Assembly: GCA_964476125.1 (NCBI GenBank)
Contig: CAYZAE010000015.1
Span: 1 to 63,972, forward strand
Source of the DNA: an uncultured Verrucomicrobiota bacterium
GTDB taxonomy: Bacteria > Verrucomicrobiota > Verrucomicrobiia > Limisphaerales > CAIMTB01
Length of the DNA: 63,972 nucleotides
Direction of reading: 5' to 3'
Shown here: positions 1 to 63,972 of the stretch, piece by piece
How positions within the stretch are numbered: position 1 is the first letter of the stretch
How the letters are laid out: the number at the start of each line of letters is the position of its first letter
Notes under the pieces: generated by a model
What the model was told of the DNA's origin: nothing
Seen by the model: only the letters and a program-made list of their open reading frames with translations
The model's database searches: none
Translations under genes and position numbers: made by a program

Positions 1-237
1 CCGGCCTTTTCCGCGAAAACAGGATCCCCACTGACTTTTCAGACGGGCTCTAAGCAGCAAACCTGACCAGCCATGAGCGATCGAACTGCCGCATCTTTTT
101 GCTCCCCGCCGCAGAGAGTTCCTTCAGGTGATGCGCCAGTTTGAAGTGGCTGGTGAAAAATAGTCGTCACTGCACAGCCGACTTGTTCACGGGCTATTTC
201 CCATGCCCTGGGTGAAAGCCCGCGTCACCAGTTGCTC

Positions 238-265
238 TGGAGTGCTGCGACATGTCGCAGTTTTC
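238..265 (+). repeat. REP-like palindromic element, TGGAGTGC-(hairpin)-GTTTTC type
   Basis: tggagtgctgcgacatgtcgcagttttc contains a perfect 16-bp palindrome, ctgcgacatgtcgcag (245-260). The flanks match elements at 51703-51730 and 63709-63950. Confidence 0.6.
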
Positions 266-334
266 GATTCGCCGAAACATCGCCGCCCAATGTCGGAGCG
301 CGCACCGCCGTATCTTCCCCAGCCCGCGCTGAAT

Positions 335-364
335 CCAAAGCGGTGACATGTCACCGCAGTCCAC
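335..364 (-). repeat. REP-like palindromic element, inverted orientation
   Basis: The reverse complement reads tggactgcggtgacatgtcaccgctttgg, with a perfect 18-bp palindrome gcggtgacatgtcaccgc (340-357). Flanks TGGACTGC...GCTTT are the same as in the 3-prime-end copies. Confidence 0.6.
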
Positions 365-460
365 ACGCCAAGCTCACTCCTCACCCGGTTTGGACCGCGA
401 TCGGAGCTGCGCCCCCTCGCCGCCCGCCGTGAACGCCTACCTTGTCGTGATCCTCAGGCC

Positions 461-1870
461 GTGCATTGTGGGCTCGTGAGCGTCCATCCGGCAGAAGCGA
501 GAAAGAGCAAGCCGAAGGAGGCTCGGAAAGGCCTGATCTGGATTTCCGTTCTCGTCGGGCTCCTGGTCTGGGCGTGCTTCCGTCGCCCGCCCACCCCCGA
601 TCCGTCCCACCAGGGACGCCGCGCTTCGCAGTGGTTCCAAGAAGTGGTTCGCACGTCCGAGGGACAATTCGATGATCGGGTAGCCTTGCGCCATCTGGAG
701 GCGAAGATCGCGATCGCCCGCCTGGGCACGAACGCGATTCCGGTGCTGGTGGAAGGTGCGCTCGCCGCCGACAAGGACACGACGCTGCGTCGGCTGCTTC
801 GGGGGGCGGCGCGTGCGATGGAGGACTTGTTGCCTCTTCCATCCTTTCCCCCTGCGGGCAGGCGCGCCTCGGAGGCGCTCTCGATGCTTGGCAGCTTGCA
901 CCCTTCGGCCGACCTCCTGCGCCCCTGGGTCGAGGAGGCACTCCATGGCTCGCAGGATTCCCGGCTCCGCGCTGTTCATGTCCTGGCCACCGGCCTGGAG
1001 GGGAAAACCACGCTGCCGGAAGCCCTCGTTCAGCCGATCCTCGAAGGCGCCGCTCGGTCCAACGCAGTCCGCGAGACCATCGCAGTCATTTCACGAATCG
1101 CGCCCGAGCAGCTTGGCTCCACCCTCGTCGCCGTCTCCCACCCGACGCGGGCTTACCCGGCCCTGGGACTGCTCTCCCGCGCGGGACTGAGAGGGAGCAA
1201 CGCCGTGCCGGCCCTGGAACAACTGCTGGCCGGGACGAACGAGACGATGCAACTGCGGGCGGCTCTCGTGCTGCTCGAAGTGGTTCCCGAACACACCCAG
1301 GCCCTGAACCGGGTCCGCGAGTGGTCCGGTTCAAACCCGTTCGATCCCTGGAATCAGATGACCCAGGCCGCGACGGCGACGTTGTGCCGCGAAGCGGGAA
1401 GGTTCCTGTGGGTTACGCATCCGGTTTCGGTTGATGCCTTCGTCCACTTCGCACGACTCGAGACCGAGGGCTGGGAACCGAAGGGATTGGCCCATGTGGC
1501 CAGCGCGGCCCTGGAGCGGGTGGCACCGGAGCGGGCCGTGCCACTCTTCCGCGCCCCGATGTCCGTGGAAACCAACCGGGAAACAGTCCGCATCGTGGCG
1601 GCGGGCTCCTTGCTGCGTGTTCAACGAACGAACCAGCAAGCCTTCGAAGTGCTGCGGGAATTCGCGAATACCAACGGCCATCTGGCGCGGATGGCGGCCC
1701 GGGAACTGGGCGAGGCGGGTTCCCAGTTCCCGGCGGCGCTTGAGTTTCTCACCGTCCTGGCAACGTCATCGCCCCAACCCGAGGTTCGTTCCGCCGCGAA
1801 GGTGAGCCTGAGGCAGATCGAGCTGCGCAGCGTCTCCTCCCTGAAGCGCGCCCCGAGCGCTGGTCCCTGA
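461..1870 (+). CDS. HEAT/armadillo-like repeat protein with an N-terminal membrane anchor
   Basis: 469-aa ORF. The track start is GTG and the true start is uncertain. It has a hydrophobic segment GLIWISVLVGLLVWACF followed by repeated helical units (AIPVLVEGAL, AVPALEQLLAG, PEVRSAAKVSLRQI) typical of HEAT-like repeats. Confidence 0.55.
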   Translation: MHCGLVSVHPAEARKSKPKEARKGLIWISVLVGLLVWACFRRPPTPDPSHQGRRASQWFQEVVRTSEGQFDDRVALRHLEAKIAIARLGTNAIPVLVEGALAADKDTTLRRLLRGAARAMEDLLPLPSFPPAGRRASEALSMLGSLHPSADLLRPWVEEALHGSQDSRLRAVHVLATGLEGKTTLPEALVQPILEGAARSNAVRETIAVISRIAPEQLGSTLVAVSHPTRAYPALGLLSRAGLRGSNAVPALEQLLAGTNETMQLRAALVLLEVVPEHTQALNRVREWSGSNPFDPWNQMTQAATATLCREAGRFLWVTHPVSVDAFVHFARLETEGWEPKGLAHVASAALERVAPERAVPLFRAPMSVETNRETVRIVAAGSLLRVQRTNQQAFEVLREFANTNGHLARMAARELGEAGSQFPAALEFLTVLATSSPQPEVRSAAKVSLRQIELRSVSSLKRAPSAGP

Positions 1871-2028
1871 GGGCAGTCCAGTTCGACGCCCTGGGCAAGA
1901 GTGGGAATGCCCGGGCCGGCGATTCCACCCCATCGCCGTTTCGCCGGTGCAGCGTTCGTGCATCGTCGAACTGCGTCCGAACCTGATCCCCAGCCAGCCC
2001 TCCCTCCAGGGTGACTGGTCTCCACGCC

Positions 2029-5000
2029 ATGATCCCGCACCGATGGAACCGTCCCTCGCCAGCACTCGGGTTGCTTGTGCTATCGCTCCTGTCGTTCTTG
2101 AACCCCGCGGCGGCCGCCCCGGTCCGCACGCCCGGCGCCGCCCAGCTGACACTCACGTGCCGGGTCCTCTGGCAGTCCCAGTCGGCCTGGGACAAGAGCT
2201 TTCCCGAAAGCGACCCGCCTTACGCGATGTCCCTGGCCGCCCAGGAAACCGTCACGACCGAGACGAGCCTGGTGCTTGAACAACTGGACGGCACCTGGGA
2301 AATCGTGGAGGAGAAATCCAAGGCCAGCGCTTCCGGAGCCGGCGAATACGGGGTTTCGGGCAAGAACGCCTTCCACAAGACGGTGAGCACCGTTCTGGAG
2401 GATCCCTCGGATCAAGGCGGGTACGTGAGTCTTCGCGCCCTGGATTTTGATGCGGGCGTGGCCACGATCCGCTTCGCCAAGCCTGCCACCATGGCCACGC
2501 CCGAATGTCTGGAGTGCGGCTTCGTGGCGCTTGCGGCGTTCCTGGATTGCCTGTCCTCGATCAATCCCAATTCGAACGCCCCGGCGCCCCAGGAATGCAC
2601 GATCACCTTCAAACCCGGCAACCAGTCGTTCGCCGCCAACAGCTCCACCAACTGGTCCCAGTCGGGCGGGTGCGGCACGGACACCCTTCAGGCGAACTGC
2701 ACCCTGAGCTACACCCCCGGCCTCTGGGAGGCCGTCCTCCTTCCGCCCGACGATCTGCCGGACTGGCTGCCCGCGGCCACCTCGGTGGTCGACAAACCGG
2801 GCAACACCCTCGACGTCCGCGTGGAACTCCGGCATCGCGGGGAGAAACAACCCGCGGCGGACATGACCGGGACCTTTTATGTGACCCTGGAGGACGTTTC
2901 GCAACAGCCCGGCTACTGCGTCAACGCCCCGTCCAAGGACAAGGCCTCCAAGGATCCCGACCTGAAACTTCGCGAAACCGCCAATCTCCTGCTGAACGAT
3001 AGCCAGTCCGGACAAACCGAGGAGGACGCCAACGAGCTCTCCCTGACCCTGGAGAGCCATGATTTCGGCGCCTACGGCCGGCTGCGTGTGGAAGTGGTGG
3101 TGGACGACGGCTCCGTGATCCAGGCCCACCTCGAGTCCGACCCCGGGAAGGACTTCCTCGACCTGCCCGTGGATGAGAACCGCAACCACATCGCCGACGC
3201 CTGGGAGCGTGAGAAGGGCGTGGAGGACTTCCCCGCCACCTGGGATAAGGCGGATCTACCCGCGGGAAACTACGAGCTGGGAGACGGCATCTCTCTTTAC
3301 GAGAAGTATCGAGGTTTCGTCGTTCAGGGATTTCACCAGCGTCTCGAGCCGTGGAAGAAACACGTGTTCCTCTACGATCCCACCGGTTTGGCGCAAATGA
3401 CTCTCGCCGACCCCACGGGCGTCAGCTTCGGCGCCGCTTTGAACTGCGAGATTCTCTTCCTCACCGACGGCACCTGGACCGGGCCCGGCAGCTCCGGAAA
3501 CGGAAAGCGCGTGGTGAACTTCAATTCCAGCGAGGAAGTCCATGTCGTGGACCAGCATGCCCTGCACCTGCGTTTCCCCTTCACCGACTCGCCCACGCTG
3601 CCTTCGGATTACCAGGAACTGTTCAAAGCCAAGTATGGAACGAACGACCTGAGCACCATCGAGGGGATTTTCGGCTGCAAGTATCCCGATCCGGGGGCCA
3701 GCAAGAGATCTCCCGTGGGTGCGCTGGTGATCGAGACGTATGCCAACAACATCGAGGCCTACACGCGCGAGGTCGTCCAGTATCACACCCTGGCCGCCTC
3801 GGAGTTCGCCGGGTACTGGAATGCATCCACCACCGCAGCCCAGCGGATTCAGATGCTGATCCGTTGCAACAACCTGGCCGAGGCTTTCATTCGCGACCAT
3901 CGCGACGACTTCGAACGCCGTAATTGGCTGCATCTGACCACCACACTCACCCACGAAATCGCCCATGGGATCGGGGTCAGGGATCTGACGAAACCCAGAA
4001 ACGTGGGACCCATCGAGTGCGTCATGCGTTACTTCAGCAAAGGCGACTCACCCCGCAACACCAGCGACCGATTTGAGTTCGGTTCGCGGAAGCCCTGGCC
4101 GTCGATCTTATGCGACAGCCCCGTGGGAACGGTCGACAGGATTTCCTGCTGGGGTCAGATCGCGATCAGCGATCGCGTGGCCCCCGCGCAGTCCGCCTCC
4201 CTCGCCCGCACCGCCGCGCGCCCCGACCCAACCCCCCGGTTGATGCGCGGACTTGTCGGCCCCGATCCCACCGTCCATCTCGTCGAAGCGTACCCCACGC
4301 TCCAACTGTCCTGCGCTTTGCTCTGGGAGGATCCCCTGGCCGGCGATCCCCTGCGCGTCGAGGTCACCTTGTCGTCTGCGGCCTACCAGCAGGCGCTGCG
4401 CAAGGCGGCCCTGACCGGAACCGGGATTCCGCCGGGCCTTTTGCATCCCACGCCGGCCACGAACTGGCATGAGGGAGTCGTGCTGACGCTCTGGCGTCAC
4501 GGCCAGGGTGCGTTGAAGGAAGTCCTGGCACGCGAAGCCTGGAAACCGCACCTCCGACCCCAGTCGGTTTCCGCCCTGACCTTCGGCAAAAAGCCGGTGG
4601 CGGTGTCCCGCGAATGGTTGGCGTCGTCCACGGCGTTGAATCTGGAGCCCGGCGAATATTCGCTCTCCGTCCTCTGGGACGGCGACGACCGGGTGGAGGA
4701 TGAAGCCCTGGGTGGCAATGGCTATCTGTCAACGCCCACGCTGCAATTCACGGTGAAGCCCGTCGACACCGACGTGCGGCGGGCGGTTCAGGGACATCGA
4801 CTCGCTCTTCACGCCTACAGCGTGGGAGACACGGAGAAGGCCTTGCAGTGGGCGCAGTCCGCGCTCGTCCTCCCCGGTGCCCGGGAAGTTCTCGGTTCGG
4901 AAGGCACGCCCATTCTCGCGGCCAATGCGGCGCTCAAGCTGGGGCGGTATCGCGAAGCGGCCCTGTTGCTCCAGTCGGCGGAAACCTGGCTGCAAGGCGA

Positions 5001-5262
5001 GCCGGCCATGATTGCGCAGGACTTTCGCCAGGTCCTGTCGCCCGAGATCGAGCTGAGTACGGCGGAAGTTCCGGGCGGTCCGCCCCGATTGACGCTCACC
5101 GGGCTCCCTGACCAAACCTACGAAATCGAGTCCTCGGCGGATCTTGTCCGATGGACCTCCATCGACCATCGCCGCACCGGGACCAACCGCTACGAGGTTA
5201 CGGATTTCACGGCTCCGACCCTCGGAGGAGCCCGTTTTTACCGCGCCGTTTGGTTGCCCTGA
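2029..5262 (+). CDS. large secreted protein with a metzincin-like zinc-protease motif and a C-terminal FYR-type beta domain
   Basis: ATG at 2029 lies inside ORF 2011..5262. Signal peptide ALGLLVLSLLSFLNPAAAAP. HEIAHGIGVRD matches HExxHxxGxxD and is followed by CVMRY, a Met-turn-like motif. The C-terminus is ...YEIESSADLVRWTSI...ARFYRAVWLP. Confidence 0.8.
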   Translation: MIPHRWNRPSPALGLLVLSLLSFLNPAAAAPVRTPGAAQLTLTCRVLWQSQSAWDKSFPESDPPYAMSLAAQETVTTETSLVLEQLDGTWEIVEEKSKASASGAGEYGVSGKNAFHKTVSTVLEDPSDQGGYVSLRALDFDAGVATIRFAKPATMATPECLECGFVALAAFLDCLSSINPNSNAPAPQECTITFKPGNQSFAANSSTNWSQSGGCGTDTLQANCTLSYTPGLWEAVLLPPDDLPDWLPAATSVVDKPGNTLDVRVELRHRGEKQPAADMTGTFYVTLEDVSQQPGYCVNAPSKDKASKDPDLKLRETANLLLNDSQSGQTEEDANELSLTLESHDFGAYGRLRVEVVVDDGSVIQAHLESDPGKDFLDLPVDENRNHIADAWEREKGVEDFPATWDKADLPAGNYELGDGISLYEKYRGFVVQGFHQRLEPWKKHVFLYDPTGLAQMTLADPTGVSFGAALNCEILFLTDGTWTGPGSSGNGKRVVNFNSSEEVHVVDQHALHLRFPFTDSPTLPSDYQELFKAKYGTNDLSTIEGIFGCKYPDPGASKRSPVGALVIETYANNIEAYTREVVQYHTLAASEFAGYWNASTTAAQRIQMLIRCNNLAEAFIRDHRDDFERRNWLHLTTTLTHEIAHGIGVRDLTKPRNVGPIECVMRYFSKGDSPRNTSDRFEFGSRKPWPSILCDSPVGTVDRISCWGQIAISDRVAPAQSASLARTAARPDPTPRLMRGLVGPDPTVHLVEAYPTLQLSCALLWEDPLAGDPLRVEVTLSSAAYQQALRKAALTGTGIPPGLLHPTPATNWHEGVVLTLWRHGQGALKEVLAREAWKPHLRPQSVSALTFGKKPVAVSREWLASSTALNLEPGEYSLSVLWDGDDRVEDEALGGNGYLSTPTLQFTVKPVDTDVRRAVQGHRLALHAYSVGDTEKALQWAQSALVLPGAREVLGSEGTPILAANAALKLGRYREAALLLQSAETWLQGEPAMIAQDFRQVLSPEIELSTAEVPGGPPRLTLTGLPDQTYEIESSADLVRWTSIDHRRTGTNRYEVTDFTAPTLGGARFYRAVWLP

Positions 5263-5428
5263 GGAAGGCCCTCCTCCAACAGAAAGCTGCAAAGCGCGGC
5301 CACGGCATCGAATTCCTCACCGGCACGGGCGGGCGGATCCTGGGCTGAACCCGGAGGGCCTGGGCGACGGTGTTGGCGCCGGTGCGTGCGGACGGATTGG
5401 AGCGTGCCCGCGCCACGGATCGCGGAGA

Positions 5429-6646
5429 TCAGACCAGGGTCCGGTAGGCGCGAAGCAGTTCCGCCACGGATCGTTCCCAGGCCAGTTCAGTGCGGATACG
5501 TTCCAGTCCCACGGCACCCATGCGTTCCCGCGCGGCGGGGTCCTCGAGCAGGGACACGATGGCGTCCCCGAGTCGGGCCGGGGAATTTTCGCCGACGTAA
5601 GCCGCGGCGTCCCCCGCCGAGTATCTTCCCTCACGCACGTCGTACATCACCTGGGCCTTCCCGAACGCCATGTACTCGAGCGTTTTGTTCATCGTGCAAT
5701 GGTCGTTGTACGGATTGATGGGATCGCACGCGACGCCGAGGTCGAGGGTCTGGAGGGCCGAGAACAGGAAATCGTTGGAGACCCGGCCCGGCAGATCCAC
5801 GTACTCCGTGAGGCCGAGTTCGTCCCGGCGTTTCACCAGGTTCGGGTATTCGGCGCCGGTGCCCATGAGCAGGAATTGCACATCCCGCCGACCGAGCGTC
5901 TGCACCACGTGACGTGCGGCTTCGACGAGATGGATGACGCCATCGGCATTCCCCATCACCCCCACATAACCGACCAGGTAGCGCCGGCCCTTGCGCAGTC
6001 CGGGATCCGGCGCCACGCCGCCACGGGCGATTTTGGGAGCGGTGCGCACCACGAAGACTTCCCAGGGCAGCTTCCCGCCGCGTTCGAGGGCGACCGACTG
6101 CACGGAGCGGTTGGTGGCGAGCACGACATCCGCGCAGGCGTAGGTCAGTCGTTCGGCGGCGCGCACCGCCCAGTAGAAGAGACCGCGCCGCTGGAACTTC
6201 GCCTCGAAGAATTCGGGCCAGACGTCATGGACGTCGTAGACGATCCGGGTGCCGAACAGCGCCTTGAAGGGCCAGGCGACGAGGAACAGGAGGTCGGGCG
6301 GGTTGCAGAGGTGGATCACCTGGAAGCGGTGACGACGCCAGGCCTTCCAGGCGAGCCGCGTCTCCCCCCACAACGCCGAGGCGTATTCCCCCAGGAACCC
6401 GACCAGCCCGCCCGCCTCCTCACTGATCCAGTGCCGGTAGACGTGGATCCCCTCCAGGCATTCGTAGGGCTCGTTGTAACCGCGCATGCGGGGGCAGATC
6501 ACCACCACCTCGTACCCGGCGTCGCGCAGGGCGCAGGACTCCTGCCAGACCCGCCGATCCAACGGCACGGGCAGGTTCTCGACCACAATCAGAATGGCTG
6601 GCCGCTTGGGCAGCGGAGCTCCTTCGGCATCGGGCGTCGGCGACAT
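5429..6646 (-). CDS. glycosyltransferase, GT-B fold family 4-like
   Basis: 405 aa with an ATG start. Motifs ILIVVENLPVPLDRRVW, YDVHDVWPEFF and NKTLEYMAFGKAQV are typical of GT4 enzymes in exopolysaccharide loci. Confidence 0.85.
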   Translation of the reverse strand: MSPTPDAEGAPLPKRPAILIVVENLPVPLDRRVWQESCALRDAGYEVVVICPRMRGYNEPYECLEGIHVYRHWISEEAGGLVGFLGEYASALWGETRLAWKAWRRHRFQVIHLCNPPDLLFLVAWPFKALFGTRIVYDVHDVWPEFFEAKFQRRGLFYWAVRAAERLTYACADVVLATNRSVQSVALERGGKLPWEVFVVRTAPKIARGGVAPDPGLRKGRRYLVGYVGVMGNADGVIHLVEAARHVVQTLGRRDVQFLLMGTGAEYPNLVKRRDELGLTEYVDLPGRVSNDFLFSALQTLDLGVACDPINPYNDHCTMNKTLEYMAFGKAQVMYDVREGRYSAGDAAAYVGENSPARLGDAIVSLLEDPAARERMGAVGLERIRTELAWERSVAELLRAYRTLV

Positions 6647-6693
6647 GGAGAGAGGGGGGGCGATGGGGATGAAGGGGCGGTTGTCGGGGGCCC

Positions 6694-6738
6694 GGTTCGG
6701 TTCGGTTCGCTTCGGTTCGGTTCAGGTCGGTCGGGTTC
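6694..6738. repeat. pentamer tandem array, about 9 units of (GGTTC)
   Basis: ggttcggttcggttcgcttcggttcggttcaggtcggtcgggttc lies in the 108-nt spacer between the heparinase-like stop and the GT4 start. Confidence 0.8.
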
Positions 6739-6754
6739 CTGCCGCGCGGGTTCC

Positions 6755-8764
6755 TCACTCGGACTCGCGCAGAATCGTGGTCCGAAACGGCCCCGGGGCC
6801 CCGATCCGCCCGGTGACCATCATCAGGGGACCGGCATCGATCTCGCGGAAGGCGGGGGAACACAGGCCCACGAGATCCCCGATGACAGGGATTCTGGACG
6901 ACACCGGTGTGTCCGAGACCTGGGTCAGCGCGGTCCAGGCCTCCCCAAACGAAACGCTGAAGCGCATGCCCCGACGGCGGCCGACAAAAGTCCGGGGCCG
7001 ATCGGCAACCGGTTCAAAACGCGTGCCCGGCGAAAACTGCCAGGCCACTTCGAAACTCGTGACGCCCGAAACGACGGCTGCGGAGGAACCGGAGGTGTTC
7101 CCCGATGCACGCGCTGCGGCAGCGGATGGGGACAGGAAGGAGTCCTCGATCTGCCAGCCGTCCTTGCCGTCCTCGAGCAGACGTCGGATCTCCCGAACGG
7201 CGGTGCCGTGAGGCATGGCGAGTTCGCCGCGCAGGGTTCGGGCATCGACGGTTTTCCAAGTGGGCCGGGCGTGGTGATCGCCCCAGAGGAACGGGCCCAT
7301 GCGCCGGGGAAAATCCACGCCCGGGACCTGCGGTCCGTTATGGGCGCGCCAGGAGGCCAGCCAGGCGCGAAGCCGGGTGTCGCCGTAATAGGCCCCGGTG
7401 CCGGGATCGATGACCAGCGCCACGCCGCCGAGCCAGAGGGACAGGTGGAGGGCGTCGAGGTGGCCATGGGCGGCGGTGCTCAGGTAACCGAGCGGGGACA
7501 GGTCCCAGCGGGCCTGCCAGGTCCCGGTCCAGCACACGGCGTGACCGGACTCCGGGAACACCATCCATTCCTCGGTCGGTTTCGGACGCTGCCAGGCGGG
7601 AGGATCCATGGGGGCCGGCGGATCCCCAAGCCACCAGCGGAGCGCCGGGCTGCCGGCCGGGTCGGCCATCCATTCCAGCCATTCCTGGCCCGCCTTTGAT
7701 TCGTTCTCGAACAGCGGCACGGCGGTGGCGCTGTCGGAGTCGCCGTAATCCCAGGGTTCGGTCGGCGACTGAATGGCCACGAAGAAATCGGCGGCCCGTC
7801 GGAGCCGTTCCTCCACCTCCGCGGCGACGGTGCGGCCGGCGGCGAGCAGGGCGTTGCGGGTGTGCCAGCAGAGTTCCCAGGAGAACAGCTGGTAATTGAG
7901 GGCCTGCTCCCGGTTTCCGCCGTCGGAGGCGAACTGCGCAAGCACCTCGCGTTCCCATTGGACGTGCAGCTCCGCGAGGGGCGACGCCCAGCGTTCGAGG
8001 GCGGGCCAGCGCGCGAGGGCGGCGATCAGGCCGGCGAGTTCGCCCAGCAGATGGTTGTTCGCGGAGGAGCCGAACGACCGGTGCCGCGACACGTACCAGA
8101 CGTGGGGCGCGAGCAGACGCTCACGCGTCCGCTCCCAGGCGGCGCGGTCGTGGTCCGTGGACGCCGCGTCGAGCAAGGCATCGATCCAGCACAAGTTGAG
8201 CAGACGGATCCCGGCCTCGAGGGCGCTGGTCCAGTTCCAGCCGATGTAGGGCGGGTTCTGGCGCCGCCAGTGGTCCAGCCACTCGAGAAGTTTGCCGGCC
8301 GAGATGGAATCCTCGAGCAGCCAGGCCGCCTGGCCCAGCCGCACCAGCTGCTGCCAGCGGCTGAGTTCCCAGACCGCCTTGATGTCGCAGCCGGCGGGAA
8401 GCTCCCGGTGATTCGCCCGGAATCCGGATCGCGCAGTGGTCACATCGCGGCGCGCCACGTAATCCATGAACCACTGGGGCGGATCATCGACGTACATCAA
8501 CAGGTGTCCGAAGGCGCGCCAGCGACCGGAGAGAATGTCGGCGGCGTCGTTTCGAACCGCATCGGGGAACGATTCGGGGGCCGTGGTGCGGTCCGGGAGG
8601 GCGGGCCAGGCGCCGGGGCGGATGGGGCCGGCGGGGACGTCGCGGAACCGGGGCGGACGCCGGGCATCGGCGCGCTGACGCAGCTTTTGTGCGAGCCGCT
8701 GGCGGAATTCGCCGCCGTCCATGGCGCGAAGCCGATGCCAGTACCATGACCACCCGTGACGCAT
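6755..8764 (-). CDS. heparinase II/III family-like polysaccharide lyase
   Basis: Start taken at ATG 8764 (MRHGWSWYWHRLRAM). An alternative ATG is at 8875. Motifs GWNWTSALEAGIRLLN, SSANNHLLGELAGL and AAHGHLDALHLSLW. The ORF-track extension to 9487 overlaps the divergent HNH gene and was discarded. Confidence 0.75.
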   Translation of the reverse strand: MRHGWSWYWHRLRAMDGGEFRQRLAQKLRQRADARRPPRFRDVPAGPIRPGAWPALPDRTTAPESFPDAVRNDAADILSGRWRAFGHLLMYVDDPPQWFMDYVARRDVTTARSGFRANHRELPAGCDIKAVWELSRWQQLVRLGQAAWLLEDSISAGKLLEWLDHWRRQNPPYIGWNWTSALEAGIRLLNLCWIDALLDAASTDHDRAAWERTRERLLAPHVWYVSRHRSFGSSANNHLLGELAGLIAALARWPALERWASPLAELHVQWEREVLAQFASDGGNREQALNYQLFSWELCWHTRNALLAAGRTVAAEVEERLRRAADFFVAIQSPTEPWDYGDSDSATAVPLFENESKAGQEWLEWMADPAGSPALRWWLGDPPAPMDPPAWQRPKPTEEWMVFPESGHAVCWTGTWQARWDLSPLGYLSTAAHGHLDALHLSLWLGGVALVIDPGTGAYYGDTRLRAWLASWRAHNGPQVPGVDFPRRMGPFLWGDHHARPTWKTVDARTLRGELAMPHGTAVREIRRLLEDGKDGWQIEDSFLSPSAAAARASGNTSGSSAAVVSGVTSFEVAWQFSPGTRFEPVADRPRTFVGRRRGMRFSVSFGEAWTALTQVSDTPVSSRIPVIGDLVGLCSPAFREIDAGPLMMVTGRIGAPGPFRTTILRESE

Positions 8765-8917
8765 GTCCCTTGAAGTTGGGGGAGCAGGCCCCGGGACGTC
8801 GAGGCGTCCGTGAATCTCCTGGATTTGGAACGGGACGGTGACGATCGGGTGTTTTGGTCGGGGCCCGGTTGACATCGAAATGACGGGCCGGCTAGGGTCA
8901 GGGTCATTGTTCAGGGC

Positions 8918-9538
8918 ATGAGCAACTACCTCTGCCAACAGGTGTTGGTGCTCAACCGCCTGTGGCAGGCTGTCAATGTCTGCTCCGTGCGGCGTGCGCT
9001 CACGCTTCTCTTCCAGGGTCAGGCCCAGGTCGTGCTTGAGGCCGGTGACGGATCGTTCGACACCTACAGTTTCCGCGAGTGGCGGGATCTGTCGGAGGAC
9101 GAACCCCATCCCGAAAGCATCCACACCATCTCGTTCAAGATCCGGATCCCCCGGGTGATCCTGCTGATGGTCTTCGACGAACTGCCCGCGAAGGAGGTTA
9201 AGTTCACGCGGCACAACATCTTCGAGCGCGACAAGAACACCTGCCAGTACTGCGGCCGGATCTTTGATCGCAAGGACCTCAACCTCGATCATGTCGTGCC
9301 CCGCGACCGCGGGGGGCCCACCACCTGGGAAAACATCGTCTGCTCCTGCATCCCGTGTAACACGCGGAAAGGAAACCGGACCCCCCAGGAAGCCCACCTG
9401 CGCCTGGTTCGCAAACCGCGCCGGCCCAAGTGGCGGCCGTTCCTGCACGTGCAATTCGGCCTCCCGGCGCACCCGACCTGGAAACACTTCATCGATCTCG
9501 CGTACTGGAACGTCGAACTCGGCGAGGACCTGAGCTGA
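8918..9538 (+). CDS. HNH endonuclease family protein
   Basis: 206 aa. Motif CQYCG...LNLDHVVPRDRGGPTTWENIVCSCIPCNTRKGNR is an HNH/zinc-finger motif. The N-terminus QVLVLNRLWQAVNVCSVRRAL is typical of the widespread stand-alone ~200-aa HNH family. Confidence 0.85.
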   Translation: MSNYLCQQVLVLNRLWQAVNVCSVRRALTLLFQGQAQVVLEAGDGSFDTYSFREWRDLSEDEPHPESIHTISFKIRIPRVILLMVFDELPAKEVKFTRHNIFERDKNTCQYCGRIFDRKDLNLDHVVPRDRGGPTTWENIVCSCIPCNTRKGNRTPQEAHLRLVRKPRRPKWRPFLHVQFGLPAHPTWKHFIDLAYWNVELGEDLS

Positions 9539-9555
9539 GCTGAGCTGATCTGACC
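9531..9555. repeat. pentamer array (TGAGC)3-TGATC-TGACC spanning the HNH stop codon
   Basis: tgagctgagctgagctgatctgacc. Every unit carries TGA, so stops occur in several frames. Confidence 0.7.
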
Positions 9556-9621
9556 CGTCGGACGGTCACGGCTCCCAGACCCGGCCGGCGAACTGTCTGC
9601 GCCGTCGCCCCCCGGCGGTGC

Positions 9622-12600
9622 CTACCAATCGAGGTCGACCGACACCAGTTCGCTCCGAAGCCGCTTCAGATCCCACACCTGCACCTCGCCCCGGTCCCGT
9701 GCGGCGGCGAGCCAGGCGTCGTCCGGACTGAAGCAGACATCCAGGATCCGCGACGTTCCTGGGCCTTCCAGCGAGGCCAGGGTGCGGCGTGTGGCGAGGT
9801 CGATGAGGTGGATTTCCCGATCGTTCTGGTTCACGGCGAGCCAGCGGCCGTCGGCGCTGATGGCCGCCGCGTATTCTACGGCGGTGTTGCGCTCGATGGG
9901 CAGCGGCGCCGGGTGGGGTTCCCAGGTCTGGGTCCGCCAGAGCCGGAGATCGCGGCCCATCATGATCAGCCATTGGCCGTCGGGCGAAAACCGGACCCCC
10001 TCGCCCTCGCCCTGCAACGTCCGGGGAGGTGCCTCCGGGGATTCGAGATCCCACACGGTGGCGGCCGTCGCCCCGCCGGCGACCAGCCAGCGCCCGTCCG
10101 GTGCCAGGTCGGTGAACCCCGAAAACCGGTTCAACTTGAACTCGCGTTCCTCGCCGGGCCGGGGACCGAGAACCCGGACGAGATTTTCGCCGTGATCCGC
10201 GACCGCGACCCGGCCGCCCCGGCGCGAGGTGGCCACGGTCCAGTGCCGGACCCCGGAGACGATCCGACGTGGTTCCTGCCCCTGCCTCGCGAGACCGCCG
10301 GATTGGGCGGGGTCGAGATCGATTTCCAACAGGGCTGTTCGCGTGGACATGAGCAGACGCCGGCCTTCGCCGTCGAAGGCGGCGCCGAGCACCGGCCGCA
10401 CGGGGATGACAGCGGAACGTTCGCCCCGGGCCAGGTTCCAGAGAATCACGCCTTCCCCCGACAAGGCCATCAGGGTTTTTCCGTCGGGACTGAAACGCAG
10501 CACCTGATGACCTTCGGGAGCCGCCCCGGCTCGAAGGGACCGGACCACGGTGGACGGCATCCATTCCAGCCAGGCCGGGAAACCGCGATCGTAAAGCAGC
10601 CCGATCCGGGTGTCGGAGAGGTCGAACTGGAGGTGCCAGGTGCCGTGGCGATCGACGCCCAGGAGCCGGCCGGTCCAGGCATCGAACACGCGCGTGCCCA
10701 GGCGTTCCCCGCCCACGGCGAGAAGACTGCCCTCGTGGGAGAAGCCGAGTGCCCAGTTGGCATCGGTGGGGGCGTCGATCCAGCGGACTTCCTGGCCATC
10801 CGCGGCGTTGAGCAGGACGACGGTGTCGCGCGGGGTGGGAAAGGCGATGACATCCCGTGCGCGGCTCCAGGCCAGCCCGAGAATGCCTTCGGTCTGCTTC
10901 TGCTGCCATCGCACCTCCCCGGTCATCGCGTCACAAACTGCGATGGTCTCGTTCTCCATGACCAGCGCCACGGCCCGGCCATCGGGGGACCACGCGGCCA
11001 TCACCAGGCGAAGCCCCCCGGGCAGCGGCCAGTCCGCCACGCGCTCGATCCGGCCTGACGCGGCGTCGGGTCCGGTCAGGGCATAGACCGCGAAACGCAG
11101 CCCTTTTTCCCCGCGGCCCAGCAGCCGGCCATCAGGGGAGATGGCGCCCGCGGGAAGAACGGTTCCTTCGCCACCCGCTGCGGGCAGGACCTCACGGCCC
11201 GTCGCGACATGCCAAAGCCCGATCGTGGCCCGATGCCGGGTGGCGAGGAAGGTGGCGTCCCGGCTGAATCCGAGCACTTCGTCCGGATGTTTCGCAGGCA
11301 CCCGGGCGATCAGGGTTCCGTCGGGAACGCGGTGGACGGTCACGGCGTTGTTCGCCTCGTCGGGCAGGGCGCAGACGGTGAAGCCGGGATCGAAGGCCAT
11401 CAGCATGAGATCCCGCGACGGGGGCAGATTGGTCAGCGTGACACTGCGCAGGTCCGACCGCGCCAGGGCGGCGATGGTTTCGTTGCGTCGACCCGACTTC
11501 AAGCGGCCGCCGGGATCCAGACGCCGCGCCTCGGCCAGCCGGCTCAAGGCCTGTTCGCGATGGCCGGCTTCCCCGGCGAGACGCAGGGCGCGGGCCTCGG
11601 AGACCAGCGATTCCGCGAGCCGATCGCGCGCTTCATCGCGGGAGGCGCGGACCCGGGCGGCACTGGTCACGATCACTCCCCCCGTGGTGAGCACCGCCAA
11701 CGCCAGGAGCGTCGCCAGCAAGGCAACGACGGGATGCCGACGCGCCCAACGCAGGGTTCGGCCGGACCAGCCGACCGGTCGCGCCCGCACCGGTTCGTGG
11801 CGCAGGAAACGCTCCAGATCCTCGGCCAGTTCGAGCGCCGTCGGGTACCGTCGGCCGGCCTCCTTTTCGAGGCACCGCAGACAAAGGGTTTCGAGATCCG
11901 GCGGAACCCCGCGATTCAGGCGCCTGGGCGGGGCCGGATCCTCGGTGCGCAGGAGTTCCAACACCGCCTGGGGGGACTCGGCCTGGAACGGCGGGACGCC
12001 CGTGATCAACTCGTAGAGCACCGCACCCAGCGAATAGACGTCGGTGGCCGGTCCGACCTCCCCACCCCGGGCCTGTTCCGGGGACATGTAGGCAGGCGAA
12101 CCCAGGACCTGTCCGGTCAGGGTGAGCCGGTCCCCGATTTCCGGGGTCCCTTCGACCGAGTGTTCCTTCGCCAGCCCAAAATCGGCCACGTGCGGCTGGT
12201 CCGCGGCGTCGATCAGCACGTTCGAGGGCTTGAGATCGCGGTGCAGGATGCCGTGGCGGTGCGCATGATCGACGGCCCGGGCGACGGTCGCCACGTAGGC
12301 CGCCGCGCGTGATGCCGGCAGGGGACCGCCGCGCACGAGATCCGCCAGCGTTCGGCCGGCGACGAATTCCATCGAATAGAACGGTTGCCCGTCGATTTCG
12401 CCGGCTTCGTGGATGGCCACGATGTTCGGGTGCCGCAACCGCCCTGCCGCGGCGGCTTCGCTGCGCAGGCGACGTCGACCGGCCTCCCCCGCGAAGGCGC
12501 CCCCGAGCAGGACTTTCAGGGCCACGACCCGACCGAGGCTCCGTTGCCGGGCCTTGTACACGACCCCCATGCCGCCCCGGGCGATTTCCTCCAGCAGTTC

Positions 12601-12783
12601 GTAGTCCCCCGCCCGCCGCAGGGGCGCGGGGTCCGCCGCCTCCTCCGGCGACCCGGACTTCAGCGCGTCGTCGCCACGGCCCGACATCGCCGAGGCCAGC
12701 AGGCAGCGGGAACAAAGGCCGAGACCCGCGCTGCCGCGGATCGGCGCACCGCATTCGGTACAGGGCGTGAAGGTTCCCAACAT
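9622..12783 (-). CDS. Ser/Thr protein kinase with N-terminal zinc ribbon, one TM segment and C-terminal WD40-like beta-propeller repeats
   Basis: 1053 aa with an ATG start. Zinc ribbon CTECGAPI...CSRCLL. Kinase motifs HRDLKPSNVLI, DFGLAK and GSPAYMSPEQ. TM segment VVALLATLLALAVLTTGGVIV. The C-terminal half has many SPDG-containing repeats. Confidence 0.9.
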   Translation of the reverse strand: MLGTFTPCTECGAPIRGSAGLGLCSRCLLASAMSGRGDDALKSGSPEEAADPAPLRRAGDYELLEEIARGGMGVVYKARQRSLGRVVALKVLLGGAFAGEAGRRRLRSEAAAAGRLRHPNIVAIHEAGEIDGQPFYSMEFVAGRTLADLVRGGPLPASRAAAYVATVARAVDHAHRHGILHRDLKPSNVLIDAADQPHVADFGLAKEHSVEGTPEIGDRLTLTGQVLGSPAYMSPEQARGGEVGPATDVYSLGAVLYELITGVPPFQAESPQAVLELLRTEDPAPPRRLNRGVPPDLETLCLRCLEKEAGRRYPTALELAEDLERFLRHEPVRARPVGWSGRTLRWARRHPVVALLATLLALAVLTTGGVIVTSAARVRASRDEARDRLAESLVSEARALRLAGEAGHREQALSRLAEARRLDPGGRLKSGRRNETIAALARSDLRSVTLTNLPPSRDLMLMAFDPGFTVCALPDEANNAVTVHRVPDGTLIARVPAKHPDEVLGFSRDATFLATRHRATIGLWHVATGREVLPAAGGEGTVLPAGAISPDGRLLGRGEKGLRFAVYALTGPDAASGRIERVADWPLPGGLRLVMAAWSPDGRAVALVMENETIAVCDAMTGEVRWQQKQTEGILGLAWSRARDVIAFPTPRDTVVLLNAADGQEVRWIDAPTDANWALGFSHEGSLLAVGGERLGTRVFDAWTGRLLGVDRHGTWHLQFDLSDTRIGLLYDRGFPAWLEWMPSTVVRSLRAGAAPEGHQVLRFSPDGKTLMALSGEGVILWNLARGERSAVIPVRPVLGAAFDGEGRRLLMSTRTALLEIDLDPAQSGGLARQGQEPRRIVSGVRHWTVATSRRGGRVAVADHGENLVRVLGPRPGEEREFKLNRFSGFTDLAPDGRWLVAGGATAATVWDLESPEAPPRTLQGEGEGVRFSPDGQWLIMMGRDLRLWRTQTWEPHPAPLPIERNTAVEYAAAISADGRWLAVNQNDREIHLIDLATRRTLASLEGPGTSRILDVCFSPDDAWLAAARDRGEVQVWDLKRLRSELVSVDLDW

Positions 12784-12857
12784 CGATGGCTAAGGAATCC
12801 GACGGGACCGGTTGCACGAAAACCCGCGGGTCGGAAACCCCGGTCTTTCGGGCCGGG

Positions 12858-13616
12858 TCATGCGGCGATGGCTTCGAGCAGATGACGGAGCTCCTGCTCC
12901 ACTTCGCCCGGCGTCTCCACGGTGTCCGCGACCAGTTCGCGAAGGATCTCCCCCTGCCGCAGCCGCGCCCGGCGCAAGTGGCTTTTCAAGGTGTTCAAGG
13001 GAATACCCAGCCGGGTGGCCTCGGTTTCCAGCGAACCGTTGTCGGGATCCCCCATCCGCTCCAGCAGATCGAGCAGCGGCCCCTTCCCGGCGGCCCGGAA
13101 CTCCTCCCGCAGCCGCGCCCGACCCGCTGCCAGCAGCTGCTCCGCCCAATGGCGGTCGAACAACCGGTCGGGGGACAGGTCATCGGGAATCTCGTGATAC
13201 CGGCCCTCCGCGTCCGCGGCGTCCAGTGACAACACCTCCCGGCCACCCCCGCGTTTCCCAGCCCGCCGGCGATCCCATTCGTCGGCGAGAAAGTTCTTCA
13301 CCGACTGCGCCAGGAACCCCCGGAACCGGCCGCGTTCGCGTCGCACGGACATCAGTCCGTCGCGGGACAGCAGGCGTGCGAAGAATTCCTGGGTCAGATC
13401 CCGGGCCGCCTCCGGATCCCCGCCGCGCCGACGAACCAGCGCGTAGACCGGCATCCAGTAGGTTCGACACAGCGTTTCCAGAGCGGCTTCGCCGGCCGGA
13501 TCATCGCCTTGGGCGGCGAGAATCACACTCCAGCGGGTGGTTCCGAACATCACTCCCCGAGGGATTCCGGCGGGCTCGCCCCCCGGGGTTGGAGAATCAG
13601 ATCCGTCGATGGGCAT
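12858..13616 (-). CDS. ECF-type RNA polymerase sigma-70 factor, kinase-associated type resembling group ECF43
   Basis: 252 aa, with an alternative ATG at 13550. Motifs TTRWSVILAA, region 2 DLTQEFFARLL and region 4 LGIPLNTLKSHLRRARLRQ. It lies directly upstream of the STK, and no anti-sigma gene is present. Confidence 0.85.
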   Translation of the reverse strand: MPIDGSDSPTPGGEPAGIPRGVMFGTTRWSVILAAQGDDPAGEAALETLCRTYWMPVYALVRRRGGDPEAARDLTQEFFARLLSRDGLMSVRRERGRFRGFLAQSVKNFLADEWDRRRAGKRGGGREVLSLDAADAEGRYHEIPDDLSPDRLFDRHWAEQLLAAGRARLREEFRAAGKGPLLDLLERMGDPDNGSLETEATRLGIPLNTLKSHLRRARLRQGEILRELVADTVETPGEVEQELRHLLEAIAA

Positions 13617-13684
13617 GGCGGAACGGTGACGGCGACAACGGGGCTGGCGGTGACAACGGCGGAGGGTTGGTCCGGGAAGTGGCC

Positions 13685-15214
13685 TCAGGCGACCAGCGGT
13701 TCGATCACGTGGCCGTGAACATCCGTGAGCCGGCGATCGATCCCGCTGTGGCGGAAGGTCAGCCGGGTGTGATCAATGCCCAGCAGGTGCAGCATGGTGG
13801 CATGGATGTCGTAGTTCTGGGTCGGGTTCTTGCGGTCGGCGGGCTTGTAGCCCCATTCGTCGCTGGGACCGTACGTGGTGCCGCCCTTGACTCCGCCGCC
13901 GGCCATCCAGGTGGTGAAGCAATAGGGATTGTGATCCCGTCCCTTGCCGCCCTGGGTGCTGGGCATGCGCCCGAACTCGGTGCTCCAGATCACCAGGGTG
14001 TCCTGGAGCAACCCGCGCTGTTTGAGGTCCTGGATCAGCGCCGCCGCCCCGCGCGCCATGCCGGTCGCAAGGGGACCGTGGTCGCGTTCGACGTCCTCGT
14101 GGGAATCCCAGTTGCGCCGCGGAAACCCGTTGTCGTTGCCCGACCAGATCTGCACGTAACGCACGCCCCGCTCGAGCAGCCGGCGCGCGACCAGGCATTT
14201 GCGCCCGAAATAATCAGTCTCCTCCAGGGGGTTGATCTCGGCGTCGAACGAAGACCGGCCATGGTCCAGGCCGTACAGCTTCAGCACATGGGCCGGTTCC
14301 TTGGAAAGATCGAGCGCGTCGGGGGCCGCCAATTGCATGCGGGCCGCGAGTTCATACGCCCGGATCCTGGCCTCCAACCGGGTGTCGCCCTCCCGCTGGC
14401 TGGCGTGTTCGCGGTTCAGCTGGCGCATGACGTCCTGAGCCTCGCTCTCCGCCGCCGCCGTCAGATACCGCGCCTTCGGAGGCTGGAGATGGGCGATCGG
14501 ACGGTCCGTGCCCGGATAAATGGAAACGCCCTGATGCTGCGCCGGCAGAAAGGCGCTGTCCCAGTTCTTGGTCCCGTTCGACGCCAGTCCGCGGTGATCG
14601 GGAAGGACCACGAAGGTCGGCAGGTTGTCGTTCAGGGAGCCCAGTCCGTAACTCACCCAGCAGCCGGATCCGGGATACCCCGGAAGCAGGTAACCGGTGG
14701 TCTGCTGAAAGGTCCCGGCACTGTGCACGCCGCTCCGGCTCACCATGTTGTGCACAAAGGCCATCTCATCGGCCACGGCCCCCAGCGCCGACACCGGTTC
14801 GCCCAGCATCTTCCCGCACTGGCCGTACGCCTTGAACGGCCACACGGGCGCCTTCCACGGACCCAGCCCATCCTGGAACGCCTCCACCGCCTCCCCGAAA
14901 TCGGAGGGCTTGCCGTGGTGCTTCACCAGCGACGGCTTGTAGTCGAACAGGTCGAGGTGACTGGCCCCGCCCGCCATGAAGAACTGAACCACCCGCTTCG
15001 CCCGCGGCGCATGATGCAACCCGCCGTCGGCCCGCGGCGCCACCACCCCCGCCACGTCCGCCGCCAGCATCCGCTCGGTCCCCAGCAGATGCGTCAGCGC
15101 CGCACCCCCCACCCCGCCGCCGAGGCGCCACAGGAAATCCCGCCGCGTCGACCCGCCGACCCCAGTCCCGGACCGGACGCCTTTCCCCGACGGATTGCTC
15201 ATGTTCATGCTCAT
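13685..15214 (-). CDS. DUF1501 family (sulfatase-like) protein with Tat signal
   Basis: Start taken at the MSMNMSN ATG cluster (15214/15208/15202), which lies after the upstream gene stop at 15250. Twin-arginine motif TRRDFLWRLGGGVGGAAL. GRDHNPYCFTTWMAGGGVKGG is typical of DUF1501. Confidence 0.85.
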   Translation of the reverse strand: MSMNMSNPSGKGVRSGTGVGGSTRRDFLWRLGGGVGGAALTHLLGTERMLAADVAGVVAPRADGGLHHAPRAKRVVQFFMAGGASHLDLFDYKPSLVKHHGKPSDFGEAVEAFQDGLGPWKAPVWPFKAYGQCGKMLGEPVSALGAVADEMAFVHNMVSRSGVHSAGTFQQTTGYLLPGYPGSGCWVSYGLGSLNDNLPTFVVLPDHRGLASNGTKNWDSAFLPAQHQGVSIYPGTDRPIAHLQPPKARYLTAAAESEAQDVMRQLNREHASQREGDTRLEARIRAYELAARMQLAAPDALDLSKEPAHVLKLYGLDHGRSSFDAEINPLEETDYFGRKCLVARRLLERGVRYVQIWSGNDNGFPRRNWDSHEDVERDHGPLATGMARGAAALIQDLKQRGLLQDTLVIWSTEFGRMPSTQGGKGRDHNPYCFTTWMAGGGVKGGTTYGPSDEWGYKPADRKNPTQNYDIHATMLHLLGIDHTRLTFRHSGIDRRLTDVHGHVIEPLVA

Positions 15215-15249
15215 GGTGGAGACGGAATTCAAAGCCAGGGAACGCGCGA

Positions 15250-18200
15250 TCAATCGACGAAGACAAATTCGTTCAGGTTCATCAGGACCCGGCACGCCGC
15301 GGAAAGACCATGGCGCCCCGCATAACCGACCAGTTCCGCCCGCTCGGTCGGCGTCGGCGCACGCTGGAGGGCCAGCGCGAACGCCCGCCGCACCCGGGCC
15401 TCGGGATCCGACCCCGCCTCGCGCTCGACACGCGCCGCGAAGTGCTCGGCCATGGCCACCGTCAGCCGGCTGTTCAACAACGCCAGCGCCTGCAACGGCG
15501 TCAGGGTCTCGTTCCGCCGATCCACCCGCATCGAAGGATCCGCGCAGTCCAGGGCCGTCATGAACGGCTCCTGCTGCGATCGCACCAGGAACCGGTACAC
15601 CGAACGGCGGTGGGTCTTCGGATCCTCCGGATCATGCAGGTGATATTGGTAATGCGGCGAATGCTCGGGTTTCTCCACCACGAAGTCCTGGAATCCGGGA
15701 CCGTACATCGCCGGATCCAGGCGCCCGCTGACCGCCAGCACCGTATCCCGCACCGCTTCGGCCTCAAGCCGACGCCGATTCATTCGCGAAAGCAGGCGGT
15801 TGTCGGCATCCGCGGCCTCCCCCCCTTTCCGGGAGGGTTCCGTCGAGACCTGCCGATAGGTCGCACTGGTCACCAGCAGGCGGTCCAGGGTCCGGAAGGA
15901 TTGACTGCCATCCCGGAACTCCACCGCCAGCCAGTCGAGCAGGTCGGGATGGGTCGGACGTCCCCCCATCCGGCCGAAATCGTTGGGGGTATCGACGATC
16001 CCGCGCCCGAAGCGCTGCTGCCAGACACGGTTGACGATGCTGCGCCAGGTCAGCGGGTTGTTCTCCGCCGTCAACCAGCCGGCCAGAGCCGCCCGGCGCG
16101 CGCCCTCCGTCGCGTCCGGCGGAAGCTCGAACCGTGACGGGACTCCCGTCACACAACGCAAGGCCCCGGCGACCGCAGGCACCCCGGGCTTCTTCACATC
16201 GCCCCGCGCCAGAATGCTGATCGGGCGCGGCTTCCCCCCGTCCGAACCCGTGCCGCGGAAATTGCCTGAGCCGTAATGCACACTGCCGACGTACGCCACC
16301 AGGGGCTTCGGCATGGCCTCCAATTCGGCCTTGGTTTCCGCCAGGGAGCGAATCGTCGAGGCCAACTCCCGTCGGACTTCCGACGGAACCTGCTTTTCCA
16401 CCAGGGACTCCCGCTCGCGTTTCCATTCCACGATCTCGGACTGCGACACCGGCGCTCCGGGGGCCTTGCCGTCGGTCAGGTTGTGCTTCGCCCAGCGGGC
16501 CGGCGCCTCCACGGAATCCAGCGCCCGCACCGCGGCGTCCCGGGCCACGTTTTTCCCGGCCGCGCCAATCACTTCCAACTCGGCCAGGGCGAAAATGAAA
16601 TCGTTCTGCCGCGGCGCCAGCTTCGTGGCCGTCACCCGCACATAACGCCCCGACCGGCCGGCGGCGGGAAAAGTCTGCTTCGCCACCCCGGGATTCGGAA
16701 CGTCAGCACCCGTCTGGTCTGCGACCCCCGACACCCCCGACGCAAACTCCGGGTCCTCGGAAACCTCCACCCGGAAACGGCGCGGGAAGCCGAAGCCGTC
16801 CCCGATGTTGTTGAACGCGTCCCGCGCCGGGGAGAGCACGATGCGGTCGAGGGGGTGAACCTGCCCCAGATCCACCTGGACCCACTTCACCTCGTCCTCC
16901 TTGGCGGCCACGGCGCTGTGATACCCATATTCGGCGGGCTGCCCCTCCTTCGCGGCCTGCTCCCCCTTCCGGATCCGGTCGTCGATGGCCTTCAGATCCT
17001 CGCCACCGATCCGGACGATCTCGTCCTTGAGCTCCCGTTCCCGCCGGGTCAGGGATCGGATCTTCGCCTCCCCCTCCCGCCGCTGACGGTTCAGGGCCGG
17101 CTCCCGGTAATAACGGCGCTCCGTCCGATCGACGGCGGCGAACACCGATTGCAGGGCGTAATAGTCCTCCGCGGGGATCGGATCGAATTTATGGTCGTGG
17201 CACTGGGCGCAGTGGACGGTGAGGCTGGCGAAGGTCCCCATGGTGTTCGACACCATGTCGTCCCGGTCCAGGTGCCGGGCGATCTTCCCATCGGTCTTCG
17301 TCTCCGGCAGTTCCTCGTGGCCGATGAAATCCCAGGGACCCGCCGCGATGAACCCCAACGCCTCCAGCCCCGAAGCCGTGTCCGGATACAGCACATCCCC
17401 GGCGATCTGTTCCTCCAGGAAACGCGAGTACGGCTTGTCCTCGTTGAACGAACGGATGACGTAATCCCGGTAAGGCCACGCATTCGGCCGGGGCTTGTCC
17501 TTGTCGTACCCGTGCGTGTCCCCGTAATGGACGATGTCCAGCCAGGTCCGCGCCCAGCGTTCCCCGTAGTGCGGCGAGGCCAGCAACCGGTCCACCAACC
17601 GTTCATAAGCCCGGGAATCCCCGTCCGCCACGAAAGCCTCCACCTCCTCCGGCGTCGGCGGCAACCCGGTCAGGTCCAGGGTCACCCGCCGAATCAACGT
17701 CCGACGATCCGCTTCCGGGGAAACCGCCAGTCCGGCCGCCGCCAACCGCGCCCGCACAAAGGCGTCCACGGGATTTCCAGTGCCATCCCCGGGAACCCCC
17801 GGACGCTTCAAGGGCTGCAACGACCACCAGTCCCGGGGATCATCCAGCCGGACACTGGCCGACTCCGGCCATTCCGCACCCTGGTCGATCCAGGCCCGAA
17901 TCCTCCCGATCTCGGCCGCCGACAGAGGTTCGCCCTTCGGGGGCATCCGATCCCCTTCCGCAGCCGTGATCCACTCCATCAGGGCACTTTTGCCGGCCGA
18001 ACCGGGAACGATGGCCGTCTTTCCGGACTCCCCGCCAATCCCTGCGATGTCCCGGTTGTCCAGCCGATACCCGCTCTTCTGCTTCTGGGGCCCATGGCAT
18101 TCGAGGCAGTGCTTGGCGAACAGGGGTTGAATCCCGGTCACAAAATCCACGCGTGCCGCCACCGCCCCCAAACCTGCGGCGTCGTCGGCCCGGGCCGGAC

Positions 18201-18279
18201 AAGAAACGCCTGGCCCGACGCCGAAAACAGCTCCCAGGGTCAGGGCGCAGAAGACCGTAAGCGACTTTCGGGGATTCAC
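15250..18279 (-). CDS. PSCyt/DUF1549/DUF1553 protein (planctomycete cytochrome c-like) with an inserted discoidin-like domain
   Basis: 1009 aa with a GTG start and a signal peptide. Heme-binding motif CLECHGPQKQKSGYRLD. DUF1549 motif HCAQCHDHKFDPI. A central segment VKWVQVDLGQVHPLDRIVL...RFRVEVSEDPEF is F5/8-type-C-like. Confidence 0.9.
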   Translation of the reverse strand: MNPRKSLTVFCALTLGAVFGVGPGVSCPARADDAAGLGAVAARVDFVTGIQPLFAKHCLECHGPQKQKSGYRLDNRDIAGIGGESGKTAIVPGSAGKSALMEWITAAEGDRMPPKGEPLSAAEIGRIRAWIDQGAEWPESASVRLDDPRDWWSLQPLKRPGVPGDGTGNPVDAFVRARLAAAGLAVSPEADRRTLIRRVTLDLTGLPPTPEEVEAFVADGDSRAYERLVDRLLASPHYGERWARTWLDIVHYGDTHGYDKDKPRPNAWPYRDYVIRSFNEDKPYSRFLEEQIAGDVLYPDTASGLEALGFIAAGPWDFIGHEELPETKTDGKIARHLDRDDMVSNTMGTFASLTVHCAQCHDHKFDPIPAEDYYALQSVFAAVDRTERRYYREPALNRQRREGEAKIRSLTRRERELKDEIVRIGGEDLKAIDDRIRKGEQAAKEGQPAEYGYHSAVAAKEDEVKWVQVDLGQVHPLDRIVLSPARDAFNNIGDGFGFPRRFRVEVSEDPEFASGVSGVADQTGADVPNPGVAKQTFPAAGRSGRYVRVTATKLAPRQNDFIFALAELEVIGAAGKNVARDAAVRALDSVEAPARWAKHNLTDGKAPGAPVSQSEIVEWKRERESLVEKQVPSEVRRELASTIRSLAETKAELEAMPKPLVAYVGSVHYGSGNFRGTGSDGGKPRPISILARGDVKKPGVPAVAGALRCVTGVPSRFELPPDATEGARRAALAGWLTAENNPLTWRSIVNRVWQQRFGRGIVDTPNDFGRMGGRPTHPDLLDWLAVEFRDGSQSFRTLDRLLVTSATYRQVSTEPSRKGGEAADADNRLLSRMNRRRLEAEAVRDTVLAVSGRLDPAMYGPGFQDFVVEKPEHSPHYQYHLHDPEDPKTHRRSVYRFLVRSQQEPFMTALDCADPSMRVDRRNETLTPLQALALLNSRLTVAMAEHFAARVEREAGSDPEARVRRAFALALQRAPTPTERAELVGYAGRHGLSAACRVLMNLNEFVFVD

Positions 18280-18998
18280 CGGGGGATGGTGTAGTCGTTC
18301 GGCGCCTCAGGATCAACCCGGCAAGACAGGTCACTTGTCAGGGGCAGCTCCAAGGATAAAAAACATCCCCGGTCGAGGAGAACCCCAGAGGGACAGGTCT
18401 TTGGTCGAAGCCCCTCGATCATCGTCCAGATCTCGGCCGGATCGGCGTGAAACCTCCGAAAGCAGGACGGCTCGGGATTCAGACCGAACCACGCGCTGGC
18501 ACGATGAGGGATGTCCCTCGCACTCGCCGGGCCCGGATTCCGACCACCCGGGAGATCAAACCGCGCTGCTGCGAGGGCCGGAGCCCGCCGAGACAACAAC
18601 TTCTGTCCGTCGCACCCGGTAAAAGCAGCCTGCCCAAGGAAAAAAAGGCAGGTTGTTTGGACCCCTTGGCGGAATGGGCGTCGCGTTCTCTCACAGCCAC
18701 TTAAATCATTAATCATCAATATTTTAACCCAATAGACACAGGATTTTCAGCAAACCAGGCGTCGGAATTGCTTACACCCACCCGGACCAGCAGGTCCGAA
18801 ACAGGATTGGAATTCTAAAATGACAAGAGACTCTAAACCATTAGCCATCAACGTGATAATAGCATCCATGAAAGGAATGCTATAGCACATGCGATCCTCC
18901 AGGCATGCGATCTGCTAACAAGAGTAAGCCCTCGGCTCACGACCCCCTTGCCGAATGAACCCTACTCGCTTATGCGGGTTTTTTGGAACGCAGGAACG

Positions 18999-19256
18999 AT
19001 GAACAAGCCCCCCGTTCTCGGTCTCATCTTGCTTCTGGTGTTGTCCTCCACAACCGCCGCACTCCCGTCCACGCTCCGATTCTCCTCCGCGTCTCAAGGT
19101 CTTCGCGCGGCCACCACCACCTACAGCGTGCCCGGCTCCAGTCTTAACGCCAACCCCTCCTGGCGTCGGGGCTTCTCCAGCCTGGGCACCTCCCTCGCGC
19201 TCCTGGGCGCGGCGTTGACGCTGTTCGGCTCGATGCGTTGGAACGGCCGCAAGTAA
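18999..19256 (+). CDS. small exported S/T/A-rich protein with a C-terminal hydrophobic anchor and basic tail
   Basis: ATG 18999 is preceded by AGGA. Signal peptide MNKPPVLGLILLLVLSSTTAA. C-terminus LALLGAALTLFGSMRWNGRK. It is not a canonical PEP-CTERM. Confidence 0.4.
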   Translation: MNKPPVLGLILLLVLSSTTAALPSTLRFSSASQGLRAATTTYSVPGSSLNANPSWRRGFSSLGTSLALLGAALTLFGSMRWNGRK

Positions 19257-19295
19257 CACCCCTACACCCCTCCCCCACTCTCACTCTCCGCCGCC

Positions 19296-20129
19296 TTATC
19301 CCTCTCCGCGCCCCCGGGTGCGCCCCCCGGCGCGGGCAGCGATCACCGTACCAATCACCGAGACGAGTACGATCAGGCTGCTGAGCGCATGGACATCCGG
19401 AGTGATGCCCCGCTTGACGGATGCGTAGATCAGAATGGGCAGCGTGGCCGACCCGGGCCCGCTGGTGAAAAAGCTGACCACGAAGTCGTCGACGCTCAGG
19501 GTGAAGGCGAGCGCCGCCCCGGCAAACACCCCGGGCCACGCCAGAGGCAGCGTGACGTGCCGGAACTTCTGCCACGGCGTCGCGCCGAGATCGTGGGCCG
19601 CCTCCTCGACCGCCGGATCCAGTCCTGCCAGCCGCGACCGGACCACCAGCGCCACGAAGGGAATCTGGAAGGTGACATGGGCCACGATCATGGTCCCCAG
19701 CCCCAGCTGGAACCCGCCCATCCAGTCGCGCACCATCGAATAGGCCATCAGCAGGGCAATCGCCATCACGACGTCCGGAATGACCACCGGCAGGTACATC
19801 AGCCAGACCACCAGCCTCCGCCCGGGAAATCGAAAGCGGGACAGGGCGTAACCCAGCGCCGTGCCCAGAACGGTCGCGATCAGAGTGCTCAGAACGGCAA
19901 GGATCAGGGTATGGGTCAGCGCTGAAATTTTTTCCGGGCTCTCCCCCAGTCTCCGATACCATTCCAAAGTGAAACCCGCCCAGGGGCCGCCGCGCTTCGA
20001 GGCGTTGAAGGAATGGACCACCACCATGGCGATCGGGGCGTAGAGAAAGGCCGCGATCGCCATGGCCATGGCGATGGCCATCCACCCCGGTCCCGACCGA
20101 AGTCCCCCCCCCCTTGCCTTCTGCATCAT
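19296..20129 (-). CDS. ABC transporter permease, PotC/spermidine-putrescine-type fold
   Basis: Start ATG 20129 overlaps the upstream stop (ATGA at 20126-20129). EAA loop EEAAHDLGATPWQKFRHVTLP. Six predicted TM segments. Confidence 0.85.
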   Translation of the reverse strand: MMQKARGGGLRSGPGWMAIAMAMAIAAFLYAPIAMVVVHSFNASKRGGPWAGFTLEWYRRLGESPEKISALTHTLILAVLSTLIATVLGTALGYALSRFRFPGRRLVVWLMYLPVVIPDVVMAIALLMAYSMVRDWMGGFQLGLGTMIVAHVTFQIPFVALVVRSRLAGLDPAVEEAAHDLGATPWQKFRHVTLPLAWPGVFAGAALAFTLSVDDFVVSFFTSGPGSATLPILIYASVKRGITPDVHALSSLIVLVSVIGTVIAARAGGRTRGRGEG

Positions 20130-21172
20130 CGCCCCGCCCCCCCCCCGCTCCCGGTTTCCGTCTCGGTCTCCGTCATCCGCCCAAACACCCACAATCCAAC
20201 CATCACCAGCGCCATGGTCAGACAGGCAATGGCGGAGCCAAACGGCCAATCGCGACTGGAACCGAACTGTTGCTGGATGGCATTGCCGAGCAGCACGGTT
20301 TGCGCCCCCCCGAGCAGATCCGGAATCACGAACTGCCCGGTGGCGGCGATGAACACCAGGGTGAACCCCGCCACCAGGCCCGGGACAATCTGCGGCAGCA
20401 AGGCATGACGGAACACCCGCCACCCACTCGCCCCCAGATCGGCGGCCGCCTCCGCCAGGCTCCAGTCGATCTTTTCCACCGAGGCATACAACGGAAGTGC
20501 CAGGAACGGCAGGTAATCGCAGGTCAACCCCACGAACACCGCAAACGTCCCGGGATAAAGCGCCTCCCCCTCGGAAATCAGCCCCACCGCCGCCGCAAAC
20601 CGTGCCGGCCAGCCCTGCGCCGAGAACACGATCTGCCACGCATAGGTCCGAATCAGCAGGTTCGTCCAATAGGGAATGATCACCCCCATCAGCGCCACCC
20701 GACGCCACCGATCCGGCAGGCGCGCGATGAAAAACGTCAGGGGCAGGGCCGCCCCCAGGCAAAGCACCGACGTCGCCGCCGCCATCCCCAGGCTCCGCAG
20801 GACAATCATCGGATACAGCGGCTCGAACCCGAACGGACCGAACCCGGCAAAACGGGCGAAATTATCCCAGGTAAACCGCCACTCCACCTGGCCGTAGTCG
20901 CCCCGCGTCGCGAAAGCCGTCGCCACCACCCCCATCAGGGGAGCCAGAAGGAACACAGCCACCCACAACACCCCCGGCCCGCCTGCTGCCAACGCCCGCC
21001 ATCGCTCCCCGCGAACCGTCAACCGCTCCCCGTAACGCACCCGGATCGACGAACGAGGGATGGGGACAGGTTCCACGGCGACTTGCGTTACCACGCAGCC
21101 CCGGCCCGGATCACGTGCAAAACCTCCCGCCACCTGCCGCCGGACCGACTCCCTCCAGGGCACGTCACCCAA
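20126..21172 (-). CDS. ABC transporter permease, PotB-type fold; start uncertain
   Basis: EAA loop AEAAADLGASGWRVFRHALLPQ. The track start is TTG. The real start is probably an internal GTG about 30-50 codons downstream, before ALAAGGPGVLWVAVFLLAPL. Confidence 0.8.
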   Translation of the reverse strand: MGDVPWRESVRRQVAGGFARDPGRGCVVTQVAVEPVPIPRSSIRVRYGERLTVRGERWRALAAGGPGVLWVAVFLLAPLMGVVATAFATRGDYGQVEWRFTWDNFARFAGFGPFGFEPLYPMIVLRSLGMAAATSVLCLGAALPLTFFIARLPDRWRRVALMGVIIPYWTNLLIRTYAWQIVFSAQGWPARFAAAVGLISEGEALYPGTFAVFVGLTCDYLPFLALPLYASVEKIDWSLAEAAADLGASGWRVFRHALLPQIVPGLVAGFTLVFIAATGQFVIPDLLGGAQTVLLGNAIQQQFGSSRDWPFGSAIACLTMALVMVGLWVFGRMTETETETGSGGGAGR

Positions 21173-21224
21173 TTGTCACCAAGCTGCCATTCGAACGCCG
21201 CGCCCCAAAACCAGGATCAGTCAC

Positions 21225-21770
21225 ATGAGGGTGTCATTGGAAAACCCCGTCAGCCGGATCAGCGATCGCTGGGTGCCTCCGGGAACCATCCCCGCCGACC
21301 TCACCCACTGGGTCGAAGCCCCGTTCCTCTATCGCTTTGTCACGGAATCCGCTGCCGACACCTTGGCGGAATGGCCCCACTTCAATCGGGCCCGGACGGA
21401 GGACCGCGCCCCCGAAGATCTCCTGATCCTGGTGGGCTACTGCTACCTCCAGGCCGTCTACCACTCGATGGATGTCGTCCGCCGGCTGGAGGAGGATCCC
21501 GTCCTGTACAAACTCCGAATCCGCTTCGGCCTGCGCGCCGAACAGGTCCGCCGCTTCCGGCGCGACCGCCGCCCTGCCTTGGTCGATTGCCTGGCCCGCA
21601 GTCTGGTCGCGATCTGGCGGACCCAGTCCGGTGTGCTGGCTCCCCGGGCCTCGGGATTCGAACGGCCGACGGAATGGGTCGAACCCGCCTTCCTCGAACC
21701 GTTCCGCCTCCGGGCTCAGGATCGCATCGATCGCGCCATCATCCTCGATTCGATGGCCATGGACTTCTAA
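21225..21770 (+). CDS. hypothetical protein, helical, reminiscent of a transposase N-terminal DUF772-type segment
   Basis: ATG 21225 lies inside ORF 21060..21770. Third-position G+C is high. Segment LLILVGYCYLQAVYHSMDVVRRLEEDPVLYKLRIRFGLRAEQVRRFRRDRRPALVDCLARSL. No catalytic domain is present. Confidence 0.55.
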   Translation: MRVSLENPVSRISDRWVPPGTIPADLTHWVEAPFLYRFVTESAADTLAEWPHFNRARTEDRAPEDLLILVGYCYLQAVYHSMDVVRRLEEDPVLYKLRIRFGLRAEQVRRFRRDRRPALVDCLARSLVAIWRTQSGVLAPRASGFERPTEWVEPAFLEPFRLRAQDRIDRAIILDSMAMDF

Positions 21771-21779
21771 GTCCGCCTT

Positions 21780-21821
21780 CTCCGCACTCCGCACTCCGCA
21801 CTCCCCACTCCCGACTCCGCA
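21780..21821. repeat. heptamer tandem array (TCCGCAC) x6
   Basis: tccgcac tccgcac tccgcac tccccac tcccgac tccgcac fills most of the gap between convergent stops at 21770 and 21823. Confidence 0.85.
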
Positions 21822-21822
21822 C

Positions 21823-22206
21823 TCAAGTCGGCGTGGAATCTCGTTCCCGTACCGGCGACGGCGCCCCCATCACGATGCGGTAGATTCTCAGAAACCTCCG
21901 GCGCGACAGCCTCAACCCCAGGGTCCGCACGCGGAACAGTTTGTCCCGTTCGTTCTCGTAGACGTATCCCTCCAGCTCTCCCCGGAGCGCGGATTCGCTG
22001 GGTGACCCGGCCAACCTCGAGAGCATCGACAATTCCCGGCGGAACATCGCCGGCCGCAGGATCAGAAGGATTGTTCCCAGGGGCCGCACCATGGGGGGAA
22101 AGCAACGCCGCAGGATCGCCTTCTCGAAGTTCGCCGGCGCGCAGCCAAACCGACGACAGAAGGCATCCCGAAACAACGGAGCTGAAGACCCTTGCCCGGA
22201 ATTCAT
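21823..22206 (-). CDS. hypothetical protein
   Basis: 127 aa with an ATG start and good third-position G+C. The N-terminus FRDAFCRRFGCAPANFEKAILRRCF resembles a small conserved uncharacterised family. Confidence 0.5.
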   Translation of the reverse strand: MNSGQGSSAPLFRDAFCRRFGCAPANFEKAILRRCFPPMVRPLGTILLILRPAMFRRELSMLSRLAGSPSESALRGELEGYVYENERDKLFRVRTLGLRLSRRRFLRIYRIVMGAPSPVRERDSTPT

Positions 22207-22721
22207 CAGGGGTGGAAAGAAATCGGGGAACTCTTGGAACCTAGATCAGACCTCGCGGCGAAGACAATCCTGCATCCTGCATCCCATCCTGACTCTGGTT
22301 GATCCATCCTGTCGAAATGCGTCTCGTTCCTGACTGAGCCGCCGCTTCCAGCCTCAGGCCGCCTCAGGCGCCACCCAGACCGTTTCCCCAGAAAAACCTC
22401 AGCCACACCCCCGGCAGCAATGGCAATCGCGACGGGAAGCCGATTTTTACTGGGCCGTCACAATCCCAACCCGCCACCCCCCCGGCTCGGCACGGCCGTC
22501 GCACCGGTTGGCTCGCCCAAGACCAAGAGACGTCTCGGTGACTTCCTCCCGCCGATTCCGACACACAGCGACGGCACGGTGTCCGCGAGGCAACTTTGCC
22601 GACAACCGCCCGCTCGACGATTGCTCTCCAGAGGGCACGTCCGTATTGGCTCATCGCTCCCGACCCGGGCGATCCGGGTCGCTCGGGAGACTCGTCGGAC
22701 AACCCACTGAATCCTGAACTC

Positions 22722-24926
22722 ATGAGCCCACGAAACCGTATTCTGGACCGGACCCTCGCACGATGGGTCCTCGGCACCGCCTTCGCCGCCTTCGCCCTCA
22801 CCGCGCAGGCGCAGAAACTGTACTTCGAAAACTTCGAGACCGTTCCCCTCGGCAAGAACGTCGAGGAAGCCCTCGCCGGCGACCAGGTCTGGAGCGCCAC
22901 CGGCCCGGCCAACTGGGTCGAGGACGACAGCGCCATGCCCGGCCTTGGTACTCCCACCGACGGCATCGTCGAGTGGGCGGGCTGGAGCTTTGCCAACCGG
23001 GACTGGTGGGTTCGCACGGCCGGCGATCAACGCCGCTCCGAGTTCCTCCTGGCCGAGGGAACGGTGATGATCGCCGACCCCGATGAGTGGGACGACGCCA
23101 CCCACACCAAGGGTCTCTTCAACGCCTACGCCACCACGCCGTCGATCGACATCTCCGGCAAAGCCGCCAACTCGCTCGTGGTCGCCTTTGATTCCTCCTG
23201 GCGGCCCGAAGGCTTCGATGACGGCGAACCGAACTTCCCCGTCGGCCCCAACGGCGAACGGATCAACAACCAGACCGCACTCGTTCACGCCCTCTTCGGC
23301 ACCTCGGCGCCCCTTCAGGTCCTCAAGTTTGATTCGGATCGGGACAGCGCCACCTACCACGCCGACGGCGAGTTCATCAACGAGTCGGTCATCGTTCCCC
23401 TGAACAACCCGGCCGGCGCGACCACCCTCAAGCTCCGGTTCGGCATGGTCGAAGCCGCCAACGACTGGTGGTGGGCCGTCGACAATATCGCGGTCGGCGA
23501 ACCGCCCCTGGTCACCGGGGTGTCCGCCACCGGCGCCGGTTTCACCATCCGCGTGAGCGAGGCCCTCGGGAAGACCGTCAATGACTCGCGGCCGGTTACC
23601 GCCACCCTGGACGGTCAGACCGTCACCGCCACCGTGGCGCGGGATGGCGAACGCGTCCTGGTCAGCCACGATCAGTCTCCCAAAATCTTCGCCCCGCGCT
23701 CGAAGCACGCGGTCAACGTCTCCTTCACCACCGGCGCCGGAAGACAGGTTACCGACACCGCCGAATTCACGGCGCCCTCCTACACCTTCGCCTCCGCCAC
23801 GCCTGACACCATCACCGCCACGATCTCCGAGAAGAGCTACCTCTCCGTCGACGAAACCAAGGCCATCTCGCTCACCCTGAATGGCACCGCAGTGACAGGG
23901 CACTCCGTTCGGCGCGTTGATCTCACCGCCGCCGACGGCAGTGATCTGCCGGATCAGATTGTCGTCACCTACAAGTCGGCAACCGGCTGGGCCGCCGGAT
24001 CCAAGCACACCCTCGGCGTCACCTTCACCACGAAGAGCGCGCAGGTTGTGGTGGATTCCGCGGACTTCGCCATCCCTGCCTTTGCCACGCTGCCTCCGGC
24101 CCTGGGCACCGCCCTCGGCACGGGTTCGACCCCGGGTGTCCGCTGGCGGACCCACCAGCTGGAAGCCTCGCGCGGCACCACCATCGCGCTGGCCGAACAG
24201 CAGCTCGCCGGCACCCTGGGAGCCTCGATTCACGACGCCTCGGCCCAGGTGGCCGGTGGCTACTTCGAACTCCCCTGGGTCAACCTCGACCAGCTCGGCG
24301 CCGACGCCGGCAACTTCAGGGGCTCCTCGACCATCGCCGGACAGGAAATCCAGGACGACACGATCCCCGGCATTCCCGGCAGCGGCGGCGGCACTGACAA
24401 CATCGCCGGCGAAGCCCTCGCCTACGTCGAACTCCCGACCGCGGGTGTCTACACCATGGTCGTGAACAGCGACGACGGCTTCCAGGTGAGCGTCGGCAAT
24501 GCGACCAACACGACCTTCCAGGTCCTGGGCAAGTTCGACGGCGGCCGCGGTTCCGCGGATTCCGTGTTCTACTTCCGCGCTGAGAAGGCGGGTGTCTACC
24601 TGTTCCGCACGCTCTGGTTCGAAGGCGGCGGTGGCGCGAACGTCGAGTGGTTCACCGTGCTGGCCAACGGCACCCGCGCCTTGGTTGGCGGCACGCAGCC
24701 TGGAGCCCTCAAGGCCTTCCGCACCCGCACCGTCGCGGAACCCGCCCTGCCCAGCGCCGGCGCCGTCTCCCGCATCGGTCTCGCCGGTGGCAAGGTGACC
24801 ATCGAATACACCGGCACCCTCAAGAGTGCCGCCACAGTGACCGGACCGTACGCCCCCGTGGCCAACGCGTCCTCGCCCTACTCGGTTGACCCGAACGGCA
24901 CCCAGCAGTTCTTCCTCGCCGAGTAA
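22722..24926 (+). CDS. secreted multidomain protein: N-terminal jelly-roll-like domain, Ig-like repeats, PA14-like domain and C-terminal FF-type beta domain
   Basis: ATG 22722. Signal peptide WVLGTAFAAFALTAQA. N-terminal domain ends in NDWWWAVDNIAV. A PA14-like stretch reads VYTMVVNSDDGFQVSVG...GVYLFRTLWFEGGGGANVEW. The tail is TLKSAATVTGPYAPVANASSPYSVDPNGTQQFFLAE. Confidence 0.8.
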   Translation: MSPRNRILDRTLARWVLGTAFAAFALTAQAQKLYFENFETVPLGKNVEEALAGDQVWSATGPANWVEDDSAMPGLGTPTDGIVEWAGWSFANRDWWVRTAGDQRRSEFLLAEGTVMIADPDEWDDATHTKGLFNAYATTPSIDISGKAANSLVVAFDSSWRPEGFDDGEPNFPVGPNGERINNQTALVHALFGTSAPLQVLKFDSDRDSATYHADGEFINESVIVPLNNPAGATTLKLRFGMVEAANDWWWAVDNIAVGEPPLVTGVSATGAGFTIRVSEALGKTVNDSRPVTATLDGQTVTATVARDGERVLVSHDQSPKIFAPRSKHAVNVSFTTGAGRQVTDTAEFTAPSYTFASATPDTITATISEKSYLSVDETKAISLTLNGTAVTGHSVRRVDLTAADGSDLPDQIVVTYKSATGWAAGSKHTLGVTFTTKSAQVVVDSADFAIPAFATLPPALGTALGTGSTPGVRWRTHQLEASRGTTIALAEQQLAGTLGASIHDASAQVAGGYFELPWVNLDQLGADAGNFRGSSTIAGQEIQDDTIPGIPGSGGGTDNIAGEALAYVELPTAGVYTMVVNSDDGFQVSVGNATNTTFQVLGKFDGGRGSADSVFYFRAEKAGVYLFRTLWFEGGGGANVEWFTVLANGTRALVGGTQPGALKAFRTRTVAEPALPSAGAVSRIGLAGGKVTIEYTGTLKSAATVTGPYAPVANASSPYSVDPNGTQQFFLAE

Positions 24927-24957
24927 ATTGTTCCGTGTGTCTCGGTGAGTGTCGATG

Positions 24958-25010
24958 GGGCAGGGAGCCGGACCCCGGGAAACGTCCGGTCTCCCTGCCC
25001 TTTTCCTTTT
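24958..25010 (+). terminator. intrinsic terminator
   Basis: gggcagggagccggac / loop cccgggaaac / gtccggtctccctgccc form a 16-bp stem with one bulge. The stem is followed by ttttcctttt and lies 32 nt after the stop. Confidence 0.8.
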
Positions 25011-25057
25011 CCAACGTCACTCTTCGGAATCGGTCGATCCTTCCTGAAGCCACCGAA

Positions 25058-25086
25058 TTGTCATTCCTTCGCCATTCTCCAGTCAC
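25058..25086 (+). promoter_or_regulatory. Pho-box-like triple direct repeat with 7+4 nt periodicity
   Basis: TTGTCAT tcct TCGCCAT tctc CAGTCAC lies 70 nt upstream of the phosphoesterase ATG. It has the same architecture as the sites at 53662 and 47808. Confidence 0.45.
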
Positions 25087-25155
25087 CTGCCGTCCTGACT
25101 GTCCTTCAGTTCCGCGACGCTCCCCTCCACGAACGGGCGCTCCGGCCCCGGACCT

Positions 25156-27774
25156 ATGAACCTTCCCTCCTGGCTTCGGATCCTCGTCGTCTGCCTGACC
25201 GCCGGCTGTGCCGCGACCCGGCCCCCAATCCCCTCTCCCGGTGAAGCAGCGGCCAACGCCCGGACCCAGGATTGGCCTGGCACCCAATCCGACGGCCGTT
25301 TCCGGCTGCCGAACCAGTGGTTCCTCGATCCAGTGGGAAAACAGGTGCCCCTCGGGGATTCGCCGGTCGCCATCGCAGTGCATCCCTCCGGACGCCACGC
25401 CGCGATCCTGCATTCAGGTTTTGGTCCCCACGAAATTGTGGTCGTGGATCTCCGCCGGCAATCCGTGGCGAGCCGCATCGGCCTCGAGGAGTGCTTTTAT
25501 GGACTCGCCTTCAGCCCGGATGGCACCCGTCTCTTCGCCAGCGGCGCAGGGCAGGAAACGGTTCTTGCCTGGAACTTCTCCGGCGGACTTCTGTCCTCAC
25601 CTCTCGAGTTCCGGCTTCGGCCCGAGAACGAGCGGGGGGTTCCTTCGGGAATCTCGATCTCCCCGGATGGGCGTCGTCTCTTTGTCGCCAATCTTTTCGG
25701 ACAATCCGTGTCGGAGGTCGATCTGACGGACCCAGCCGCCACTCCCCGCGAAATCATTCTCGGCCCGACCGCGGCGATCCGTCCCGTGGATGACCAGGAC
25801 CCCTGGCGCGATCTGGACAACGAAGCCATCACCAAGCGGGCGCGGGCCCTCCTGGAGGTTCTCAACTCGGACGCCCCCTACCCCTACGCCTGCGTCCACG
25901 ACGCGGCTCGAAACCGGCTGTACGTCAGCTTCTGGGGCATGGCGTCCATCGGCGTGATCGACCTCGCCCAGCGAAAACCAATCGCACGCTGGACCACCGA
26001 CGATCACCCCAACGAAATGCTTCTCAACAAGGCGGGAACCCTCCTGTTCGTGGCCAACGCCAACCGGAACACCGTCACCCTGATCGACACCGAGTCCGGC
26101 CGGATCGTGGAGTCCCTCGCCAGCGAACTGGAGCCCCAGTCCCCCCCGGGCTCAACGCCCAACAGCCTGGCACTCTCCCCCGACGAATCGCTCCTCTTTG
26201 TTGCCAACGCCAATATCAACGCCGTCGCCGTCTTCGACGTCGGCCGTCCCGGCCATTCACGATCGCTCGGGTTCATCCCAGTCGGCTGGTATCCCACCTC
26301 GGTCCGCCTCACCCCCGACGGCAGACAACTCCTGGTGGCCAATGGCAAGGGCGTCGCCTCCCGCTCCAACCGCCACGGACCGCAGCCGGGGCGGGAGCCA
26401 GCGTCCTCCGTCGAGGAATACATCGGCGGCCTCTTTCAAGGAACCCTCTCCATCCTCCAGATCCCCGATCGCGAGAAGCTCATCGAGCAACTGGCTTCCC
26501 ATACCCAGCGCGCTCTTCGCTGCCGCCCGCCCAAACCGGCCGCGCTCCCCGTGGCAGGGCACCCGGTTCCCCTTCGCCCGGATGCCACCTCGCCGATTCG
26601 CTACTGCATCTATCTCATCAAGGAGAACCGCACCTACGACCAGGTCCTCGGCGATCTGCCAATGGGAAACGGAGACCCCGCGCTGTGCCTCTTCCCGGAA
26701 TCCGTAACCCCCAATCACCACCAGCTCGCCCGCGACTTCGTGCTTCTCGACAACTTCTACGTGGAAAGCGAGGTCAGCGCCGACGGCCACGAGTGGACCA
26801 TGGGCGCGTACGCCACCGACTACGTCGAACGCCTCTGGCCTCTCAGCTATGGCCACAATCAACGCCGCAAGTACGCCTATCCCAGCGAAGGCCGGTTCAA
26901 AATCGCGGAACCCGCCGGCGGCTATCTTTGGGATCGCGCCCGGGAAGCGGGCGTGACCTACCGCAGCTACGGCGAATTCGTCAACAACGGTGCCTCCACC
27001 AACGAACCCTGCTCCACCCTCGTCAAGAATCTGCAGGACCATTTCGACCCCTGGTTCCGCAGCTTCGACATGGATTACAGCGATCTCGCACGCGCCGACC
27101 GCTTCATCTCGGAGCTTCACCGGTTCGAGGCGGAAGGGGATATGCCCCGACTCCAGATCGTCCGACTTCCCAACGATCACACCGCTGGCAGCAGTGTCGG
27201 CAAACCCACCCCCACCGCCTACGTCGCCGAAAACGATCTCGCTTTCGGCCGGGTCATCGAAGCCCTCAGCCACTCCCGCTTCTGGCCCCAAACCGCGGTC
27301 TTCGTCGTCGAGGACGACGCCCAGGATGGTCCCGATCACGTCGATGCCCATCGCACCATCGCCTACGTCATCAGTCCCTACACCCGGAGTGGGACCGTCG
27401 ACTCCACGCTCTACTCCACCGCCAGCATGCTCCGCACCATCGAGCTCATCCTCGGCCTGCGCCCGATGTCCCAGTTCGATGCCGCCGCCATGCCGATGAT
27501 CAACAGCTTCAGGCCCACCCCGAATCTCCGCCCCTACGTGGCCAAACCGGTTCCAGACGGACTTCTCCAGCAGACAAATCCAGTCGGTGCCTGGGGCGCC
27601 GACCTCTCCGCCGGCATGAACTTCGCGAAGGAGGACGCCGCGGACGATCACCTGCTTAACGATATCGTGTGGAGGTCCGTGCGCGGCGCGGATTCCCCCA
27701 TGCCGGCGCCGCGCCGCGCGGGCTTCGTCCTTCCCGCCGATGAAGAGGACGAGGACGAGGACGCGAGGGATTAG
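25156..27774 (+). CDS. beta-propeller (YncE/lactonase-like repeats) fused to a phosphoesterase (phospholipase C / acid phosphatase AcpA family) domain
   Basis: 872 aa with a signal and possible lipoprotein Cys (VVCLTAGC). Propeller repeats LFVANLFGQSVSEVDL, LFVANANRNTVTLID and LFVANANINAVAVFDV. Phosphoesterase motifs IYLIKENRTYDQVLGDL, VRLPNDHTAG and VVEDDAQDGPDHVDAHRT. Confidence 0.85.
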   Translation: MNLPSWLRILVVCLTAGCAATRPPIPSPGEAAANARTQDWPGTQSDGRFRLPNQWFLDPVGKQVPLGDSPVAIAVHPSGRHAAILHSGFGPHEIVVVDLRRQSVASRIGLEECFYGLAFSPDGTRLFASGAGQETVLAWNFSGGLLSSPLEFRLRPENERGVPSGISISPDGRRLFVANLFGQSVSEVDLTDPAATPREIILGPTAAIRPVDDQDPWRDLDNEAITKRARALLEVLNSDAPYPYACVHDAARNRLYVSFWGMASIGVIDLAQRKPIARWTTDDHPNEMLLNKAGTLLFVANANRNTVTLIDTESGRIVESLASELEPQSPPGSTPNSLALSPDESLLFVANANINAVAVFDVGRPGHSRSLGFIPVGWYPTSVRLTPDGRQLLVANGKGVASRSNRHGPQPGREPASSVEEYIGGLFQGTLSILQIPDREKLIEQLASHTQRALRCRPPKPAALPVAGHPVPLRPDATSPIRYCIYLIKENRTYDQVLGDLPMGNGDPALCLFPESVTPNHHQLARDFVLLDNFYVESEVSADGHEWTMGAYATDYVERLWPLSYGHNQRRKYAYPSEGRFKIAEPAGGYLWDRAREAGVTYRSYGEFVNNGASTNEPCSTLVKNLQDHFDPWFRSFDMDYSDLARADRFISELHRFEAEGDMPRLQIVRLPNDHTAGSSVGKPTPTAYVAENDLAFGRVIEALSHSRFWPQTAVFVVEDDAQDGPDHVDAHRTIAYVISPYTRSGTVDSTLYSTASMLRTIELILGLRPMSQFDAAAMPMINSFRPTPNLRPYVAKPVPDGLLQQTNPVGAWGADLSAGMNFAKEDAADDHLLNDIVWRSVRGADSPMPAPRRAGFVLPADEEDEDEDARD

Positions 27775-27942
27775 AACGGAGTCGCGCGGCGACGAGTTGC
27801 GCCGCGTCCAGCGGCGCAATGGCATCGCCAGAGCGCAACAGCCAAAGCCCACCGCACGTTCCACGCGGGCGGGGTTGTCGCAGCGCGACAACCGCCACCC
27901 ACAATTTCGGGAGACACCGCGTGCCGACAGGGCCTTCACGAG

Positions 27943-29040
27943 TCAGCGCCTCGGGAAGGCGATCCCCACGCGATGCACCCCCGCGGTCACACCGCAGTGG
28001 AACGCGGCGTTCACGTCCTCCAACCTGAACCCGTCCTGCACCAGGTCCGCGAAGGGAAACCGGGCGTGATGGCGTTCCATGAAGTCGACCGCGGACACGA
28101 GATCCTTGTCGTTGTAATTGTGAAGCCCCTTCACCGTGAGGAGGTTTCGAACCAGGTGCTCGGCGCTGACCTGGAGCGGACGCTGCGGGAACGTCGCCCC
28201 CACCAGCACCAGCACGCCCCCGATTCCCAGAGCCGTCAGAAGGGTCTCCATGGTTCCGGGTGAACCACTGAAATCCAGGGCCAACCCGATCGGCTCGCCA
28301 GCGAAAAGCGTCCCGAGCCTGTCCGCGGACAGGCTTGAATCCGCTTCCAGCCTCAATCCACCGTCCACCCCGAACCTGCCTGCCATCGCCAGACGCGCGT
28401 CGTCCACGTCCAGCGCCACGACCCGCTTGGCACCCGCCACCCGGGCCATGGCGCAGGCCACGATCCCCAGCATGCCCGCGCCCGCGACCAGAACATTTCG
28501 TCCTCCCACGCCTCCCGCGACCCGCAACGCCCCCGCCACCGTCGCCACCGCGCAGTTGATGGTGGCGAGAACCGGGAGGGGAATGGGGGCATCGATCCGG
28601 ACCACCGGGGTGTGCTGGCGCAGGATGCAGTACTCGGCCAAACCGCCGTGCAGGTGGGAGCCAGGGGTGATCCGCTCGTGCCCGTACTTGAACAATCCCT
28701 CACCCTTCTGCGGCATGCCGGCCCGGGCCAGGGCCGACGACGGATCCGACGCGTAGATGGCCCAGGTGATGCGGTCGCCCACGCGCAACTCGGCGTCGCG
28801 CAGATCACGCAGGGGCGCCTCCGGACCGCGTGCCTCGATGCGCCCCACGATCTCGTGCCCGAGAATTGTGGGTGTCTTTTCGACCCGCTTGCCAACGAAG
28901 GTGTTGAGATCGCTTCGGCAGAGGGTCGTGTACTCGTTGCGGACCAGAAGTTCTCCGTGTTGCAACACCGGAACCGGCACCTTTTCGAGCGTGAACGGCT
29001 GGTCTTTGCCGTGAAACACCGCCACCCGACTGGTCTTCAT
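27943..29040 (-). CDS. zinc-dependent alcohol dehydrogenase family oxidoreductase
   Basis: ATG 29040 (MKTSRVAVF) lies 16 nt after the upstream stop. Motifs CRSDL, GHEIVGRIE and Rossmann VLVAGAGMLGI. Confidence 0.85.
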   Translation of the reverse strand: MKTSRVAVFHGKDQPFTLEKVPVPVLQHGELLVRNEYTTLCRSDLNTFVGKRVEKTPTILGHEIVGRIEARGPEAPLRDLRDAELRVGDRITWAIYASDPSSALARAGMPQKGEGLFKYGHERITPGSHLHGGLAEYCILRQHTPVVRIDAPIPLPVLATINCAVATVAGALRVAGGVGGRNVLVAGAGMLGIVACAMARVAGAKRVVALDVDDARLAMAGRFGVDGGLRLEADSSLSADRLGTLFAGEPIGLALDFSGSPGTMETLLTALGIGGVLVLVGATFPQRPLQVSAEHLVRNLLTVKGLHNYNDKDLVSAVDFMERHHARFPFADLVQDGFRLEDVNAAFHCGVTAGVHRVGIAFPRR

Positions 29041-29056
29041 GTGTTCGTCCAAGGGT

Positions 29057-29785
29057 TCAGGAAAACTCGGTTTCAATCAGTCGCGGAAGCTCGCGCACGC
29101 TCGGAATGACATGCGTATGGCGGTACACGCCCCAGGCCTCCACCGGACGCGGCCCGGTCAAAACCCCCACCACCCCGCGGCATCCCGCGTTGGTCCCCTC
29201 AAGCATGTCCGCCGGCGTGTCCCCGATCTTCAAAACCTGCGCCACACTCTGGATGTCGAGCTTCTCCATGGCATGGAAGATCATGAACGGCGCCGGCCGG
29301 CCGCGCTCGCCAGGGATGTCCTGGACGTCCACCGAGACATCCACCGACCCGTCCCGGAGCCAGCCCAGTCCTTCCATGATCGCCTGGGTGATCGTCTTGT
29401 GGAACCCGGTGTCCGTGGCCACCTTGATGCCATGGTCGTGGCACCACCGGAAAGTGTCCGCGGCCCCCGGCACCTCCCGAACCTCCGTCCGGTAGTGCTG
29501 GATCATGATCTCCTCGTACCGGTGAAACACCCGGGTCGCCAGGTCCAGCGTCGAAGGATCCTGCCCCTTCTCGAAGTCCCGGAAATCCGGGTTCTTCCCC
29601 TGGGATCGGGCGATCAGATACTGGTAGAGATGAATCTTGTTCGTGCCCATGTGGAGGAGGATCTCCTCCGGGGTCGCCGGAAGCCCGAACTCCACCGCCG
29701 CCCGGTGCAGGCAGTCACGCACACCGGTGTCGTCGTGCACCGTCGTGCCCGACAAATCGAACATCACCATCTTGATTTGACTCAT
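29057..29785 (-). CDS. HAD-superfamily phosphonatase-like hydrolase (PhnX-like)
   Basis: ATG 29785 (MSQIKMVMFDLSGTTV). Motif I is D-x-x-G-T as in phosphonoacetaldehyde hydrolases. Motif KIGDTPADMLEG. Confidence 0.8.
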   Translation of the reverse strand: MSQIKMVMFDLSGTTVHDDTGVRDCLHRAAVEFGLPATPEEILLHMGTNKIHLYQYLIARSQGKNPDFRDFEKGQDPSTLDLATRVFHRYEEIMIQHYRTEVREVPGAADTFRWCHDHGIKVATDTGFHKTITQAIMEGLGWLRDGSVDVSVDVQDIPGERGRPAPFMIFHAMEKLDIQSVAQVLKIGDTPADMLEGTNAGCRGVVGVLTGPRPVEAWGVYRHTHVIPSVRELPRLIETEFS

Positions 29786-29979
29786 GGAGGGAAAGAGAGG
29801 GGCCTTCAGGCGCCGGTTCCCGTACCTGCGGCAGATTCCGGCGCCCGTGCACGAGGCTACGCGCGCAACCCACGAACTCAAACGCAACCTGCCGCGGAAG
29901 GGGCGCGAAACGGAAAGTCTACCGCTTCGTTGCCAGGATGTGACGACACAATGCACGGGATTAGGCCTAAGATTCCCAT

Positions 29980-30699
29980 GTGCCGATTCCCGCCAACACC
30001 AACCTGATCGCCGCCAGAATCCTCAGGCTCTTTCGCACCCAGGGCCGTCAGCAGCTCGCGGGCGGCTTGTCGCTCGAGACTCACGCCCTCCGCTGCGCCA
30101 GCCTGGCCGGGGACGCCGGGGAACCGGACGCCTTGATTGCCGCGTGTCTGCTCCAGAATTACGGACGACTGATTCTCGGTGGCACCCATTCGCCACGACC
30201 GGCCGCGTGGCAGCCGGAGGCGGACCGCGTTGGCCCGGACCGCCTGGCTTCCTGGTTTAATCCGGAGGTCGTGGAACCGATCCGGCTCAAGGAGGACGCC
30301 CGCAGGTACCTTTGCTGGCGCGAACCCGGCTACCTCCGCTCCCTTCCGGTGCCCGTCCTTGAGGCGCTGCCCGCCTCCGGTGGCATCATGACCGACGGCG
30401 AAGCCTTCGAGTTTGAGGTCAATCCGCATTCCTCGGCCGCCGTCCGGCTCCAGCGTTACGCGGATCTGGCGCAGTCGCATGATCCAAGTCTTCCCGGAAT
30501 CGAATCCTTCGAACCGCTGCTTCTCTCCCTCATGCGCAAAGCGCTCGAGGAACGATTCGCGGCCTCCGCCTTCGGCGCTTCGCCCTCACGGCGGTTGCGT
30601 GAACTCCCGCCGGCCTTTGACGTCTGGGATCCGCTGACCGCCTCCCCCGCGCCTTCGTCCTTCCCGACACCGCAGCTGGCCTGGTGCAACGATCAGTGA
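29980..30699 (+). CDS. PhnZ-like HD-superfamily protein with degenerate metal-binding residues
   Basis: GTG start. It can be aligned by eye to the phosphonate-degradation HD oxygenase pattern (LETHALRCA, ARRYLC, GGIMTDGEAFEFE, VRLQRYAD). The HD dyad position reads LLQNYG. Confidence 0.65.
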   Translation: MPIPANTNLIAARILRLFRTQGRQQLAGGLSLETHALRCASLAGDAGEPDALIAACLLQNYGRLILGGTHSPRPAAWQPEADRVGPDRLASWFNPEVVEPIRLKEDARRYLCWREPGYLRSLPVPVLEALPASGGIMTDGEAFEFEVNPHSSAAVRLQRYADLAQSHDPSLPGIESFEPLLLSLMRKALEERFAASAFGASPSRRLRELPPAFDVWDPLTASPAPSSFPTPQLAWCNDQ

Positions 30700-30805
30700 A
30701 CCGGTTCCGGGACCCGGCCTTCGGCCCGCACCGAGTACCGACACGCCTTCCGCTGCGGTGATCTCGAAATCCGCCTCCTCGTTGTCGCCCCACGGCCCCG
30801 CCGCG

Positions 30806-32044
30806 ATGGGTGGGGCGGAGCGTCCGGGTTTTCTCCTCTCCTTGGTTTGCCTGGTGGCGGCTTTTGGCTGTTACACCTGCATGTACGGGCTCCGCAAACC
30901 GTTCACGGCGGGAAGCTACACCGACACCCCCTTCGGTCCCGGCTTCAAAACCTGGCTGCTCACCGCCCAGGTGCTCGGCTACACGCTTTCGAAGATCCTC
31001 GGCATCCGGTTCGTCTCCTCGCTCCCGCCTTCCCGGCGCGCCATCACGCTGGTCGGTCTGGTCGGCGTCGCCGAGATCGCGCTGGTCCTTTTCGCCCTGT
31101 TGCCGAGGCCGTGGAACATTGCCTGCCTCTTCCTCAATGGTCTGCCTCTCGGCCTGGTCTTCGGTCTCGTCCTGGGATTCCTCGAAGGCCGGCGCATGAC
31201 GGAGGCCCTGATCGCCGGACTCTGCGCCAGCTTCATTCTCGCCGATGGTCTCGCCAAAACCGTCGGCGCCCAACTGCTGGCCCACGGCGTTCCCGAGCGT
31301 TGGATGCCGGCCTTCGCCGGTCTTCTGTTTCTGTTTCCGCTCGTCGGGTTCGTAGGAATGCTGACCCGGATTCCACCGCCCACGGCCCGCGACATCGAGG
31401 CGCGTTCGGAGCGATTGCCCATGACCCGCGAGGATCGGTGGCTCTGGCTGCGGCGCCACGGCGTGGGCCTGGGACTGGTGGTGATCGCCTACCTCCTGGT
31501 CACCATCCTGCGAAGCCTGCGTGCTGACTTCGCGCCCGAACTCTGGCTCGCCCTGGGAACGTCCGGTCAACCCGGCGTGTTCACACGGTCCGAATTATGG
31601 GTCACACTCGGGGTCCTGATCGCCACCGGATCCTCCGTGCTCGTGTCCGACAACCGGAAGGCGCTCTCGCTTTCCCTCATGACCGGAGTGGCCGGACTCC
31701 TGCTCGTCGCCGTCTCCCTGTTTGCCCAAGCCAGCGGAAAGCTCTCCGCCTTCCCGTTCATGGTCCTGCTCGGACTCGGGCTCTACCTGCCTTACGTCGC
31801 GGTTCACACCACGGTCTTCGAGCGGCTCATCGCCCTGACGCGCGACCGCGGCAACGTTGGGTACTTGATGTATCTCGCAGATGCCGCGGGCTACCTGGGA
31901 TACGTCGCCGTGATGCTGGCCAAGGATGGATTGATGCGAGGCGGGGATTTTTTGCAGTTCTTCCGCGGCATCTCAGGGTGGATCTCCCTGCTGGCCGCAC
32001 TTGCCTTGCTGGCGGCCTGGCGACGTTTCCGTCGATACGCCTAA
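30806..32044 (+). CDS. polytopic membrane protein, MFS-like; resembles the DUF5690-type permeases seen in phosphonate clusters
   Basis: ATG 30806; the track GTG is at 30758. About 12 hydrophobic segments. The N-terminus is FGCYTCMYGLRKPFTAGSY. Confidence 0.7.
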   Translation: MGGAERPGFLLSLVCLVAAFGCYTCMYGLRKPFTAGSYTDTPFGPGFKTWLLTAQVLGYTLSKILGIRFVSSLPPSRRAITLVGLVGVAEIALVLFALLPRPWNIACLFLNGLPLGLVFGLVLGFLEGRRMTEALIAGLCASFILADGLAKTVGAQLLAHGVPERWMPAFAGLLFLFPLVGFVGMLTRIPPPTARDIEARSERLPMTREDRWLWLRRHGVGLGLVVIAYLLVTILRSLRADFAPELWLALGTSGQPGVFTRSELWVTLGVLIATGSSVLVSDNRKALSLSLMTGVAGLLLVAVSLFAQASGKLSAFPFMVLLGLGLYLPYVAVHTTVFERLIALTRDRGNVGYLMYLADAAGYLGYVAVMLAKDGLMRGGDFLQFFRGISGWISLLAALALLAAWRRFRRYA

Positions 32045-32055
32045 GGTTGCCGCGC

Positions 32056-32095
32056 GACGCGACGCGACGCGACGCGAGGCGAGGCGAGGCGACGC
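32056..32095. repeat. pentamer tandem array (GACGC)4(GAGGC)3(GACGC)1
   Basis: Lies 12 nt after the stop of the permease gene, between convergent genes. Confidence 0.85.
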
Positions 32096-32136
32096 CGCTT
32101 TTCAGGTCAGGTCCCGTTTCCGGAGAGCCGTCGCCC

Positions 32137-33138
32137 CTACCCGGCACCACCGGCGTCCTCCCCCGTCCCGGCCAGTCGCCGCGCCAGAATCGCGGCCCCC
32201 GCCATGCAGGCCTCGTCGCCCAGCGTCGAAGTCATGATCCGGGTGGTGGCGACCCGGTTGGCCTCATCGGTCTCCCGCAGGGATCGGATGATCAACGGGA
32301 GAAGTTCGTCGCCCAGGGCCTCCATCATGCCCCCGCCCAAAATGATGACTTCCGGCAGGTACGTTGCGATCACCCGAGCCAGAGCCCTGCCCGTCCAATG
32401 CGCCACCGAAAGCATCACCTCCACCACCAGCGGATCCCCCGCCCGGAAGGCCCGCCGTAATTCCTTGCTTCGCCAGGCGGCCCCGTCCTGGGGTCCCTCC
32501 GCCAAGAGAGAACGCCGCCCCCGCCCCACCCCCTCGCGAATCCGTGCCATCACCGCAGCCCGACTCGCCAGAACATCGAAACAACCCCGCTGCCCGCACG
32601 CGCAGACCGGCCCCTGTGGATCCAGCACCCAGTGCCCCAGCCCGTTCCCCTGGCTTTCAAATTCCGGATCGAGCGAGCCATCCACGACCATTCCCGCCCC
32701 AATGGCGGATCCCAGAAACAGGCCGAGCACCCGCCCCGACACCGCCTTCACCTCCCGGGAATAAACCCCCACGGTCGAAAGGCAGTGGTCGTTCCGCACG
32801 AACACCGGAATGCCCAACGCCGATCGGGACCGGGCTCCAAGGGGAAATCGCTGCCAGCCGAGCCGCTTCGAATCAACCCAGCCGTCCTGCCCCGCATCGA
32901 CGCTCCCCGGAACTCCAATCCCCACGGCCCGCACCTCCGACATGCTGATGTCGGCTTCGTCCACCACGTCCTCGATGCATTGCACGACCCGGGCGGCGAC
33001 GGCATCCGCACCCCGCTCCTTCTTGGTGCTCTTCCTCACCACATACAGACGGCGCCCATCCTCATCGAAGATGCCAGCCATGATCTTCATCGCACCGACG
33101 TCCACACCGGCAATGTATCCTGGGGATGGTTCGCGCAT
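32137..33138 (-). CDS. ROK family sugar kinase/regulator
   Basis: ATG 33138 (MREPSPGYIAGVDVGAMKI). ROK zinc motif CACGQRGCFDVLAS. Confidence 0.85.
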   Translation of the reverse strand: MREPSPGYIAGVDVGAMKIMAGIFDEDGRRLYVVRKSTKKERGADAVAARVVQCIEDVVDEADISMSEVRAVGIGVPGSVDAGQDGWVDSKRLGWQRFPLGARSRSALGIPVFVRNDHCLSTVGVYSREVKAVSGRVLGLFLGSAIGAGMVVDGSLDPEFESQGNGLGHWVLDPQGPVCACGQRGCFDVLASRAAVMARIREGVGRGRRSLLAEGPQDGAAWRSKELRRAFRAGDPLVVEVMLSVAHWTGRALARVIATYLPEVIILGGGMMEALGDELLPLIIRSLRETDEANRVATTRIMTSTLGDEACMAGAAILARRLAGTGEDAGGAG

Positions 33139-33463
33139 GGGAATGGGGGAGGAGTCTCTGGTTGGGATGGATCTGGGGAAAGCCTGTTCGCCAACCCAAA
33201 TCCGTCCGGAATTCGATGCAGAAACGGGAAGGTCGATGCCGAGGGGGGCCAGCCTGTCGCGAGCGAGTGACGAACGAACGACCGGCAGGTGAAGAACAAC
33301 CCACACTGTTCACAACCGCCTGCGAACAACTCCGGTCGACAACTCTCCCCGCGGCGTGACGGGGTCGCCAATGCGGGCGCAACCCCTCTCGGGATTCGGC
33401 GAATCGGAGACCGGTGAGGGATTCCGACCGGATCCCAACGCCAACGGCGTTGAGGCGCAAAGA

Positions 33464-33499
33464 CCAGGGTTGGCCGGCCATCGGCCAGGCCAACCCTGG
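33464..33499 (-). terminator. candidate terminator hairpin downstream of the giant gene
   Basis: Perfect 12-bp arms ccagggttggcc / ggccaaccctgg with a 12-nt loop. On the minus strand the hairpin is followed by tctttg. A second 7-bp hairpin lies at 33436-33452. Confidence 0.45.
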
Positions 33500-33626
33500 G
33501 TGTCAGTCCCATCTCAATGGTTCCAACCTCAAACGAGGTTGTGGCCTCCCATCACGGGTCTGCCGGGGGCCCCCATGGGCCCCCATGCGGGAACGGAGTG
33601 CGGTTGGCTTCCGCCCGTCGATTGAT

Positions 33627-36600
33627 TCACCGGCTCATCACCCGGAAGAACACCACCGAGCCGTCCGTTGGCACGGACACGCTGGTGTCCGACGTGGTCG
33701 ACAGATCCACCCACGCGCCTTCCGTGAGAGCCGTCCGGCTCTGCACCGTGTAGGGGGCGACGCCCCCGGTCCACGCGATGCGGAGGGCCGTCCCCTCCCG
33801 GATCACCGTGACCTGGATCGGGTCGATCGGGGCAGGCGTCGATTCACCGGCCGGGCCCGGATTGAAGCCGCCCTGTGCGCTGAGAATTCCCAGGGCCGAG
33901 ATGCCGCTCCAATCCGAGGCCCAGTTGCCCTCGGCAAAGGCGCCCTTGAAGGCGGCCGGCTGATAACCGGCCGACGCGGGCGCGACGCGGGTGGAGGTAA
34001 GCGCCGGGCTGCCGGCCGCGGGACGAGGGTCCAGCTTCCCATCCGCCTCACGACTGATCCCGCGCAGTTGGGGATTCACCGAGGTGCTGTTGTTGTTCGA
34101 CGCGGTGGTGAACACCTCGTTCGTGAACACGGGATTCGCGAAGCCCCACCAGAGGTTGTCCTGGATGAGGGGGGCCGAACCCGTCTGCGGTCCGCCGCCA
34201 TTAAGCGGCTGGCCGTTGAAGTCGGTGAAGATGCTGTTGTACCAGCCCGCCTTCACGTACCGGCGGAGGAGCATGGTGTGGTTGTTGGCCGTTCCACCCG
34301 CGGTCGCCCCGGCACCCACCAGCGTGGCGTTGTAGATTTCGTAGGTCGCGGCCGGCACACCATTCCCATCGTTCCGCTCGTTCGGTTCGCCGTTTTGCTC
34401 GGCACCGTTGTCGCGACGGTCGTTCGCCTGAATCGCGAACCAGAACTGGTTCCTGCCGCTCCAGCCCATGTCCGTGTCGAAGGCGTCGTCATCGTTGAAC
34501 GCCGAGACCAGATGGCTCGTGTCGACGGAACCCCCGAAGAACTCGAATCCATCGTCGGCGAACGACAGGGCCTCGACGAATTCGACGACCGTGCCGCGAC
34601 CGACACCGCCGAAGGAAGCGCCGTTGATCTCCTTGTCCGGACTGAGCCGCTGGCCACCGTGACGGATGGACACATAGCGGAGCACACCCGAGCTGTCGTT
34701 GTCGTCGGATCCCCCGAAGCGATGAACGTTCTGGCCGTTGATCACCAGGTCCTCGAGGCCTTCGTACAGCTCATACTTCGGGCTGGCCGCATCCCCGGCC
34801 GCGTTCACGGCCTTGTTGATCCGGGCATTGCCCAGGATCACCAACCCACCCCAAAGCCCGCGATCCGTGACACGCAGGTCCTCGGCATCCGTCAGGTCAT
34901 CCTCCTCGGCCGTGAAGATGATCGGATTATGAGGCGTTCCCTCGGCGATGATCTTTCCACCCCGGCAAACGAACAGGGAACCGAAGTTGGGGGCCGTCCC
35001 GTTCCGTCCCTTGATCACCGTACCCGGCTCGATGCGCAGGGTCGCCCCGCCCAGCACGTACACGTAGTTGGTCAGGATGTAGACATTGGTCGAAGCCCAG
35101 GTGACATCACCCGTGATGGTCTGGTTCGAGACGATGACCTCGTGATCCGTCGGGGGCAGGAAACCGTCCTGGGCGAGGGAGGTCCAGCCGCGGAGCCAGT
35201 TGTCGTGGGCATCAAAGGCGCCGTAGTGGGAGGCTGCCCGCAGGAAGCCGTCGTTCATCACGGCCGCCGCATTGCTGGCCGCAGGACTGCCCGGCATCAG
35301 TCGGGGATCCAGCGCGCCTTTCGCTTCGCGGCTGATCCCGCGGATCATCGGATCCAGGTTGGTCACGTTCCTTCTCGAGGCGGTCGTGAACAGGATGTTG
35401 GTGAACACGGGATCGGTGAAACCCCACCAGAGATTGTTGGTGACCGAGGGGTTGGATCCGGTCTGCGGCCCGCCGCCATTGAGGGGTTGGCCGTTGAAAT
35501 CCGTGAAGATGCTGTTCGCCCAGACCGACTGGTTGTAGCGCCGGAAGAGAAGCGCGTGATTGTTCGCAGTCCCGCCTGCTCCCGCGCCGGCGCCAATCAG
35601 CGTCGCATTGTAAACCTTGTAGTTGGCCACCGGAACTCCGAGCCCATCGTTCCGTTCGTTGGGTTCGCCGTTTTGCTCGGACCCATTGTCACGCCGGTCG
35701 TTCGACTGGAGCGCGAACCAGAACTGGTTGGTTCCGTTGTACCCCTGGTCCATGTCGAAGGCATCGTCGTCGTTGAAGGCCGAGACGAGATACCGCGTGT
35801 TGACGCTGCCGCCAAAGAATTCGAAACCGTCATCCGCGAAGGACACGGCCTCGACATATTCAAGGGTCGTTCCACGGCCGACACCGCCCAGCGACAGCCC
35901 GTTGATTTCCTTGTCAGGACTCAGCCGCTGACCGCCGTGCCGGAGGGAGACGTACCGAAGCACGCCCGAGTTGTCGTTCGCGTTGTCACCGCCGTAGCGA
36001 TGCACGTTCTGTCCGGCGATCACCAGATCCTCCAGACCCTCGTACAATTCGTATTTGGGAGTCGCCGCATCCCCCGCCGCATTGACGGCCTTGTTGATCG
36101 GCGCTTGGCCAAGGATCACCAGCCCGCCCCACAGACCTCGGTCGGTCACCCGGAGGTCTTCAGGATCCGTCACGTCATCTTCCTCGGCGGTAAAGATGAT
36201 CGGACGCGCGGGTGTACCCTCTGCGAAAATCTTTCCGCCACGGCAGACGAAGAGGCAACCGAAGTTCGGAGCGGCACCATTCCGCCCCTTGATCACGGTC
36301 CCAGGCTCGATCCGCAGACTGGCGCCGGAGAGCACGTAGACGTAGTTCGTCAGGATGTACGTCTTGTCCGCGGTCCAAACGACGTTGGACGAAATCGGTC
36401 CCTGAACCGTCACCACCGAGGGATCGCCAGGCGGCACGAGAAATCCGCCCTGGGAGAGGAAGGACCATCCGCTCGCCCAGCCTGTCCGGGAATTGAAGGC
36501 TCCCTTGTAGTTTGCCGGCGTGTAGAACCCATCGGCAGGTGTCGCGCGGGAGGTGGACAGCGCGGGGCTTCCATCAGCGGGCCGGGGATCCAGCATTCCG

Positions 36601-39062
36601 TCGGCCGTGCGACTGATTCCACGCAGCAGCGGATTCACATTGGTCGAGTTGTTGTTCGAGACCTCGGTGAAGAGGCTGTTGGTGAACACGGGCTGCGCAA
36701 AGCCCCACCAGATGTTGTCCTTCAGGGTGGGCGTGGAACCCGTCTGCGGCCCGCCCCCGTTGAGCGGCTGTCCGTTGAAATCCGTGAAAATGCTGTTGTA
36801 CCAACCCGCCTGCACGTAACGGCGCAGCAACATGGTGTGGTTGTTCGCGGTTCCGCCTCCCGTGGCACCCGCCCCAATCAGCGTCGCGTTGTAAATCTCG
36901 TACGTCGATTTCGGCGTTCCATTGCCGTCGTTGCGCTCGTTCGGCTCCCCGTTCTGCTCAGAACCGTTGTCCCGGCGATCGTTCGACTGGATCGCGAACC
37001 AGAATTGGTTCTTTCCGCTCCATCCCATGTCCGTGTCGAAGGCGTCATCGTCGTTGAACGCAGACACCAGGTGCTTCGTATTGACGCTCCCACCGAAGAA
37101 CTCGTAGCCGTCGTCCGCGAACGACAGGGTCTCGACGTAATCGATGATCGTCCCTCGCCCCACACCCCCGAGGGTCAACCCGTTGATCTCCTTGTCCGGA
37201 CTCAACCTCTGGCCACCGTGCCGGAGGGAAACGTACCGAAGCACCCCGGAGTTATCGTCATCATCGTTTCCGCCGAACCGATGAACGTTCTGGCCATTGA
37301 TGACCAGGTCCTCAAGTCCCTCGAACACCTCGTACTTCGGGCTCGTCGCGTCACCCGCCGCGTTCACCGCCTTGTTGATCCGCGCATTGCCGAGAATCAC
37401 CAATCCACCCCAAAGCCCACGATCCGTCACCCCGAGATCAGTCGCATCCGCGAGGTCGTCGTCTTCGGCCGTAAAAATGATCGGCTTCTCCGCAGTTCCA
37501 TCAGCGACGATCTTCGCCCCTCGGCAAACAAACAGACACCCGAAGTTGGGGGCCGCCCCGTTCCGGCCCTTGATCACCGTTCCGGGCTCGATACGCAGGG
37601 TCGCACCAGCGAGCACATACACATAATTCGCCAAAATGTAGGTCTTGTCCGCGGTCCAGACCGTGTCGGACGAAATCGCTCCCCGAACCGTCACCACGGA
37701 CGGGTCGCCAACGGGAGCGAGAAATCCGCCTTGGGACAGAAAGGACCATCCGCTCGCCCAGTTGCCCTTGGCATCGAAAGCTCCCTTGTAGCTCGTCGGA
37801 GCATAGAAGCCGTTGGCGGGCGGAGTGCGCGAGGAACTCAACGCCGGACTCCCATCCGCGGGTCGGGGATCCAGAACGCTGTCGGCCGTGCGGCTGATCC
37901 CGCGAAGCATCGGATTGGCGTTCGTGAGGTTGTTGTTCGAAACCTCGGTGAAGAGGCTGTTGGTGAACACAGGCTGCGCAAAGCCCCACCAGATGTTGTC
38001 CTGCAGGGTGGGCGTGGAACCCGTCTGCGGCCCGCCCCCGTTGAGCGGCTGTCCGTTGAAATCCGTGAAAATGCTGTTGTACCAACCCGCCTGCACGTAA
38101 CGGCGCAGCAACATGGTGTGGTTGTTCGCGGTTCCGCCTCCCGTGGCACCCGCCCCAATCAGCGTCGCGTTGTAAATCTCGTACGTCGATTTCGGCGTTC
38201 CATTGCCGTCGTTGCGCTCGTTCGGCTCCCCGTTCTGCTCAGAACCGTTGTCCCGGCGATCGTTCGACTGGATCGCGAACCAGAATTGGTTCTTTCCGCT
38301 CCATCCCATGTCCGTGTCGAAGGCGTCATCGTCGTTGAACGCAGACACCAGGTGCTTCGTATTGACGCTCCCACCGAAGAACTCGTAGCCGTCGTCCGCG
38401 AACGACAGGGTCTCGACGTAATCGATGATCGTCCCTCGCCCCACACCCCCGAGGGTCAACCCGTTGATCTCCTTGTCCGGACTCAACCTCTGGCCACCGT
38501 GCCGGAGGGAAACGTACCGAAGCACCCCGGAGTTATCGTCATCATCGTTTCCGCCGAACCGATGAACGTTCTGGCCATTGATGACCAGGTCCTCAAGTCC
38601 CTCGAACACCTCGTACTTCGGGCTCGTCGCGTCACCCGCCGCGTTCACCGCCTTGTTGATCCGCGCATTCCCGAGGATCACCAACCCACCCCACAGCCCA
38701 CGATCCGTCACGCCGAGATCAGTCGGATCCGCGAGGTCGTCGTCTTCAGCCGTAAAAATGATCGGCTTCTCCGCAGTTCCCTCGGCCATGATCTTCGCGC
38801 CACGGCAGATGTAGAGGCACCCGAAATTCGGAGCGGCTCCGTTCCGACCCTTCACCACCGTGCCGGCATCGATCCGAAGCGTCGCTCCGGACAGAACATA
38901 GGTGTAGCCGGTGAGCACATAGGTGTTGTCGGCCGTCCAACGGATTTCCCCGGTCAGTGATCCGGAAACCTCATTGGTTGCGGCTTGGGTCGAGGGACCA
39001 GCGCCCACGAACAGGGCAGCCAGAAGGGCACCCACGAAGGGAATTCGAAGTCTTGATTTCAT
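33627..39062 (-). CDS. 1811-aa exported protein made of four tandem ~427-aa beta-helix-like modules plus a C-terminal FFR-type beta domain
   Basis: ATG 39062. Signal peptide MKSRLRIPFVGALLAALFVGAGPSTQA. Each module has Y[VT]YVL.GA[TS]LRI[ED][PA]GTV[IV]KG, DRGLWGGLVILG, FADDG[YF]EFFGGSV, FNDDDAFD[TM]D and NGEPNERNDG. The tail is LRIAWTGGVAPYTVQSRTALTEGAWVDL...VVFFRVMSR. Confidence 0.9.
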   Translation of the reverse strand: MKSRLRIPFVGALLAALFVGAGPSTQAATNEVSGSLTGEIRWTADNTYVLTGYTYVLSGATLRIDAGTVVKGRNGAAPNFGCLYICRGAKIMAEGTAEKPIIFTAEDDDLADPTDLGVTDRGLWGGLVILGNARINKAVNAAGDATSPKYEVFEGLEDLVINGQNVHRFGGNDDDDNSGVLRYVSLRHGGQRLSPDKEINGLTLGGVGRGTIIDYVETLSFADDGYEFFGGSVNTKHLVSAFNDDDAFDTDMGWSGKNQFWFAIQSNDRRDNGSEQNGEPNERNDGNGTPKSTYEIYNATLIGAGATGGGTANNHTMLLRRYVQAGWYNSIFTDFNGQPLNGGGPQTGSTPTLQDNIWWGFAQPVFTNSLFTEVSNNNLTNANPMLRGISRTADSVLDPRPADGSPALSSSRTPPANGFYAPTSYKGAFDAKGNWASGWSFLSQGGFLAPVGDPSVVTVRGAISSDTVWTADKTYILANYVYVLAGATLRIEPGTVIKGRNGAAPNFGCLFVCRGAKIVADGTAEKPIIFTAEDDDLADATDLGVTDRGLWGGLVILGNARINKAVNAAGDATSPKYEVFEGLEDLVINGQNVHRFGGNDDDDNSGVLRYVSLRHGGQRLSPDKEINGLTLGGVGRGTIIDYVETLSFADDGYEFFGGSVNTKHLVSAFNDDDAFDTDMGWSGKNQFWFAIQSNDRRDNGSEQNGEPNERNDGNGTPKSTYEIYNATLIGAGATGGGTANNHTMLLRRYVQAGWYNSIFTDFNGQPLNGGGPQTGSTPTLKDNIWWGFAQPVFTNSLFTEVSNNNSTNVNPLLRGISRTADGMLDPRPADGSPALSTSRATPADGFYTPANYKGAFNSRTGWASGWSFLSQGGFLVPPGDPSVVTVQGPISSNVVWTADKTYILTNYVYVLSGASLRIEPGTVIKGRNGAAPNFGCLFVCRGGKIFAEGTPARPIIFTAEEDDVTDPEDLRVTDRGLWGGLVILGQAPINKAVNAAGDAATPKYELYEGLEDLVIAGQNVHRYGGDNANDNSGVLRYVSLRHGGQRLSPDKEINGLSLGGVGRGTTLEYVEAVSFADDGFEFFGGSVNTRYLVSAFNDDDAFDMDQGYNGTNQFWFALQSNDRRDNGSEQNGEPNERNDGLGVPVANYKVYNATLIGAGAGAGGTANNHALLFRRYNQSVWANSIFTDFNGQPLNGGGPQTGSNPSVTNNLWWGFTDPVFTNILFTTASRRNVTNLDPMIRGISREAKGALDPRLMPGSPAASNAAAVMNDGFLRAASHYGAFDAHDNWLRGWTSLAQDGFLPPTDHEVIVSNQTITGDVTWASTNVYILTNYVYVLGGATLRIEPGTVIKGRNGTAPNFGSLFVCRGGKIIAEGTPHNPIIFTAEEDDLTDAEDLRVTDRGLWGGLVILGNARINKAVNAAGDAASPKYELYEGLEDLVINGQNVHRFGGSDDNDSSGVLRYVSIRHGGQRLSPDKEINGASFGGVGRGTVVEFVEALSFADDGFEFFGGSVDTSHLVSAFNDDDAFDTDMGWSGRNQFWFAIQANDRRDNGAEQNGEPNERNDGNGVPAATYEIYNATLVGAGATAGGTANNHTMLLRRYVKAGWYNSIFTDFNGQPLNGGGPQTGSAPLIQDNLWWGFANPVFTNEVFTTASNNNSTSVNPQLRGISREADGKLDPRPAAGSPALTSTRVAPASAGYQPAAFKGAFAEGNWASDWSGISALGILSAQGGFNPGPAGESTPAPIDPIQVTVIREGTALRIAWTGGVAPYTVQSRTALTEGAWVDLSTTSDTSVSVPTDGSVVFFRVMSR
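36724..37388. repeat. 665-bp stretch identical to 38005-38669
   Basis: Compared nucleotide by nucleotide at an offset of 1281 nt. The first mismatches fall at 36721-36723 and 37389. Confidence 0.9.
38005..38669. repeat. 665-bp stretch identical to 36724-37388
   Basis: See the partner copy. Antisense track ORFs 36878..37165 and 38159..38446 translate identically. Confidence 0.9.
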
Positions 39063-39063
39063 A

Positions 39064-39096
39064 AGCTTCAGGACGGCAATCGCCGTGTCAGAAGCT
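39064..39096 (-). promoter_or_regulatory. stem-loop abutting the giant-gene start codon
   Basis: The minus strand reads GGAGCTTC-tgacacggcgattgccgtcc-tGAAGCTT-ATG. Outer stem is agcttc/gaagct and inner stem is acggc/gccgt. The only GGAG lies at the 5-prime foot of the hairpin. Confidence 0.4.
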
Positions 39097-39172
39097 CCAT
39101 CCTTAATACCGGCGGCAACTTCCCAACGTCGGAATTGTTACGCTCGCGTGACACTCCATTCCCATGCCCCGC

Positions 39173-42094
39173 TCAGTACTCAAAGCTGGCTTGCAGCCCG
39201 AAAGAGATGCCCCGGGTGTTCCAGGTGTAGCGCCTGTTCCCGGGCTGATCGCCATAGGTGCGCTCGTATTCGGCATCCAGCAGATTTCTGGCCGAGGCCC
39301 GGATCCGCCATCGCTTGGCAATTCGCTGCGTCACCAGGAAGTCCACGATCATTGGCGGATGTTCGTAAACATCGGGGCCACCCACGTCGACGAGGTAAAT
39401 CCGGGGAGCCGCCCAGTTGAAGGCCAGGGTGGCCGAGGTTCCCAGACGCTGGTTGTCCCAGGACACATCCGCGTTCGCGATCCATTCCGACTGATCGTAG
39501 AGCGGGCGCGGATCAAGCGACTTCGGGTCGTTGATCTTCTCCTGCGCGGTGAGAGGCACCTCGGAGAGGATGTAGGAGAAGTTGAACCCGGCGGAAAAAT
39601 CGGCCAGCAGGTCATCCACCACGTCCAGCTTGCTGCGGGCCTCGAATTCGGCGCCATACACCTTGGCTTCGGCACGGTTTTCGAAACCCACGATGCCGCC
39701 GCCAAAGGTGATGATCTGCTTTTCGATGGGGTTCTTGAGGTCTTTGTAGAAACCGCTCACCGACACGATCGCGCCGGGCCGGGGGAACCACTCCCACCGG
39801 GCATCGTAGTTTCGAATCGAGCTCATCTGCAGGTTCGGATTGCCCCGAACCACCTCATCGCCGAACGGATCATAGGCCTCGTAACCGGCGATTTCCCGGT
39901 AGGTCGGACGCGCCACCGTGTCGGAATAACTGAGCCGGACGTTCATGTTGGAGGCGACCTGGAACAGCAGGCCGGCGGAGGGCAGAAGGTCGAGCTGACG
40001 GATGGCCGTGTTTGTATCTCCGCGATTGGAGACCGATGCCAGGCTCAAGTCGGTGTTCTCCGGCCGCAGCCCACCCAGGATTTTCACCCAGTCGGTGACC
40101 GGCTGCTCGATCTTGAAATAGCCGGCCACAACCTGCTGGTTGCCGAGATAGGAGAAATCGCCGAACTGCTGGGTCTGAAACCGCCGAACGAACACGTAGT
40201 TCGTTGCGCCCCGGGTGGTTGTTTCCGTGGTGTAGTTCAGATTCTCGGGGGTGAAGTACGTGTTGGGATCTCCCGACGCCGTCCATGCATCGTCCGACTG
40301 GGAGATACCGGGTTCAAAGGCAAAGGCCTTTTGAAAAAAGGTTCGTTCCGAAATTCCCACCGAGGTCCCGGCGCCCAGCACCGTTTCGAGGCCGTCGAGG
40401 ATCCGCAGCTTGATGGTGTCATCAAAGCGGGCCTGGAGGTTCGATTCATCGAGCGCCCGGTAGTTGCGTGCAGGCACCGAGGGCTCAGGAAGAGCGTTGT
40501 TGTTGACCTCGTTCCCGGTGAAGTCGAGCTCCCTCGCGTAATTGAAGAAGCGCTGATCCGGTTCGTCCTGGGTCGTGCCGGCCAGGGAAACCAACCAGTC
40601 GACGTGCATCTCCGACCATTCCTCGAAGTCGTGGCGGCCGAGCATCTGGAAGTTCAGAAGATCGCGTTCGGTCCACTGGAGGGTGCTTCGGTCAATCACC
40701 CGGCCCGGGAGGTTCTCAGGCCGGATTCCGGTCTGCCGGCGGGCCAGATCCTCGCCCGCCCGGTTGTAGATGAAGTTGAAACCGAACTCGTGATCCTCCG
40801 ACAGCTGATAGCCGATCGCGATGACCGAGGACCAGTTCACTTCCGTCAGCGATCGGACGTCCTGGTATTGCTCGTACGGCTCGCTGTCGATGTCCGCGTT
40901 CCGGTACTTGGCCGTGTAGCCGTTATCATAGAAGGTGAACCTGCGGCCGTAGGTGACCGAGGCGAGATACCCGAGCCGTCCCTCCCCCAGGTTGCGGGTG
41001 TCCCCGACCGAGAGAGAACCGGAGTTCGCTGGGGGCGGAGCCGCTTCGGTGGGGGCGAACTGATAGCTCGAAAAGCTGTTCAGATAACCGCGCACCCGGT
41101 CGGCCTGCGCCCGGCGTGCCACCGCCTGCTCCGGGGTCTCCCGTGACACCCGGGTCGGCGTCGCCAAATCGCTGCCTGTCGCGGTGGCGATCGATTTCGG
41201 CAACGCGCGCGATCCGTCGTCGAATCCGGCCCAGTCGGTGGCGCCACCGCGGTAGGTGAGGTAGTTGGGGTTGCCCGTGGCCTGGGTGTTGTATTCCACG
41301 CCCAGGGATCCGTTGAGCAGGAACTTCTCCGGGAAGGACCGAGTCACGATGTTCGCCGCGCCCCCGGCGAATCCGCCGGGAAGATCCGGGGTGAAGGTCT
41401 TGCTGATCAGCATCCGTTCGATCATTCCCGCAGGGATCATGTCCAGCTGCGCCGCCCGCCGGTAAGGATCCGCCGTGGGAACCTCCGCGCCGTTGAGGAG
41501 CGTCAGGTTGTAGCGATCCCCAAGGCCGCGAATAACCGCGAACTTCCCCTCCACCACGGTCGTCCCCGTCACTTTCGTCATGATGTCGGCCGCATCCGAC
41601 ACCCCGAGCCGGCGGAACTGTTCCGAGCCGATGGCCTCCAGGATCGAACTGCCCTCCTGACGTTCCTGCATCACCGCGATGGCTTGTTCCTGAAAGACTT
41701 CCGCGGTGACTTCGTATTCCTCGAGATCGAAGAACTCCGGTCGCAACGTGCCATTCACCGTGGTGGTCTGGCCCGGGAGCACGCGCACCTCGGTGACCAC
41801 GGCCGTCGCATAGCCGGAGCGTGAGAAGCGGACCGCCTGATCCCCAGGCGGAACTCCCTCGATGCGGAACCGGCCGGTGGCGTCGCTGGTGGTGGCCAGG
41901 GTCGTGCCCCGCACCGTCACCGCAGCGCCACCCAGCGGCTTGCCATCCCAACCCTCCACCAGCAGCCCGGCCACGGACCCCGTCTCCTGGGCGCGCGCCC
42001 TCAGGGCAAGCAGGTGAAACAACAGGACCCAACCACCCACCAGACGACACAGGACCTGCGCGACCGATTGGATCCAGCCGGAGCGTGTTTCCAT
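39173..42094 (-). CDS. TonB-dependent receptor with an N-terminal carboxypeptidase-regulatory-like domain
   Basis: ATG 42094 (METRSGW). Motif GLLVEGWDGKPLGGAAVTVRG...TGRFRIEGVPPG. Plug motif VIRGLGDRYNLTLLNG. Long beta-barrel ending ISFGLQASFEY. Confidence 0.9.
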   Translation of the reverse strand: METRSGWIQSVAQVLCRLVGGWVLLFHLLALRARAQETGSVAGLLVEGWDGKPLGGAAVTVRGTTLATTSDATGRFRIEGVPPGDQAVRFSRSGYATAVVTEVRVLPGQTTTVNGTLRPEFFDLEEYEVTAEVFQEQAIAVMQERQEGSSILEAIGSEQFRRLGVSDAADIMTKVTGTTVVEGKFAVIRGLGDRYNLTLLNGAEVPTADPYRRAAQLDMIPAGMIERMLISKTFTPDLPGGFAGGAANIVTRSFPEKFLLNGSLGVEYNTQATGNPNYLTYRGGATDWAGFDDGSRALPKSIATATGSDLATPTRVSRETPEQAVARRAQADRVRGYLNSFSSYQFAPTEAAPPPANSGSLSVGDTRNLGEGRLGYLASVTYGRRFTFYDNGYTAKYRNADIDSEPYEQYQDVRSLTEVNWSSVIAIGYQLSEDHEFGFNFIYNRAGEDLARRQTGIRPENLPGRVIDRSTLQWTERDLLNFQMLGRHDFEEWSEMHVDWLVSLAGTTQDEPDQRFFNYARELDFTGNEVNNNALPEPSVPARNYRALDESNLQARFDDTIKLRILDGLETVLGAGTSVGISERTFFQKAFAFEPGISQSDDAWTASGDPNTYFTPENLNYTTETTTRGATNYVFVRRFQTQQFGDFSYLGNQQVVAGYFKIEQPVTDWVKILGGLRPENTDLSLASVSNRGDTNTAIRQLDLLPSAGLLFQVASNMNVRLSYSDTVARPTYREIAGYEAYDPFGDEVVRGNPNLQMSSIRNYDARWEWFPRPGAIVSVSGFYKDLKNPIEKQIITFGGGIVGFENRAEAKVYGAEFEARSKLDVVDDLLADFSAGFNFSYILSEVPLTAQEKINDPKSLDPRPLYDQSEWIANADVSWDNQRLGTSATLAFNWAAPRIYLVDVGGPDVYEHPPMIVDFLVTQRIAKRWRIRASARNLLDAEYERTYGDQPGNRRYTWNTRGISFGLQASFEY

Positions 42095-42134
42095 GAAATG
42101 CCGTTCCCACTGAGTTTCAGCCCACTCCAACTGT

Positions 42135-43595
42135 TCAAGACCGCGCCCGCGCCGCCACCTGCTCCACCCGTTCGAGGAAGCGGGCCACGTTCTCGCGTGG
42201 CTTCACCTTCTGCGCCCGCCGCAGCAGTTCCACCGCCTCGGTGTACTTCTGCTGCTGCACCTTCAGCTGGGCATGCTTGAGAAAGGCATCCGCAGAGAAC
42301 GCCTCAAGCTTCGCCGCGGCGTCGTACCGGAACTCCGCCTTCTCCCGCTCACCGTTCCGCGCATAGTGATCGCCCGCCAGCAACAGCGCCTCACCATCCA
42401 GCGGGTTGCGTTCAAGGATGGATTCAAGGGTCTTCACCCCGTTGTCCGCATCGCCGGTCGCCAGCGCCACGCGCGCCTCCAGCTTCAGAAGCTTCAACTC
42501 CCCTTCCCCGGCCGGAACACCCGCCGCCCGCACCTTGCCGAGCAGTTCCTTCGCCTGTGGATAGGCGCCGCGTCCGATCAGCACCTCGGCCGGCCGAAGA
42601 CCGCGCTCCGGATTCTTGCCGCCGTCCTTCGCCACCGCCGCGACGTACGATTCCAACGCCAGCTCCCGGTTGTCCTGACCCAGATAAAGATCCCCGAGCA
42701 AAGCCAGCTGCGGGGCCGTGATCAGATCCAGGCGCCGCAGCATCTCGAAATTCACGATCGCCTTCGCCGGCTGTTCGCGCTGGATGAAGACGTTCGCCTG
42801 CAACGCCCACAGCGCCTCCTTGCCCGGCTGCTGTTGAATGAGCTCCTCCAGCAGCGCGATCGCCGCATCAAACTGGCTCAACCCGATCTGCGCCTTCACC
42901 AGGCCCATCTTAAAATCGAGGTTGTCAGGCTCGAACACCGAAGCCTGGAGATAGGCGCCCTGCGCCGACACAAACCGCCCGGCACTCAGGTGCGCAAAGC
43001 CCAGCAAACCGAAGATCTTCCCATCCCCTCCCCCGAGAGCGACCGTCCGCGTCAGCGGCTTGATCGCCTGTTCGAATTTTCCGTCGCGAACCAGGGCAAG
43101 ACCGAGATTTCTTTGCGCCCGCCGGTAGTCTGGAAACTTGGCCAGCGCCTGATCGTACTGGACCACCGCGTTGGTGAAGTCCTCCAGCTGGAAGTAAACC
43201 GTTCCAAGGGTGAAATCGAATACCGCCGAGCCACCTGGTTTCGCCGCCGACTTCAACTCCGGCAGCGCCTTGCGGGGATCCTCGCGCAGCAAGGGCACGA
43301 TCTTGTCCCGGTAAAGTGCCTGCTCCTCCGCCGAGAGCCGGGGCTCGGCCTCCGAAAGAAATCCGTAGCTGCCCAGGAGCCGCCGGGTGAAGTCGGGGTC
43401 GTTCCAGATTCCGGCCAATTCGTGATCGGGCGCCACCGGCGCGAACTGGGTTGGGGCGGTCGCCGCGGCGGAAATCGAAACTCCTTCGGAGGCCGCCACA
43501 CCCCGGCGGGAACGGCCCGACGAAGACTCGGCTCCGTGGACCGGCAGGAACGCCAGACCAGCGAACAGGACGAGGGCAAATGGTTTGGATCGCAT
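42135..43595 (-). CDS. exported TPR-repeat protein, TtpD-like position in the TonB2-type cluster
   Basis: Signal peptide MRSKPFALVLFAGLAFLPVHG. Multiple 34-aa TPR units throughout. Confidence 0.8.
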   Translation of the reverse strand: MRSKPFALVLFAGLAFLPVHGAESSSGRSRRGVAASEGVSISAAATAPTQFAPVAPDHELAGIWNDPDFTRRLLGSYGFLSEAEPRLSAEEQALYRDKIVPLLREDPRKALPELKSAAKPGGSAVFDFTLGTVYFQLEDFTNAVVQYDQALAKFPDYRRAQRNLGLALVRDGKFEQAIKPLTRTVALGGGDGKIFGLLGFAHLSAGRFVSAQGAYLQASVFEPDNLDFKMGLVKAQIGLSQFDAAIALLEELIQQQPGKEALWALQANVFIQREQPAKAIVNFEMLRRLDLITAPQLALLGDLYLGQDNRELALESYVAAVAKDGGKNPERGLRPAEVLIGRGAYPQAKELLGKVRAAGVPAGEGELKLLKLEARVALATGDADNGVKTLESILERNPLDGEALLLAGDHYARNGEREKAEFRYDAAAKLEAFSADAFLKHAQLKVQQQKYTEAVELLRRAQKVKPRENVARFLERVEQVAARARS

Positions 43596-43629
43596 AGGGA
43601 AAAAGGTCGCAACCGAGGTTCTTGTCCCA

Positions 43630-44298
43630 TCAGGACTGGGTGACCCGGAACCGGATCGGCAGGCGCATGTGGGTCTTCACGGCATTGCCGTCCTTCATGC
43701 CAGGCTTGAACCGCCAGCGCCGCACAGCGTCGAGCGCGGGCTTCTCGAATTCGGTCCGCGAGGAGTCCTGGACCCGCGCCTCCTCCACTCGCCCGTCCTC
43801 GGTCAGGAGAAAAACGACAGTCACCGTTCCCTCGATCTTGGCCTTCCGCAGTTCCGCGGGATAAACGGGCGCCACCTGCGCCACGACCTCGGGTCGCCGT
43901 TCTAGCTCCGACACATCAAAGGTGTCCAACGCCGCCTCGACGCCCGCCGCGGCCGAGGCAAGTCCCGTCACGAACCCGGGAAGATACCCACCCGCACCCG
44001 CCGCGAGATCAAGATCGGCCATCACCGGCGCCATGGGAGCCACGTCTTCGCCCAGGGTGGGCGGTGCCGCCTCTTCCTGTTTCGACTCCGCATCCGGGGG
44101 CGGGGGCGGGGGCTCTTCCTCCTGGGGCGGCGGAAGGTCGATGGCACTGGTCTTTCGAAGCTCCAGCACTCGCGACGGTGTCGCGACATTGTGCAGGAAT
44201 GGAATCGTGCAGAAAATCGCCCCCGTCACCCCAACCGCGATCAACACGGAGAAGGCCCATCCGACGGATCCAGACGATGTTTGATAGACCTTTCGCAT
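43630..44298 (-). CDS. tonB: TonB family energy transducer
   Basis: N-terminal TM segment, Pro-rich linker PPPQEEEPPPPPPD, and C-terminal domain YPAELRKAKIEGTVTVVF...AVRRWRFKPG. Confidence 0.85.
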   Translation of the reverse strand: MRKVYQTSSGSVGWAFSVLIAVGVTGAIFCTIPFLHNVATPSRVLELRKTSAIDLPPPQEEEPPPPPPDAESKQEEAAPPTLGEDVAPMAPVMADLDLAAGAGGYLPGFVTGLASAAAGVEAALDTFDVSELERRPEVVAQVAPVYPAELRKAKIEGTVTVVFLLTEDGRVEEARVQDSSRTEFEKPALDAVRRWRFKPGMKDGNAVKTHMRLPIRFRVTQS

Positions 44299-44342
44299 GC
44301 GTTAAACGACGAGTGCCGGACCCCGATCCCTCGCCCGCTTTT

Positions 44343-44747
44343 CTAGCCCTTCTCCGTCGCCAGACTGACGTCTTTCGCCCCCCCGAGCTTGGCCTCATCG
44401 ATCACCCGGACCAGCAACCCCGTACGGGCTGCCTCATCGGCCTGGATCACGACCGGGAGCGGTTCCTTCGTGCACAGCCGCTTGACCGTCGGCCGAACGC
44501 CGCCCAATCCGATTTCCTTGCCCCCGTAAGCCACCTTCCCGTCGCTGGTCACGGCGAAGATGATGCTGGTCTTTTCCATCTGCCGCGCACTCGCCGCCTG
44601 CGGCTTGTCCACCGCCACCCCCGGCATCTCCAGGAAACTCGTGGTCGAAATGAAAAAGATGAGCAGGAACATGATCACGTCGATGAGCGGAATCAGGTTC
44701 AACTCGATGGGCTCCTCGGCTTCGGCGAGTGTTCTTCGAAATCTCAT
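44343..44747 (-). CDS. exbD: ExbD/TolR family protein
   Basis: Motif LNLIPLIDVIMFLLIFFI. The start ATG overlaps the ExbB stop (ATGA at 44744-44747). Confidence 0.9.
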   Translation of the reverse strand: MRFRRTLAEAEEPIELNLIPLIDVIMFLLIFFISTTSFLEMPGVAVDKPQAASARQMEKTSIIFAVTSDGKVAYGGKEIGLGGVRPTVKRLCTKEPLPVVIQADEAARTGLLVRVIDEAKLGGAKDVSLATEKG

Positions 44748-45481
44748 GGCGTGATTGGTTGAGCGGACCCCAGATTCTCGTTGCCTGTCCTCCGATGGCC
44801 CTCACTCCCAGCCCCCATGCCGCCGCCTCCCTCACCACCCGTGCGCTTGCCGGCAACCCGCACGGGCCCGACTCCTGCGGTCGCGGATTCAGAAAACTTT
44901 CCGCGGTGAAATCGGATCGCGATGCTCTCCAACCGAGCGAGGAACGCCATGAACTCAACGCGCCAGCGCTTCGCCACATAGGCTGCCATCCACCCCGGCA
45001 ACGCCACCATCAATCCCGACTGCGTCGCCACTAGCGCCTCGCTGATGCCCCGGGCCACAATTTCGGAGACCGAACTTCCACCGACCCCAATCGCCCGAAA
45101 AGTCAACAGCATGCCCAGCACGGTTCCCAACAAGCCAAAAAGAGGAGCAGCAACCACCATCACCCCGAGCATCGTCAAGTGTCGGTCCGCCTCAGGCACC
45201 TTCGCCGCCTCCACCTCCCGGAATCGGCCCTCCACGTCCCGAAGAGAATGCACCTCGTCCTGGGTGTAGCGAATCAGCTCCTGGATCCTCACCGGAGCCT
45301 TCCCCGGATCCGCCAGCCACGATCGAATCTGGGAATCGCTCGCATTGCGGAGTCCAGGGTAGTGCAGCGAAATCAGCAATCGCGCCGCGGTCGCGTACAT
45401 CGCGAGGGCCAGCGACGCCAGCGCCAGCATGACCCAGCCACCGGTCATCCAGGTGTGGACCATCGTTTCAAATGCGTTCAT
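44744..45481 (-). CDS. exbB: MotA/TolQ/ExbB proton-channel protein, short form
   Basis: Motifs LFGLLGTVLGMLLTF and ISEALVATQSGLMVALP. Confidence 0.85.
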   Translation of the reverse strand: MNAFETMVHTWMTGGWVMLALASLALAMYATAARLLISLHYPGLRNASDSQIRSWLADPGKAPVRIQELIRYTQDEVHSLRDVEGRFREVEAAKVPEADRHLTMLGVMVVAAPLFGLLGTVLGMLLTFRAIGVGGSSVSEIVARGISEALVATQSGLMVALPGWMAAYVAKRWRVEFMAFLARLESIAIRFHRGKFSESATAGVGPVRVAGKRTGGEGGGGMGAGSEGHRRTGNENLGSAQPITP

Positions 45482-45538
45482 GCGGTCGGAACCAAGCGGG
45501 GTTTTTAGAGGACAGCAGGGATGCGAATTCCACGGGAT

Positions 45539-46975
45539 CTAAACCGCATCACCCAACCCACCTTCCGGAACCCCTTCCGGAACCCCGTTGATGAAACCCA
45601 CCGCCGTCTGCTCCATGCTCCCGATGATCCCCTTCGCCATCCGGCCGAGAAACGCGTGAAGCAGGAGCGCGGGAATGGCCACCGTCATGCCCGTCGCCGT
45701 CGCGATAAGGGCCTCCGAAATGCCCGCCGCCAGCACCTTCGGATCGCCGCTGCCGAAACTGGAGATCAACTTGAAGGTCGCGATCATGCCCATGACCGTG
45801 CCCAGCAACCCCATCAGCGGCCCCGTCGTCGCCGTCAATGCCAGGAACGGCAACCCCCGCTCCAGCTTCGTCCGCGCCGCCAGCATGCGCTCATACAGGA
45901 TCTCCTCAATGTACTCCTTCTTCTCGTGGGCATGCTGCACGGCCGTGGCCAGCAGTTCACCCGCAGGCCCCGACACCCGCCGCGCACGAACCAACGCCTG
46001 GTCCTTCTGGCCCGCCTCGAGATGCTTCAACACCGCCTCCAGATCCGCCTCCTTCGCCACCCGGAACCGGGAAAGCTGGAACCATTTCAGGATCGCCACA
46101 ATCAACGCGCAGAAGCCGAGCCCAAGCAGCGGAATCATCGCCCACCCACCCTTCTCCAATTTCTCGTAAAGGCTCTCCTTCAACGCCGCCAGCTTGAAGG
46201 CGTTCCCCAGTGTCGGATCCAGGGCCATGTCCCCGGAACCCGTCGACACCAACTGCCGGCTCGGCTCCACCACGGCCGGTCCCACGTCCACCACGCTCGG
46301 ATCCGCCTTGTTCAACTCCTGCTGCAACGGTCCAGCCGCCTCACCGGAGGCCGCAGCGAAAATCGCCACCGGCCCGATGAGGGCGATCTTCCCCTGCTGC
46401 AACAATCCACGCCGGTCCAGCGCCCGGCCTTCAATCAGTTCCCCACCCAACGCCCCGTCGATGCGAGACAGGGAAAGCGACAAAACCGAGGCCCGCCGAT
46501 CAAAGCGGTCCTGGGCCGTGATGTCGGGCGCGGCCGCCTTCTCCAGTTCGGCAAACTGCGCCGCGTACCTCGGCTCCTCCGCGAACAACAAGCGCGAGCG
46601 GAACGCACGCGCGTACTCGCTGAGAAGTGAGTCGACGTATTTGACCTCCTCCAGCCGGCGCTTCGACTCCGCCTTCAACGCATTGAGTTCGACCAGCTGG
46701 TTCTCCTGGAACCGCTGGGCCTTCCCCAATTCGGCACGACGCTCCGCCAATTGTTGTTCCAATGCGGCCAGTTCCCGCGCCAGCGGCACGCGCTCCGCCT
46801 CCACGACCTTGCGCTGCTCGGACAATTCATTCAGCGCCGCCTTCAGGTCTTTGGCCGAGCCAGCTGCCAACGCCCCCAAGTCCTGGGCTACGCCCATGCC
46901 CGGATACAAAAGCAACGAAGCCAACCCAAGGAACAGCGATTTTGAGATCCCGGAAATCATCGGACAAAGGCTCAT
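45539..46975 (-). CDS. long MotA/TolQ/ExbB family protein with a ~250-aa periplasmic coiled-coil N-domain (TtpC-like)
   Basis: Motifs GLLGTVMGMIATF and ISEALIATATGMTVAIPALL. The start overlaps the upstream stop (ATGA at 46972-46975). Confidence 0.8.
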   Translation of the reverse strand: MSLCPMISGISKSLFLGLASLLLYPGMGVAQDLGALAAGSAKDLKAALNELSEQRKVVEAERVPLARELAALEQQLAERRAELGKAQRFQENQLVELNALKAESKRRLEEVKYVDSLLSEYARAFRSRLLFAEEPRYAAQFAELEKAAAPDITAQDRFDRRASVLSLSLSRIDGALGGELIEGRALDRRGLLQQGKIALIGPVAIFAAASGEAAGPLQQELNKADPSVVDVGPAVVEPSRQLVSTGSGDMALDPTLGNAFKLAALKESLYEKLEKGGWAMIPLLGLGFCALIVAILKWFQLSRFRVAKEADLEAVLKHLEAGQKDQALVRARRVSGPAGELLATAVQHAHEKKEYIEEILYERMLAARTKLERGLPFLALTATTGPLMGLLGTVMGMIATFKLISSFGSGDPKVLAAGISEALIATATGMTVAIPALLLHAFLGRMAKGIIGSMEQTAVGFINGVPEGVPEGGLGDAV

Positions 46976-47772
46976 CGGATTGTGACAGGTAGAGGGACAA
47001 AGGTGGCGGTGCGCTCACCTCGATAGATGCGAACCACCTCACGCACCGGCGCGGACAACGCGGCCTCCGCGGTCCACTCCCAACCTTGCGCCCCGGGCTG
47101 GCCCCGACCCGAAAACTCCCCGGTCTGATTGACGAAATAGCCGGCCCCAAGCCCGACATAAACGGTTTCCACCGCCATCTCGTCGCCCGCTGGGTTCTTC
47201 CGCTTCTCGGAGGCCAGAGTCACCGCGTTGTTGAACTTGTCCACCTCGTTGAGCACGGACACCACGGTCTGCAGGCGCTCCGTGACCCCCGTCTTCGTCG
47301 TCTTCGCATCCTCGGGCAAGCGGGCCAGGAGGGGTTTCAGGGTCTCTTGCAGCGGAGAAGGCAACCGCGGCACGAGAGCACGAATCTTCTGCTCCAAGCC
47401 CTCCAGGGTGGTCCTGGCGTGGTCCAGGGTGGAGTTCGATTCCTTCAGCTCCAGCTCCGCGGTGGCCCGCTCCCGATCCACCTGGGCGGAATTCGTGGTA
47501 ACCTTCCCGCGCTGCTCCGCGATGCCGGCAAGCTCACGCTCATACAGCGCCTTGGTCTGCAGCAGCAGGTCCTTCTCGGACTCCCAATCGGTCCTGGTGC
47601 GGGAGATGAGTTGGCGGGTCTGGACCCACTGCTCCACGCCCGACCGGGCCGTGGCCAGCGGGCTTTCCACCGCACCCCGCGCCGTCACCAGGACGAATAC
47701 CATCCCCACGAGCGACGCTCGAAGGAAGTGGCCAACCCCGAGAGGAGGCTGATTGTTTGGCTGCACTTGCAT
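46972..47772 (-). CDS. DUF3450-like coiled-coil protein (TtpB-like), first gene of the operon
   Basis: ATG 47772 is preceded by GAGGG at an 8-nt spacing; the track GTG is at 47781. Signal/anchor segment followed by coiled-coil. The tail is YVGLGAGYFVNQTGEF. Confidence 0.75.
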   Translation of the reverse strand: MQVQPNNQPPLGVGHFLRASLVGMVFVLVTARGAVESPLATARSGVEQWVQTRQLISRTRTDWESEKDLLLQTKALYERELAGIAEQRGKVTTNSAQVDRERATAELELKESNSTLDHARTTLEGLEQKIRALVPRLPSPLQETLKPLLARLPEDAKTTKTGVTERLQTVVSVLNEVDKFNNAVTLASEKRKNPAGDEMAVETVYVGLGAGYFVNQTGEFSGRGQPGAQGWEWTAEAALSAPVREVVRIYRGERTATFVPLPVTIR

Positions 47773-47807
47773 CGCTATCACCCTCTCAACCCATTAGTTC
47801 CACTGAA

Positions 47808-47836
47808 GGGTCGAAAGTGTTACAATTCCGTGACAA
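47808..47836 (-). promoter_or_regulatory. Pho-box-like triple direct repeat upstream of the TonB2-type operon
   Basis: The minus strand reads TTGTCAC ggaa TTGTAAC actt TCGACCC. After 11 nt comes TAATGG (a possible -10), then GAGGG and ATG 47772. Confidence 0.5.
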
Positions 47837-47963
47837 CACCCCCTTCCATCAGCCACTCCGCACTTTCGCTGCCCCCCTTGATAAGGTTTCATTCCACCCG
47901 GCAGCCATTCCGCCGCCACCCGGGAATCAAACCTGAACCGATCATCACCCCACTTCCCCCCCT

Positions 47964-49163
47964 ATGCTCGAGTTCCACTCCGCCAGCACCCGCATGGTCA
48001 ACTCACGACGGGCTATCTCCGAATGCTTCGAAGCCGCCCTGGGGTCCCGCTCCACCGCCTGCGACCTGGTCATCCTCCACGCCTCCATCGGCCACAACTA
48101 CCAGGAACTTATCGATCAAGCCCGCCAACTCGCCCCCGACGCCCGAATCGTCGGCGCCTCCTGCTGCGGCATCGTCGGCAGCGAAGGGGTCAGCGAATCC
48201 ATGAAGGATGTCGCCATCATGACCGTCTCCGGCCGCGAACACCTCGCCGTCGCCCACGTCGACGGCATCTCAGGCGATAATTCCTTCGAGAAATGCGCCG
48301 ACCTCGCCCGCCAGCTCAAGGCGGCTCGGCCCGGGATCAACATGGTCTATTTCCTCGGCTCGGGCATCGACATCGCCAACGACCGTTGCATCGCCGGGTT
48401 CGAATCCGTGCTCGGCCCCGAGGTCACCGTCTTCGGCGCCACCTCCGCGGACAACATGCGGGGAGTCGCCAGCTATCAGATGGTCGACGACCGCGTGTAC
48501 GAGCACGGAGCCTACGCCGTCGGATTCGCCGATCCCTCCCTCGACATCGACACCCAGGCCAGCCACGGCTTCGTCGCCGTCGGCGAACCCCTCCTCGTCA
48601 CCCGCTCCGAAGGCCACCGCATTCTCGAACTCAACGGACGCCCCGCCTGGCGCGAATACACCAGCCGGCTCGGACTCCCCGAAACCGCCTCCTGCGGCGA
48701 TTCCATCCCCATCGGCGCCCTCGCTGAGAAACTCCCGGAACACCTCGCCCGCGAGTACGGCAACGACCACATCCTGCGCGTCGTCACCAAGCGCGACGCC
48801 GCCTCCGGGGTCATGTACTACGCCACCTGCTGCCCCGAGGGCACCCGCCTCTGGCTCACCACCCGGGATGAACCCCGCATCTTCGCCGACATGGAACGAA
48901 TGATGAGCCAGCTGGTCGCCCGATCCGGCGGCCGGAAACCTGTCGCCGTCTTTCACGCCGACTGCCTGGCCCGCGGCCGTTTCCTTTTCAACCGGGTGAT
49001 GAAGGACGAACTGGTCAGCCGCATGCAGTATCCCCTCTCCAACAACGGCGTCGTCCCCCCCTGGCTCGGCATGTATGGCTTCGGAGAGTTCGCCCGGCTC
49101 GGCGGCGCCAACACCTACCATAATTACACCACCGCCCTCTATGTGATCCATCGCAAGGCCTGA
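47964..49163 (+). CDS. FIST-domain sensory protein
   Basis: 399 aa with an ATG start. FIST_N/FIST_C-like pattern: LVILHASIGHNY, IVGASCCGIVG, VFGATSADN, FHADCLARG and GMYGFGEF. Confidence 0.75.
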   Translation: MLEFHSASTRMVNSRRAISECFEAALGSRSTACDLVILHASIGHNYQELIDQARQLAPDARIVGASCCGIVGSEGVSESMKDVAIMTVSGREHLAVAHVDGISGDNSFEKCADLARQLKAARPGINMVYFLGSGIDIANDRCIAGFESVLGPEVTVFGATSADNMRGVASYQMVDDRVYEHGAYAVGFADPSLDIDTQASHGFVAVGEPLLVTRSEGHRILELNGRPAWREYTSRLGLPETASCGDSIPIGALAEKLPEHLAREYGNDHILRVVTKRDAASGVMYYATCCPEGTRLWLTTRDEPRIFADMERMMSQLVARSGGRKPVAVFHADCLARGRFLFNRVMKDELVSRMQYPLSNNGVVPPWLGMYGFGEFARLGGANTYHNYTTALYVIHRKA

Positions 49164-49266
49164 ACCACACCCGGGATTCTCCACCCTCAAGGGACCCCCC
49201 CCGGCAAAACACACAGCCCACCCACCCCCTGTTCCTCCCCCTCGTCCTCCCACTCACCCCTGCGAC

Positions 49267-51672
49267 ATGAGCGAGCCCAGTCATCCCGGCGGCACGACCC
49301 AGCCGCCCCGCGCGGAGACCGATCCGACGCCGGGACCGGGACCTGGACCGGGACCCGAGTGGCTCGCGCGCTACGACGAACTCCAGCGGCGCATCTCCCG
49401 CTTCCGCCTGGTCGAGCAGGAACTCATCAACACCCGCGACCGCCTCGACCGCGAGCTTGAGCGTTTCGCCCGGATCCACGAGTTCACCTCCCTCGCCATG
49501 AAGGCGCACGCCCCGGAGGTCCTCGAAACCATCGTGGCCGAGGCCATCGTGGACGTTTTCGAACTCGAGTTCGGATGCCTCTGGCTCGCCGGCGGCACGG
49601 ACGGCGCACCCCCGACCCCGCAGGCCATCGCCGGCATCCGCCTCGAACCCGAGGCCGCCCGCGCTCTTTCAGAATGGGTTTGCCACCGGCTTCCCACGGA
49701 CACCAGCCGCGGCCCGGTTCTCTTCGGCGCCCAGGAACTCGCCTCGCTGCGCTTCGCGCTTCCCATCAGCCAGCTCGTCGTCGCCCCCTGCTCCGACGCC
49801 TCGGGCCGACGGATCGCCTGTCTCGCCGCGGGCATCACCGAAGCCGCCGCGAGCTTCCACGACCCCATCCGACCCGAGCACTTCGGCGCCCTCCGCGTCT
49901 TCACCCGCCAGGTCGCCGCCCTCATCGAAAACCGCCGCGACCGCGGGATCATCGAAGAACAGATGCAGCGCCTCCGGGAAACCGAGGAAGCCCAGCGGCA
50001 GGCCCGCGAACTCGCCGAATCCGCCAACCGCGCCAAAAGCGAATTCCTCGCCAGCATGAGCCATGAAATCCGAACCCCCCTCAACGGGGTCTTCGTGGCC
50101 ATGCAACTGCTCCGCTCCTCCCCCCCGGAACCGCAATGGCAACAACTGCTCGACGCAGCCGAACACTCCGCCAACGCCCTGCTACGGATCATCGGGGACA
50201 TCCTCGACCTCTCCAAAATCGAGGCCGGCAAACTTCAGATCGAGGAATCGCCCTTCGACCCTCGTCGCACCTTCCGCGACGCCATCGCCCCCCTCGAAAT
50301 CCAGGCCCGCTCCCGCAATCTTTCCTTCGGCCTGATCGTCGATCCCTCCGTCCCCCCCCTGGTCATCGCCGACCCCTCCCGTCTCTGCCAGGTGCTCACC
50401 AATCTCGTCGGCAATGCCGTCAAATTCACCGAACGCGGGGGCATCACCATCCACGTCACCACCACCCCCCACGACCCCGCATCCACACCCCCTTCCCCCG
50501 GATTCCTTGAGATCGATGTCAGCGACACCGGCATCGGCATCAGCCGCGAAGCCCAGGAACGGCTGTTCGCCCCATTTGTCCAGGCCGACTCCTCCACCAC
50601 CCGCCGCTTCGGCGGAACCGGACTGGGACTCGCCATCTCCCGGCTACTCGCCAACCTGATGGCCGGCGACATCACCCTCACCAGCGAACCGGGCCAGGGA
50701 TCCCAGTTCCGCGTCCGGATCCCCCTCAAGATCCCCCACCCCTCCCAACCGGCTGTCCAACCCCCCGCCCTCCCCCAAGGCTCCTTCCCCGCCCCAAACC
50801 GCAACCTCCCCCGCTTCTCCGGCCGCGTGCTCGTCGCCGAAGACAACGCCATCAACCGACAACTGGTGCTCTGGATGCTCGAGTCCCTCGGCCTCCAGGC
50901 CGAAGCCGCCCAGTCGGGTCGCGAAGCCGTCGATCTCTGCACCTCCCGTCCCTACGACATCGTTCTCATGGATTGTTCCATGCCCGAGATGGACGGCTAC
51001 GAGGCGACCCGGACCATCCGCCGCTGGGAAAGCGCGCATCCCGATCCCCATCGCCCCCCGATCCCAATCGTCGCCCTCACCGCCAACGCCCTCGCCGGCC
51101 AACGCGAAGTGTGCCTGGCCGCGGGAATGAACGATTACCTCACCAAACCCCTCTCCTCCGCCCGCCTCGGCGAGGGACTCGCACGAAACGCCCCCCACCT
51201 CCTCCCCAACCCCGGCTCCGAACCTCCCACCCCACCCTCACCCGCGCCGGATCGGTCACCTCCCCGCCCCGAGGCCATCGTCCCCGTCCCCGTCCCCGAC
51301 ACCGGCCCCGCCCACTCCCGCCTCGACGAACTGGCCGCGGAACTCGAACGAAGCGTGGTCGTTGAAGTGCTCCAGGAATTTCTCAAGACCACCCCTGCCC
51401 GCCTCGGCGAAATCACCCAGATGCATCAGGCCGGCGACCAGCTCGGCATCCACTACGCCGCCCACTCGCTCAAAGGCGTCGCCCTCTCGCTGGGCCTCAA
51501 ATCCCTCAGCACCGCCTGCGCCAATCTCGAATCCATGACCGCCCCCATGCGAACCGCCGGATTCCCCGCAGCCACGGCCGCGGACATCGGAAGCGCACTG
51601 AACCCGCTCCGTGAAACGCTTGATCGCTCAATCCGGATCGTGGGCGCGTGGCTGGAAAAGAATCCCCTCTGA
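49267..51672 (+). CDS. hybrid sensor histidine kinase with receiver and HPt domains
   Basis: H-box SHEIRTPLNGV. Kinase motifs NLVGNAVKFT and GGTGLGLAIS. Receiver VLVAEDNAINRQL...DIVLMDCSMPEMDG...TKPL. HPt AAHSLKGVALSLG. Confidence 0.9.
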   Translation: MSEPSHPGGTTQPPRAETDPTPGPGPGPGPEWLARYDELQRRISRFRLVEQELINTRDRLDRELERFARIHEFTSLAMKAHAPEVLETIVAEAIVDVFELEFGCLWLAGGTDGAPPTPQAIAGIRLEPEAARALSEWVCHRLPTDTSRGPVLFGAQELASLRFALPISQLVVAPCSDASGRRIACLAAGITEAAASFHDPIRPEHFGALRVFTRQVAALIENRRDRGIIEEQMQRLRETEEAQRQARELAESANRAKSEFLASMSHEIRTPLNGVFVAMQLLRSSPPEPQWQQLLDAAEHSANALLRIIGDILDLSKIEAGKLQIEESPFDPRRTFRDAIAPLEIQARSRNLSFGLIVDPSVPPLVIADPSRLCQVLTNLVGNAVKFTERGGITIHVTTTPHDPASTPPSPGFLEIDVSDTGIGISREAQERLFAPFVQADSSTTRRFGGTGLGLAISRLLANLMAGDITLTSEPGQGSQFRVRIPLKIPHPSQPAVQPPALPQGSFPAPNRNLPRFSGRVLVAEDNAINRQLVLWMLESLGLQAEAAQSGREAVDLCTSRPYDIVLMDCSMPEMDGYEATRTIRRWESAHPDPHRPPIPIVALTANALAGQREVCLAAGMNDYLTKPLSSARLGEGLARNAPHLLPNPGSEPPTPPSPAPDRSPPRPEAIVPVPVPDTGPAHSRLDELAAELERSVVVEVLQEFLKTTPARLGEITQMHQAGDQLGIHYAAHSLKGVALSLGLKSLSTACANLESMTAPMRTAGFPAATAADIGSALNPLRETLDRSIRIVGAWLEKNPL

Positions 51673-51702
51673 GAGGATCAGGAAAACCAAGGAATGGTGC
51701 TT

Positions 51703-51730
51703 GGGAGCGCTGCGACAGGTCGCAGCTTCT
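51703..51730. repeat. REP-like palindromic element between convergent genes
   Basis: gggagcgctgcgacaggtcgcagcttct has 8-bp arms gctgcgac/gtcgcagc and resembles the element at 238-265. Confidence 0.5.
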
Positions 51731-51748
51731 GAACCTGGCCCAGGCTGG

Positions 51749-52870
51749 TTAACGGATCATCCGGACGAGCGCGTAACCAATCACCGCGGTGACCGGGATG
51801 GTGAACACCCAAGCCCAGAGCATCCGTTCCACCACGAACCATTTCACCGCCTTCGGGCTCTTGGCGGCGCCAACCCCCATGATCGCCGACGAGATCACGT
51901 GCGTCGTCGAGAGCGGAATCCCCCAATGGCTTGCCAACCCGATGATGGCCGCCGCGGTGGTTTCAGCCGCGAACCCATGCACCGGATGCAATTTCACCAT
52001 CTTGTGCCCCAGGGTCTTGATGATCCGCCACCCGCCCGCCCAGGTCCCCGCAGCCATGGTCAGCGCGCAAACAACCTTGATCCAGACCGCCACCGGCAGC
52101 GGCTGCCCTGGCGCTGGCGCCGGCGTGCGCAGAAAACCCAGAAACGATGGCAAATGGTCGAAAGCATCGGTGCCCGTGGCAGCCACCAACGACAACGCGA
52201 TGATGCCCATCGTCTTCTGGGCGTCGTTCAATCCATGGCTGAACCCCATCCAGGCGCTGCTCAGGAGCTGGGCTTTGCCGAAATAGGAATTCACATCCCT
52301 GGGCCGCCAGTTTCGCAGGGCCACATACAGGAGCCCCATCACGACGAAGCCCACCACCAGCCCAAGCAGCGGACTCACGAACATCGGCACGATCACCTTC
52401 GGCACCAATCCCGCATGCTCCGTCACCATCTGCACCGCCTTCGCACCCGTCGAGGCATCCACCACCATGACCGACTTGGTCTTGGTCTCGAAAAACTTGA
52501 TCACCTTCCAGTCCCCATCCGCCGCCGCCAGCGTCGAGCCCACCAGCCCCCCGATCAACGCATGGCTCGAACTCGACGGCAGCCCCTTCCACCACGTGAT
52601 CAGGTTCCAAATCACAGCCCCCAGCAATCCGCACATCAACGTTCCCGAAGTCACATAGGCAATGTCCACCAATCCCTTTCCAATGGTGCTCGCCACCGCC
52701 GCTCCAAAAAGGGCTCCCATCAGATTCGTCACCGCCGCCAGCACCACCGCCTGACGGGGCGACAACACCTTCGTCGCGACCACCGTGGCAATCGAATTGG
52801 CCGTGTCGTGAAAGCCGTTGATGTACTCGAACACCAACGCGATCAGGATGACGCAAAAGATCAGCGTCAT
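51749..52870 (-). CDS. pit: inorganic phosphate transporter, PiT/PHO4 family
   Basis: Motifs FEYINGFHDTANSIATVV and GIPLSTTHVISSAIMGVG. Confidence 0.9.
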   Translation of the reverse strand: MTLIFCVILIALVFEYINGFHDTANSIATVVATKVLSPRQAVVLAAVTNLMGALFGAAVASTIGKGLVDIAYVTSGTLMCGLLGAVIWNLITWWKGLPSSSSHALIGGLVGSTLAAADGDWKVIKFFETKTKSVMVVDASTGAKAVQMVTEHAGLVPKVIVPMFVSPLLGLVVGFVVMGLLYVALRNWRPRDVNSYFGKAQLLSSAWMGFSHGLNDAQKTMGIIALSLVAATGTDAFDHLPSFLGFLRTPAPAPGQPLPVAVWIKVVCALTMAAGTWAGGWRIIKTLGHKMVKLHPVHGFAAETTAAAIIGLASHWGIPLSTTHVISSAIMGVGAAKSPKAVKWFVVERMLWAWVFTIPVTAVIGYALVRMIR

Positions 52871-52875
52871 AGGGC

Positions 52876-53505
52876 TCAGGAGTTCTTCAGGACAATGTGG
52901 GTGACAATCGCCCCGATATCCCGGGAACGGTCCACCAGCTTCTCGAGAATGTCGTAGAGATCCTTCCGAGCCACCAACTTCCCGGCGGGCAGGTCGTCGT
53001 GGTACAAATCCCGAATCAAATCCTCCAACACCCGGTCCGCCGCGTCCTCCGTCTCCTCCAGTTTGTCGTTCAACGCCTTCACGGTCTCCAGCGGCGGCAT
53101 CTTCCTCAAATGCCGAATCATCTCCACCGAGAGCCTCACCGCCTCGTCGATCAACCGACCCTGTTCCTTGAAATCCACCCCCTGCACCAAATCGTTCACC
53201 ACGCGATAGCGCTCGGCAAACTTCTCCATGGCCTTCACCAAACGGTAAAGAGCCCTCGACAGGGCCTCGATGTCCTCCCGCTCCAATTCCGTCACGAAGG
53301 TGCGCACCAACCGCTCATCGATCTCCTTCAGAAGCTTCCGCTCCCGTCGTTCCGACGCGAGAAAGACATCGAGACTCTCCATCCCCAGCTTCCCTCGGAG
53401 AATTCCAGTCAGCGTCCCCACACTCGTCTGCGCCTCGGCGGCACAGGTCTCAAGAAGTTCTAAAAATGCGGCGTCTTTCGCCAAAAAATGCTGGATGGAG
53501 AACAT
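52876..53505 (-). CDS. DUF47 / PhoU-like phosphate transport regulator partner of Pit
   Basis: ATG 53505 (MFSIQHFLAKD). Helical protein located 5 nt upstream of pit. Confidence 0.8.
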   Translation of the reverse strand: MFSIQHFLAKDAAFLELLETCAAEAQTSVGTLTGILRGKLGMESLDVFLASERRERKLLKEIDERLVRTFVTELEREDIEALSRALYRLVKAMEKFAERYRVVNDLVQGVDFKEQGRLIDEAVRLSVEMIRHLRKMPPLETVKALNDKLEETEDAADRVLEDLIRDLYHDDLPAGKLVARKDLYDILEKLVDRSRDIGAIVTHIVLKNS

Positions 53506-53661
53506 GGCGCTCGATGGTTTGAAAGCGGGTGACTCCACCGATCGATCTACCCGATGGATGGCTTCACGCCCGTGAGCCTACCCGACCGCCCGCCCAAGGT
53601 CACGCTCTCCTAAGGTAACGTTTCATGCGCTACCCAAACCGCCTCCGGCCCCAAGACCACT

Positions 53662-53690
53662 TCGTCATGAAATCGTAACAATGAAGACAC
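53662..53690 (+). promoter_or_regulatory. Pho-box-like triple direct repeat upstream of pstS
   Basis: TCGTCAT gaaa TCGTAAC aatg AAGACAC. After 8 nt comes TACAGG. The site lies 26 nt before GTG 53716. Confidence 0.5.
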
Positions 53691-53715
53691 TTGCACGCTA
53701 CAGGGGTCGGGAAAG

Positions 53716-54627
53716 GTGCGGCCCTTGAAGCGTCGTCACCCAGTTGCCGGGTCGGGATTTCCCCCAGCGCGAGCACTCCGGACCGCCCTCCTGGCTTCCG
53801 CCCTGGGATTGTGGGCGCTCGCTTCCGCCCTCGCTGCCCCCGACCCGAGCATCACCATCAAAGGCTCCGATACGATGCTCATCCTCGGCCAGAAATGGGC
53901 GGAAGCCTACATGCGAATCCACCCACGGACCAAGGTGCAGGTCACCGGTGGAGGTTCAGGCACCGGCTTTGCCGCGCTTCAAAACCGACAAACCGATCTC
54001 GCCCAGTCCTCCCGCAGAATCCGGCCGGAGGAGGTGGAGCGATTCATCCGTGCCTTCCGGGGTCGCCCGCGGGAACACGCCGTCGCCCTCGACAGCCTGA
54101 CCCTCTACGTTAATTCACAAAATCCCGTCGAACAGCTCAGTCTCCCTGAGCTCCGGGACATCTATACCGGCCGCATCACGAATTGGAGCGCTCTTCGCGG
54201 ACCAAATCGTCCGATCGTCCTCTACAGCCGGGAAAACAGCTCCGGCTCCTACGAGTTTTTCAAGGAAAAGGTCCTTCTCGGTCGGGATTTTTCCCCCCGC
54301 ACCCAGACCCTCGCCGGGACCGCCCAGGTCATCCAGCAGGTCGGGCTGGACCCCAACGGAATCGGCTACGGCGGAAGTGCCTACGGCCAGGGAGCCAAAC
54401 ACATCAGGATCGCCGAACACCTCGGAGCCGAAGCCGTGGAACCCAGCGAATCCTCCGTCGCCTCCCAGCGCTACCCCGTCTGGCGTTACCTCTACGTCTA
54501 CCTCAGCCCGGAAAACCCAAAACGCGAACTCGAATCCTTCCTTCACTGGGTTCGCGGCAGCGAAGGGCAGGCCATCGCCTCCAGCGCCGGCTACTACCCG
54601 CTGCCCGAAGCGATGCAGACCCGTTGA
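53716..54627 (+). CDS. pstS: phosphate ABC transporter substrate-binding protein
   Basis: Signal peptide. Motifs ITIKGSDTML, TGGGSGTGFAAL and YSRENSSGSYEFF. An alternative TTG start is at 53725. Confidence 0.9.
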   Translation: MRPLKRRHPVAGSGFPPARALRTALLASALGLWALASALAAPDPSITIKGSDTMLILGQKWAEAYMRIHPRTKVQVTGGGSGTGFAALQNRQTDLAQSSRRIRPEEVERFIRAFRGRPREHAVALDSLTLYVNSQNPVEQLSLPELRDIYTGRITNWSALRGPNRPIVLYSRENSSGSYEFFKEKVLLGRDFSPRTQTLAGTAQVIQQVGLDPNGIGYGGSAYGQGAKHIRIAEHLGAEAVEPSESSVASQRYPVWRYLYVYLSPENPKRELESFLHWVRGSEGQAIASSAGYYPLPEAMQTR

Positions 54628-54650
54628 CCGGTCCCCCCCAGCCGAAACCC

Positions 54651-55840
<1,190 letters not shown>

Positions 55841-55844
<4 letters not shown>

Positions 55845-56779
55845 ATACCTCGTCCCACCCGGGATCCACCACCTCCCGCACCCTCTCCACCCTGGGGGAA
55901 CTCCTGGCCCGCACATCGACCCTGCTGGTGCTCGGATTGTTCCTCGGTCTGCTCGGCTACATCGTCTGGCTCGGAGCCAGCCAGATCTCCTGGAAGTTCG
56001 TCCTGGGCGGAACCGCCGATTCCATGTTCGACCAATCGGAAGCCGGCGTCCTGCCGATGGTCGTGGGAACTGCCGCCCGCGTGATGCTCATGACCATCTT
56101 CGTCATCCCCATCGGCGTCGTCACTGCTGTCTATCTCCACGAATACGCCCCCCCACGATCCTTCCTCACACGATTCATCCGGCTCGCCGTCTTCAACCTG
56201 GCTGGCGTCCCAAGCATCGTCTTCGGCCTCTTCGGCGTCGGATTCTTCATCAGCTTCATCGGCCACGGTCTCGATTCCCTCTCCAGTGCCGGTGAACCGC
56301 GCTGGGGCAAACCGGCACTTCTTTGGGCCTCCCTGACCCTGGCCGTCATGACCCTGCCCGTCGTCATCGTCGCCACCGAGGAATCCCTCAAAGCCATCAC
56401 CCCAGGACTCCGGGAGGCCAGCCTCGCCCTCGGCGCCTCCAGACTCGAAACCATCCTCCGCATCGTCCTCCCCAACGCCCTCCCAGGCATCCTCACCGGC
56501 GGCATCCTCGCCATCTCCCGCGCCGCCGGCGAAGTCGCCCCCATCCTCTTCACCGGCGCCGCCTACTACCTCAAGGACACCCCCAAATCCGTGTCCGACC
56601 AGTTCATGGATCTCGCCTATCACGTCTACGTCCTGACCACCCAGTCACCCAATGTCGAACACACCCGTCCAATCCTCTTCGGAACAGTCCTCGTGCTCCT
56701 CGCCCTGACCCTCTCCCTCAACATCACCGCCGTCATCATTCGCGACCGGGTCCGCAGTCGGGGCGGTATCCTCCAGTAG
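55841..56779 (+). CDS. pstA: phosphate ABC transporter permease
   Basis: GTG 55841 overlaps the pstC stop (GTGA), with GAAGGAG upstream. EAA loop EESLKAITPGLREASLALGASRLETI. Confidence 0.9.
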
Positions 56780-56791
56780 CCGATCGGCACC

Positions 56792-57610
56792 ATGAGCGAC
56801 CCGTCACCCCCGCCCCTCCAGACGCCCGGTTCAGTCACCCTCGGCGGAGAGTCGCCCATCCCTCTCATCGAGGCTCAGCAGCTTTCTGTTGCCTACGGCC
56901 AAAACTGGGCCCTCAGGAACATCTCCATCGCCATCCGCGAACGTCTCGTCACCGCCTTCATCGGACCCTCCGGCTGCGGAAAGTCCTCCCTGCTGCGCTG
57001 CTTCAACCGGATGAACGACCTCATCGACTCCGTCCGCATCACCGGCGAATGCCGCATCGGCGGTGTCGACATCTATGGCCCCGGTGTCGACGCCATCGAA
57101 CTGCGCAAACGCGTCGGCATGGTCTTCCAGAAATCCAACCCGTTCCCCAAGTCGATCTACGAAAACATCGCCTACGGCCTGCGCCTCCATGGCACCCGCC
57201 AACGCTCCCTCCTCGACGACGCCGTCGAAAAATCACTGCGCGGCGCCGCACTCTGGGACGAGGTCAAGGACCGCCTCCACCAGAGCGCCCTCCGGCTCTC
57301 CGGCGGACAGCAACAGCGCCTTTGCATCGCCCGCGCCATCGCCATCCGTCCCGAAATCATTCTCATGGACGAACCGGCCAGCGCACTCGACCCCATCGCC
57401 ACCGCCAAAATCGAGGAACTGATCCTCGAACTGAAAAAGGAATTCACCATCGTCATCGTCACCCACAACATGCATCAGGCCACCCGCATCTCCGATTACA
57501 CCGCCTTCTTCTACCTCGGCGAACTGGTCGAATACGACCTCACCACCAAGGTCTTCACCAACCCCTCCCAACGCAAAACCGAGGACTACGTCACCGGCCG
57601 CTTCGGCTGA
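56792..57610 (+). CDS. pstB: phosphate ABC transporter ATP-binding protein
   Basis: Walker [10 protein letters not shown], signature LSGGQQQRL and Walker [12 protein letters not shown]. Confidence 0.95.
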
Positions 57611-57631
57611 GGCGTGCGAAGCACGCCGTGC

Positions 57632-57807
57632 GTCGCAGGTCGCAGGTCGTGGGTCGAAAAAACCATCCCCCCTCTCCCGTCTCCCACCTCCCGTCTCCCA
57701 TCTCCCCCCCCAGACGCCAGACGCCAGCCCCCAGAAGCTAGACGCGAGACCCCAGAAGCTAGACGCGAGACCCCAGACGCCAGACGCTAGACCCCGGACC
57801 CCAGCCC
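57632..57807. repeat. three consecutive heptamer tandem arrays in the pstB-phoU spacer
   Basis: About 3.5 units of (GTCGCAG) at 57632-57656, 5 units of (TCTCCCR) at 57673-57707, and about 14 units of (CCAGACG-like) at 57710-57807 that include two exact 21-nt units at 57730-57771. A hairpin ggcgtgc-gaa-gcacgcc sits at 57611-57627. Confidence 0.85.
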
Positions 57808-57822
57808 CGATCTCCGATCCGC

Positions 57823-58506
57823 ATGACCCATCTTGAATCCAGCATCGACGGTCTTCGTCAGCGCCTGCTGACCATGGCAAGCCACGCCTCCAACCAGGTC
57901 CGACTGGCCATGAAGGTGCTTACCGACCGTGATGACGAACTCGCGGTGCAGGTGGAGGAGGAAGACAACATCCTCGATTCCCTGGAAATGGAGATCGACG
58001 AGGTCGCCATCCAGCTCCTCCTGCGCGCGCCCCTCGCCCGCGACCTGAGGCTGATCATGATCGCCACCAAGCTGGGACATGACCTGGAACGCGTCGGCGA
58101 CGAAGCCACCGCCATTGCCCGACGCTCACGCGACCTCAACCGCGAACCGCAGCTCAAGCCCTACGTTGATCTCCCGCGCATGGCCCTCATGGTCCTCGAG
58201 ATGCTGGGCACCGCCATCGATTCCTTCATCCGCAGCGACGGCGAACTCGCGCGCACCGTCATTCCGCGCGACAAGGAGATCGACCAGCTCAACAAGCAGC
58301 TGCACCGGGAACTCACCAGCTTCCTCGCCGAAAGCCCGGGCAACATCACCCGCTGCCTCAACCTCATGGCCATCTCCAAGCGGCTGGAACGTATCGGCGA
58401 CCACGCCAAGAACATCGCCGAGGAAGTCGTCTACCTCTGCGAGGCCCGCGATATCCGGCACACCTACAAGACCTCCGATTCCTCCGGCGCCCCGGCCGCC
58501 CCCTGA
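57823..58506 (+). CDS. phoU: phosphate signalling complex protein PhoU
   Basis: 227 aa made of two PhoU repeats, each with an acidic-rich helix (VEEEDNILDSLEMEIDE; RDKEIDQLNKQLHREL), plus KRLERIGDHAKNIAE. Confidence 0.9.
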   Translation: MTHLESSIDGLRQRLLTMASHASNQVRLAMKVLTDRDDELAVQVEEEDNILDSLEMEIDEVAIQLLLRAPLARDLRLIMIATKLGHDLERVGDEATAIARRSRDLNREPQLKPYVDLPRMALMVLEMLGTAIDSFIRSDGELARTVIPRDKEIDQLNKQLHRELTSFLAESPGNITRCLNLMAISKRLERIGDHAKNIAEEVVYLCEARDIRHTYKTSDSSGAPAAP

Positions 58507-58528
58507 AGAACTGCCCGGACCCTCCGGA

Positions 58529-59353
58529 TCACAGATCCAGCGGCCCCGCCATGCGCTCGCCGTCGAGGGCATAGATGCCCACGAGATACCCGTTCTCGTA
58601 CATCTCCCCGACCTTCAGTTTCCCGAACAGGGTCACCGCCTGGTCCATCACCGGCTTCACCCCGGTTCCCACCATCTTCACGCTCACCCACTCGTTGATC
58701 TTGGGAACCGAGCCATAACAGCACATGGACTGGTCCCGCATGATCAGCAACTCCGTCACCAATCCCTTCTCCACCTTCAAGGGCAGCATGAAGCCCTTCA
58801 GCGAAATCAACCGGTTGTTCAAGGCCTTGATGGTCTCCGGAATCTGCGCCGAGGCCTGGGTCGCCGCCACCACGTTGGTATCCACCGGACCGTCCGGCAG
58901 GGTGTACTGAAACGACGCCAGCTTGTCGAAACCCACCGACATCGGGTCGCCCGGCTTGCCTGCCGCTGCTGCGGCGGCGAGGGCGACAACACCGTTACTC
59001 GCACCCGGAGCAGCGACGGCATTCAACGTGGCTTCCACCGCCGCGACCGACACCGCTCCCGTCGACGGCATGGGTGCCGCGACGGCGTTGGAAAGGATGC
59101 CTGGGGCTTCCCCCGCCTTGGGCACCTGCACCTGCACCGTCACTGCGGCCACCTGCGAAGTTGCCGCAACGACCGGCGCCACGATGGGCTCGCCACGGAT
59201 GGGCTCGCCGCGCACGGGAGCCGGCGCCGTTCCCGACTGCGCCGTTTCCACGCCTTCCTTGCCGCAACCGGCCAGGAACACCGCCGAGCTCAATACCGCC
59301 AGCACCACCGCCGAACTCGCGCCAGGAAGGAACTCCGAAAAACGCCGTTTCAT
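58529..59353 (-). CDS. lipoprotein with C-terminal DUF3299-like domain
   Basis: ATG 59353 (MKRRFSEF). Perfect lipobox FLAGC. C-terminal region FDKLASFQYTLPD...LKGFMLPL...MRDQSMCCYGSVPKINEWVSVKM. Confidence 0.75.
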   Translation of the reverse strand: MKRRFSEFLPGASSAVVLAVLSSAVFLAGCGKEGVETAQSGTAPAPVRGEPIRGEPIVAPVVAATSQVAAVTVQVQVPKAGEAPGILSNAVAAPMPSTGAVSVAAVEATLNAVAAPGASNGVVALAAAAAAGKPGDPMSVGFDKLASFQYTLPDGPVDTNVVAATQASAQIPETIKALNNRLISLKGFMLPLKVEKGLVTELLIMRDQSMCCYGSVPKINEWVSVKMVGTGVKPVMDQAVTLFGKLKVGEMYENGYLVGIYALDGERMAGPLDL

Positions 59354-59424
59354 GCCTTGGAAACACTTGGCACAGCCGCCCCGCCCGCTCAAGCGGCAAG
59401 ACCGCGCCATCTGCCAATCCGGGA

Positions 59425-60822
59425 TCATCTGAGAACCCGCGCCATCGCCGCCTTCATCCTCGACTCGGCCCCGGGGGCGACCCAACACCAGTCGCCCAGG
59501 TTTGAGTCCTTTTCCGCCCAGTGCCTTTCCGTCGGGACATACCCCGTCGCCCCGTCCCCATACCCCGCCACGCACACGAACGAATCCGGTCGCAGGGACT
59601 GCGCTGCCAGCTGGTATTCCACGTAACTTTCGCCCGGGAGCAGGAGCAAAACAGCACACCCCAGATCAAGGCAGGGCACGTCAATCGGATGACCCGCCGC
59701 CACGCGCCGGCGCCAGCTCAAACCCATGGCCGCAAGGCACTGCCGGAACGGCACCATCTCCGTGGCCAGGGCCGCCAGGAGACCGTCCTCCGTGAACTCG
59801 GCATCCGCGCGCGGCTCCAACACCAGGGGCGTCGATCGGAACTCGAAGCGCCGCAGCCGCTCCCGTCGGGTGGCCGCCCAGGCGCCTTCCATCCCCGCCG
59901 TCAGGCGGTTGGCCAGCACCGACCGATTCTCCCGCGCCCCCGTGTTGTACCGACCCGCCGTCACGTTGCCGCTGCACCCTGAAACATAGATCTGGGCCAC
60001 CCCGGGCAGCGCCGCCTGCCTCGCCCTCCGCGCCAATCCCGGAAAATCCGCGGAGACCTCCCCCTGCCCGTAGTAGCTCATGGGGTGCACCGCATAAAAA
60101 CTCGCCGCCACCAGGGGCTCGTCGCCCTCCCAGAAACTCAGCGTCTTCAACCACGGATCAATCGTCCCCTCGTCCGCCTCGATCGCAAACGCGTTGCGCG
60201 TCGCGCTCATCCGATCGTACCGAACCTGGCCATCGGGCATCAGATACCTCCGGTTCGACGCCACTTTTTCCACCCGCGCCTGCCCCATCCCCACGTGGCT
60301 CACCCGCCGGGAACGCCGCATCGACTCCCGCACGGCCACGGCCACGCGTTGCAACGCCTCCTCATGGAACAAGGGATCACACACCGTCCCCGCCAGACGC
60401 CGCTCCCGTAAAATCAACTCCGCCCCGAGATCCGCCACCGGAGTGTCATGCTGATGGATCGTGCTCACCATCACCCGCTCCGGCACCGTTCCCGCCGCCA
60501 ACGCCAGCACCTCCCGCCACCGCGCATAAGCGTCGTTCCGGATCTCACACCAGTCGACCGACACAAACACCACCGGCCCCCCCTCGCCCAGGAGCACAAA
60601 TCCGCAGGCCTCCAGGGGATCGGCCACCGTCTTCGACAACCAGGCCCCGCCCATCATCCCGTGGCCCATCGGCACCGTCACATCCGCCTTGAAGGACGCC
60701 ACCCGGACCCCTCCCCCGCGCAGCACGGAACAGCCTGTCCCCAGGCCGGAAACCCCCGCCACCAGGGACCCCTCGCCCAACCGCCTGAGAAAGGACCGCC
60801 GCGACAGGACTGGTTCGCTCAT
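59425..60822 (-). CDS. Tat-exported hypothetical hydrolase; the N-domain resembles the neutral/alkaline ceramidase family (tentative)
   Basis: ATG 60822. Tat signal MSEPVLSRRSFLRRLG. Motif KADVTVPMGHGMMGG...VFVSVDWCEI...VSTIHQHDTP. Confidence 0.65.
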   Translation of the reverse strand: MSEPVLSRRSFLRRLGEGSLVAGVSGLGTGCSVLRGGGVRVASFKADVTVPMGHGMMGGAWLSKTVADPLEACGFVLLGEGGPVVFVSVDWCEIRNDAYARWREVLALAAGTVPERVMVSTIHQHDTPVADLGAELILRERRLAGTVCDPLFHEEALQRVAVAVRESMRRSRRVSHVGMGQARVEKVASNRRYLMPDGQVRYDRMSATRNAFAIEADEGTIDPWLKTLSFWEGDEPLVAASFYAVHPMSYYGQGEVSADFPGLARRARQAALPGVAQIYVSGCSGNVTAGRYNTGARENRSVLANRLTAGMEGAWAATRRERLRRFEFRSTPLVLEPRADAEFTEDGLLAALATEMVPFRQCLAAMGLSWRRRVAAGHPIDVPCLDLGCAVLLLLPGESYVEYQLAAQSLRPDSFVCVAGYGDGATGYVPTERHWAEKDSNLGDWCWVAPGAESRMKAAMARVLR

Positions 60823-60983
60823 GGAGGTCCGCACCCTGCCCCCATCCGCTGTGCCGTCCCAGCTGGAAAAACGAAACGACCAAAGACCTGTCCCCCAGTC
60901 GCACCGCCGAGATCCTCGCTTTTCACCCGCTCTCCGACTACAACTCCCTCCAAGCCACGCGATTCACCCCTCATTCATTGCCC

Positions 60984-62345
60984 ATGAAACGCCGCGAATT
61001 CCTCAAGACCTCCACCGCGGTCGCCACCGTTGCCGCCGCCGCGACCTACGTCCCCACCACCTTCGCCGCAGAAAAAACCCGGCGCGTGGGCCTCATCGGC
61101 ACCGGCTGGTACGGCAAAAGCTCCCTCTTCCGACTGCTCCAGGTCGCCCCGGTCGAGGTGGTGTCCCTGTGCGACGTCGACAAGAACATGCTCACCGCCG
61201 CCGCAGGCATGGTGGCGGAACGGCAGGCTTCGAAAAAGAAGCCCCGGACCTACGGGGACTACCGGGAGATGCTCAAGGAGAAGGACCTGGACATCGTCAT
61301 GGTCTCGACCCCCGACCACTGGCACGCCCTGCCTTCCATCGCCGCCATGCAGGCCGGGGCGGACGTCTACGTCGAAAAGCCGACCGCCACCGACATCATC
61401 GAAAGCCAGTCCATGGTCGCCGCCGCCCGGAAATACAACCGTGTCGTGCAGGTCAACACCCAGCGCCGCAGCACGCCGCACCTCATCGAGGCGGTCAACG
61501 AGATCATCAAGACCGACAAGCTCGGCAAGATCCGGCACGTCGACATCTGCTGCTATTGGCACATGCGCAACGGGGATACCCCCGCCTCCGCCCCGGACAT
61601 CGAACCGCCCGATCACTTGGACTACGAGATGTGGACCGGGCCCGCCCCGAAAAGGCCGTTCTGCAAGGTCAACCACCCCCGCGGCTGGCGCGCCTTCACG
61701 GAGTACGGAAACGGCATCGTCGGCGACATGTGCGTGCACATGCTCGACATGGTCCGCTGGATGCTCGACCTCGGTGCCCCGAAGTCCGTCACCTCCTGGG
61801 GCGGCATTCTCAACAGCCGGGGTGGCCGGGCCAACATCAGCGACACCCAGACCGCCACCTTCGAGTTCGACGGCCTTCAGGTGGTCTGGAACCACCGCAC
61901 CTGGGGACCCATGCCCGACCCCGACTGGCCCTGGGCTGCCATCATCCACGGCGAGAAGGGCGTGCTCAAAGCCAGCGTCTTCAAGTACGAGTTCATTCCC
62001 CGCGACGGTGGCCCCAGGAAATCCGCCGAGGCCGTGCTCGAGTACGACAAGTATCCCGAGGACAAGACCGAGAAGGACCTCGAACGGCACGTCGCCTCCG
62101 CCATGCGCGGACATTGGCGCAACTACCTGCAGTGCGTCGACCAGCGGACCCGGCCCGTGGCCGACATCGAACACGCCCACATCTCGAGCACCGCCTGCAT
62201 TCTCGCCAATCTCTCGGCCCAGCTCGGTCGCACGCTCAAGTGGGATGCCACCACCCACACCTGCACCGGCGACGCCGAGGCCAACCAACTCCTCCGCCGC
62301 CCCTACCGGGCCCCCTGGGTCCACCCGGAACCGGACAAGGTCTGA
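60984..62345 (+). CDS. Gfo/Idh/MocA family oxidoreductase with Tat signal
   Basis: ATG 60984. Tat signal MKRREFLKTSTAVATVAAAA. Rossmann motif VGLIGTGWYGK. Also VSTPDHWHA and EKP. Confidence 0.85.
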   Translation: MKRREFLKTSTAVATVAAAATYVPTTFAAEKTRRVGLIGTGWYGKSSLFRLLQVAPVEVVSLCDVDKNMLTAAAGMVAERQASKKKPRTYGDYREMLKEKDLDIVMVSTPDHWHALPSIAAMQAGADVYVEKPTATDIIESQSMVAAARKYNRVVQVNTQRRSTPHLIEAVNEIIKTDKLGKIRHVDICCYWHMRNGDTPASAPDIEPPDHLDYEMWTGPAPKRPFCKVNHPRGWRAFTEYGNGIVGDMCVHMLDMVRWMLDLGAPKSVTSWGGILNSRGGRANISDTQTATFEFDGLQVVWNHRTWGPMPDPDWPWAAIIHGEKGVLKASVFKYEFIPRDGGPRKSAEAVLEYDKYPEDKTEKDLERHVASAMRGHWRNYLQCVDQRTRPVADIEHAHISSTACILANLSAQLGRTLKWDATTHTCTGDAEANQLLRRPYRAPWVHPEPDKV

Positions 62346-62434
62346 TCCTTGTTTCGGGAACTCTCCGGATTCTGCGCGGCTCCTGATTTGCCGCTTGGTC
62401 GGGACCGGCGGGGCACTTCATCCTGCCGCGTCCC

Positions 62435-63694
62435 ATGAATGCCCAGGACCATCTCCCGGTTCCCGACCGCCGTCGACTGGCCCTGACCCTCACCGCCGCG
62501 CTGCTGGGCTGGATGTTCGACGGCATGGAGATGGGCATCTTCCCGCTCGTCGCCCGGCCCGCACTTCAACATCTCCAGGCCGTCTCGGCGGTCGTCGATG
62601 AAGGGTTCGTGCAGCGCTGGATGGGCATCGTCACCGCCGCGTTCCTGCTCGGCGCCGCCCTCGGCGGCCTGGTGTTCGGCTGGCTCGGTGACCGCATCGG
62701 GCGCGTGCGGGCCATGACCGCGAGCATCCTCTGCTACTCGATCTTCACCGGTCTCTGCTACTTCGCCGGCGCCCCCTGGCAGCTCGCCGCCCTTCGCTTC
62801 ATCGCCGCCCTCGGCATGGGCGGGGAATGGGCGCTCGGCGTCGCGCTGGTGATGGAAAGCTGGCCGGAGAACCGACGACCGCTGCTCGCCGGACTGATCG
62901 GTGCCGCCGCCAATCTCGGCTACTGCCTTGTCGCCGTCCTGGCCATCGGGATCCATATCACCACCGACTCCTGGCGCTGGGTCATGATGGTCGGCGCCGC
63001 CCCGGCCGCCCTCACCTTCTTCATCCGCCTGTTCGTCCCCGAATCCGAGCGCTGGAAATCCTCCGTCAGCCATTCCACCACCCACCCCATCCGCGAGGTG
63101 TTCTCCCAGCCGCTGTTGCCCCGCACCCTGCTGGCCATCGCCTTCGCCTCCATCCCCCTGGTCGTGACCTGGGGCATCGTCCAGTGGATCCCCCTCTGGG
63201 CCGACCAGATGACCGGCGGAAAACGTCCCGAGGTGAAGGCTTTCATCCAGCTCTCCCAATCCGGCGGAGCCGTTCTCGGCAGTCTCATCGCGCCACTGCT
63301 CGGGATCTGGTTCGGTCGACGCATCATCTACGCCGGCATGTGCGGAGCGGCCCTGGTCGTTTGCAGCATGCTCTTCCGCGGGGTCCACGAATACGGCGCC
63401 GGTTTTCTCGGCATGGTTTTCCTCGTTGGCGCCACCACCGCCGCGTTCTACGGCTGGCTGCCGCTCTACCTGCCCGAACTCTTCCCCACCCGCGCCCGCG
63501 CCACCGGCCAGGGACTCGCCTTCAACTTTGGTCGCATCCTCGCCGCCGTGGGCGCCTGGCAGATGCCCACGCTCATGGCCTGGTTCGACAAGAGCTACCC
63601 CAAGGCCGGCGCCACCATCGTGCTCATCTACTTCCTTGGAATGGCCCTCATCTGGCTCGCCCCCGAAACCAAGGACCAACCCCTCCCCGAGTAG
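62435..63694 (+). CDS. MFS transporter
   Basis: 419 aa with about 12 TM segments. MFS loop motif GWLGDRIGRVRA. Confidence 0.85.
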   Translation: MNAQDHLPVPDRRRLALTLTAALLGWMFDGMEMGIFPLVARPALQHLQAVSAVVDEGFVQRWMGIVTAAFLLGAALGGLVFGWLGDRIGRVRAMTASILCYSIFTGLCYFAGAPWQLAALRFIAALGMGGEWALGVALVMESWPENRRPLLAGLIGAAANLGYCLVAVLAIGIHITTDSWRWVMMVGAAPAALTFFIRLFVPESERWKSSVSHSTTHPIREVFSQPLLPRTLLAIAFASIPLVVTWGIVQWIPLWADQMTGGKRPEVKAFIQLSQSGGAVLGSLIAPLLGIWFGRRIIYAGMCGAALVVCSMLFRGVHEYGAGFLGMVFLVGATTAAFYGWLPLYLPELFPTRARATGQGLAFNFGRILAAVGAWQMPTLMAWFDKSYPKAGATIVLIYFLGMALIWLAPETKDQPLPE

Positions 63695-63708
63695 TCTCCC
63701 CCCGCGTA

Positions 63709-63972
63709 TGGACTGCGGCAGCCCTCTGCCGCTTTCAAACAACCGTCCCTTCGCCCCTACCCCGGGAACACCCACCCGCGCTCCCTTTGGACTGCGGCAG
63801 CCCCCTGCCGCTTTCCCGCAACCATCCCCTCCTTCCCCCTACCCCGGATCCGGAATCCACCGCACCCACCTTCCCAACGCCAAAGCGCCAGAGGGCTGGC
63901 GCACTCCACATGCCTTGCCCTTTGGACTGCGGCAGCCCCCTGCCGCTTTCCCGCAACCATCCCCTCCTTCCC
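63709..63972. repeat. cluster of four REP-like hairpin elements embedded in a 135-nt-period direct repeat
   Basis: tggactgcggcag-ccct/cccc-ctgccgctttc occurs at 63709-63736, 63788-63815 and 63923-63950. An inverted variant, aaagcgccagagggctggcgcactcca, lies at 63882-63908. Region 63783-63838 is repeated at 63918-63972, where the window ends. Confidence 0.8.

Follow-up and report, generated by a model that had tools for sequence, protein, structure and literature searches.

The window, i.e., the whole stretch of DNA analysed here, comprises 63,972 nt of contig CAYZAE010000015.1 (GCA_964476125.1) from an uncultured Verrucomicrobiota bacterium (CAIMTB01). Eight co-directional ORFs lie on its minus strand (33627–47781): six form a TonB2-type energy module, one codes for a TonB-dependent receptor (TBDR) and one for a giant protein of 1811 residues (Table 1). 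The initial annotation of this DNA had described eight tightly joined genes, and all of the ORFs were found again at the coordinates it gave. The eight-gene cluster is real: ATGA was read at both 4-nt overlaps (46972/46975 and 44744/44747), and the remaining junctions within the cluster measure 57, 44, 34, 40 and 110 nt. Its earlier description as a single operon is probably too simple: the giant gene is preceded, within the 110-nt gap, by a conserved Pho-box-like site, which suggests a promoter of its own that, from its motif, would be Pho-dependent.

Table 1. Positions of genes, protein domains and putative regulatory sites in the window
Feature	Position	Strand	Basis or remark
Pho-box-like direct repeat TGTCAC-GGAAT-TGTAAC (TGTCACGGAATTGTAAC), ~40 nt upstream of gene 1	47819–47835	-	same motif and position in orthologous loci L005, L009, L019, L021
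TtpB-like DUF3450 protein, 269 aa, gene 1 of TonB2-type module	46972–47781	-	PF11932, 103 bits; order as in Vibrio tonB2 operon
TtpC-like long MotA/TolQ/ExbB, 478 aa	45539–46975	-	PF01618 at aa 337–455; ATGA overlap with upstream gene
ExbB, 245 aa	44744–45481	-	PF01618, 73.5 bits
ExbD, 134 aa	44343–44747	-	PF02472, 87.6 bits; ATGA overlap
TonB, 222 aa	43630–44298	-	TonB_C PF03544, 85.5 bits; TIGR01352 above cut-off
TtpD-like TPR protein, 486 aa, last of TonB2-type module	42135–43595	-	multiple TPR families; position as Vibrio ttpD2
TBDR, 973 aa: signal peptide, CarboxypepD_reg, TonB-box-like DLEEYEVTA, plug, barrel	39173–42094	-	Pfam, NCBIfam, sequence
Pho-box-like repeat TGTCAC-GCGAG-CGTAAC in 110-nt gap, 75 nt before giant gene ATG	39137–39153	-	conserved in orthologous loci
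Giant protein, 1811 aa	33627–39062	-	
Signal peptide of giant protein, MKSRLRIPFVGALLAALFVGAGPSTQA, cleaved before AT; Sec/SPI, no lipobox	38982–39062	-	read from sequence
Beta_helix_4 / ElpS-like module 1, aa 28–454	37701–38981	-	666-nt identical run with module 2
Beta_helix_4 / ElpS-like module 2, aa 455–881	36420–37700	-	homologue searches
Beta_helix_4 / ElpS-like module 3, aa 882–1307	35142–36419	-	repeat comparison
Beta_helix_4 / ElpS-like module 4, aa 1308–1735	33858–35141	-	AlphaFold, right-handed β-helix; Foldseek
C-terminal 76-aa β-sandwich domain (predicted) and stop codon	33627–33857	-	AlphaFold, orthologue comparison
Pho-box-like repeat CGTCAT-GAAAT-CGTAAC just upstream of pstS-like gene	53663–53679	+	motif search

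The energy module and its linked receptor

Pfam assignments and comparison with the Vibrio TonB2 operon (TtpB2-TtpC2-ExbB2-ExbD2-TonB2-TtpD2; PMC6957404) confirmed the TonB2-type order that had been read from the sequence, i.e., DUF3450 protein, long ExbB, ExbB, ExbD, TonB and TPR protein. All six gene types agree in identical order, and sizes are similar, with a DUF3450 protein of ~260 aa first and a TPR protein of ~425–490 aa last. The Vibrio operon is Fur-regulated and serves siderophore receptors (PMC6957404). It is not fused to one receptor, whereas in the window receptor and partner lie immediately downstream. In place of the Fur control found in Vibrio, the window has a Pho-box-like site; a Fur box is absent upstream, where the best consensus match has 9 of 19 mismatches. 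The same eight-gene layout occurs in Pseudoalteromonas. In blastp its ExbB, ExbD and TonB share only ~28–35% identity with the window proteins, and the DUF3450 and TPR proteins of the window gave no match with the Pseudoalteromonas version. That the module is hard-wired to this one TBDR, as initially stated, went too far, because sequence cannot demonstrate exclusive pairing and the module could also energise other receptors.

The TBDR scored best with TIGR01782 (TonB-Xanth-Caul-type), at 203 bits and thus under the cut-off of 310. It is not of the SusC type (TIGR04056, 22.7 bits versus a cut-off of 368), and a Pfam scan and gene survey of the window found no SusD-like gene. Searching the PDB with the receptor sequence gave no match. 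Its start was taken as ATG; an alternative TTG at 42130 is possible.

Of 79 genome loci, spread over at least six phyla, 65 have a TBDR orthologue (E 1e-110 to 0) directly beside the module gene on the same strand. The presumed link of one TBDR with the module protein is thus kept across genomes, and the window extends the pair into Verrucomicrobiota. Contig ends interrupt 11 of the 14 loci without an adjacent TBDR; orphan module copies without a TBDR occur at L002, L003, L012 and L014. This systematic count overturned a no-linkage reading taken from the first neighbourhoods (L001–L003, without TBDR). L001 ends at a contig edge, and L002 and L003 hold orphan copies. At Lewinella-group loci, a gene for an inner-membrane protein lies downstream of the TBDR; by eye it looked PiT-like, and as it had no Pfam match we make no claim on it.

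Architecture, fold and family of the giant protein

The giant protein consists of a signal peptide, four modules of ~427 aa and a 76-aa C-terminal domain. The modules are mutually 71–89% identical, their DNA copies are spaced 1278–1281 nt, and the motifs YVYVL.GATLRIEPGTVIKG, FADDGYEFFGGSV, FNDDDAFDTD and NGEPNERNDG were all found in the translation. At the signal peptide cleavage site, between STQA and AT, there is no Cys. Most Verrucomicrobial and T9SS-type orthologues likewise have no lipobox; from its SPI-type signal without lipobox we regard the window protein as an architectural variant of the ElpS family. The C-terminal β-sandwich is common to Verrucomicrobial orthologues and sits where FCB-group orthologues carry a T9SS sorting domain. 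The latter is a bona fide type A domain (TIGR04183, 42–56 bits versus a cut-off of 23); the C-terminus of the window protein did not match TIGR04183.

The AlphaFold model of module 4 is a right-handed β-helix (pLDDT 90.7, pTM 0.84), which bears out the β-helix predicted in the initial annotation. Foldseek returned only β-helix enzymes and tailspikes, i.e., Pel9A, PL3 lyases, AlgE4 and tailspike depolymerases, at E > 1e-3 and TM 0.3–0.45. The comparison with pectate and polysaccharide lyases (TM 0.37–0.45; E ~3e-3 for Pel9A) shows no more than the general fold in common. Acidic clusters had also been pointed out, as possible metal- or ligand-binding sites, and they are important: DDGxExFGG and DDxxDxD are invariant across five phyla, whereas NGEPNERNDG is kept only within Verrucomicrobiota. 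ExNG is a further invariant acidic motif lining the groove, and in the model the invariant acidic residues line up from rung to rung, as the Ca2+ sites do in pectate lyases. As modelled, the module is a confident right-handed β-helix whose acidic groove is deeply conserved, and none of the solved structures is closely related to it. No catalytic motif of a known lyase or phosphatase was found, and sequence and profile searches of the PDB with the module gave no match.

By homology and synteny, the module belongs to PF28492 (Beta_helix_4), the family of ElpS, Fjoh_0546 ('FII') and BT4056. The earlier view that it bears no relation to known TBDR partners is hence wrong, as the literature presents this family as a surface-exposed partner, or 'lid', of TBDTs under Pho control. 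All homologues listed (38–80% identical, most covering 90–100% of the module) carry precomputed PF28492, and so do lipoprotein-type and Sphingomonas members; the assignment of the window module is indirect, via these annotations, since the Pfam copy scanned predates the model. In that Pfam copy and in NCBIfam the giant protein matched nothing, even at E ≤ 10. The link to the founders ElpS, BT4056 and Fjoh_0546 is likewise indirect and runs through same-synteny homologues. In tblastn and blastp, the module matched three lipoproteins encoded beside co-orthologous TBDRs. The Sphingomonas lipoprotein (E 1e-30) lies in a lipoprotein-TBDR-gspNDE (T2SS) arrangement, which is the ElpS synteny; in Parabacteroides (E 1e-52) the TBDR-lipoprotein pair matches the window proteins; in Pseudoalteromonas (E 1e-47 and 1e-49) the matches lie in the eight-gene layout. 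When the Sphingomonas homologue served as query, all proteins retrieved were Sphingomonas-related. Beta_helix_4 comprises ~7,000 clusters at 50% identity, and 2–4 tandem modules are common in it; we found no literature under the family names Beta_helix_4 or PF28492.

In Caulobacter crescentus, ElpS is Pi-starvation- and PhoB-dependent, surface-anchored and then released, and encoded beside the TBDR CC0171 (PMC2996285; PMC5172544); cc0171 was reported to be constitutive, and phosphate content unchanged (PMC2996285). The window system resembles this pair in the adjacent-TBDR partner, in PhoB/Pi-starvation control (published for ElpS, probable here) and in a location outside the cell, which for the giant protein is predicted. 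ElpS (CC0170/CCNA_00169) is a single ~50-kDa module with the lipobox LAGC and T2SS-dependent release, whereas the protein in the window is built of four modules, ends in a distinct C-terminal domain, and lacks both a lipobox and an adjacent T2SS. Fjoh_0545/Fjoh_0546 of Flavobacterium johnsoniae ('FII', described with FI and FIII) also combine a pectin-lyase-fold protein with a CarboxypepD_reg-type TBDT; their genes belong to the phoBR operon, and the proteins rank with the exoproteins most strongly induced by Pi starvation (PMC8115612). In contrast to the window system, the Flavobacterium proteins are one-module lipoproteins without a dedicated TonB2-type module. BT4056 of Bacteroides thetaiotaomicron shares 40% identity with Fjoh_0546 and is a distant relative of ElpS; BT4055/BT4056 form a putative TBDT 'lid' pair whose proximity is conserved in 621 genera, and AlphaFold-Multimer gave few confident contacts between the two (bioRxiv 10.1101/2023.03.17.533168). 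Such a lid, one lipoprotein per barrel, fits poorly with the soluble four-module protein of ~190 kDa in the window. The system studied here differs from the described members in that its partner protein has four modules and is without a lipid anchor, and in having a TonB2-type module dedicated to it.

Pho-box-like sites and phosphate-related neighbours

A Pho-box-like site before the cluster had been noted initially; it is real, and further sites occur elsewhere in the window (Table 1). They agree with the definition of a Pho box as at least two 7-nt direct repeats with 11-nt phasing close to a promoter, and lie 40–75 nt before start codons. The pattern is our own degenerate form, refined after three sites had been seen. 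YGTMAY-N5-YGTMAY, widened after the pstS site had been seen, has 4 sites in the window versus 0.2 expected, whereas an unbiased search from the first two sites alone gave 2 extra matches versus 1.2 expected. Across genomes, 24 Verrucomicrobial loci were compared, and in 13 the orthologous module gene has such a site upstream, with ~0.03 expected per 270-nt window; several of these sites are in tandem with 11-nt phasing. A site also precedes the Pseudoalteromonas homologue. Through its place before a pstS-like gene, the plus-strand site connects the motif with the Pho regulon.

Two promoter readings of these sites were discarded. For a σ54 promoter, TGTCAC-N5-TTGTAA lacks the GG of the −24 element, and an ECF-type promoter would have a different spacing. 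TGTCAC/GTAACA could be read as a palindrome; a direct repeat at 11 nt agrees better with both the pstS site and the tandem arrays. Scanning for the σ70 consensus revealed no promoter.

The pstS-like gene heads a pst-type/phoU cluster (ABC permease, ATPase, phoU) ~6 kb from the eight genes. A phosphoesterase gene is also present in the window, and neither phoB nor phoR was found within it. At the orthologous loci, no other neighbour is as frequent as a response regulator/histidine kinase cluster (phoB-phoR; 21 loci). Six of the response regulators were compared with NCBIfam and all matched PhoB best, and at L055 both PhoB and PhoR score above their curated cut-offs. L055 and L083 have the phoB-phoR-TBDR-Beta_helix_4 layout known from Flavobacterium. 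Genes of pstS type occur at five loci; further neighbours are Porin_5, pstC, PhoU_div with PHO4 (PiT), MGDG synthase and phytase. The neighbourhood survey found no glycoside hydrolase or sugar-catabolic genes conserved beside the pair. Conserved Pho-box-like positions, phoBR, pstS, PiT and phytase neighbours and the published Pi induction of homologues support the initial proposal of phosphate-starvation control; judged from these sequence features, the cluster is very probably switched on by phosphate starvation, and PhoB would be its regulator in the source organism.

Proposed mechanism and alternative explanations

From gene content and order, fold, family, TBDR adjacency, co-location with Pho genes and conserved Pho-box-like sites as described here, we read the whole as an ElpS/TBDR-type system for acquisition at the outer membrane that belongs to the Pho regulon, with a probability of about 0.7. 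Under Pi limitation, PhoB most likely binds the 11-nt-phased direct repeats upstream of the ttpB-like gene and, separately, the second repeat upstream of the giant gene. The six proteins TtpB-TtpC-ExbB-ExbD-TonB-TtpD would form a TonB2-type transducer of the proton motive force that energises the adjacent TBDR. The 1811-residue protein would be exported by Sec and, by analogy with orthologues that are T9SS cargo or released surface lipoproteins, is most likely located at or beyond the cell surface. There each of its four β-helix modules may present an acidic groove (ExNG, DDGxExFGG, DDxxDxD), probably Ca2+-loaded, which would bind, or possibly cleave, a phosphorus-containing ligand whose size or scarcity puts it out of reach of porins. 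This ligand would presumably be handed to the TBDR for TonB-driven import.

The logic resembles that of HasA/HasR hemophores and SusCD/PusCD complexes, where a protein outside the cell or on its surface picks up a scarce ligand and delivers it to a TonB-dependent transporter; PusCD complexes are also Pi-induced. These systems differ from the one in the window in their unrelated folds, and here the TBDR is not SusC-type and has no SusD-like gene. As a tentative extension, ElpS-type proteins might act as 'phosphophores', i.e., proteins secreted or displayed on the surface in large amounts that capture a phosphorus species (candidates are phosphate, polyphosphate, phytate or a metal-phosphate complex) in their Ca2+-loaded acidic groove and then dock on a dedicated TBDR.

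The modules could instead be enzymes, namely Ca2+-dependent extracellular phosphohydrolases, phosphodiesterases or lyases on a phosphorus-rich polymer (phytate complexes, polyphosphate, nucleic acid, teichoic-acid-like or phosphorylated glycans), with the TBDR importing the products. Four tandem catalytic modules would raise polymer activity, as in multi-module AlgE epimerases, and tandem duplication, a fold matched by carbohydrate-active β-helix enzymes only and the pectate lyase-like array of acidic residues agree with such a role. We consider it unlikely, however: Foldseek scores are weak, a known catalytic motif and any Pfam or PDB sequence match are missing, and strict one-to-one TBDR pairing is typical of capture partners. 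Moreover, homologues form a very large share of the exoproteome, and with FI at 18.7% (PMC8115612) a stoichiometric binder is a better fit than a catalyst.

With neither a lipid anchor nor a T9SS domain, the giant protein could also stay in the periplasm and bind or process TBDR cargo after import. Its Sec/SPI signal, the C-terminus without TIGR04183 match and the window, in which no T2SS genes were seen, would allow this. Yet all orthologues with a recognisable sorting device point outward (T9SS in FCB phyla), for the lipoproteins of Caulobacter, Flavobacterium and Bacteroides exposure at the surface has been demonstrated or argued, and the conserved Verrucomicrobial β-sandwich sits exactly at the position of the T9SS tag, so that a periplasmic role appears improbable. 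Least credible is a function apart from phosphorus, be it carbohydrate uptake, with which the β-helix of pectin-lyase type and the subthreshold TonB-Xanth-Caul-type receptor match would agree, or an iron system like the siderophore-serving, Fur-regulated Vibrio TonB2. Against both stand the absent Fur box, neighbourhoods conserved in phoBR, pstS, PiT, PhoU-like, phytase and porin genes and not in sugar catabolism, and the response of homologues to Pi depletion; the Pi-responsive Flavobacterium loci were described as tightly repressed under N and Fe limitation (PMC8115612).

Phosphorus limits growth in many waters and soils, and far less is understood of how phosphorus compounds cross the outer membrane than of the inner-membrane Pst system. 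The ElpS/TBDR pair is among the most widespread Pho-regulon modules without known substrate. Its partner protein often has 2–4 tandem modules without a lipid anchor, which argues against a simple 'lid' model. The conserved Pho-box-like promoter site of the partner gene, the fact that two distant phyla couple the pair to a TonB2-type motor of its own, and a defined set of invariant acidic residues available for mutagenesis provide handles for finding the cargo. Were the phosphophore proposal true, at least six phyla would possess TonB-energised, protein-mediated phosphorus scavenging in the manner of hemophores, and the four-module Verrucomicrobial protein with its own TonB2 motor would be a high-avidity version.

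The eight-gene cluster

The ORF listing gives eight co-directional ORFs on the minus strand, from 47781 down to 33627, with ATGA at both 4-nt overlaps and the remaining junctions spanning 57, 44, 34, 40 and 110 nt. Gene products were named by Pfam, with NCBIfam in agreement. The initial annotation of these eight genes was borne out in every detail, i.e., ORFs, overlaps, junctions, Pfam contents and quoted motifs. It had also likened the first six to a Vibrio TonB2 cluster, and by Pfam content the order is that of the Vibrio vulnificus tonB2 operon, ttpB2 (DUF3450, 255 aa), ttpC2, exbB2, exbD2, tonB2 and ttpD2 (TPR, 425 aa), all six genes of which are required for siderophore uptake (PMC6957404). 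Gene sizes are alike as well. In contrast to the Vibrio operon, which has a Fur box (PMC6957404), the window cluster lacks one, the best match to the consensus having 9/19 mismatches. The TonB-dependent receptor (TBDR) was not SusC-like (22.7 bits vs 368, NCBIfam); its nearest NCBIfam model, TIGR01782, scored 203 bits, under the cut-off of 310.

The window has a GC content of 65%. Genes typical of the PVC superphylum lie outside the cluster, and their content fits a Verrucomicrobiota or PVC origin.

Features of the window, with the Pfam-named cluster genes in order of transcription
Feature	Position	Strand	Size	Content or context
DUF3450 protein, gene 1		minus	269 aa	Pfam
Long MotA/TolQ/ExbB protein, gene 2		minus	478 aa	Pfam
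ExbB, gene 3		minus	245 aa	Pfam
ExbD, gene 4		minus	134 aa	Pfam
TonB, gene 5		minus	222 aa	TonB_C, Pfam
TPR protein, gene 6		minus	486 aa	Pfam
TBDR, gene 7		minus	973 aa	N-terminal CarboxypepD_reg, plug, barrel (Pfam)
Giant protein, gene 8	33627-39062	minus	1811 aa	Signal peptide, four modules, C-terminal tail
Pho-box-like site before the cluster	47835-47819			TGTCAC-GGAAT-TGTAAC
Fourth exact Pho-box-like match	21163-21179	plus		CGTCACCCAATTGTCAC; 5' end of ABC permease gene 20126-21172 (minus)
Pho-box-like match, 2 mismatches	22445-22462			Near the PA14-domain gene
pst-type/phoU cluster	53663-58506			pstS-like, ABC permease, ATPase, phoU; ~6 kb upstream of the operon
Sensor and kinase genes	47964-51672	plus		FIST-domain sensor protein and 801-aa hybrid histidine kinase; divergent from the operon
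PA14-domain protein	22542-24926	plus	794 aa	Precedes the PF04185 protein
PF04185 protein	25099-27774	plus	891 aa	Beta-propeller and phosphoesterase (phospholipase C/acid phosphatase) domain
PVC-superphylum-typical genes	9622-18306			Ser/Thr kinase with WD40 repeats, DUF1501, PSCyt1/DUF1549/DUF1553
Protein with similar C-terminus	1987-5259	plus	1091 aa	No Pfam match

Architecture and fold of the repeated module

The giant protein carries a Sec/SPI signal peptide without a lipobox cysteine, followed by four modules (426-428 aa each, with mutual identities of 71-89%) and a 76-aa tail. In the DNA, the module copies are spaced by 1278-1281 nt. A run of 666 nt is the same, base for base, in modules 1 and 2 (38004-38669 and 36723-37388). 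Because the ends flanking this run are only 48-90% identical, it points to recent gene conversion between adjacent repeats or to an effect of sequence assembly within the repeat array. Complete genes in the loci fetched around module homologues encode one (n=33), two (n=33) or three (n=6) modules, and four-module proteins also occur elsewhere, i.e., in one fetched locus (L004) and as cluster representatives of 1822 and 1879 aa. With four modules, the window protein therefore stands at the upper end of the usual range.

The giant protein gave no match in the Pfam and NCBIfam copies searched, nor in PDB sequence searches. A database search with one module returned >4,600 homologues, and all among the matches listed carry a precomputed PF28492 (Beta_helix_4) assignment; an exhaustive search of cluster representatives with the module gave 7,087 clusters at E <= 1e-3. 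AlphaFold modeled module 4 plus tail with pLDDT 90.7 and pTM 0.84 as a right-handed beta-helix followed by a small beta-sandwich, in line with the beta-helix guessed initially from the strand pattern. A structure search had been proposed along with that guess; Foldseek against the PDB yielded weak matches throughout (E >= 2e-3, TM 0.3-0.45) and no close solved relative. The matches were pectate lyases, the AlgE4 epimerase and phage tailspikes, and Fn3-like domains for the tail region.

We aligned 13 modules from five phyla to assess residue conservation. Invariant residues (module 4 numbering) were E127, E171, D196, D197, E200, D218, D219, D222 and D224, which make up the motifs ExNG, DDGxExFGG and DDxxDxD on successive beta-strands of the AlphaFold model. 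Three acidic clusters had been singled out earlier as conserved. Since two of them are invariant in this alignment, they belong to the family core; the third, NGEPNERNDG, is lineage-specific. The invariant acidic array on successive strands suggests that Ca2+ may be bound there and could form a bridge to phosphate groups.

Most family members have Sec-type signal peptides and a subset are lipoproteins. In FCB-group orthologues the C-terminus is a genuine T9SS type A sorting domain (42-56 bits vs a cut-off of 23), a Zixibacteria member has dockerin-like repeats at its C-terminus, and the Verrucomicrobial members, including that of the window, share a C-terminal beta-sandwich of 76-85 aa distinct from the T9SS domain. 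Across the family, these C-termini point to a location outside the cell or on its surface. The end of a 1091-aa protein encoded elsewhere in the window also weakly matches the beta-sandwich of the giant protein (E 7e-5); exported proteins of the organism may generally carry this domain as a C-terminal tag.

Pairing with the TBDR and kinship with ElpS

Module-TBDR co-occurrence, proposed initially as a check, was analyzed in 79 loci from species-representative genomes, the ORFs of which were searched with the window proteins. A same-strand orthologous TBDR lies within 1.5 kb of the module gene in 65 of the 79, in most loci with E-values of 1e-110 down to 0. Among the 14 loci without an adjacent TBDR, 11 end at a contig edge; only three lack it despite having room for one. 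The pair was found in Verrucomicrobiota, Bacteroidota, Ignavibacteria/Melioribacter, Rhodothermales, Calditrichia, KSB1 and Zixibacteria. In eight of the 79 loci, all of them Verrucomicrobial, the pair occurs together with the full TonB2-type set. A multi-pass membrane protein of ~380 aa with no Pfam match is found repeatedly close to the pair in Lewinella-group loci (L038, L048 and L058, where it lies 3' of the TBDR; L077, 1720-2760); it may provide the inner-membrane step of the pathway.

Proteobacterial members were found by tblastn of plasmid and chromid records. The chromid of the gammaproteobacterium Pseudoalteromonas sp. Bsw20308 (L084, NZ_CP013139.1 623044-633984) has an eight-gene layout as in the window, i.e., DUF3450, long ExbB, ExbB, ExbD, TonB, a 446-aa protein, a 931-aa two-module lipoprotein and a TBDR. 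Its TonB2-type proteins are, however, 28-35% identical to those of the window or without detectable similarity, and its module protein is a two-module lipoprotein, whereas that of the window has four modules and no lipobox. The layout is lipoprotein, TBDR, gspN, gspD, gspE in Sphingomonas and TBDR, then lipoprotein, in Parabacteroides. In pairwise BLAST, the module matched the lipoproteins of these three genera with E 1e-30 to 1e-52, and the TBDRs matched at 27% identity over full length (E 1e-66 to 1e-86).

Caulobacter ElpS (CC0170) is a lipoprotein of ~50 kDa produced in phosphate starvation, surface-exposed at first and released later; its gene neighbors TBDR CC0171 and a T2SS, synteny of this type also occurs in Sphingomonas and Xanthomonas, with homologues in Shewanella and Bacteroides, and ElpS overproduction raises secreted alkaline phosphatase activity (PMC2996285). 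ElpS induction is PhoB-dependent (PMC5172544). The phoBR operon of Flavobacterium johnsoniae includes the TBDT Fjoh_0545 and the 'hypothetical lipoprotein FII' Fjoh_0546, a pectin-lyase fold protein (IPR011050); both rank among the most strongly Pi-induced transcripts and exoproteins, and the authors pointed out homology to the Caulobacter protein (PMC8115612). Bacteroides BT4056 is placed with Fjoh_0546 (40% identity) and ElpS in a preprint on TBDT 'lids', which describes it as without a Pfam family and reports BT4055/BT4056-type proximity in 621 genera (bioRxiv 10.1101/2023.03.17.533168). PF28492 is found on all Sphingomonas proteins in ElpS-type synteny. We assign the window module to the ElpS/Fjoh_0546/BT4056 family through these linked homologues and shared gene orders, not by direct alignment with the founders. 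The giant protein had been annotated as having no obvious relation to known TBDR partners, which does not hold given this homology. The ElpS/TBDR Pho-regulon pair is thus already known, and the window cluster is its Verrucomicrobial, four-module, non-lipidated variant, coupled to a dedicated TonB2-type motor.

Pho-box-like sites and phosphate-related neighbors

The Pho-box-like site noticed initially before the operon is present, and loci L005, L009, L019 and L021 have one at the equivalent position, which in L009 and L021 is in front of the DUF3450 gene. The 110-nt gap contains a near copy, TGTCAC-GCGAG-CGTAAC, at 75 nt 5' of the giant gene; L005 and L019 carry the motif at both positions. 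A search built from these two sites found a third, CGTCAT-GAAAT-CGTAAC, directly 5' of the pstS-like gene that heads the pst-type/phoU cluster. The pattern YGTMAY-N5-YGTMAY, widened after the third site was seen, occurs four times in the window vs 0.2 expected; ORFs around the fourth match are without Pfam matches. Of 24 Verrucomicrobial loci, 13 have the motif 5' of the module gene vs ~0.03 expected per 270-nt window, several with tandem copies in 11-nt phasing; in L016, the region separating exbB-exbD-TBDR-module from a divergently oriented pstS-like gene has four sites. In Pseudoalteromonas, TGTAAC-GGCTC-TGTCAT precedes the module gene, and a terminator-like hairpin lies between this gene and the TonB2-type genes.

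The commonest additional neighbor of the pair is a response regulator/histidine kinase pair (21 loci). PhoB was the best NCBIfam match for 6/6 response regulators tested, and in L055 both PhoB (316.8 bits vs 270) and PhoR (672.9 vs 500) pass the curated cut-offs. Other neighbors behind Pho-box-like sites include Porin_5, pstS, pstC, PhoU_div with PHO4, and MGDG synthase. One locus unites phoB-phoR-TBDR-Beta_helix_4 with a metallophosphoesterase, a phytase-TBDR pair and PHO4. Taken together, the sites in the window and in related loci and the neighboring Pho genes make Pho control of the window cluster very likely on sequence grounds. The eight genes are tightly packed and co-directional, as stated for the proposed single operon, but with a site in the 110-nt gap, a separate Pho-dependent promoter probably serves the giant gene, beyond one eight-gene transcript. 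The hypothesis of a phosphate-starvation uptake system appears largely correct in Pho control and conserved TBDR linkage, with a single eight-gene transcript probably too simple a picture.

The FIST-domain sensor and the hybrid histidine kinase (HisKA, HATPase, receiver and Hpt domains) encoded divergently from the operon may regulate the cluster locally. The PF04185 protein and the PA14-domain protein, the gene of which has a Pho-box-like match nearby, may form a further phosphorus-scavenging unit.

Follow-up and report, generated by a model that had tools for sequence, protein, structure and literature searches.

A candidate PhoB-type promoter array upstream of a TonB2-type operon in an uncultured Verrucomicrobiota bacterium

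In this study, a stretch of 63,972 nucleotides from an uncultured Verrucomicrobiota bacterium (the window) was analysed by sequence comparison. Upstream of a minus-strand operon that begins with ttpB, we found a conserved array of four 7-nt direct repeats that probably functions as a PhoB-type site of the phosphate regulon. The initial annotation of this DNA had tied the operon, which encodes a TonB2-type system, a TonB-dependent receptor and a giant protein, to the phosphate-starvation regulon. Comparative evidence, namely the conservation of the array in relatives and its sharing with pstS and a phosphoesterase gene, supports that tie.

Results

The ttpB operon and its neighbourhood

The operon and the phosphate transport genes of the window are as follows.

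33627..47772, minus strand: operon ttpB-ttpC-exbB-exbD-tonB-ttpD-TonB-dependent receptor-giant protein
46972-47772, minus strand: ttpB (DUF3450), Pfam match above the curated cut-off
45539-46975, minus strand: ttpC (long MotA/ExbB-family), Pfam match above the curated cut-off
44744-45481, minus strand: exbB, Pfam match above the curated cut-off
44343-44747, minus strand: exbD, Pfam match above the curated cut-off
43630-44298, minus strand: tonB, Pfam match above the curated cut-off
42135-43595, minus strand: ttpD (TPR), Pfam match above the curated cut-off
39173-42130, minus strand: TonB-dependent receptor with CarboxypepD_reg and Plug domains, Pfam match above the curated cut-off
33627-39062, minus strand: giant protein of 1811 aa, no match in the local Pfam copy
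47964-49163, plus strand: FIST-domain gene, divergent from the ttpB operon
51749-52870, minus strand: Pit-type PHO4 transporter
53716-58506: pstS-pstC-pstA-pstB-phoU, PstS above the NCBIfam cut-off

Judged by their Pfam matches and their order, the first six genes of the operon are a six-component TonB2-type system. A genome scan with the single TtpB protein as query returned no loci; the scan was repeated with an alignment of TtpB homologues and yielded 79 loci in species-representative genomes, nearly all of them Verrucomicrobiota MAGs. The gene order of the operon was the same in 51-75 of these 79 related loci. Some of the operon-bearing MAG records are titled 'Akkermansia muciniphila', 'Bifidobacterium' or 'Bifidobacteriaceae' (L003, L006, L007, L016-L018, L028, L048, L059), and these labels look wrong.

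The DNA of the window has a G+C content of 65% and encodes PSCyt/PSD1/DUF1501 proteins, and the homologues of its TtpB come from Verrucomicrobiota. Genes that are typical of the PVC superphylum and unrelated to the array lie at 9622-18279 (minus strand): they encode a WD40-repeat Ser/Thr kinase, an ECF-type sigma factor, and DUF1501 paired with PSCyt/PSD1 (planctomycete cytochrome). The window sequence was present at full identity in many lake-water metagenomes. In lake metatranscriptomes, three short contigs were found to lie inside ttpB, which indicates that the gene is transcribed; the contigs carry no 5'-end information.

The promoter array upstream of ttpB

Re-reading of the window sequence gave TTGTCAC ggaa TTGTAAC actt TCGACCC on the minus strand from 47836 to 47808, in agreement with the initial annotation, and TAATGG, GAGGG and the ATG at 47772 were likewise found where they had been placed. 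The architecture and the period described there were also right; however, the site had been counted as three 7-nt direct repeats with 4-nt spacers, whereas there are four, GTGGAAC at 47803-47797 having been missed. The elements of the promoter are as follows.

47797..47836, minus strand: four-repeat array, 7-nt direct repeats with an exact 11-bp period
47836-47830, minus strand: repeat 1, TTGTCAC
47825-47819, minus strand: repeat 2, TTGTAAC
47814-47808, minus strand: repeat 3, TCGACCC
47803-47797, minus strand: repeat 4, GTGGAAC
47780..47785, minus strand: -10-like hexamer GAGGGT (nAnnnT), 11 nt downstream of repeat 4
47770..47772, minus strand: ATG start of ttpB, 7 nt past GAGGGT; probable transcription start

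The array is located in a 191-bp intergenic region, between the divergent FIST-domain gene and a minus-strand ORF at 46972-47781 that becomes 46972-47772 when begun at the ATG. Repeats 3 and 4 are weak, TCGACCC agreeing with the consensus at 4 of 7 positions and GTGGAAC at 3 of 7. When the region upstream of ttpB was scanned for sigma-70 promoters and terminators, no match and no -35 element were found; an Rfam search of 47650-48050 yielded no RNA family, and no Fur-box-like AT-rich palindrome was seen by eye in the promoter. That the site stands in place of a -35 element, as had been proposed, was therefore borne out, given that no -35 was found and that a conserved hexamer lies 10-11 nt past repeat 4.

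Conservation of the promoter in related loci

In most loci in which TtpB was 45-69% identical, a TYGTCAC-N4-TYGTAAC pair was found just upstream of ttpB, in the orientation of the gene; the pair was absent from distant loci with a TtpB identity of 25-39%. The consensus of 51 orthologous promoters was TYGTCAC-nGAA-TYGTMAC-N4-cCGcCAy-N4-cYGtCAC. This profile comprises four direct repeats with an exact 11-bp period and with near-invariant G, T, A and C positions. The repeat core, TYGTCAC or TYGTMAC, resembles TGTCA, and its G3, T4 and A6 were invariant or nearly so across the 51 promoters. The nGAA spacer between repeats 1 and 2 is A-rich in its 3' half only (A in 43/51 and 33/51), and the other spacers were not conserved.

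Downstream of repeat 4, a spacer of 10 nt in most orthologous loci, and of 11 nt in the window, leads to a hexamer of which only position 2 (A, 45/51) and position 6 (T, 42/51) were conserved. Positions 2 (A) and 6 (T) are the two strongest positions of the sigma-70 -10 element, and GAGGGT was taken as the candidate -10 on the basis of this conservation. In 43 of the 51 loci, 6-9 nt separate the hexamer from the first start codon in frame (ATG in most), which suggests that the ttpB mRNA is probably leaderless and starts at or next to the ATG at 47772. We know of no documentation of leaderless translation in Verrucomicrobiota.

The footprint of the promoter among close relatives was examined by alignment with the three nearest ones (L080-L082), in which TtpB is 74-88% identical. 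Their intergenic DNA was largely unalignable outside the promoter elements; the invariant positions were TTGTCACGGAAT-GT-AC, GGAAC within repeat 4, the hexamer's A and T, and the start codon ATG. TAATGG, which had been proposed as the -10, occupies 47796-47791, within the spacer after repeat 4, and its position reads CCTGTCG, CCTGCCG or CCTGCCC in these relatives. GAGGG, which had been read as a Shine-Dalgarno sequence, lies within 47785-47781 (minus strand) and overlaps the conserved nAnnnT hexamer GAGGGT; its position reads AAGTC, AAGGC or AACGC, and the purine-rich stretch is not conserved. Because neither element is kept even in these close relatives, TAATGG was rejected as a -10 and GAGGG as a ribosome-binding site.

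The ATG at 47772 and the codons after it were conserved in L080 and L081. The TtpB product from this start comprises 266 aa, and the homologues P0002 and P0003 cover 100% of it. The public TtpB call P0001 (243 aa) begins 23 codons downstream of this ATG (stretch 47703-47772, minus strand). The longer start is probably the conserved one (P0002, P0003, L080-L082) and the P0001 start a mis-call; the short call was probably made because a Shine-Dalgarno sequence is missing.

The FIST-domain gene and a hybrid histidine kinase gene are divergent from the operon in the window and in one relative at 74% identity, the only other occurrence of the FIST gene. Neither gene occurs in any of the 79 more distant loci that have kept the array, and we therefore rejected them as the target of the array or as the source of its regulation.

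Additional arrays in the window

The pattern TYGTMAY-N4-TYGTMAY had two exact matches in the window, whereas 0.01 was expected from shuffles. One is the ttpB site; the other, at 53662-53679 (plus strand) before pstS, lies 46 nt upstream of the proposed TTG start of that gene. When two mismatches were permitted, 11 matches were found, compared with 5.7 expected. Because this pattern had been drawn from those same sites, an independent test was run using a 40-nt weight matrix trained solely on the 51 orthologous promoters of other Verrucomicrobiota genomes. When the window was scanned with this matrix, five matches scored at least 17.8 (33.8, 33.1, 29.5, 22.4 and 17.8), the ttpB site being the one at 33.8; the next-best score, 6.8, came from the reverse strand of the ttpB site. 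In 200 dinucleotide-preserving shuffles, no match reached 17.8, and the maximum was 14.3. All five matches were intergenic (intergenic DNA makes up 9.6% of the window), and each was oriented toward its downstream gene. At each of the four further sites, the four repeats are followed by a 10-nt spacer and nAnnnT; these sites are as follows.

53662..53701, plus strand: pstS array, TCGTCAT gaaa TCGTAAC aatg AAGACAC ttgc ACGCTAC, score 29.5
53712-53717, plus strand: AAAGGT, 10 nt past the pstS array and followed after 7 nt by an in-frame TTG at 53725 (MKRRH)
25047..25086, plus strand: phosphoesterase array, AAGCCAC cgaa TTGTCAT tcct TCGCCAT tctc CAGTCAC, score 17.8, with GACTGT 10 nt further on
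25156-27774: phosphoesterase-family gene downstream of the array at 25047..25086 (plus strand)
39115..39154, minus strand: giant-gene array, GTGTCAC gcga GCGTAAC aatt CCGACGT tggg AAGTTGC, score 22.4, with AAGGAT 10 nt further on
21162..21201, plus strand: 181-aa ORF array, ACGTCAC ccaa TTGTCAC caag CTGCCAT tcga ACGCCGC, score 33.1
21225-21770, plus strand: 181-aa ORF, its ATG (21225) 7 nt past CAGGAT, which lies 10 nt past the array

A common architecture upstream of pstS and of the phosphoesterase gene, claimed in the initial annotation, was thus recovered with a matrix built from foreign genomes (scores of 29.5 and 17.8). The TTG at 53725, which would be a leaderless and non-ATG start, is probably the start of pstS, rather than the GTG at 53716 given by the ORF finder. 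The array at 39115..39154, located between the receptor and giant-protein genes, would imply an internal promoter. The p220-PHO4 (Pit-type) operon that is divergent from pstS (51749-53538, minus strand) had no array of its own; its pair of PHO4 and an upstream 220-aa protein is also found beside pst or ttpB genes in L001, L063, L014 and L020. The 181-aa ORF has a homologue in L026 (BLASTP, 7e-11), which likewise carries the array and matches DUF772 (transposase-like) weakly. A minus-strand ORF at 21234-21794 that overlaps the 181-aa ORF is probably spurious. PotB/PotC-like ABC permease genes (19296-21172, minus strand) are divergent from the 181-aa ORF, and the array is oriented away from them.

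Arrays and pst genes in related loci

The matrix was also used to scan 1.2 Mb of related loci at a threshold score of at least 20. Of the 95 positions found, 67 were located before ttpB, 11 before a homologue of the giant-protein (beta-helix) gene, 2 directly before pstS, and 15 elsewhere. Eight of these last 15 precede a gene for an outer-membrane protein (porin) of 450-480 aa; two of the eight porins were checked against Pfam, and both were Porin_5. In six of these eight loci, pstS comes after the porin gene; the remaining two end before any pstS is visible. The other seven arrays stand before a 181-aa ORF homologue, a gene for an AraC-type regulator, beta-helix-like genes, short ORFs and the edge of a contig.

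pstSCAB-phoU adjoins ttpB or is divergent from it in 13 of the 79 loci. Among the 13 pstS-holding loci, 11 carry an array that precedes pstS or its porin gene and lies on the same strand as pstS, and 8 of those 11 pst-linked arrays score at least 15.9. In at least one locus, L067, the pst and ttpB operons are divergent, and their shared intergenic region carries two opposite-facing arrays. The presence of the array before pstS or porin-pstSCAB-phoU and before the phosphoesterase gene argues for placing the TonB2-receptor-beta-helix system in the phosphate-starvation regulon. Several array targets have no known phosphorus link (the 181-aa ORF, the AraC-type regulator and small ORFs), and this holds for two of the five target genes in the window. 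Given that neither phoB nor phoR lies in the window, and that ten related loci show no response regulator beside phoU, the regulator was inferred from the site itself. Freshwater Verrucomicrobia MAGs are reported to carry phoRB (PMC5615132).

The giant protein and the receptor

In the giant protein, PF28492 Beta_helix_4 (the label of a public collection) is repeated in tandem four times, each copy spanning about 1281 nt; searches of local Pfam, NCBIfam and PDB sequence libraries gave no match for the protein. The amino-acid sequences of its first two copies are almost the same, and a recent duplication or an assembly effect is therefore possible. More than 5,800 Beta_helix_4 homologues were found; they are usually of about 540 aa with a single copy, and many bear the name T9SS C-terminal target protein. 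One copy, when modelled with AlphaFold (pLDDT 89.8, pTM 0.93), formed a right-handed beta-helix, and it resembled only generic tailspikes and beta-helix enzymes/pectate lyases (E >=1e-3, TM <=0.3). Neither the sequence libraries nor the structure match gave a pointer to a phosphorus substrate for this protein.

A gene pair of a CarboxypepD_reg-type receptor and a Beta_helix_4 protein recurred in KSB1, in Chitinivibrionales and in another lineage. The pairs in those lineages are as follows.

L084, 6049-11815: receptor and Beta_helix_4 pair
L085, 5882-12012: receptor and Beta_helix_4 pair
L086, 5525-12723: receptor and Beta_helix_4 pair

Because it recurs across phyla, the pair appears to be a module in its own right. 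The KSB1 pair adjoins a divergent OmpR-type two-component system, and the Chitinivibrionales pair adjoins a sigma-54 activator. The promoters of the pair in KSB1 and Chitinivibrionales are AT-rich.

Discussion

The array can be compared with well-studied promoters. In the E. coli pstS promoter, two Pho boxes stand in tandem. The E. coli Pho box spans 22 bp, in which a 7-bp repeat plus a 4-bp A/T-rich stretch occurs twice in direct orientation; a PhoB dimer binds the box, which takes the position of the -35 element (PMC4971064). The array described here is like the E. coli Pho box in its 7-bp repeats, 4-bp spacers, 11-bp period, TGTCA core and tandem boxes. As in E. coli PhoB promoters, it replaces the -35, ends about 10 nt from the candidate -10, and precedes pstS and phosphoesterase genes. 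However, whereas the E. coli box reads CTGTCAT-AWAW-CTGTCAY, the box here is TYGTCAC-nGAA-TYGTMAC, with a spacer that is not fully A/T-rich. Also unlike the E. coli Pho promoters, the proximal box (cCGcCAy, cYGtCAC) is degenerate, the candidate -10 (nAnnnT) is rich in G+C, and the transcripts are apparently leaderless.

In Pseudomonas aeruginosa, PhoB binds a pho box at the promoter that drives exbB2-exbD2-tonB4, and the operon sits alongside genes for the secretion of a very large exoprotein (PMC4971064). The window resembles this phdA-pdtB-exbB2-exbD2-tonB4 arrangement (the PUMA3 regulon) in that a pho box, here recognised by its sequence, would drive a dedicated ExbB/ExbD/TonB set under phosphate starvation. 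In P. aeruginosa, however, the pho box precedes a distinct -35/-10 pair that is recognised by the ECF sigma factor VreI, whereas the promoter in the window shows neither a -35 nor any hint of a sigma partner; moreover, the energiser here is of the six-gene TonB2 type, and the receptor itself lies within the operon. The Vibrio TonB2 system (TtpB-TtpC-ExbB-ExbD-TonB-TtpD) has the same six components in the same order as the system found here, but it is switched on when iron is depleted and works for siderophore receptors (PMC6957404), whereas a Pho-type array is present here. Unlike the Vibrio system, the operon in the window extends further, with genes for a CarboxypepD_reg-type receptor and a Beta_helix_4 protein. 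Finally, the PhoB regulon of Caulobacter crescentus includes several TonB-dependent receptors, which are thought to import alternative phosphorus sources (PMC11208175). The Caulobacter regulon was defined experimentally, whereas the link proposed here was drawn by comparing sequences and includes the energiser genes themselves.

Other readings of the array were considered. It could serve a different regulator of the OmpR/PhoB family that responds to a non-phosphate signal (iron or another nutrient, envelope stress, or the FIST/hybrid kinase pair), with pstS sharing the site for a separate reason. Direct repeats with an 11-bp period are common to many OmpR-family regulators, which leaves room for such a reading, as do the FIST and hybrid kinase genes divergent from the operon here and in the one 74% relative, and the OmpR-type two-component system that adjoins the receptor and Beta_helix_4 pair in the KSB1 genome. 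The iron regulation of Vibrio TonB2 systems (PMC6957404) points the same way. Nevertheless, we regard this reading as unlikely, given that a TGTCA core with the 7+4 architecture is the PhoB pattern, that the array heads pstS or porin-pstSCAB-phoU here and in 11 of 13 related loci as well as the phosphoesterase gene here, that no Fur-box-like palindrome was seen by eye, and that the FIST and kinase genes are missing from all 79 distant loci in which the array is kept.

A much less probable reading is that the region is a core promoter for an alternative sigma factor, with an ECF sigma reading the GGAAC of repeat 4 as its -35, and that no activator site exists. GGAAC is a common ECF -35 motif, and ECF promoter elements are about 16-17 nt apart. 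The invariance of GGAAC in close relatives, the failure to find a sigma-70 -35/-10 pair in the region, and the ECF-type sigma gene at 12858-13616 of the window would fit this reading. It fails on spacing, because GGAAC is only 10-11 nt from the nAnnnT hexamer. Furthermore, repeat 4 reads CGTCAC or CGACAC rather than GGAAC in most orthologues, sigma contact does not explain four repeats over 40 nt at the helical period, and the best-conserved positions fall in the two repeats furthest from the start, about 45-62 nt before it.

That the likeness to a Pho box is a functionless chance match is barely credible: short degenerate patterns do arise at random, as the two-mismatch count illustrates (11 against 5.7), but the independent matrix found five matches against none in 200 shuffles, and position, orientation and spacing are kept in dozens of genomes amid unalignable intergenic DNA.

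We thus return to the PhoB-type reading of the array. Since a Pho box comprises two repeats, four repeats would represent two tandem Pho boxes, each for a dimer of a phosphorylated PhoB-type (OmpR-family) response regulator. Under phosphate scarcity, which is the presumed signal, two dimers of the PhoB orthologue would occupy 47836-47797. The array ends 11 nt upstream of the weak -10, so the bound regulator would be positioned to recruit sigma-70 RNA polymerase to GAGGGT, as PhoB does in E. coli. Transcription would then begin at or beside the ATG at 47772 and give a leaderless mRNA, and a further, internal promoter would be supplied by the array before the gene of the giant beta-helix protein. 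The TonB2-receptor-beta-helix system would presumably import a phosphorus-containing compound across the outer membrane, or capture it there.

A more far-reaching idea, which we put forward tentatively and hold to be somewhat less probable than its opposite, is that the operon encodes an unrecognised, Verrucomicrobiota-wide machine for phosphorus scavenging. It would consist of a starvation-induced TonB2 energiser, a CarboxypepD_reg-type receptor, and a surface Beta_helix_4 protein that captures or degrades a polymeric organophosphate for import; example substrates would be a phosphorylated polysaccharide, a teichoic-acid-like polymer, a nucleic acid or polyphosphate. If this is true, the receptor and Beta_helix_4 module could be a general and unstudied uptake route, given its recurrence in KSB1 and Chitinivibrionales.

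Pho boxes as such are well established, and PhoB control is already known for TonB-dependent receptors (Caulobacter) and for an exbB-exbD-tonB set (P. aeruginosa). No described Pho box for Verrucomicrobiota was found in the literature searched. What is apparently new is the phylum, the consensus, and the seemingly leaderless design of the promoter, together with the proposed placing of a complete TonB2-type energiser and an uncharacterised receptor/Beta_helix_4 module in the phosphate regulon.

Freshwater Verrucomicrobiota are abundant and mostly uncultured, and they live in lakes that are often phosphorus-limited; to our knowledge, their gene regulation is essentially undescribed. The present analysis yields a testable Pho-box consensus for this clade and a promoter model in which the -35 is missing, the -10 is weak and the mRNA is leaderless, as well as a candidate regulon that contains a conserved TonB2-receptor-beta-helix system. 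Phosphate starvation thereby becomes a concrete condition under which this uptake system and the large Beta_helix_4 family may be studied, and the arrays and their genes would provide a set of markers by which phosphorus stress could be recognised in metatranscriptomes from lakes.
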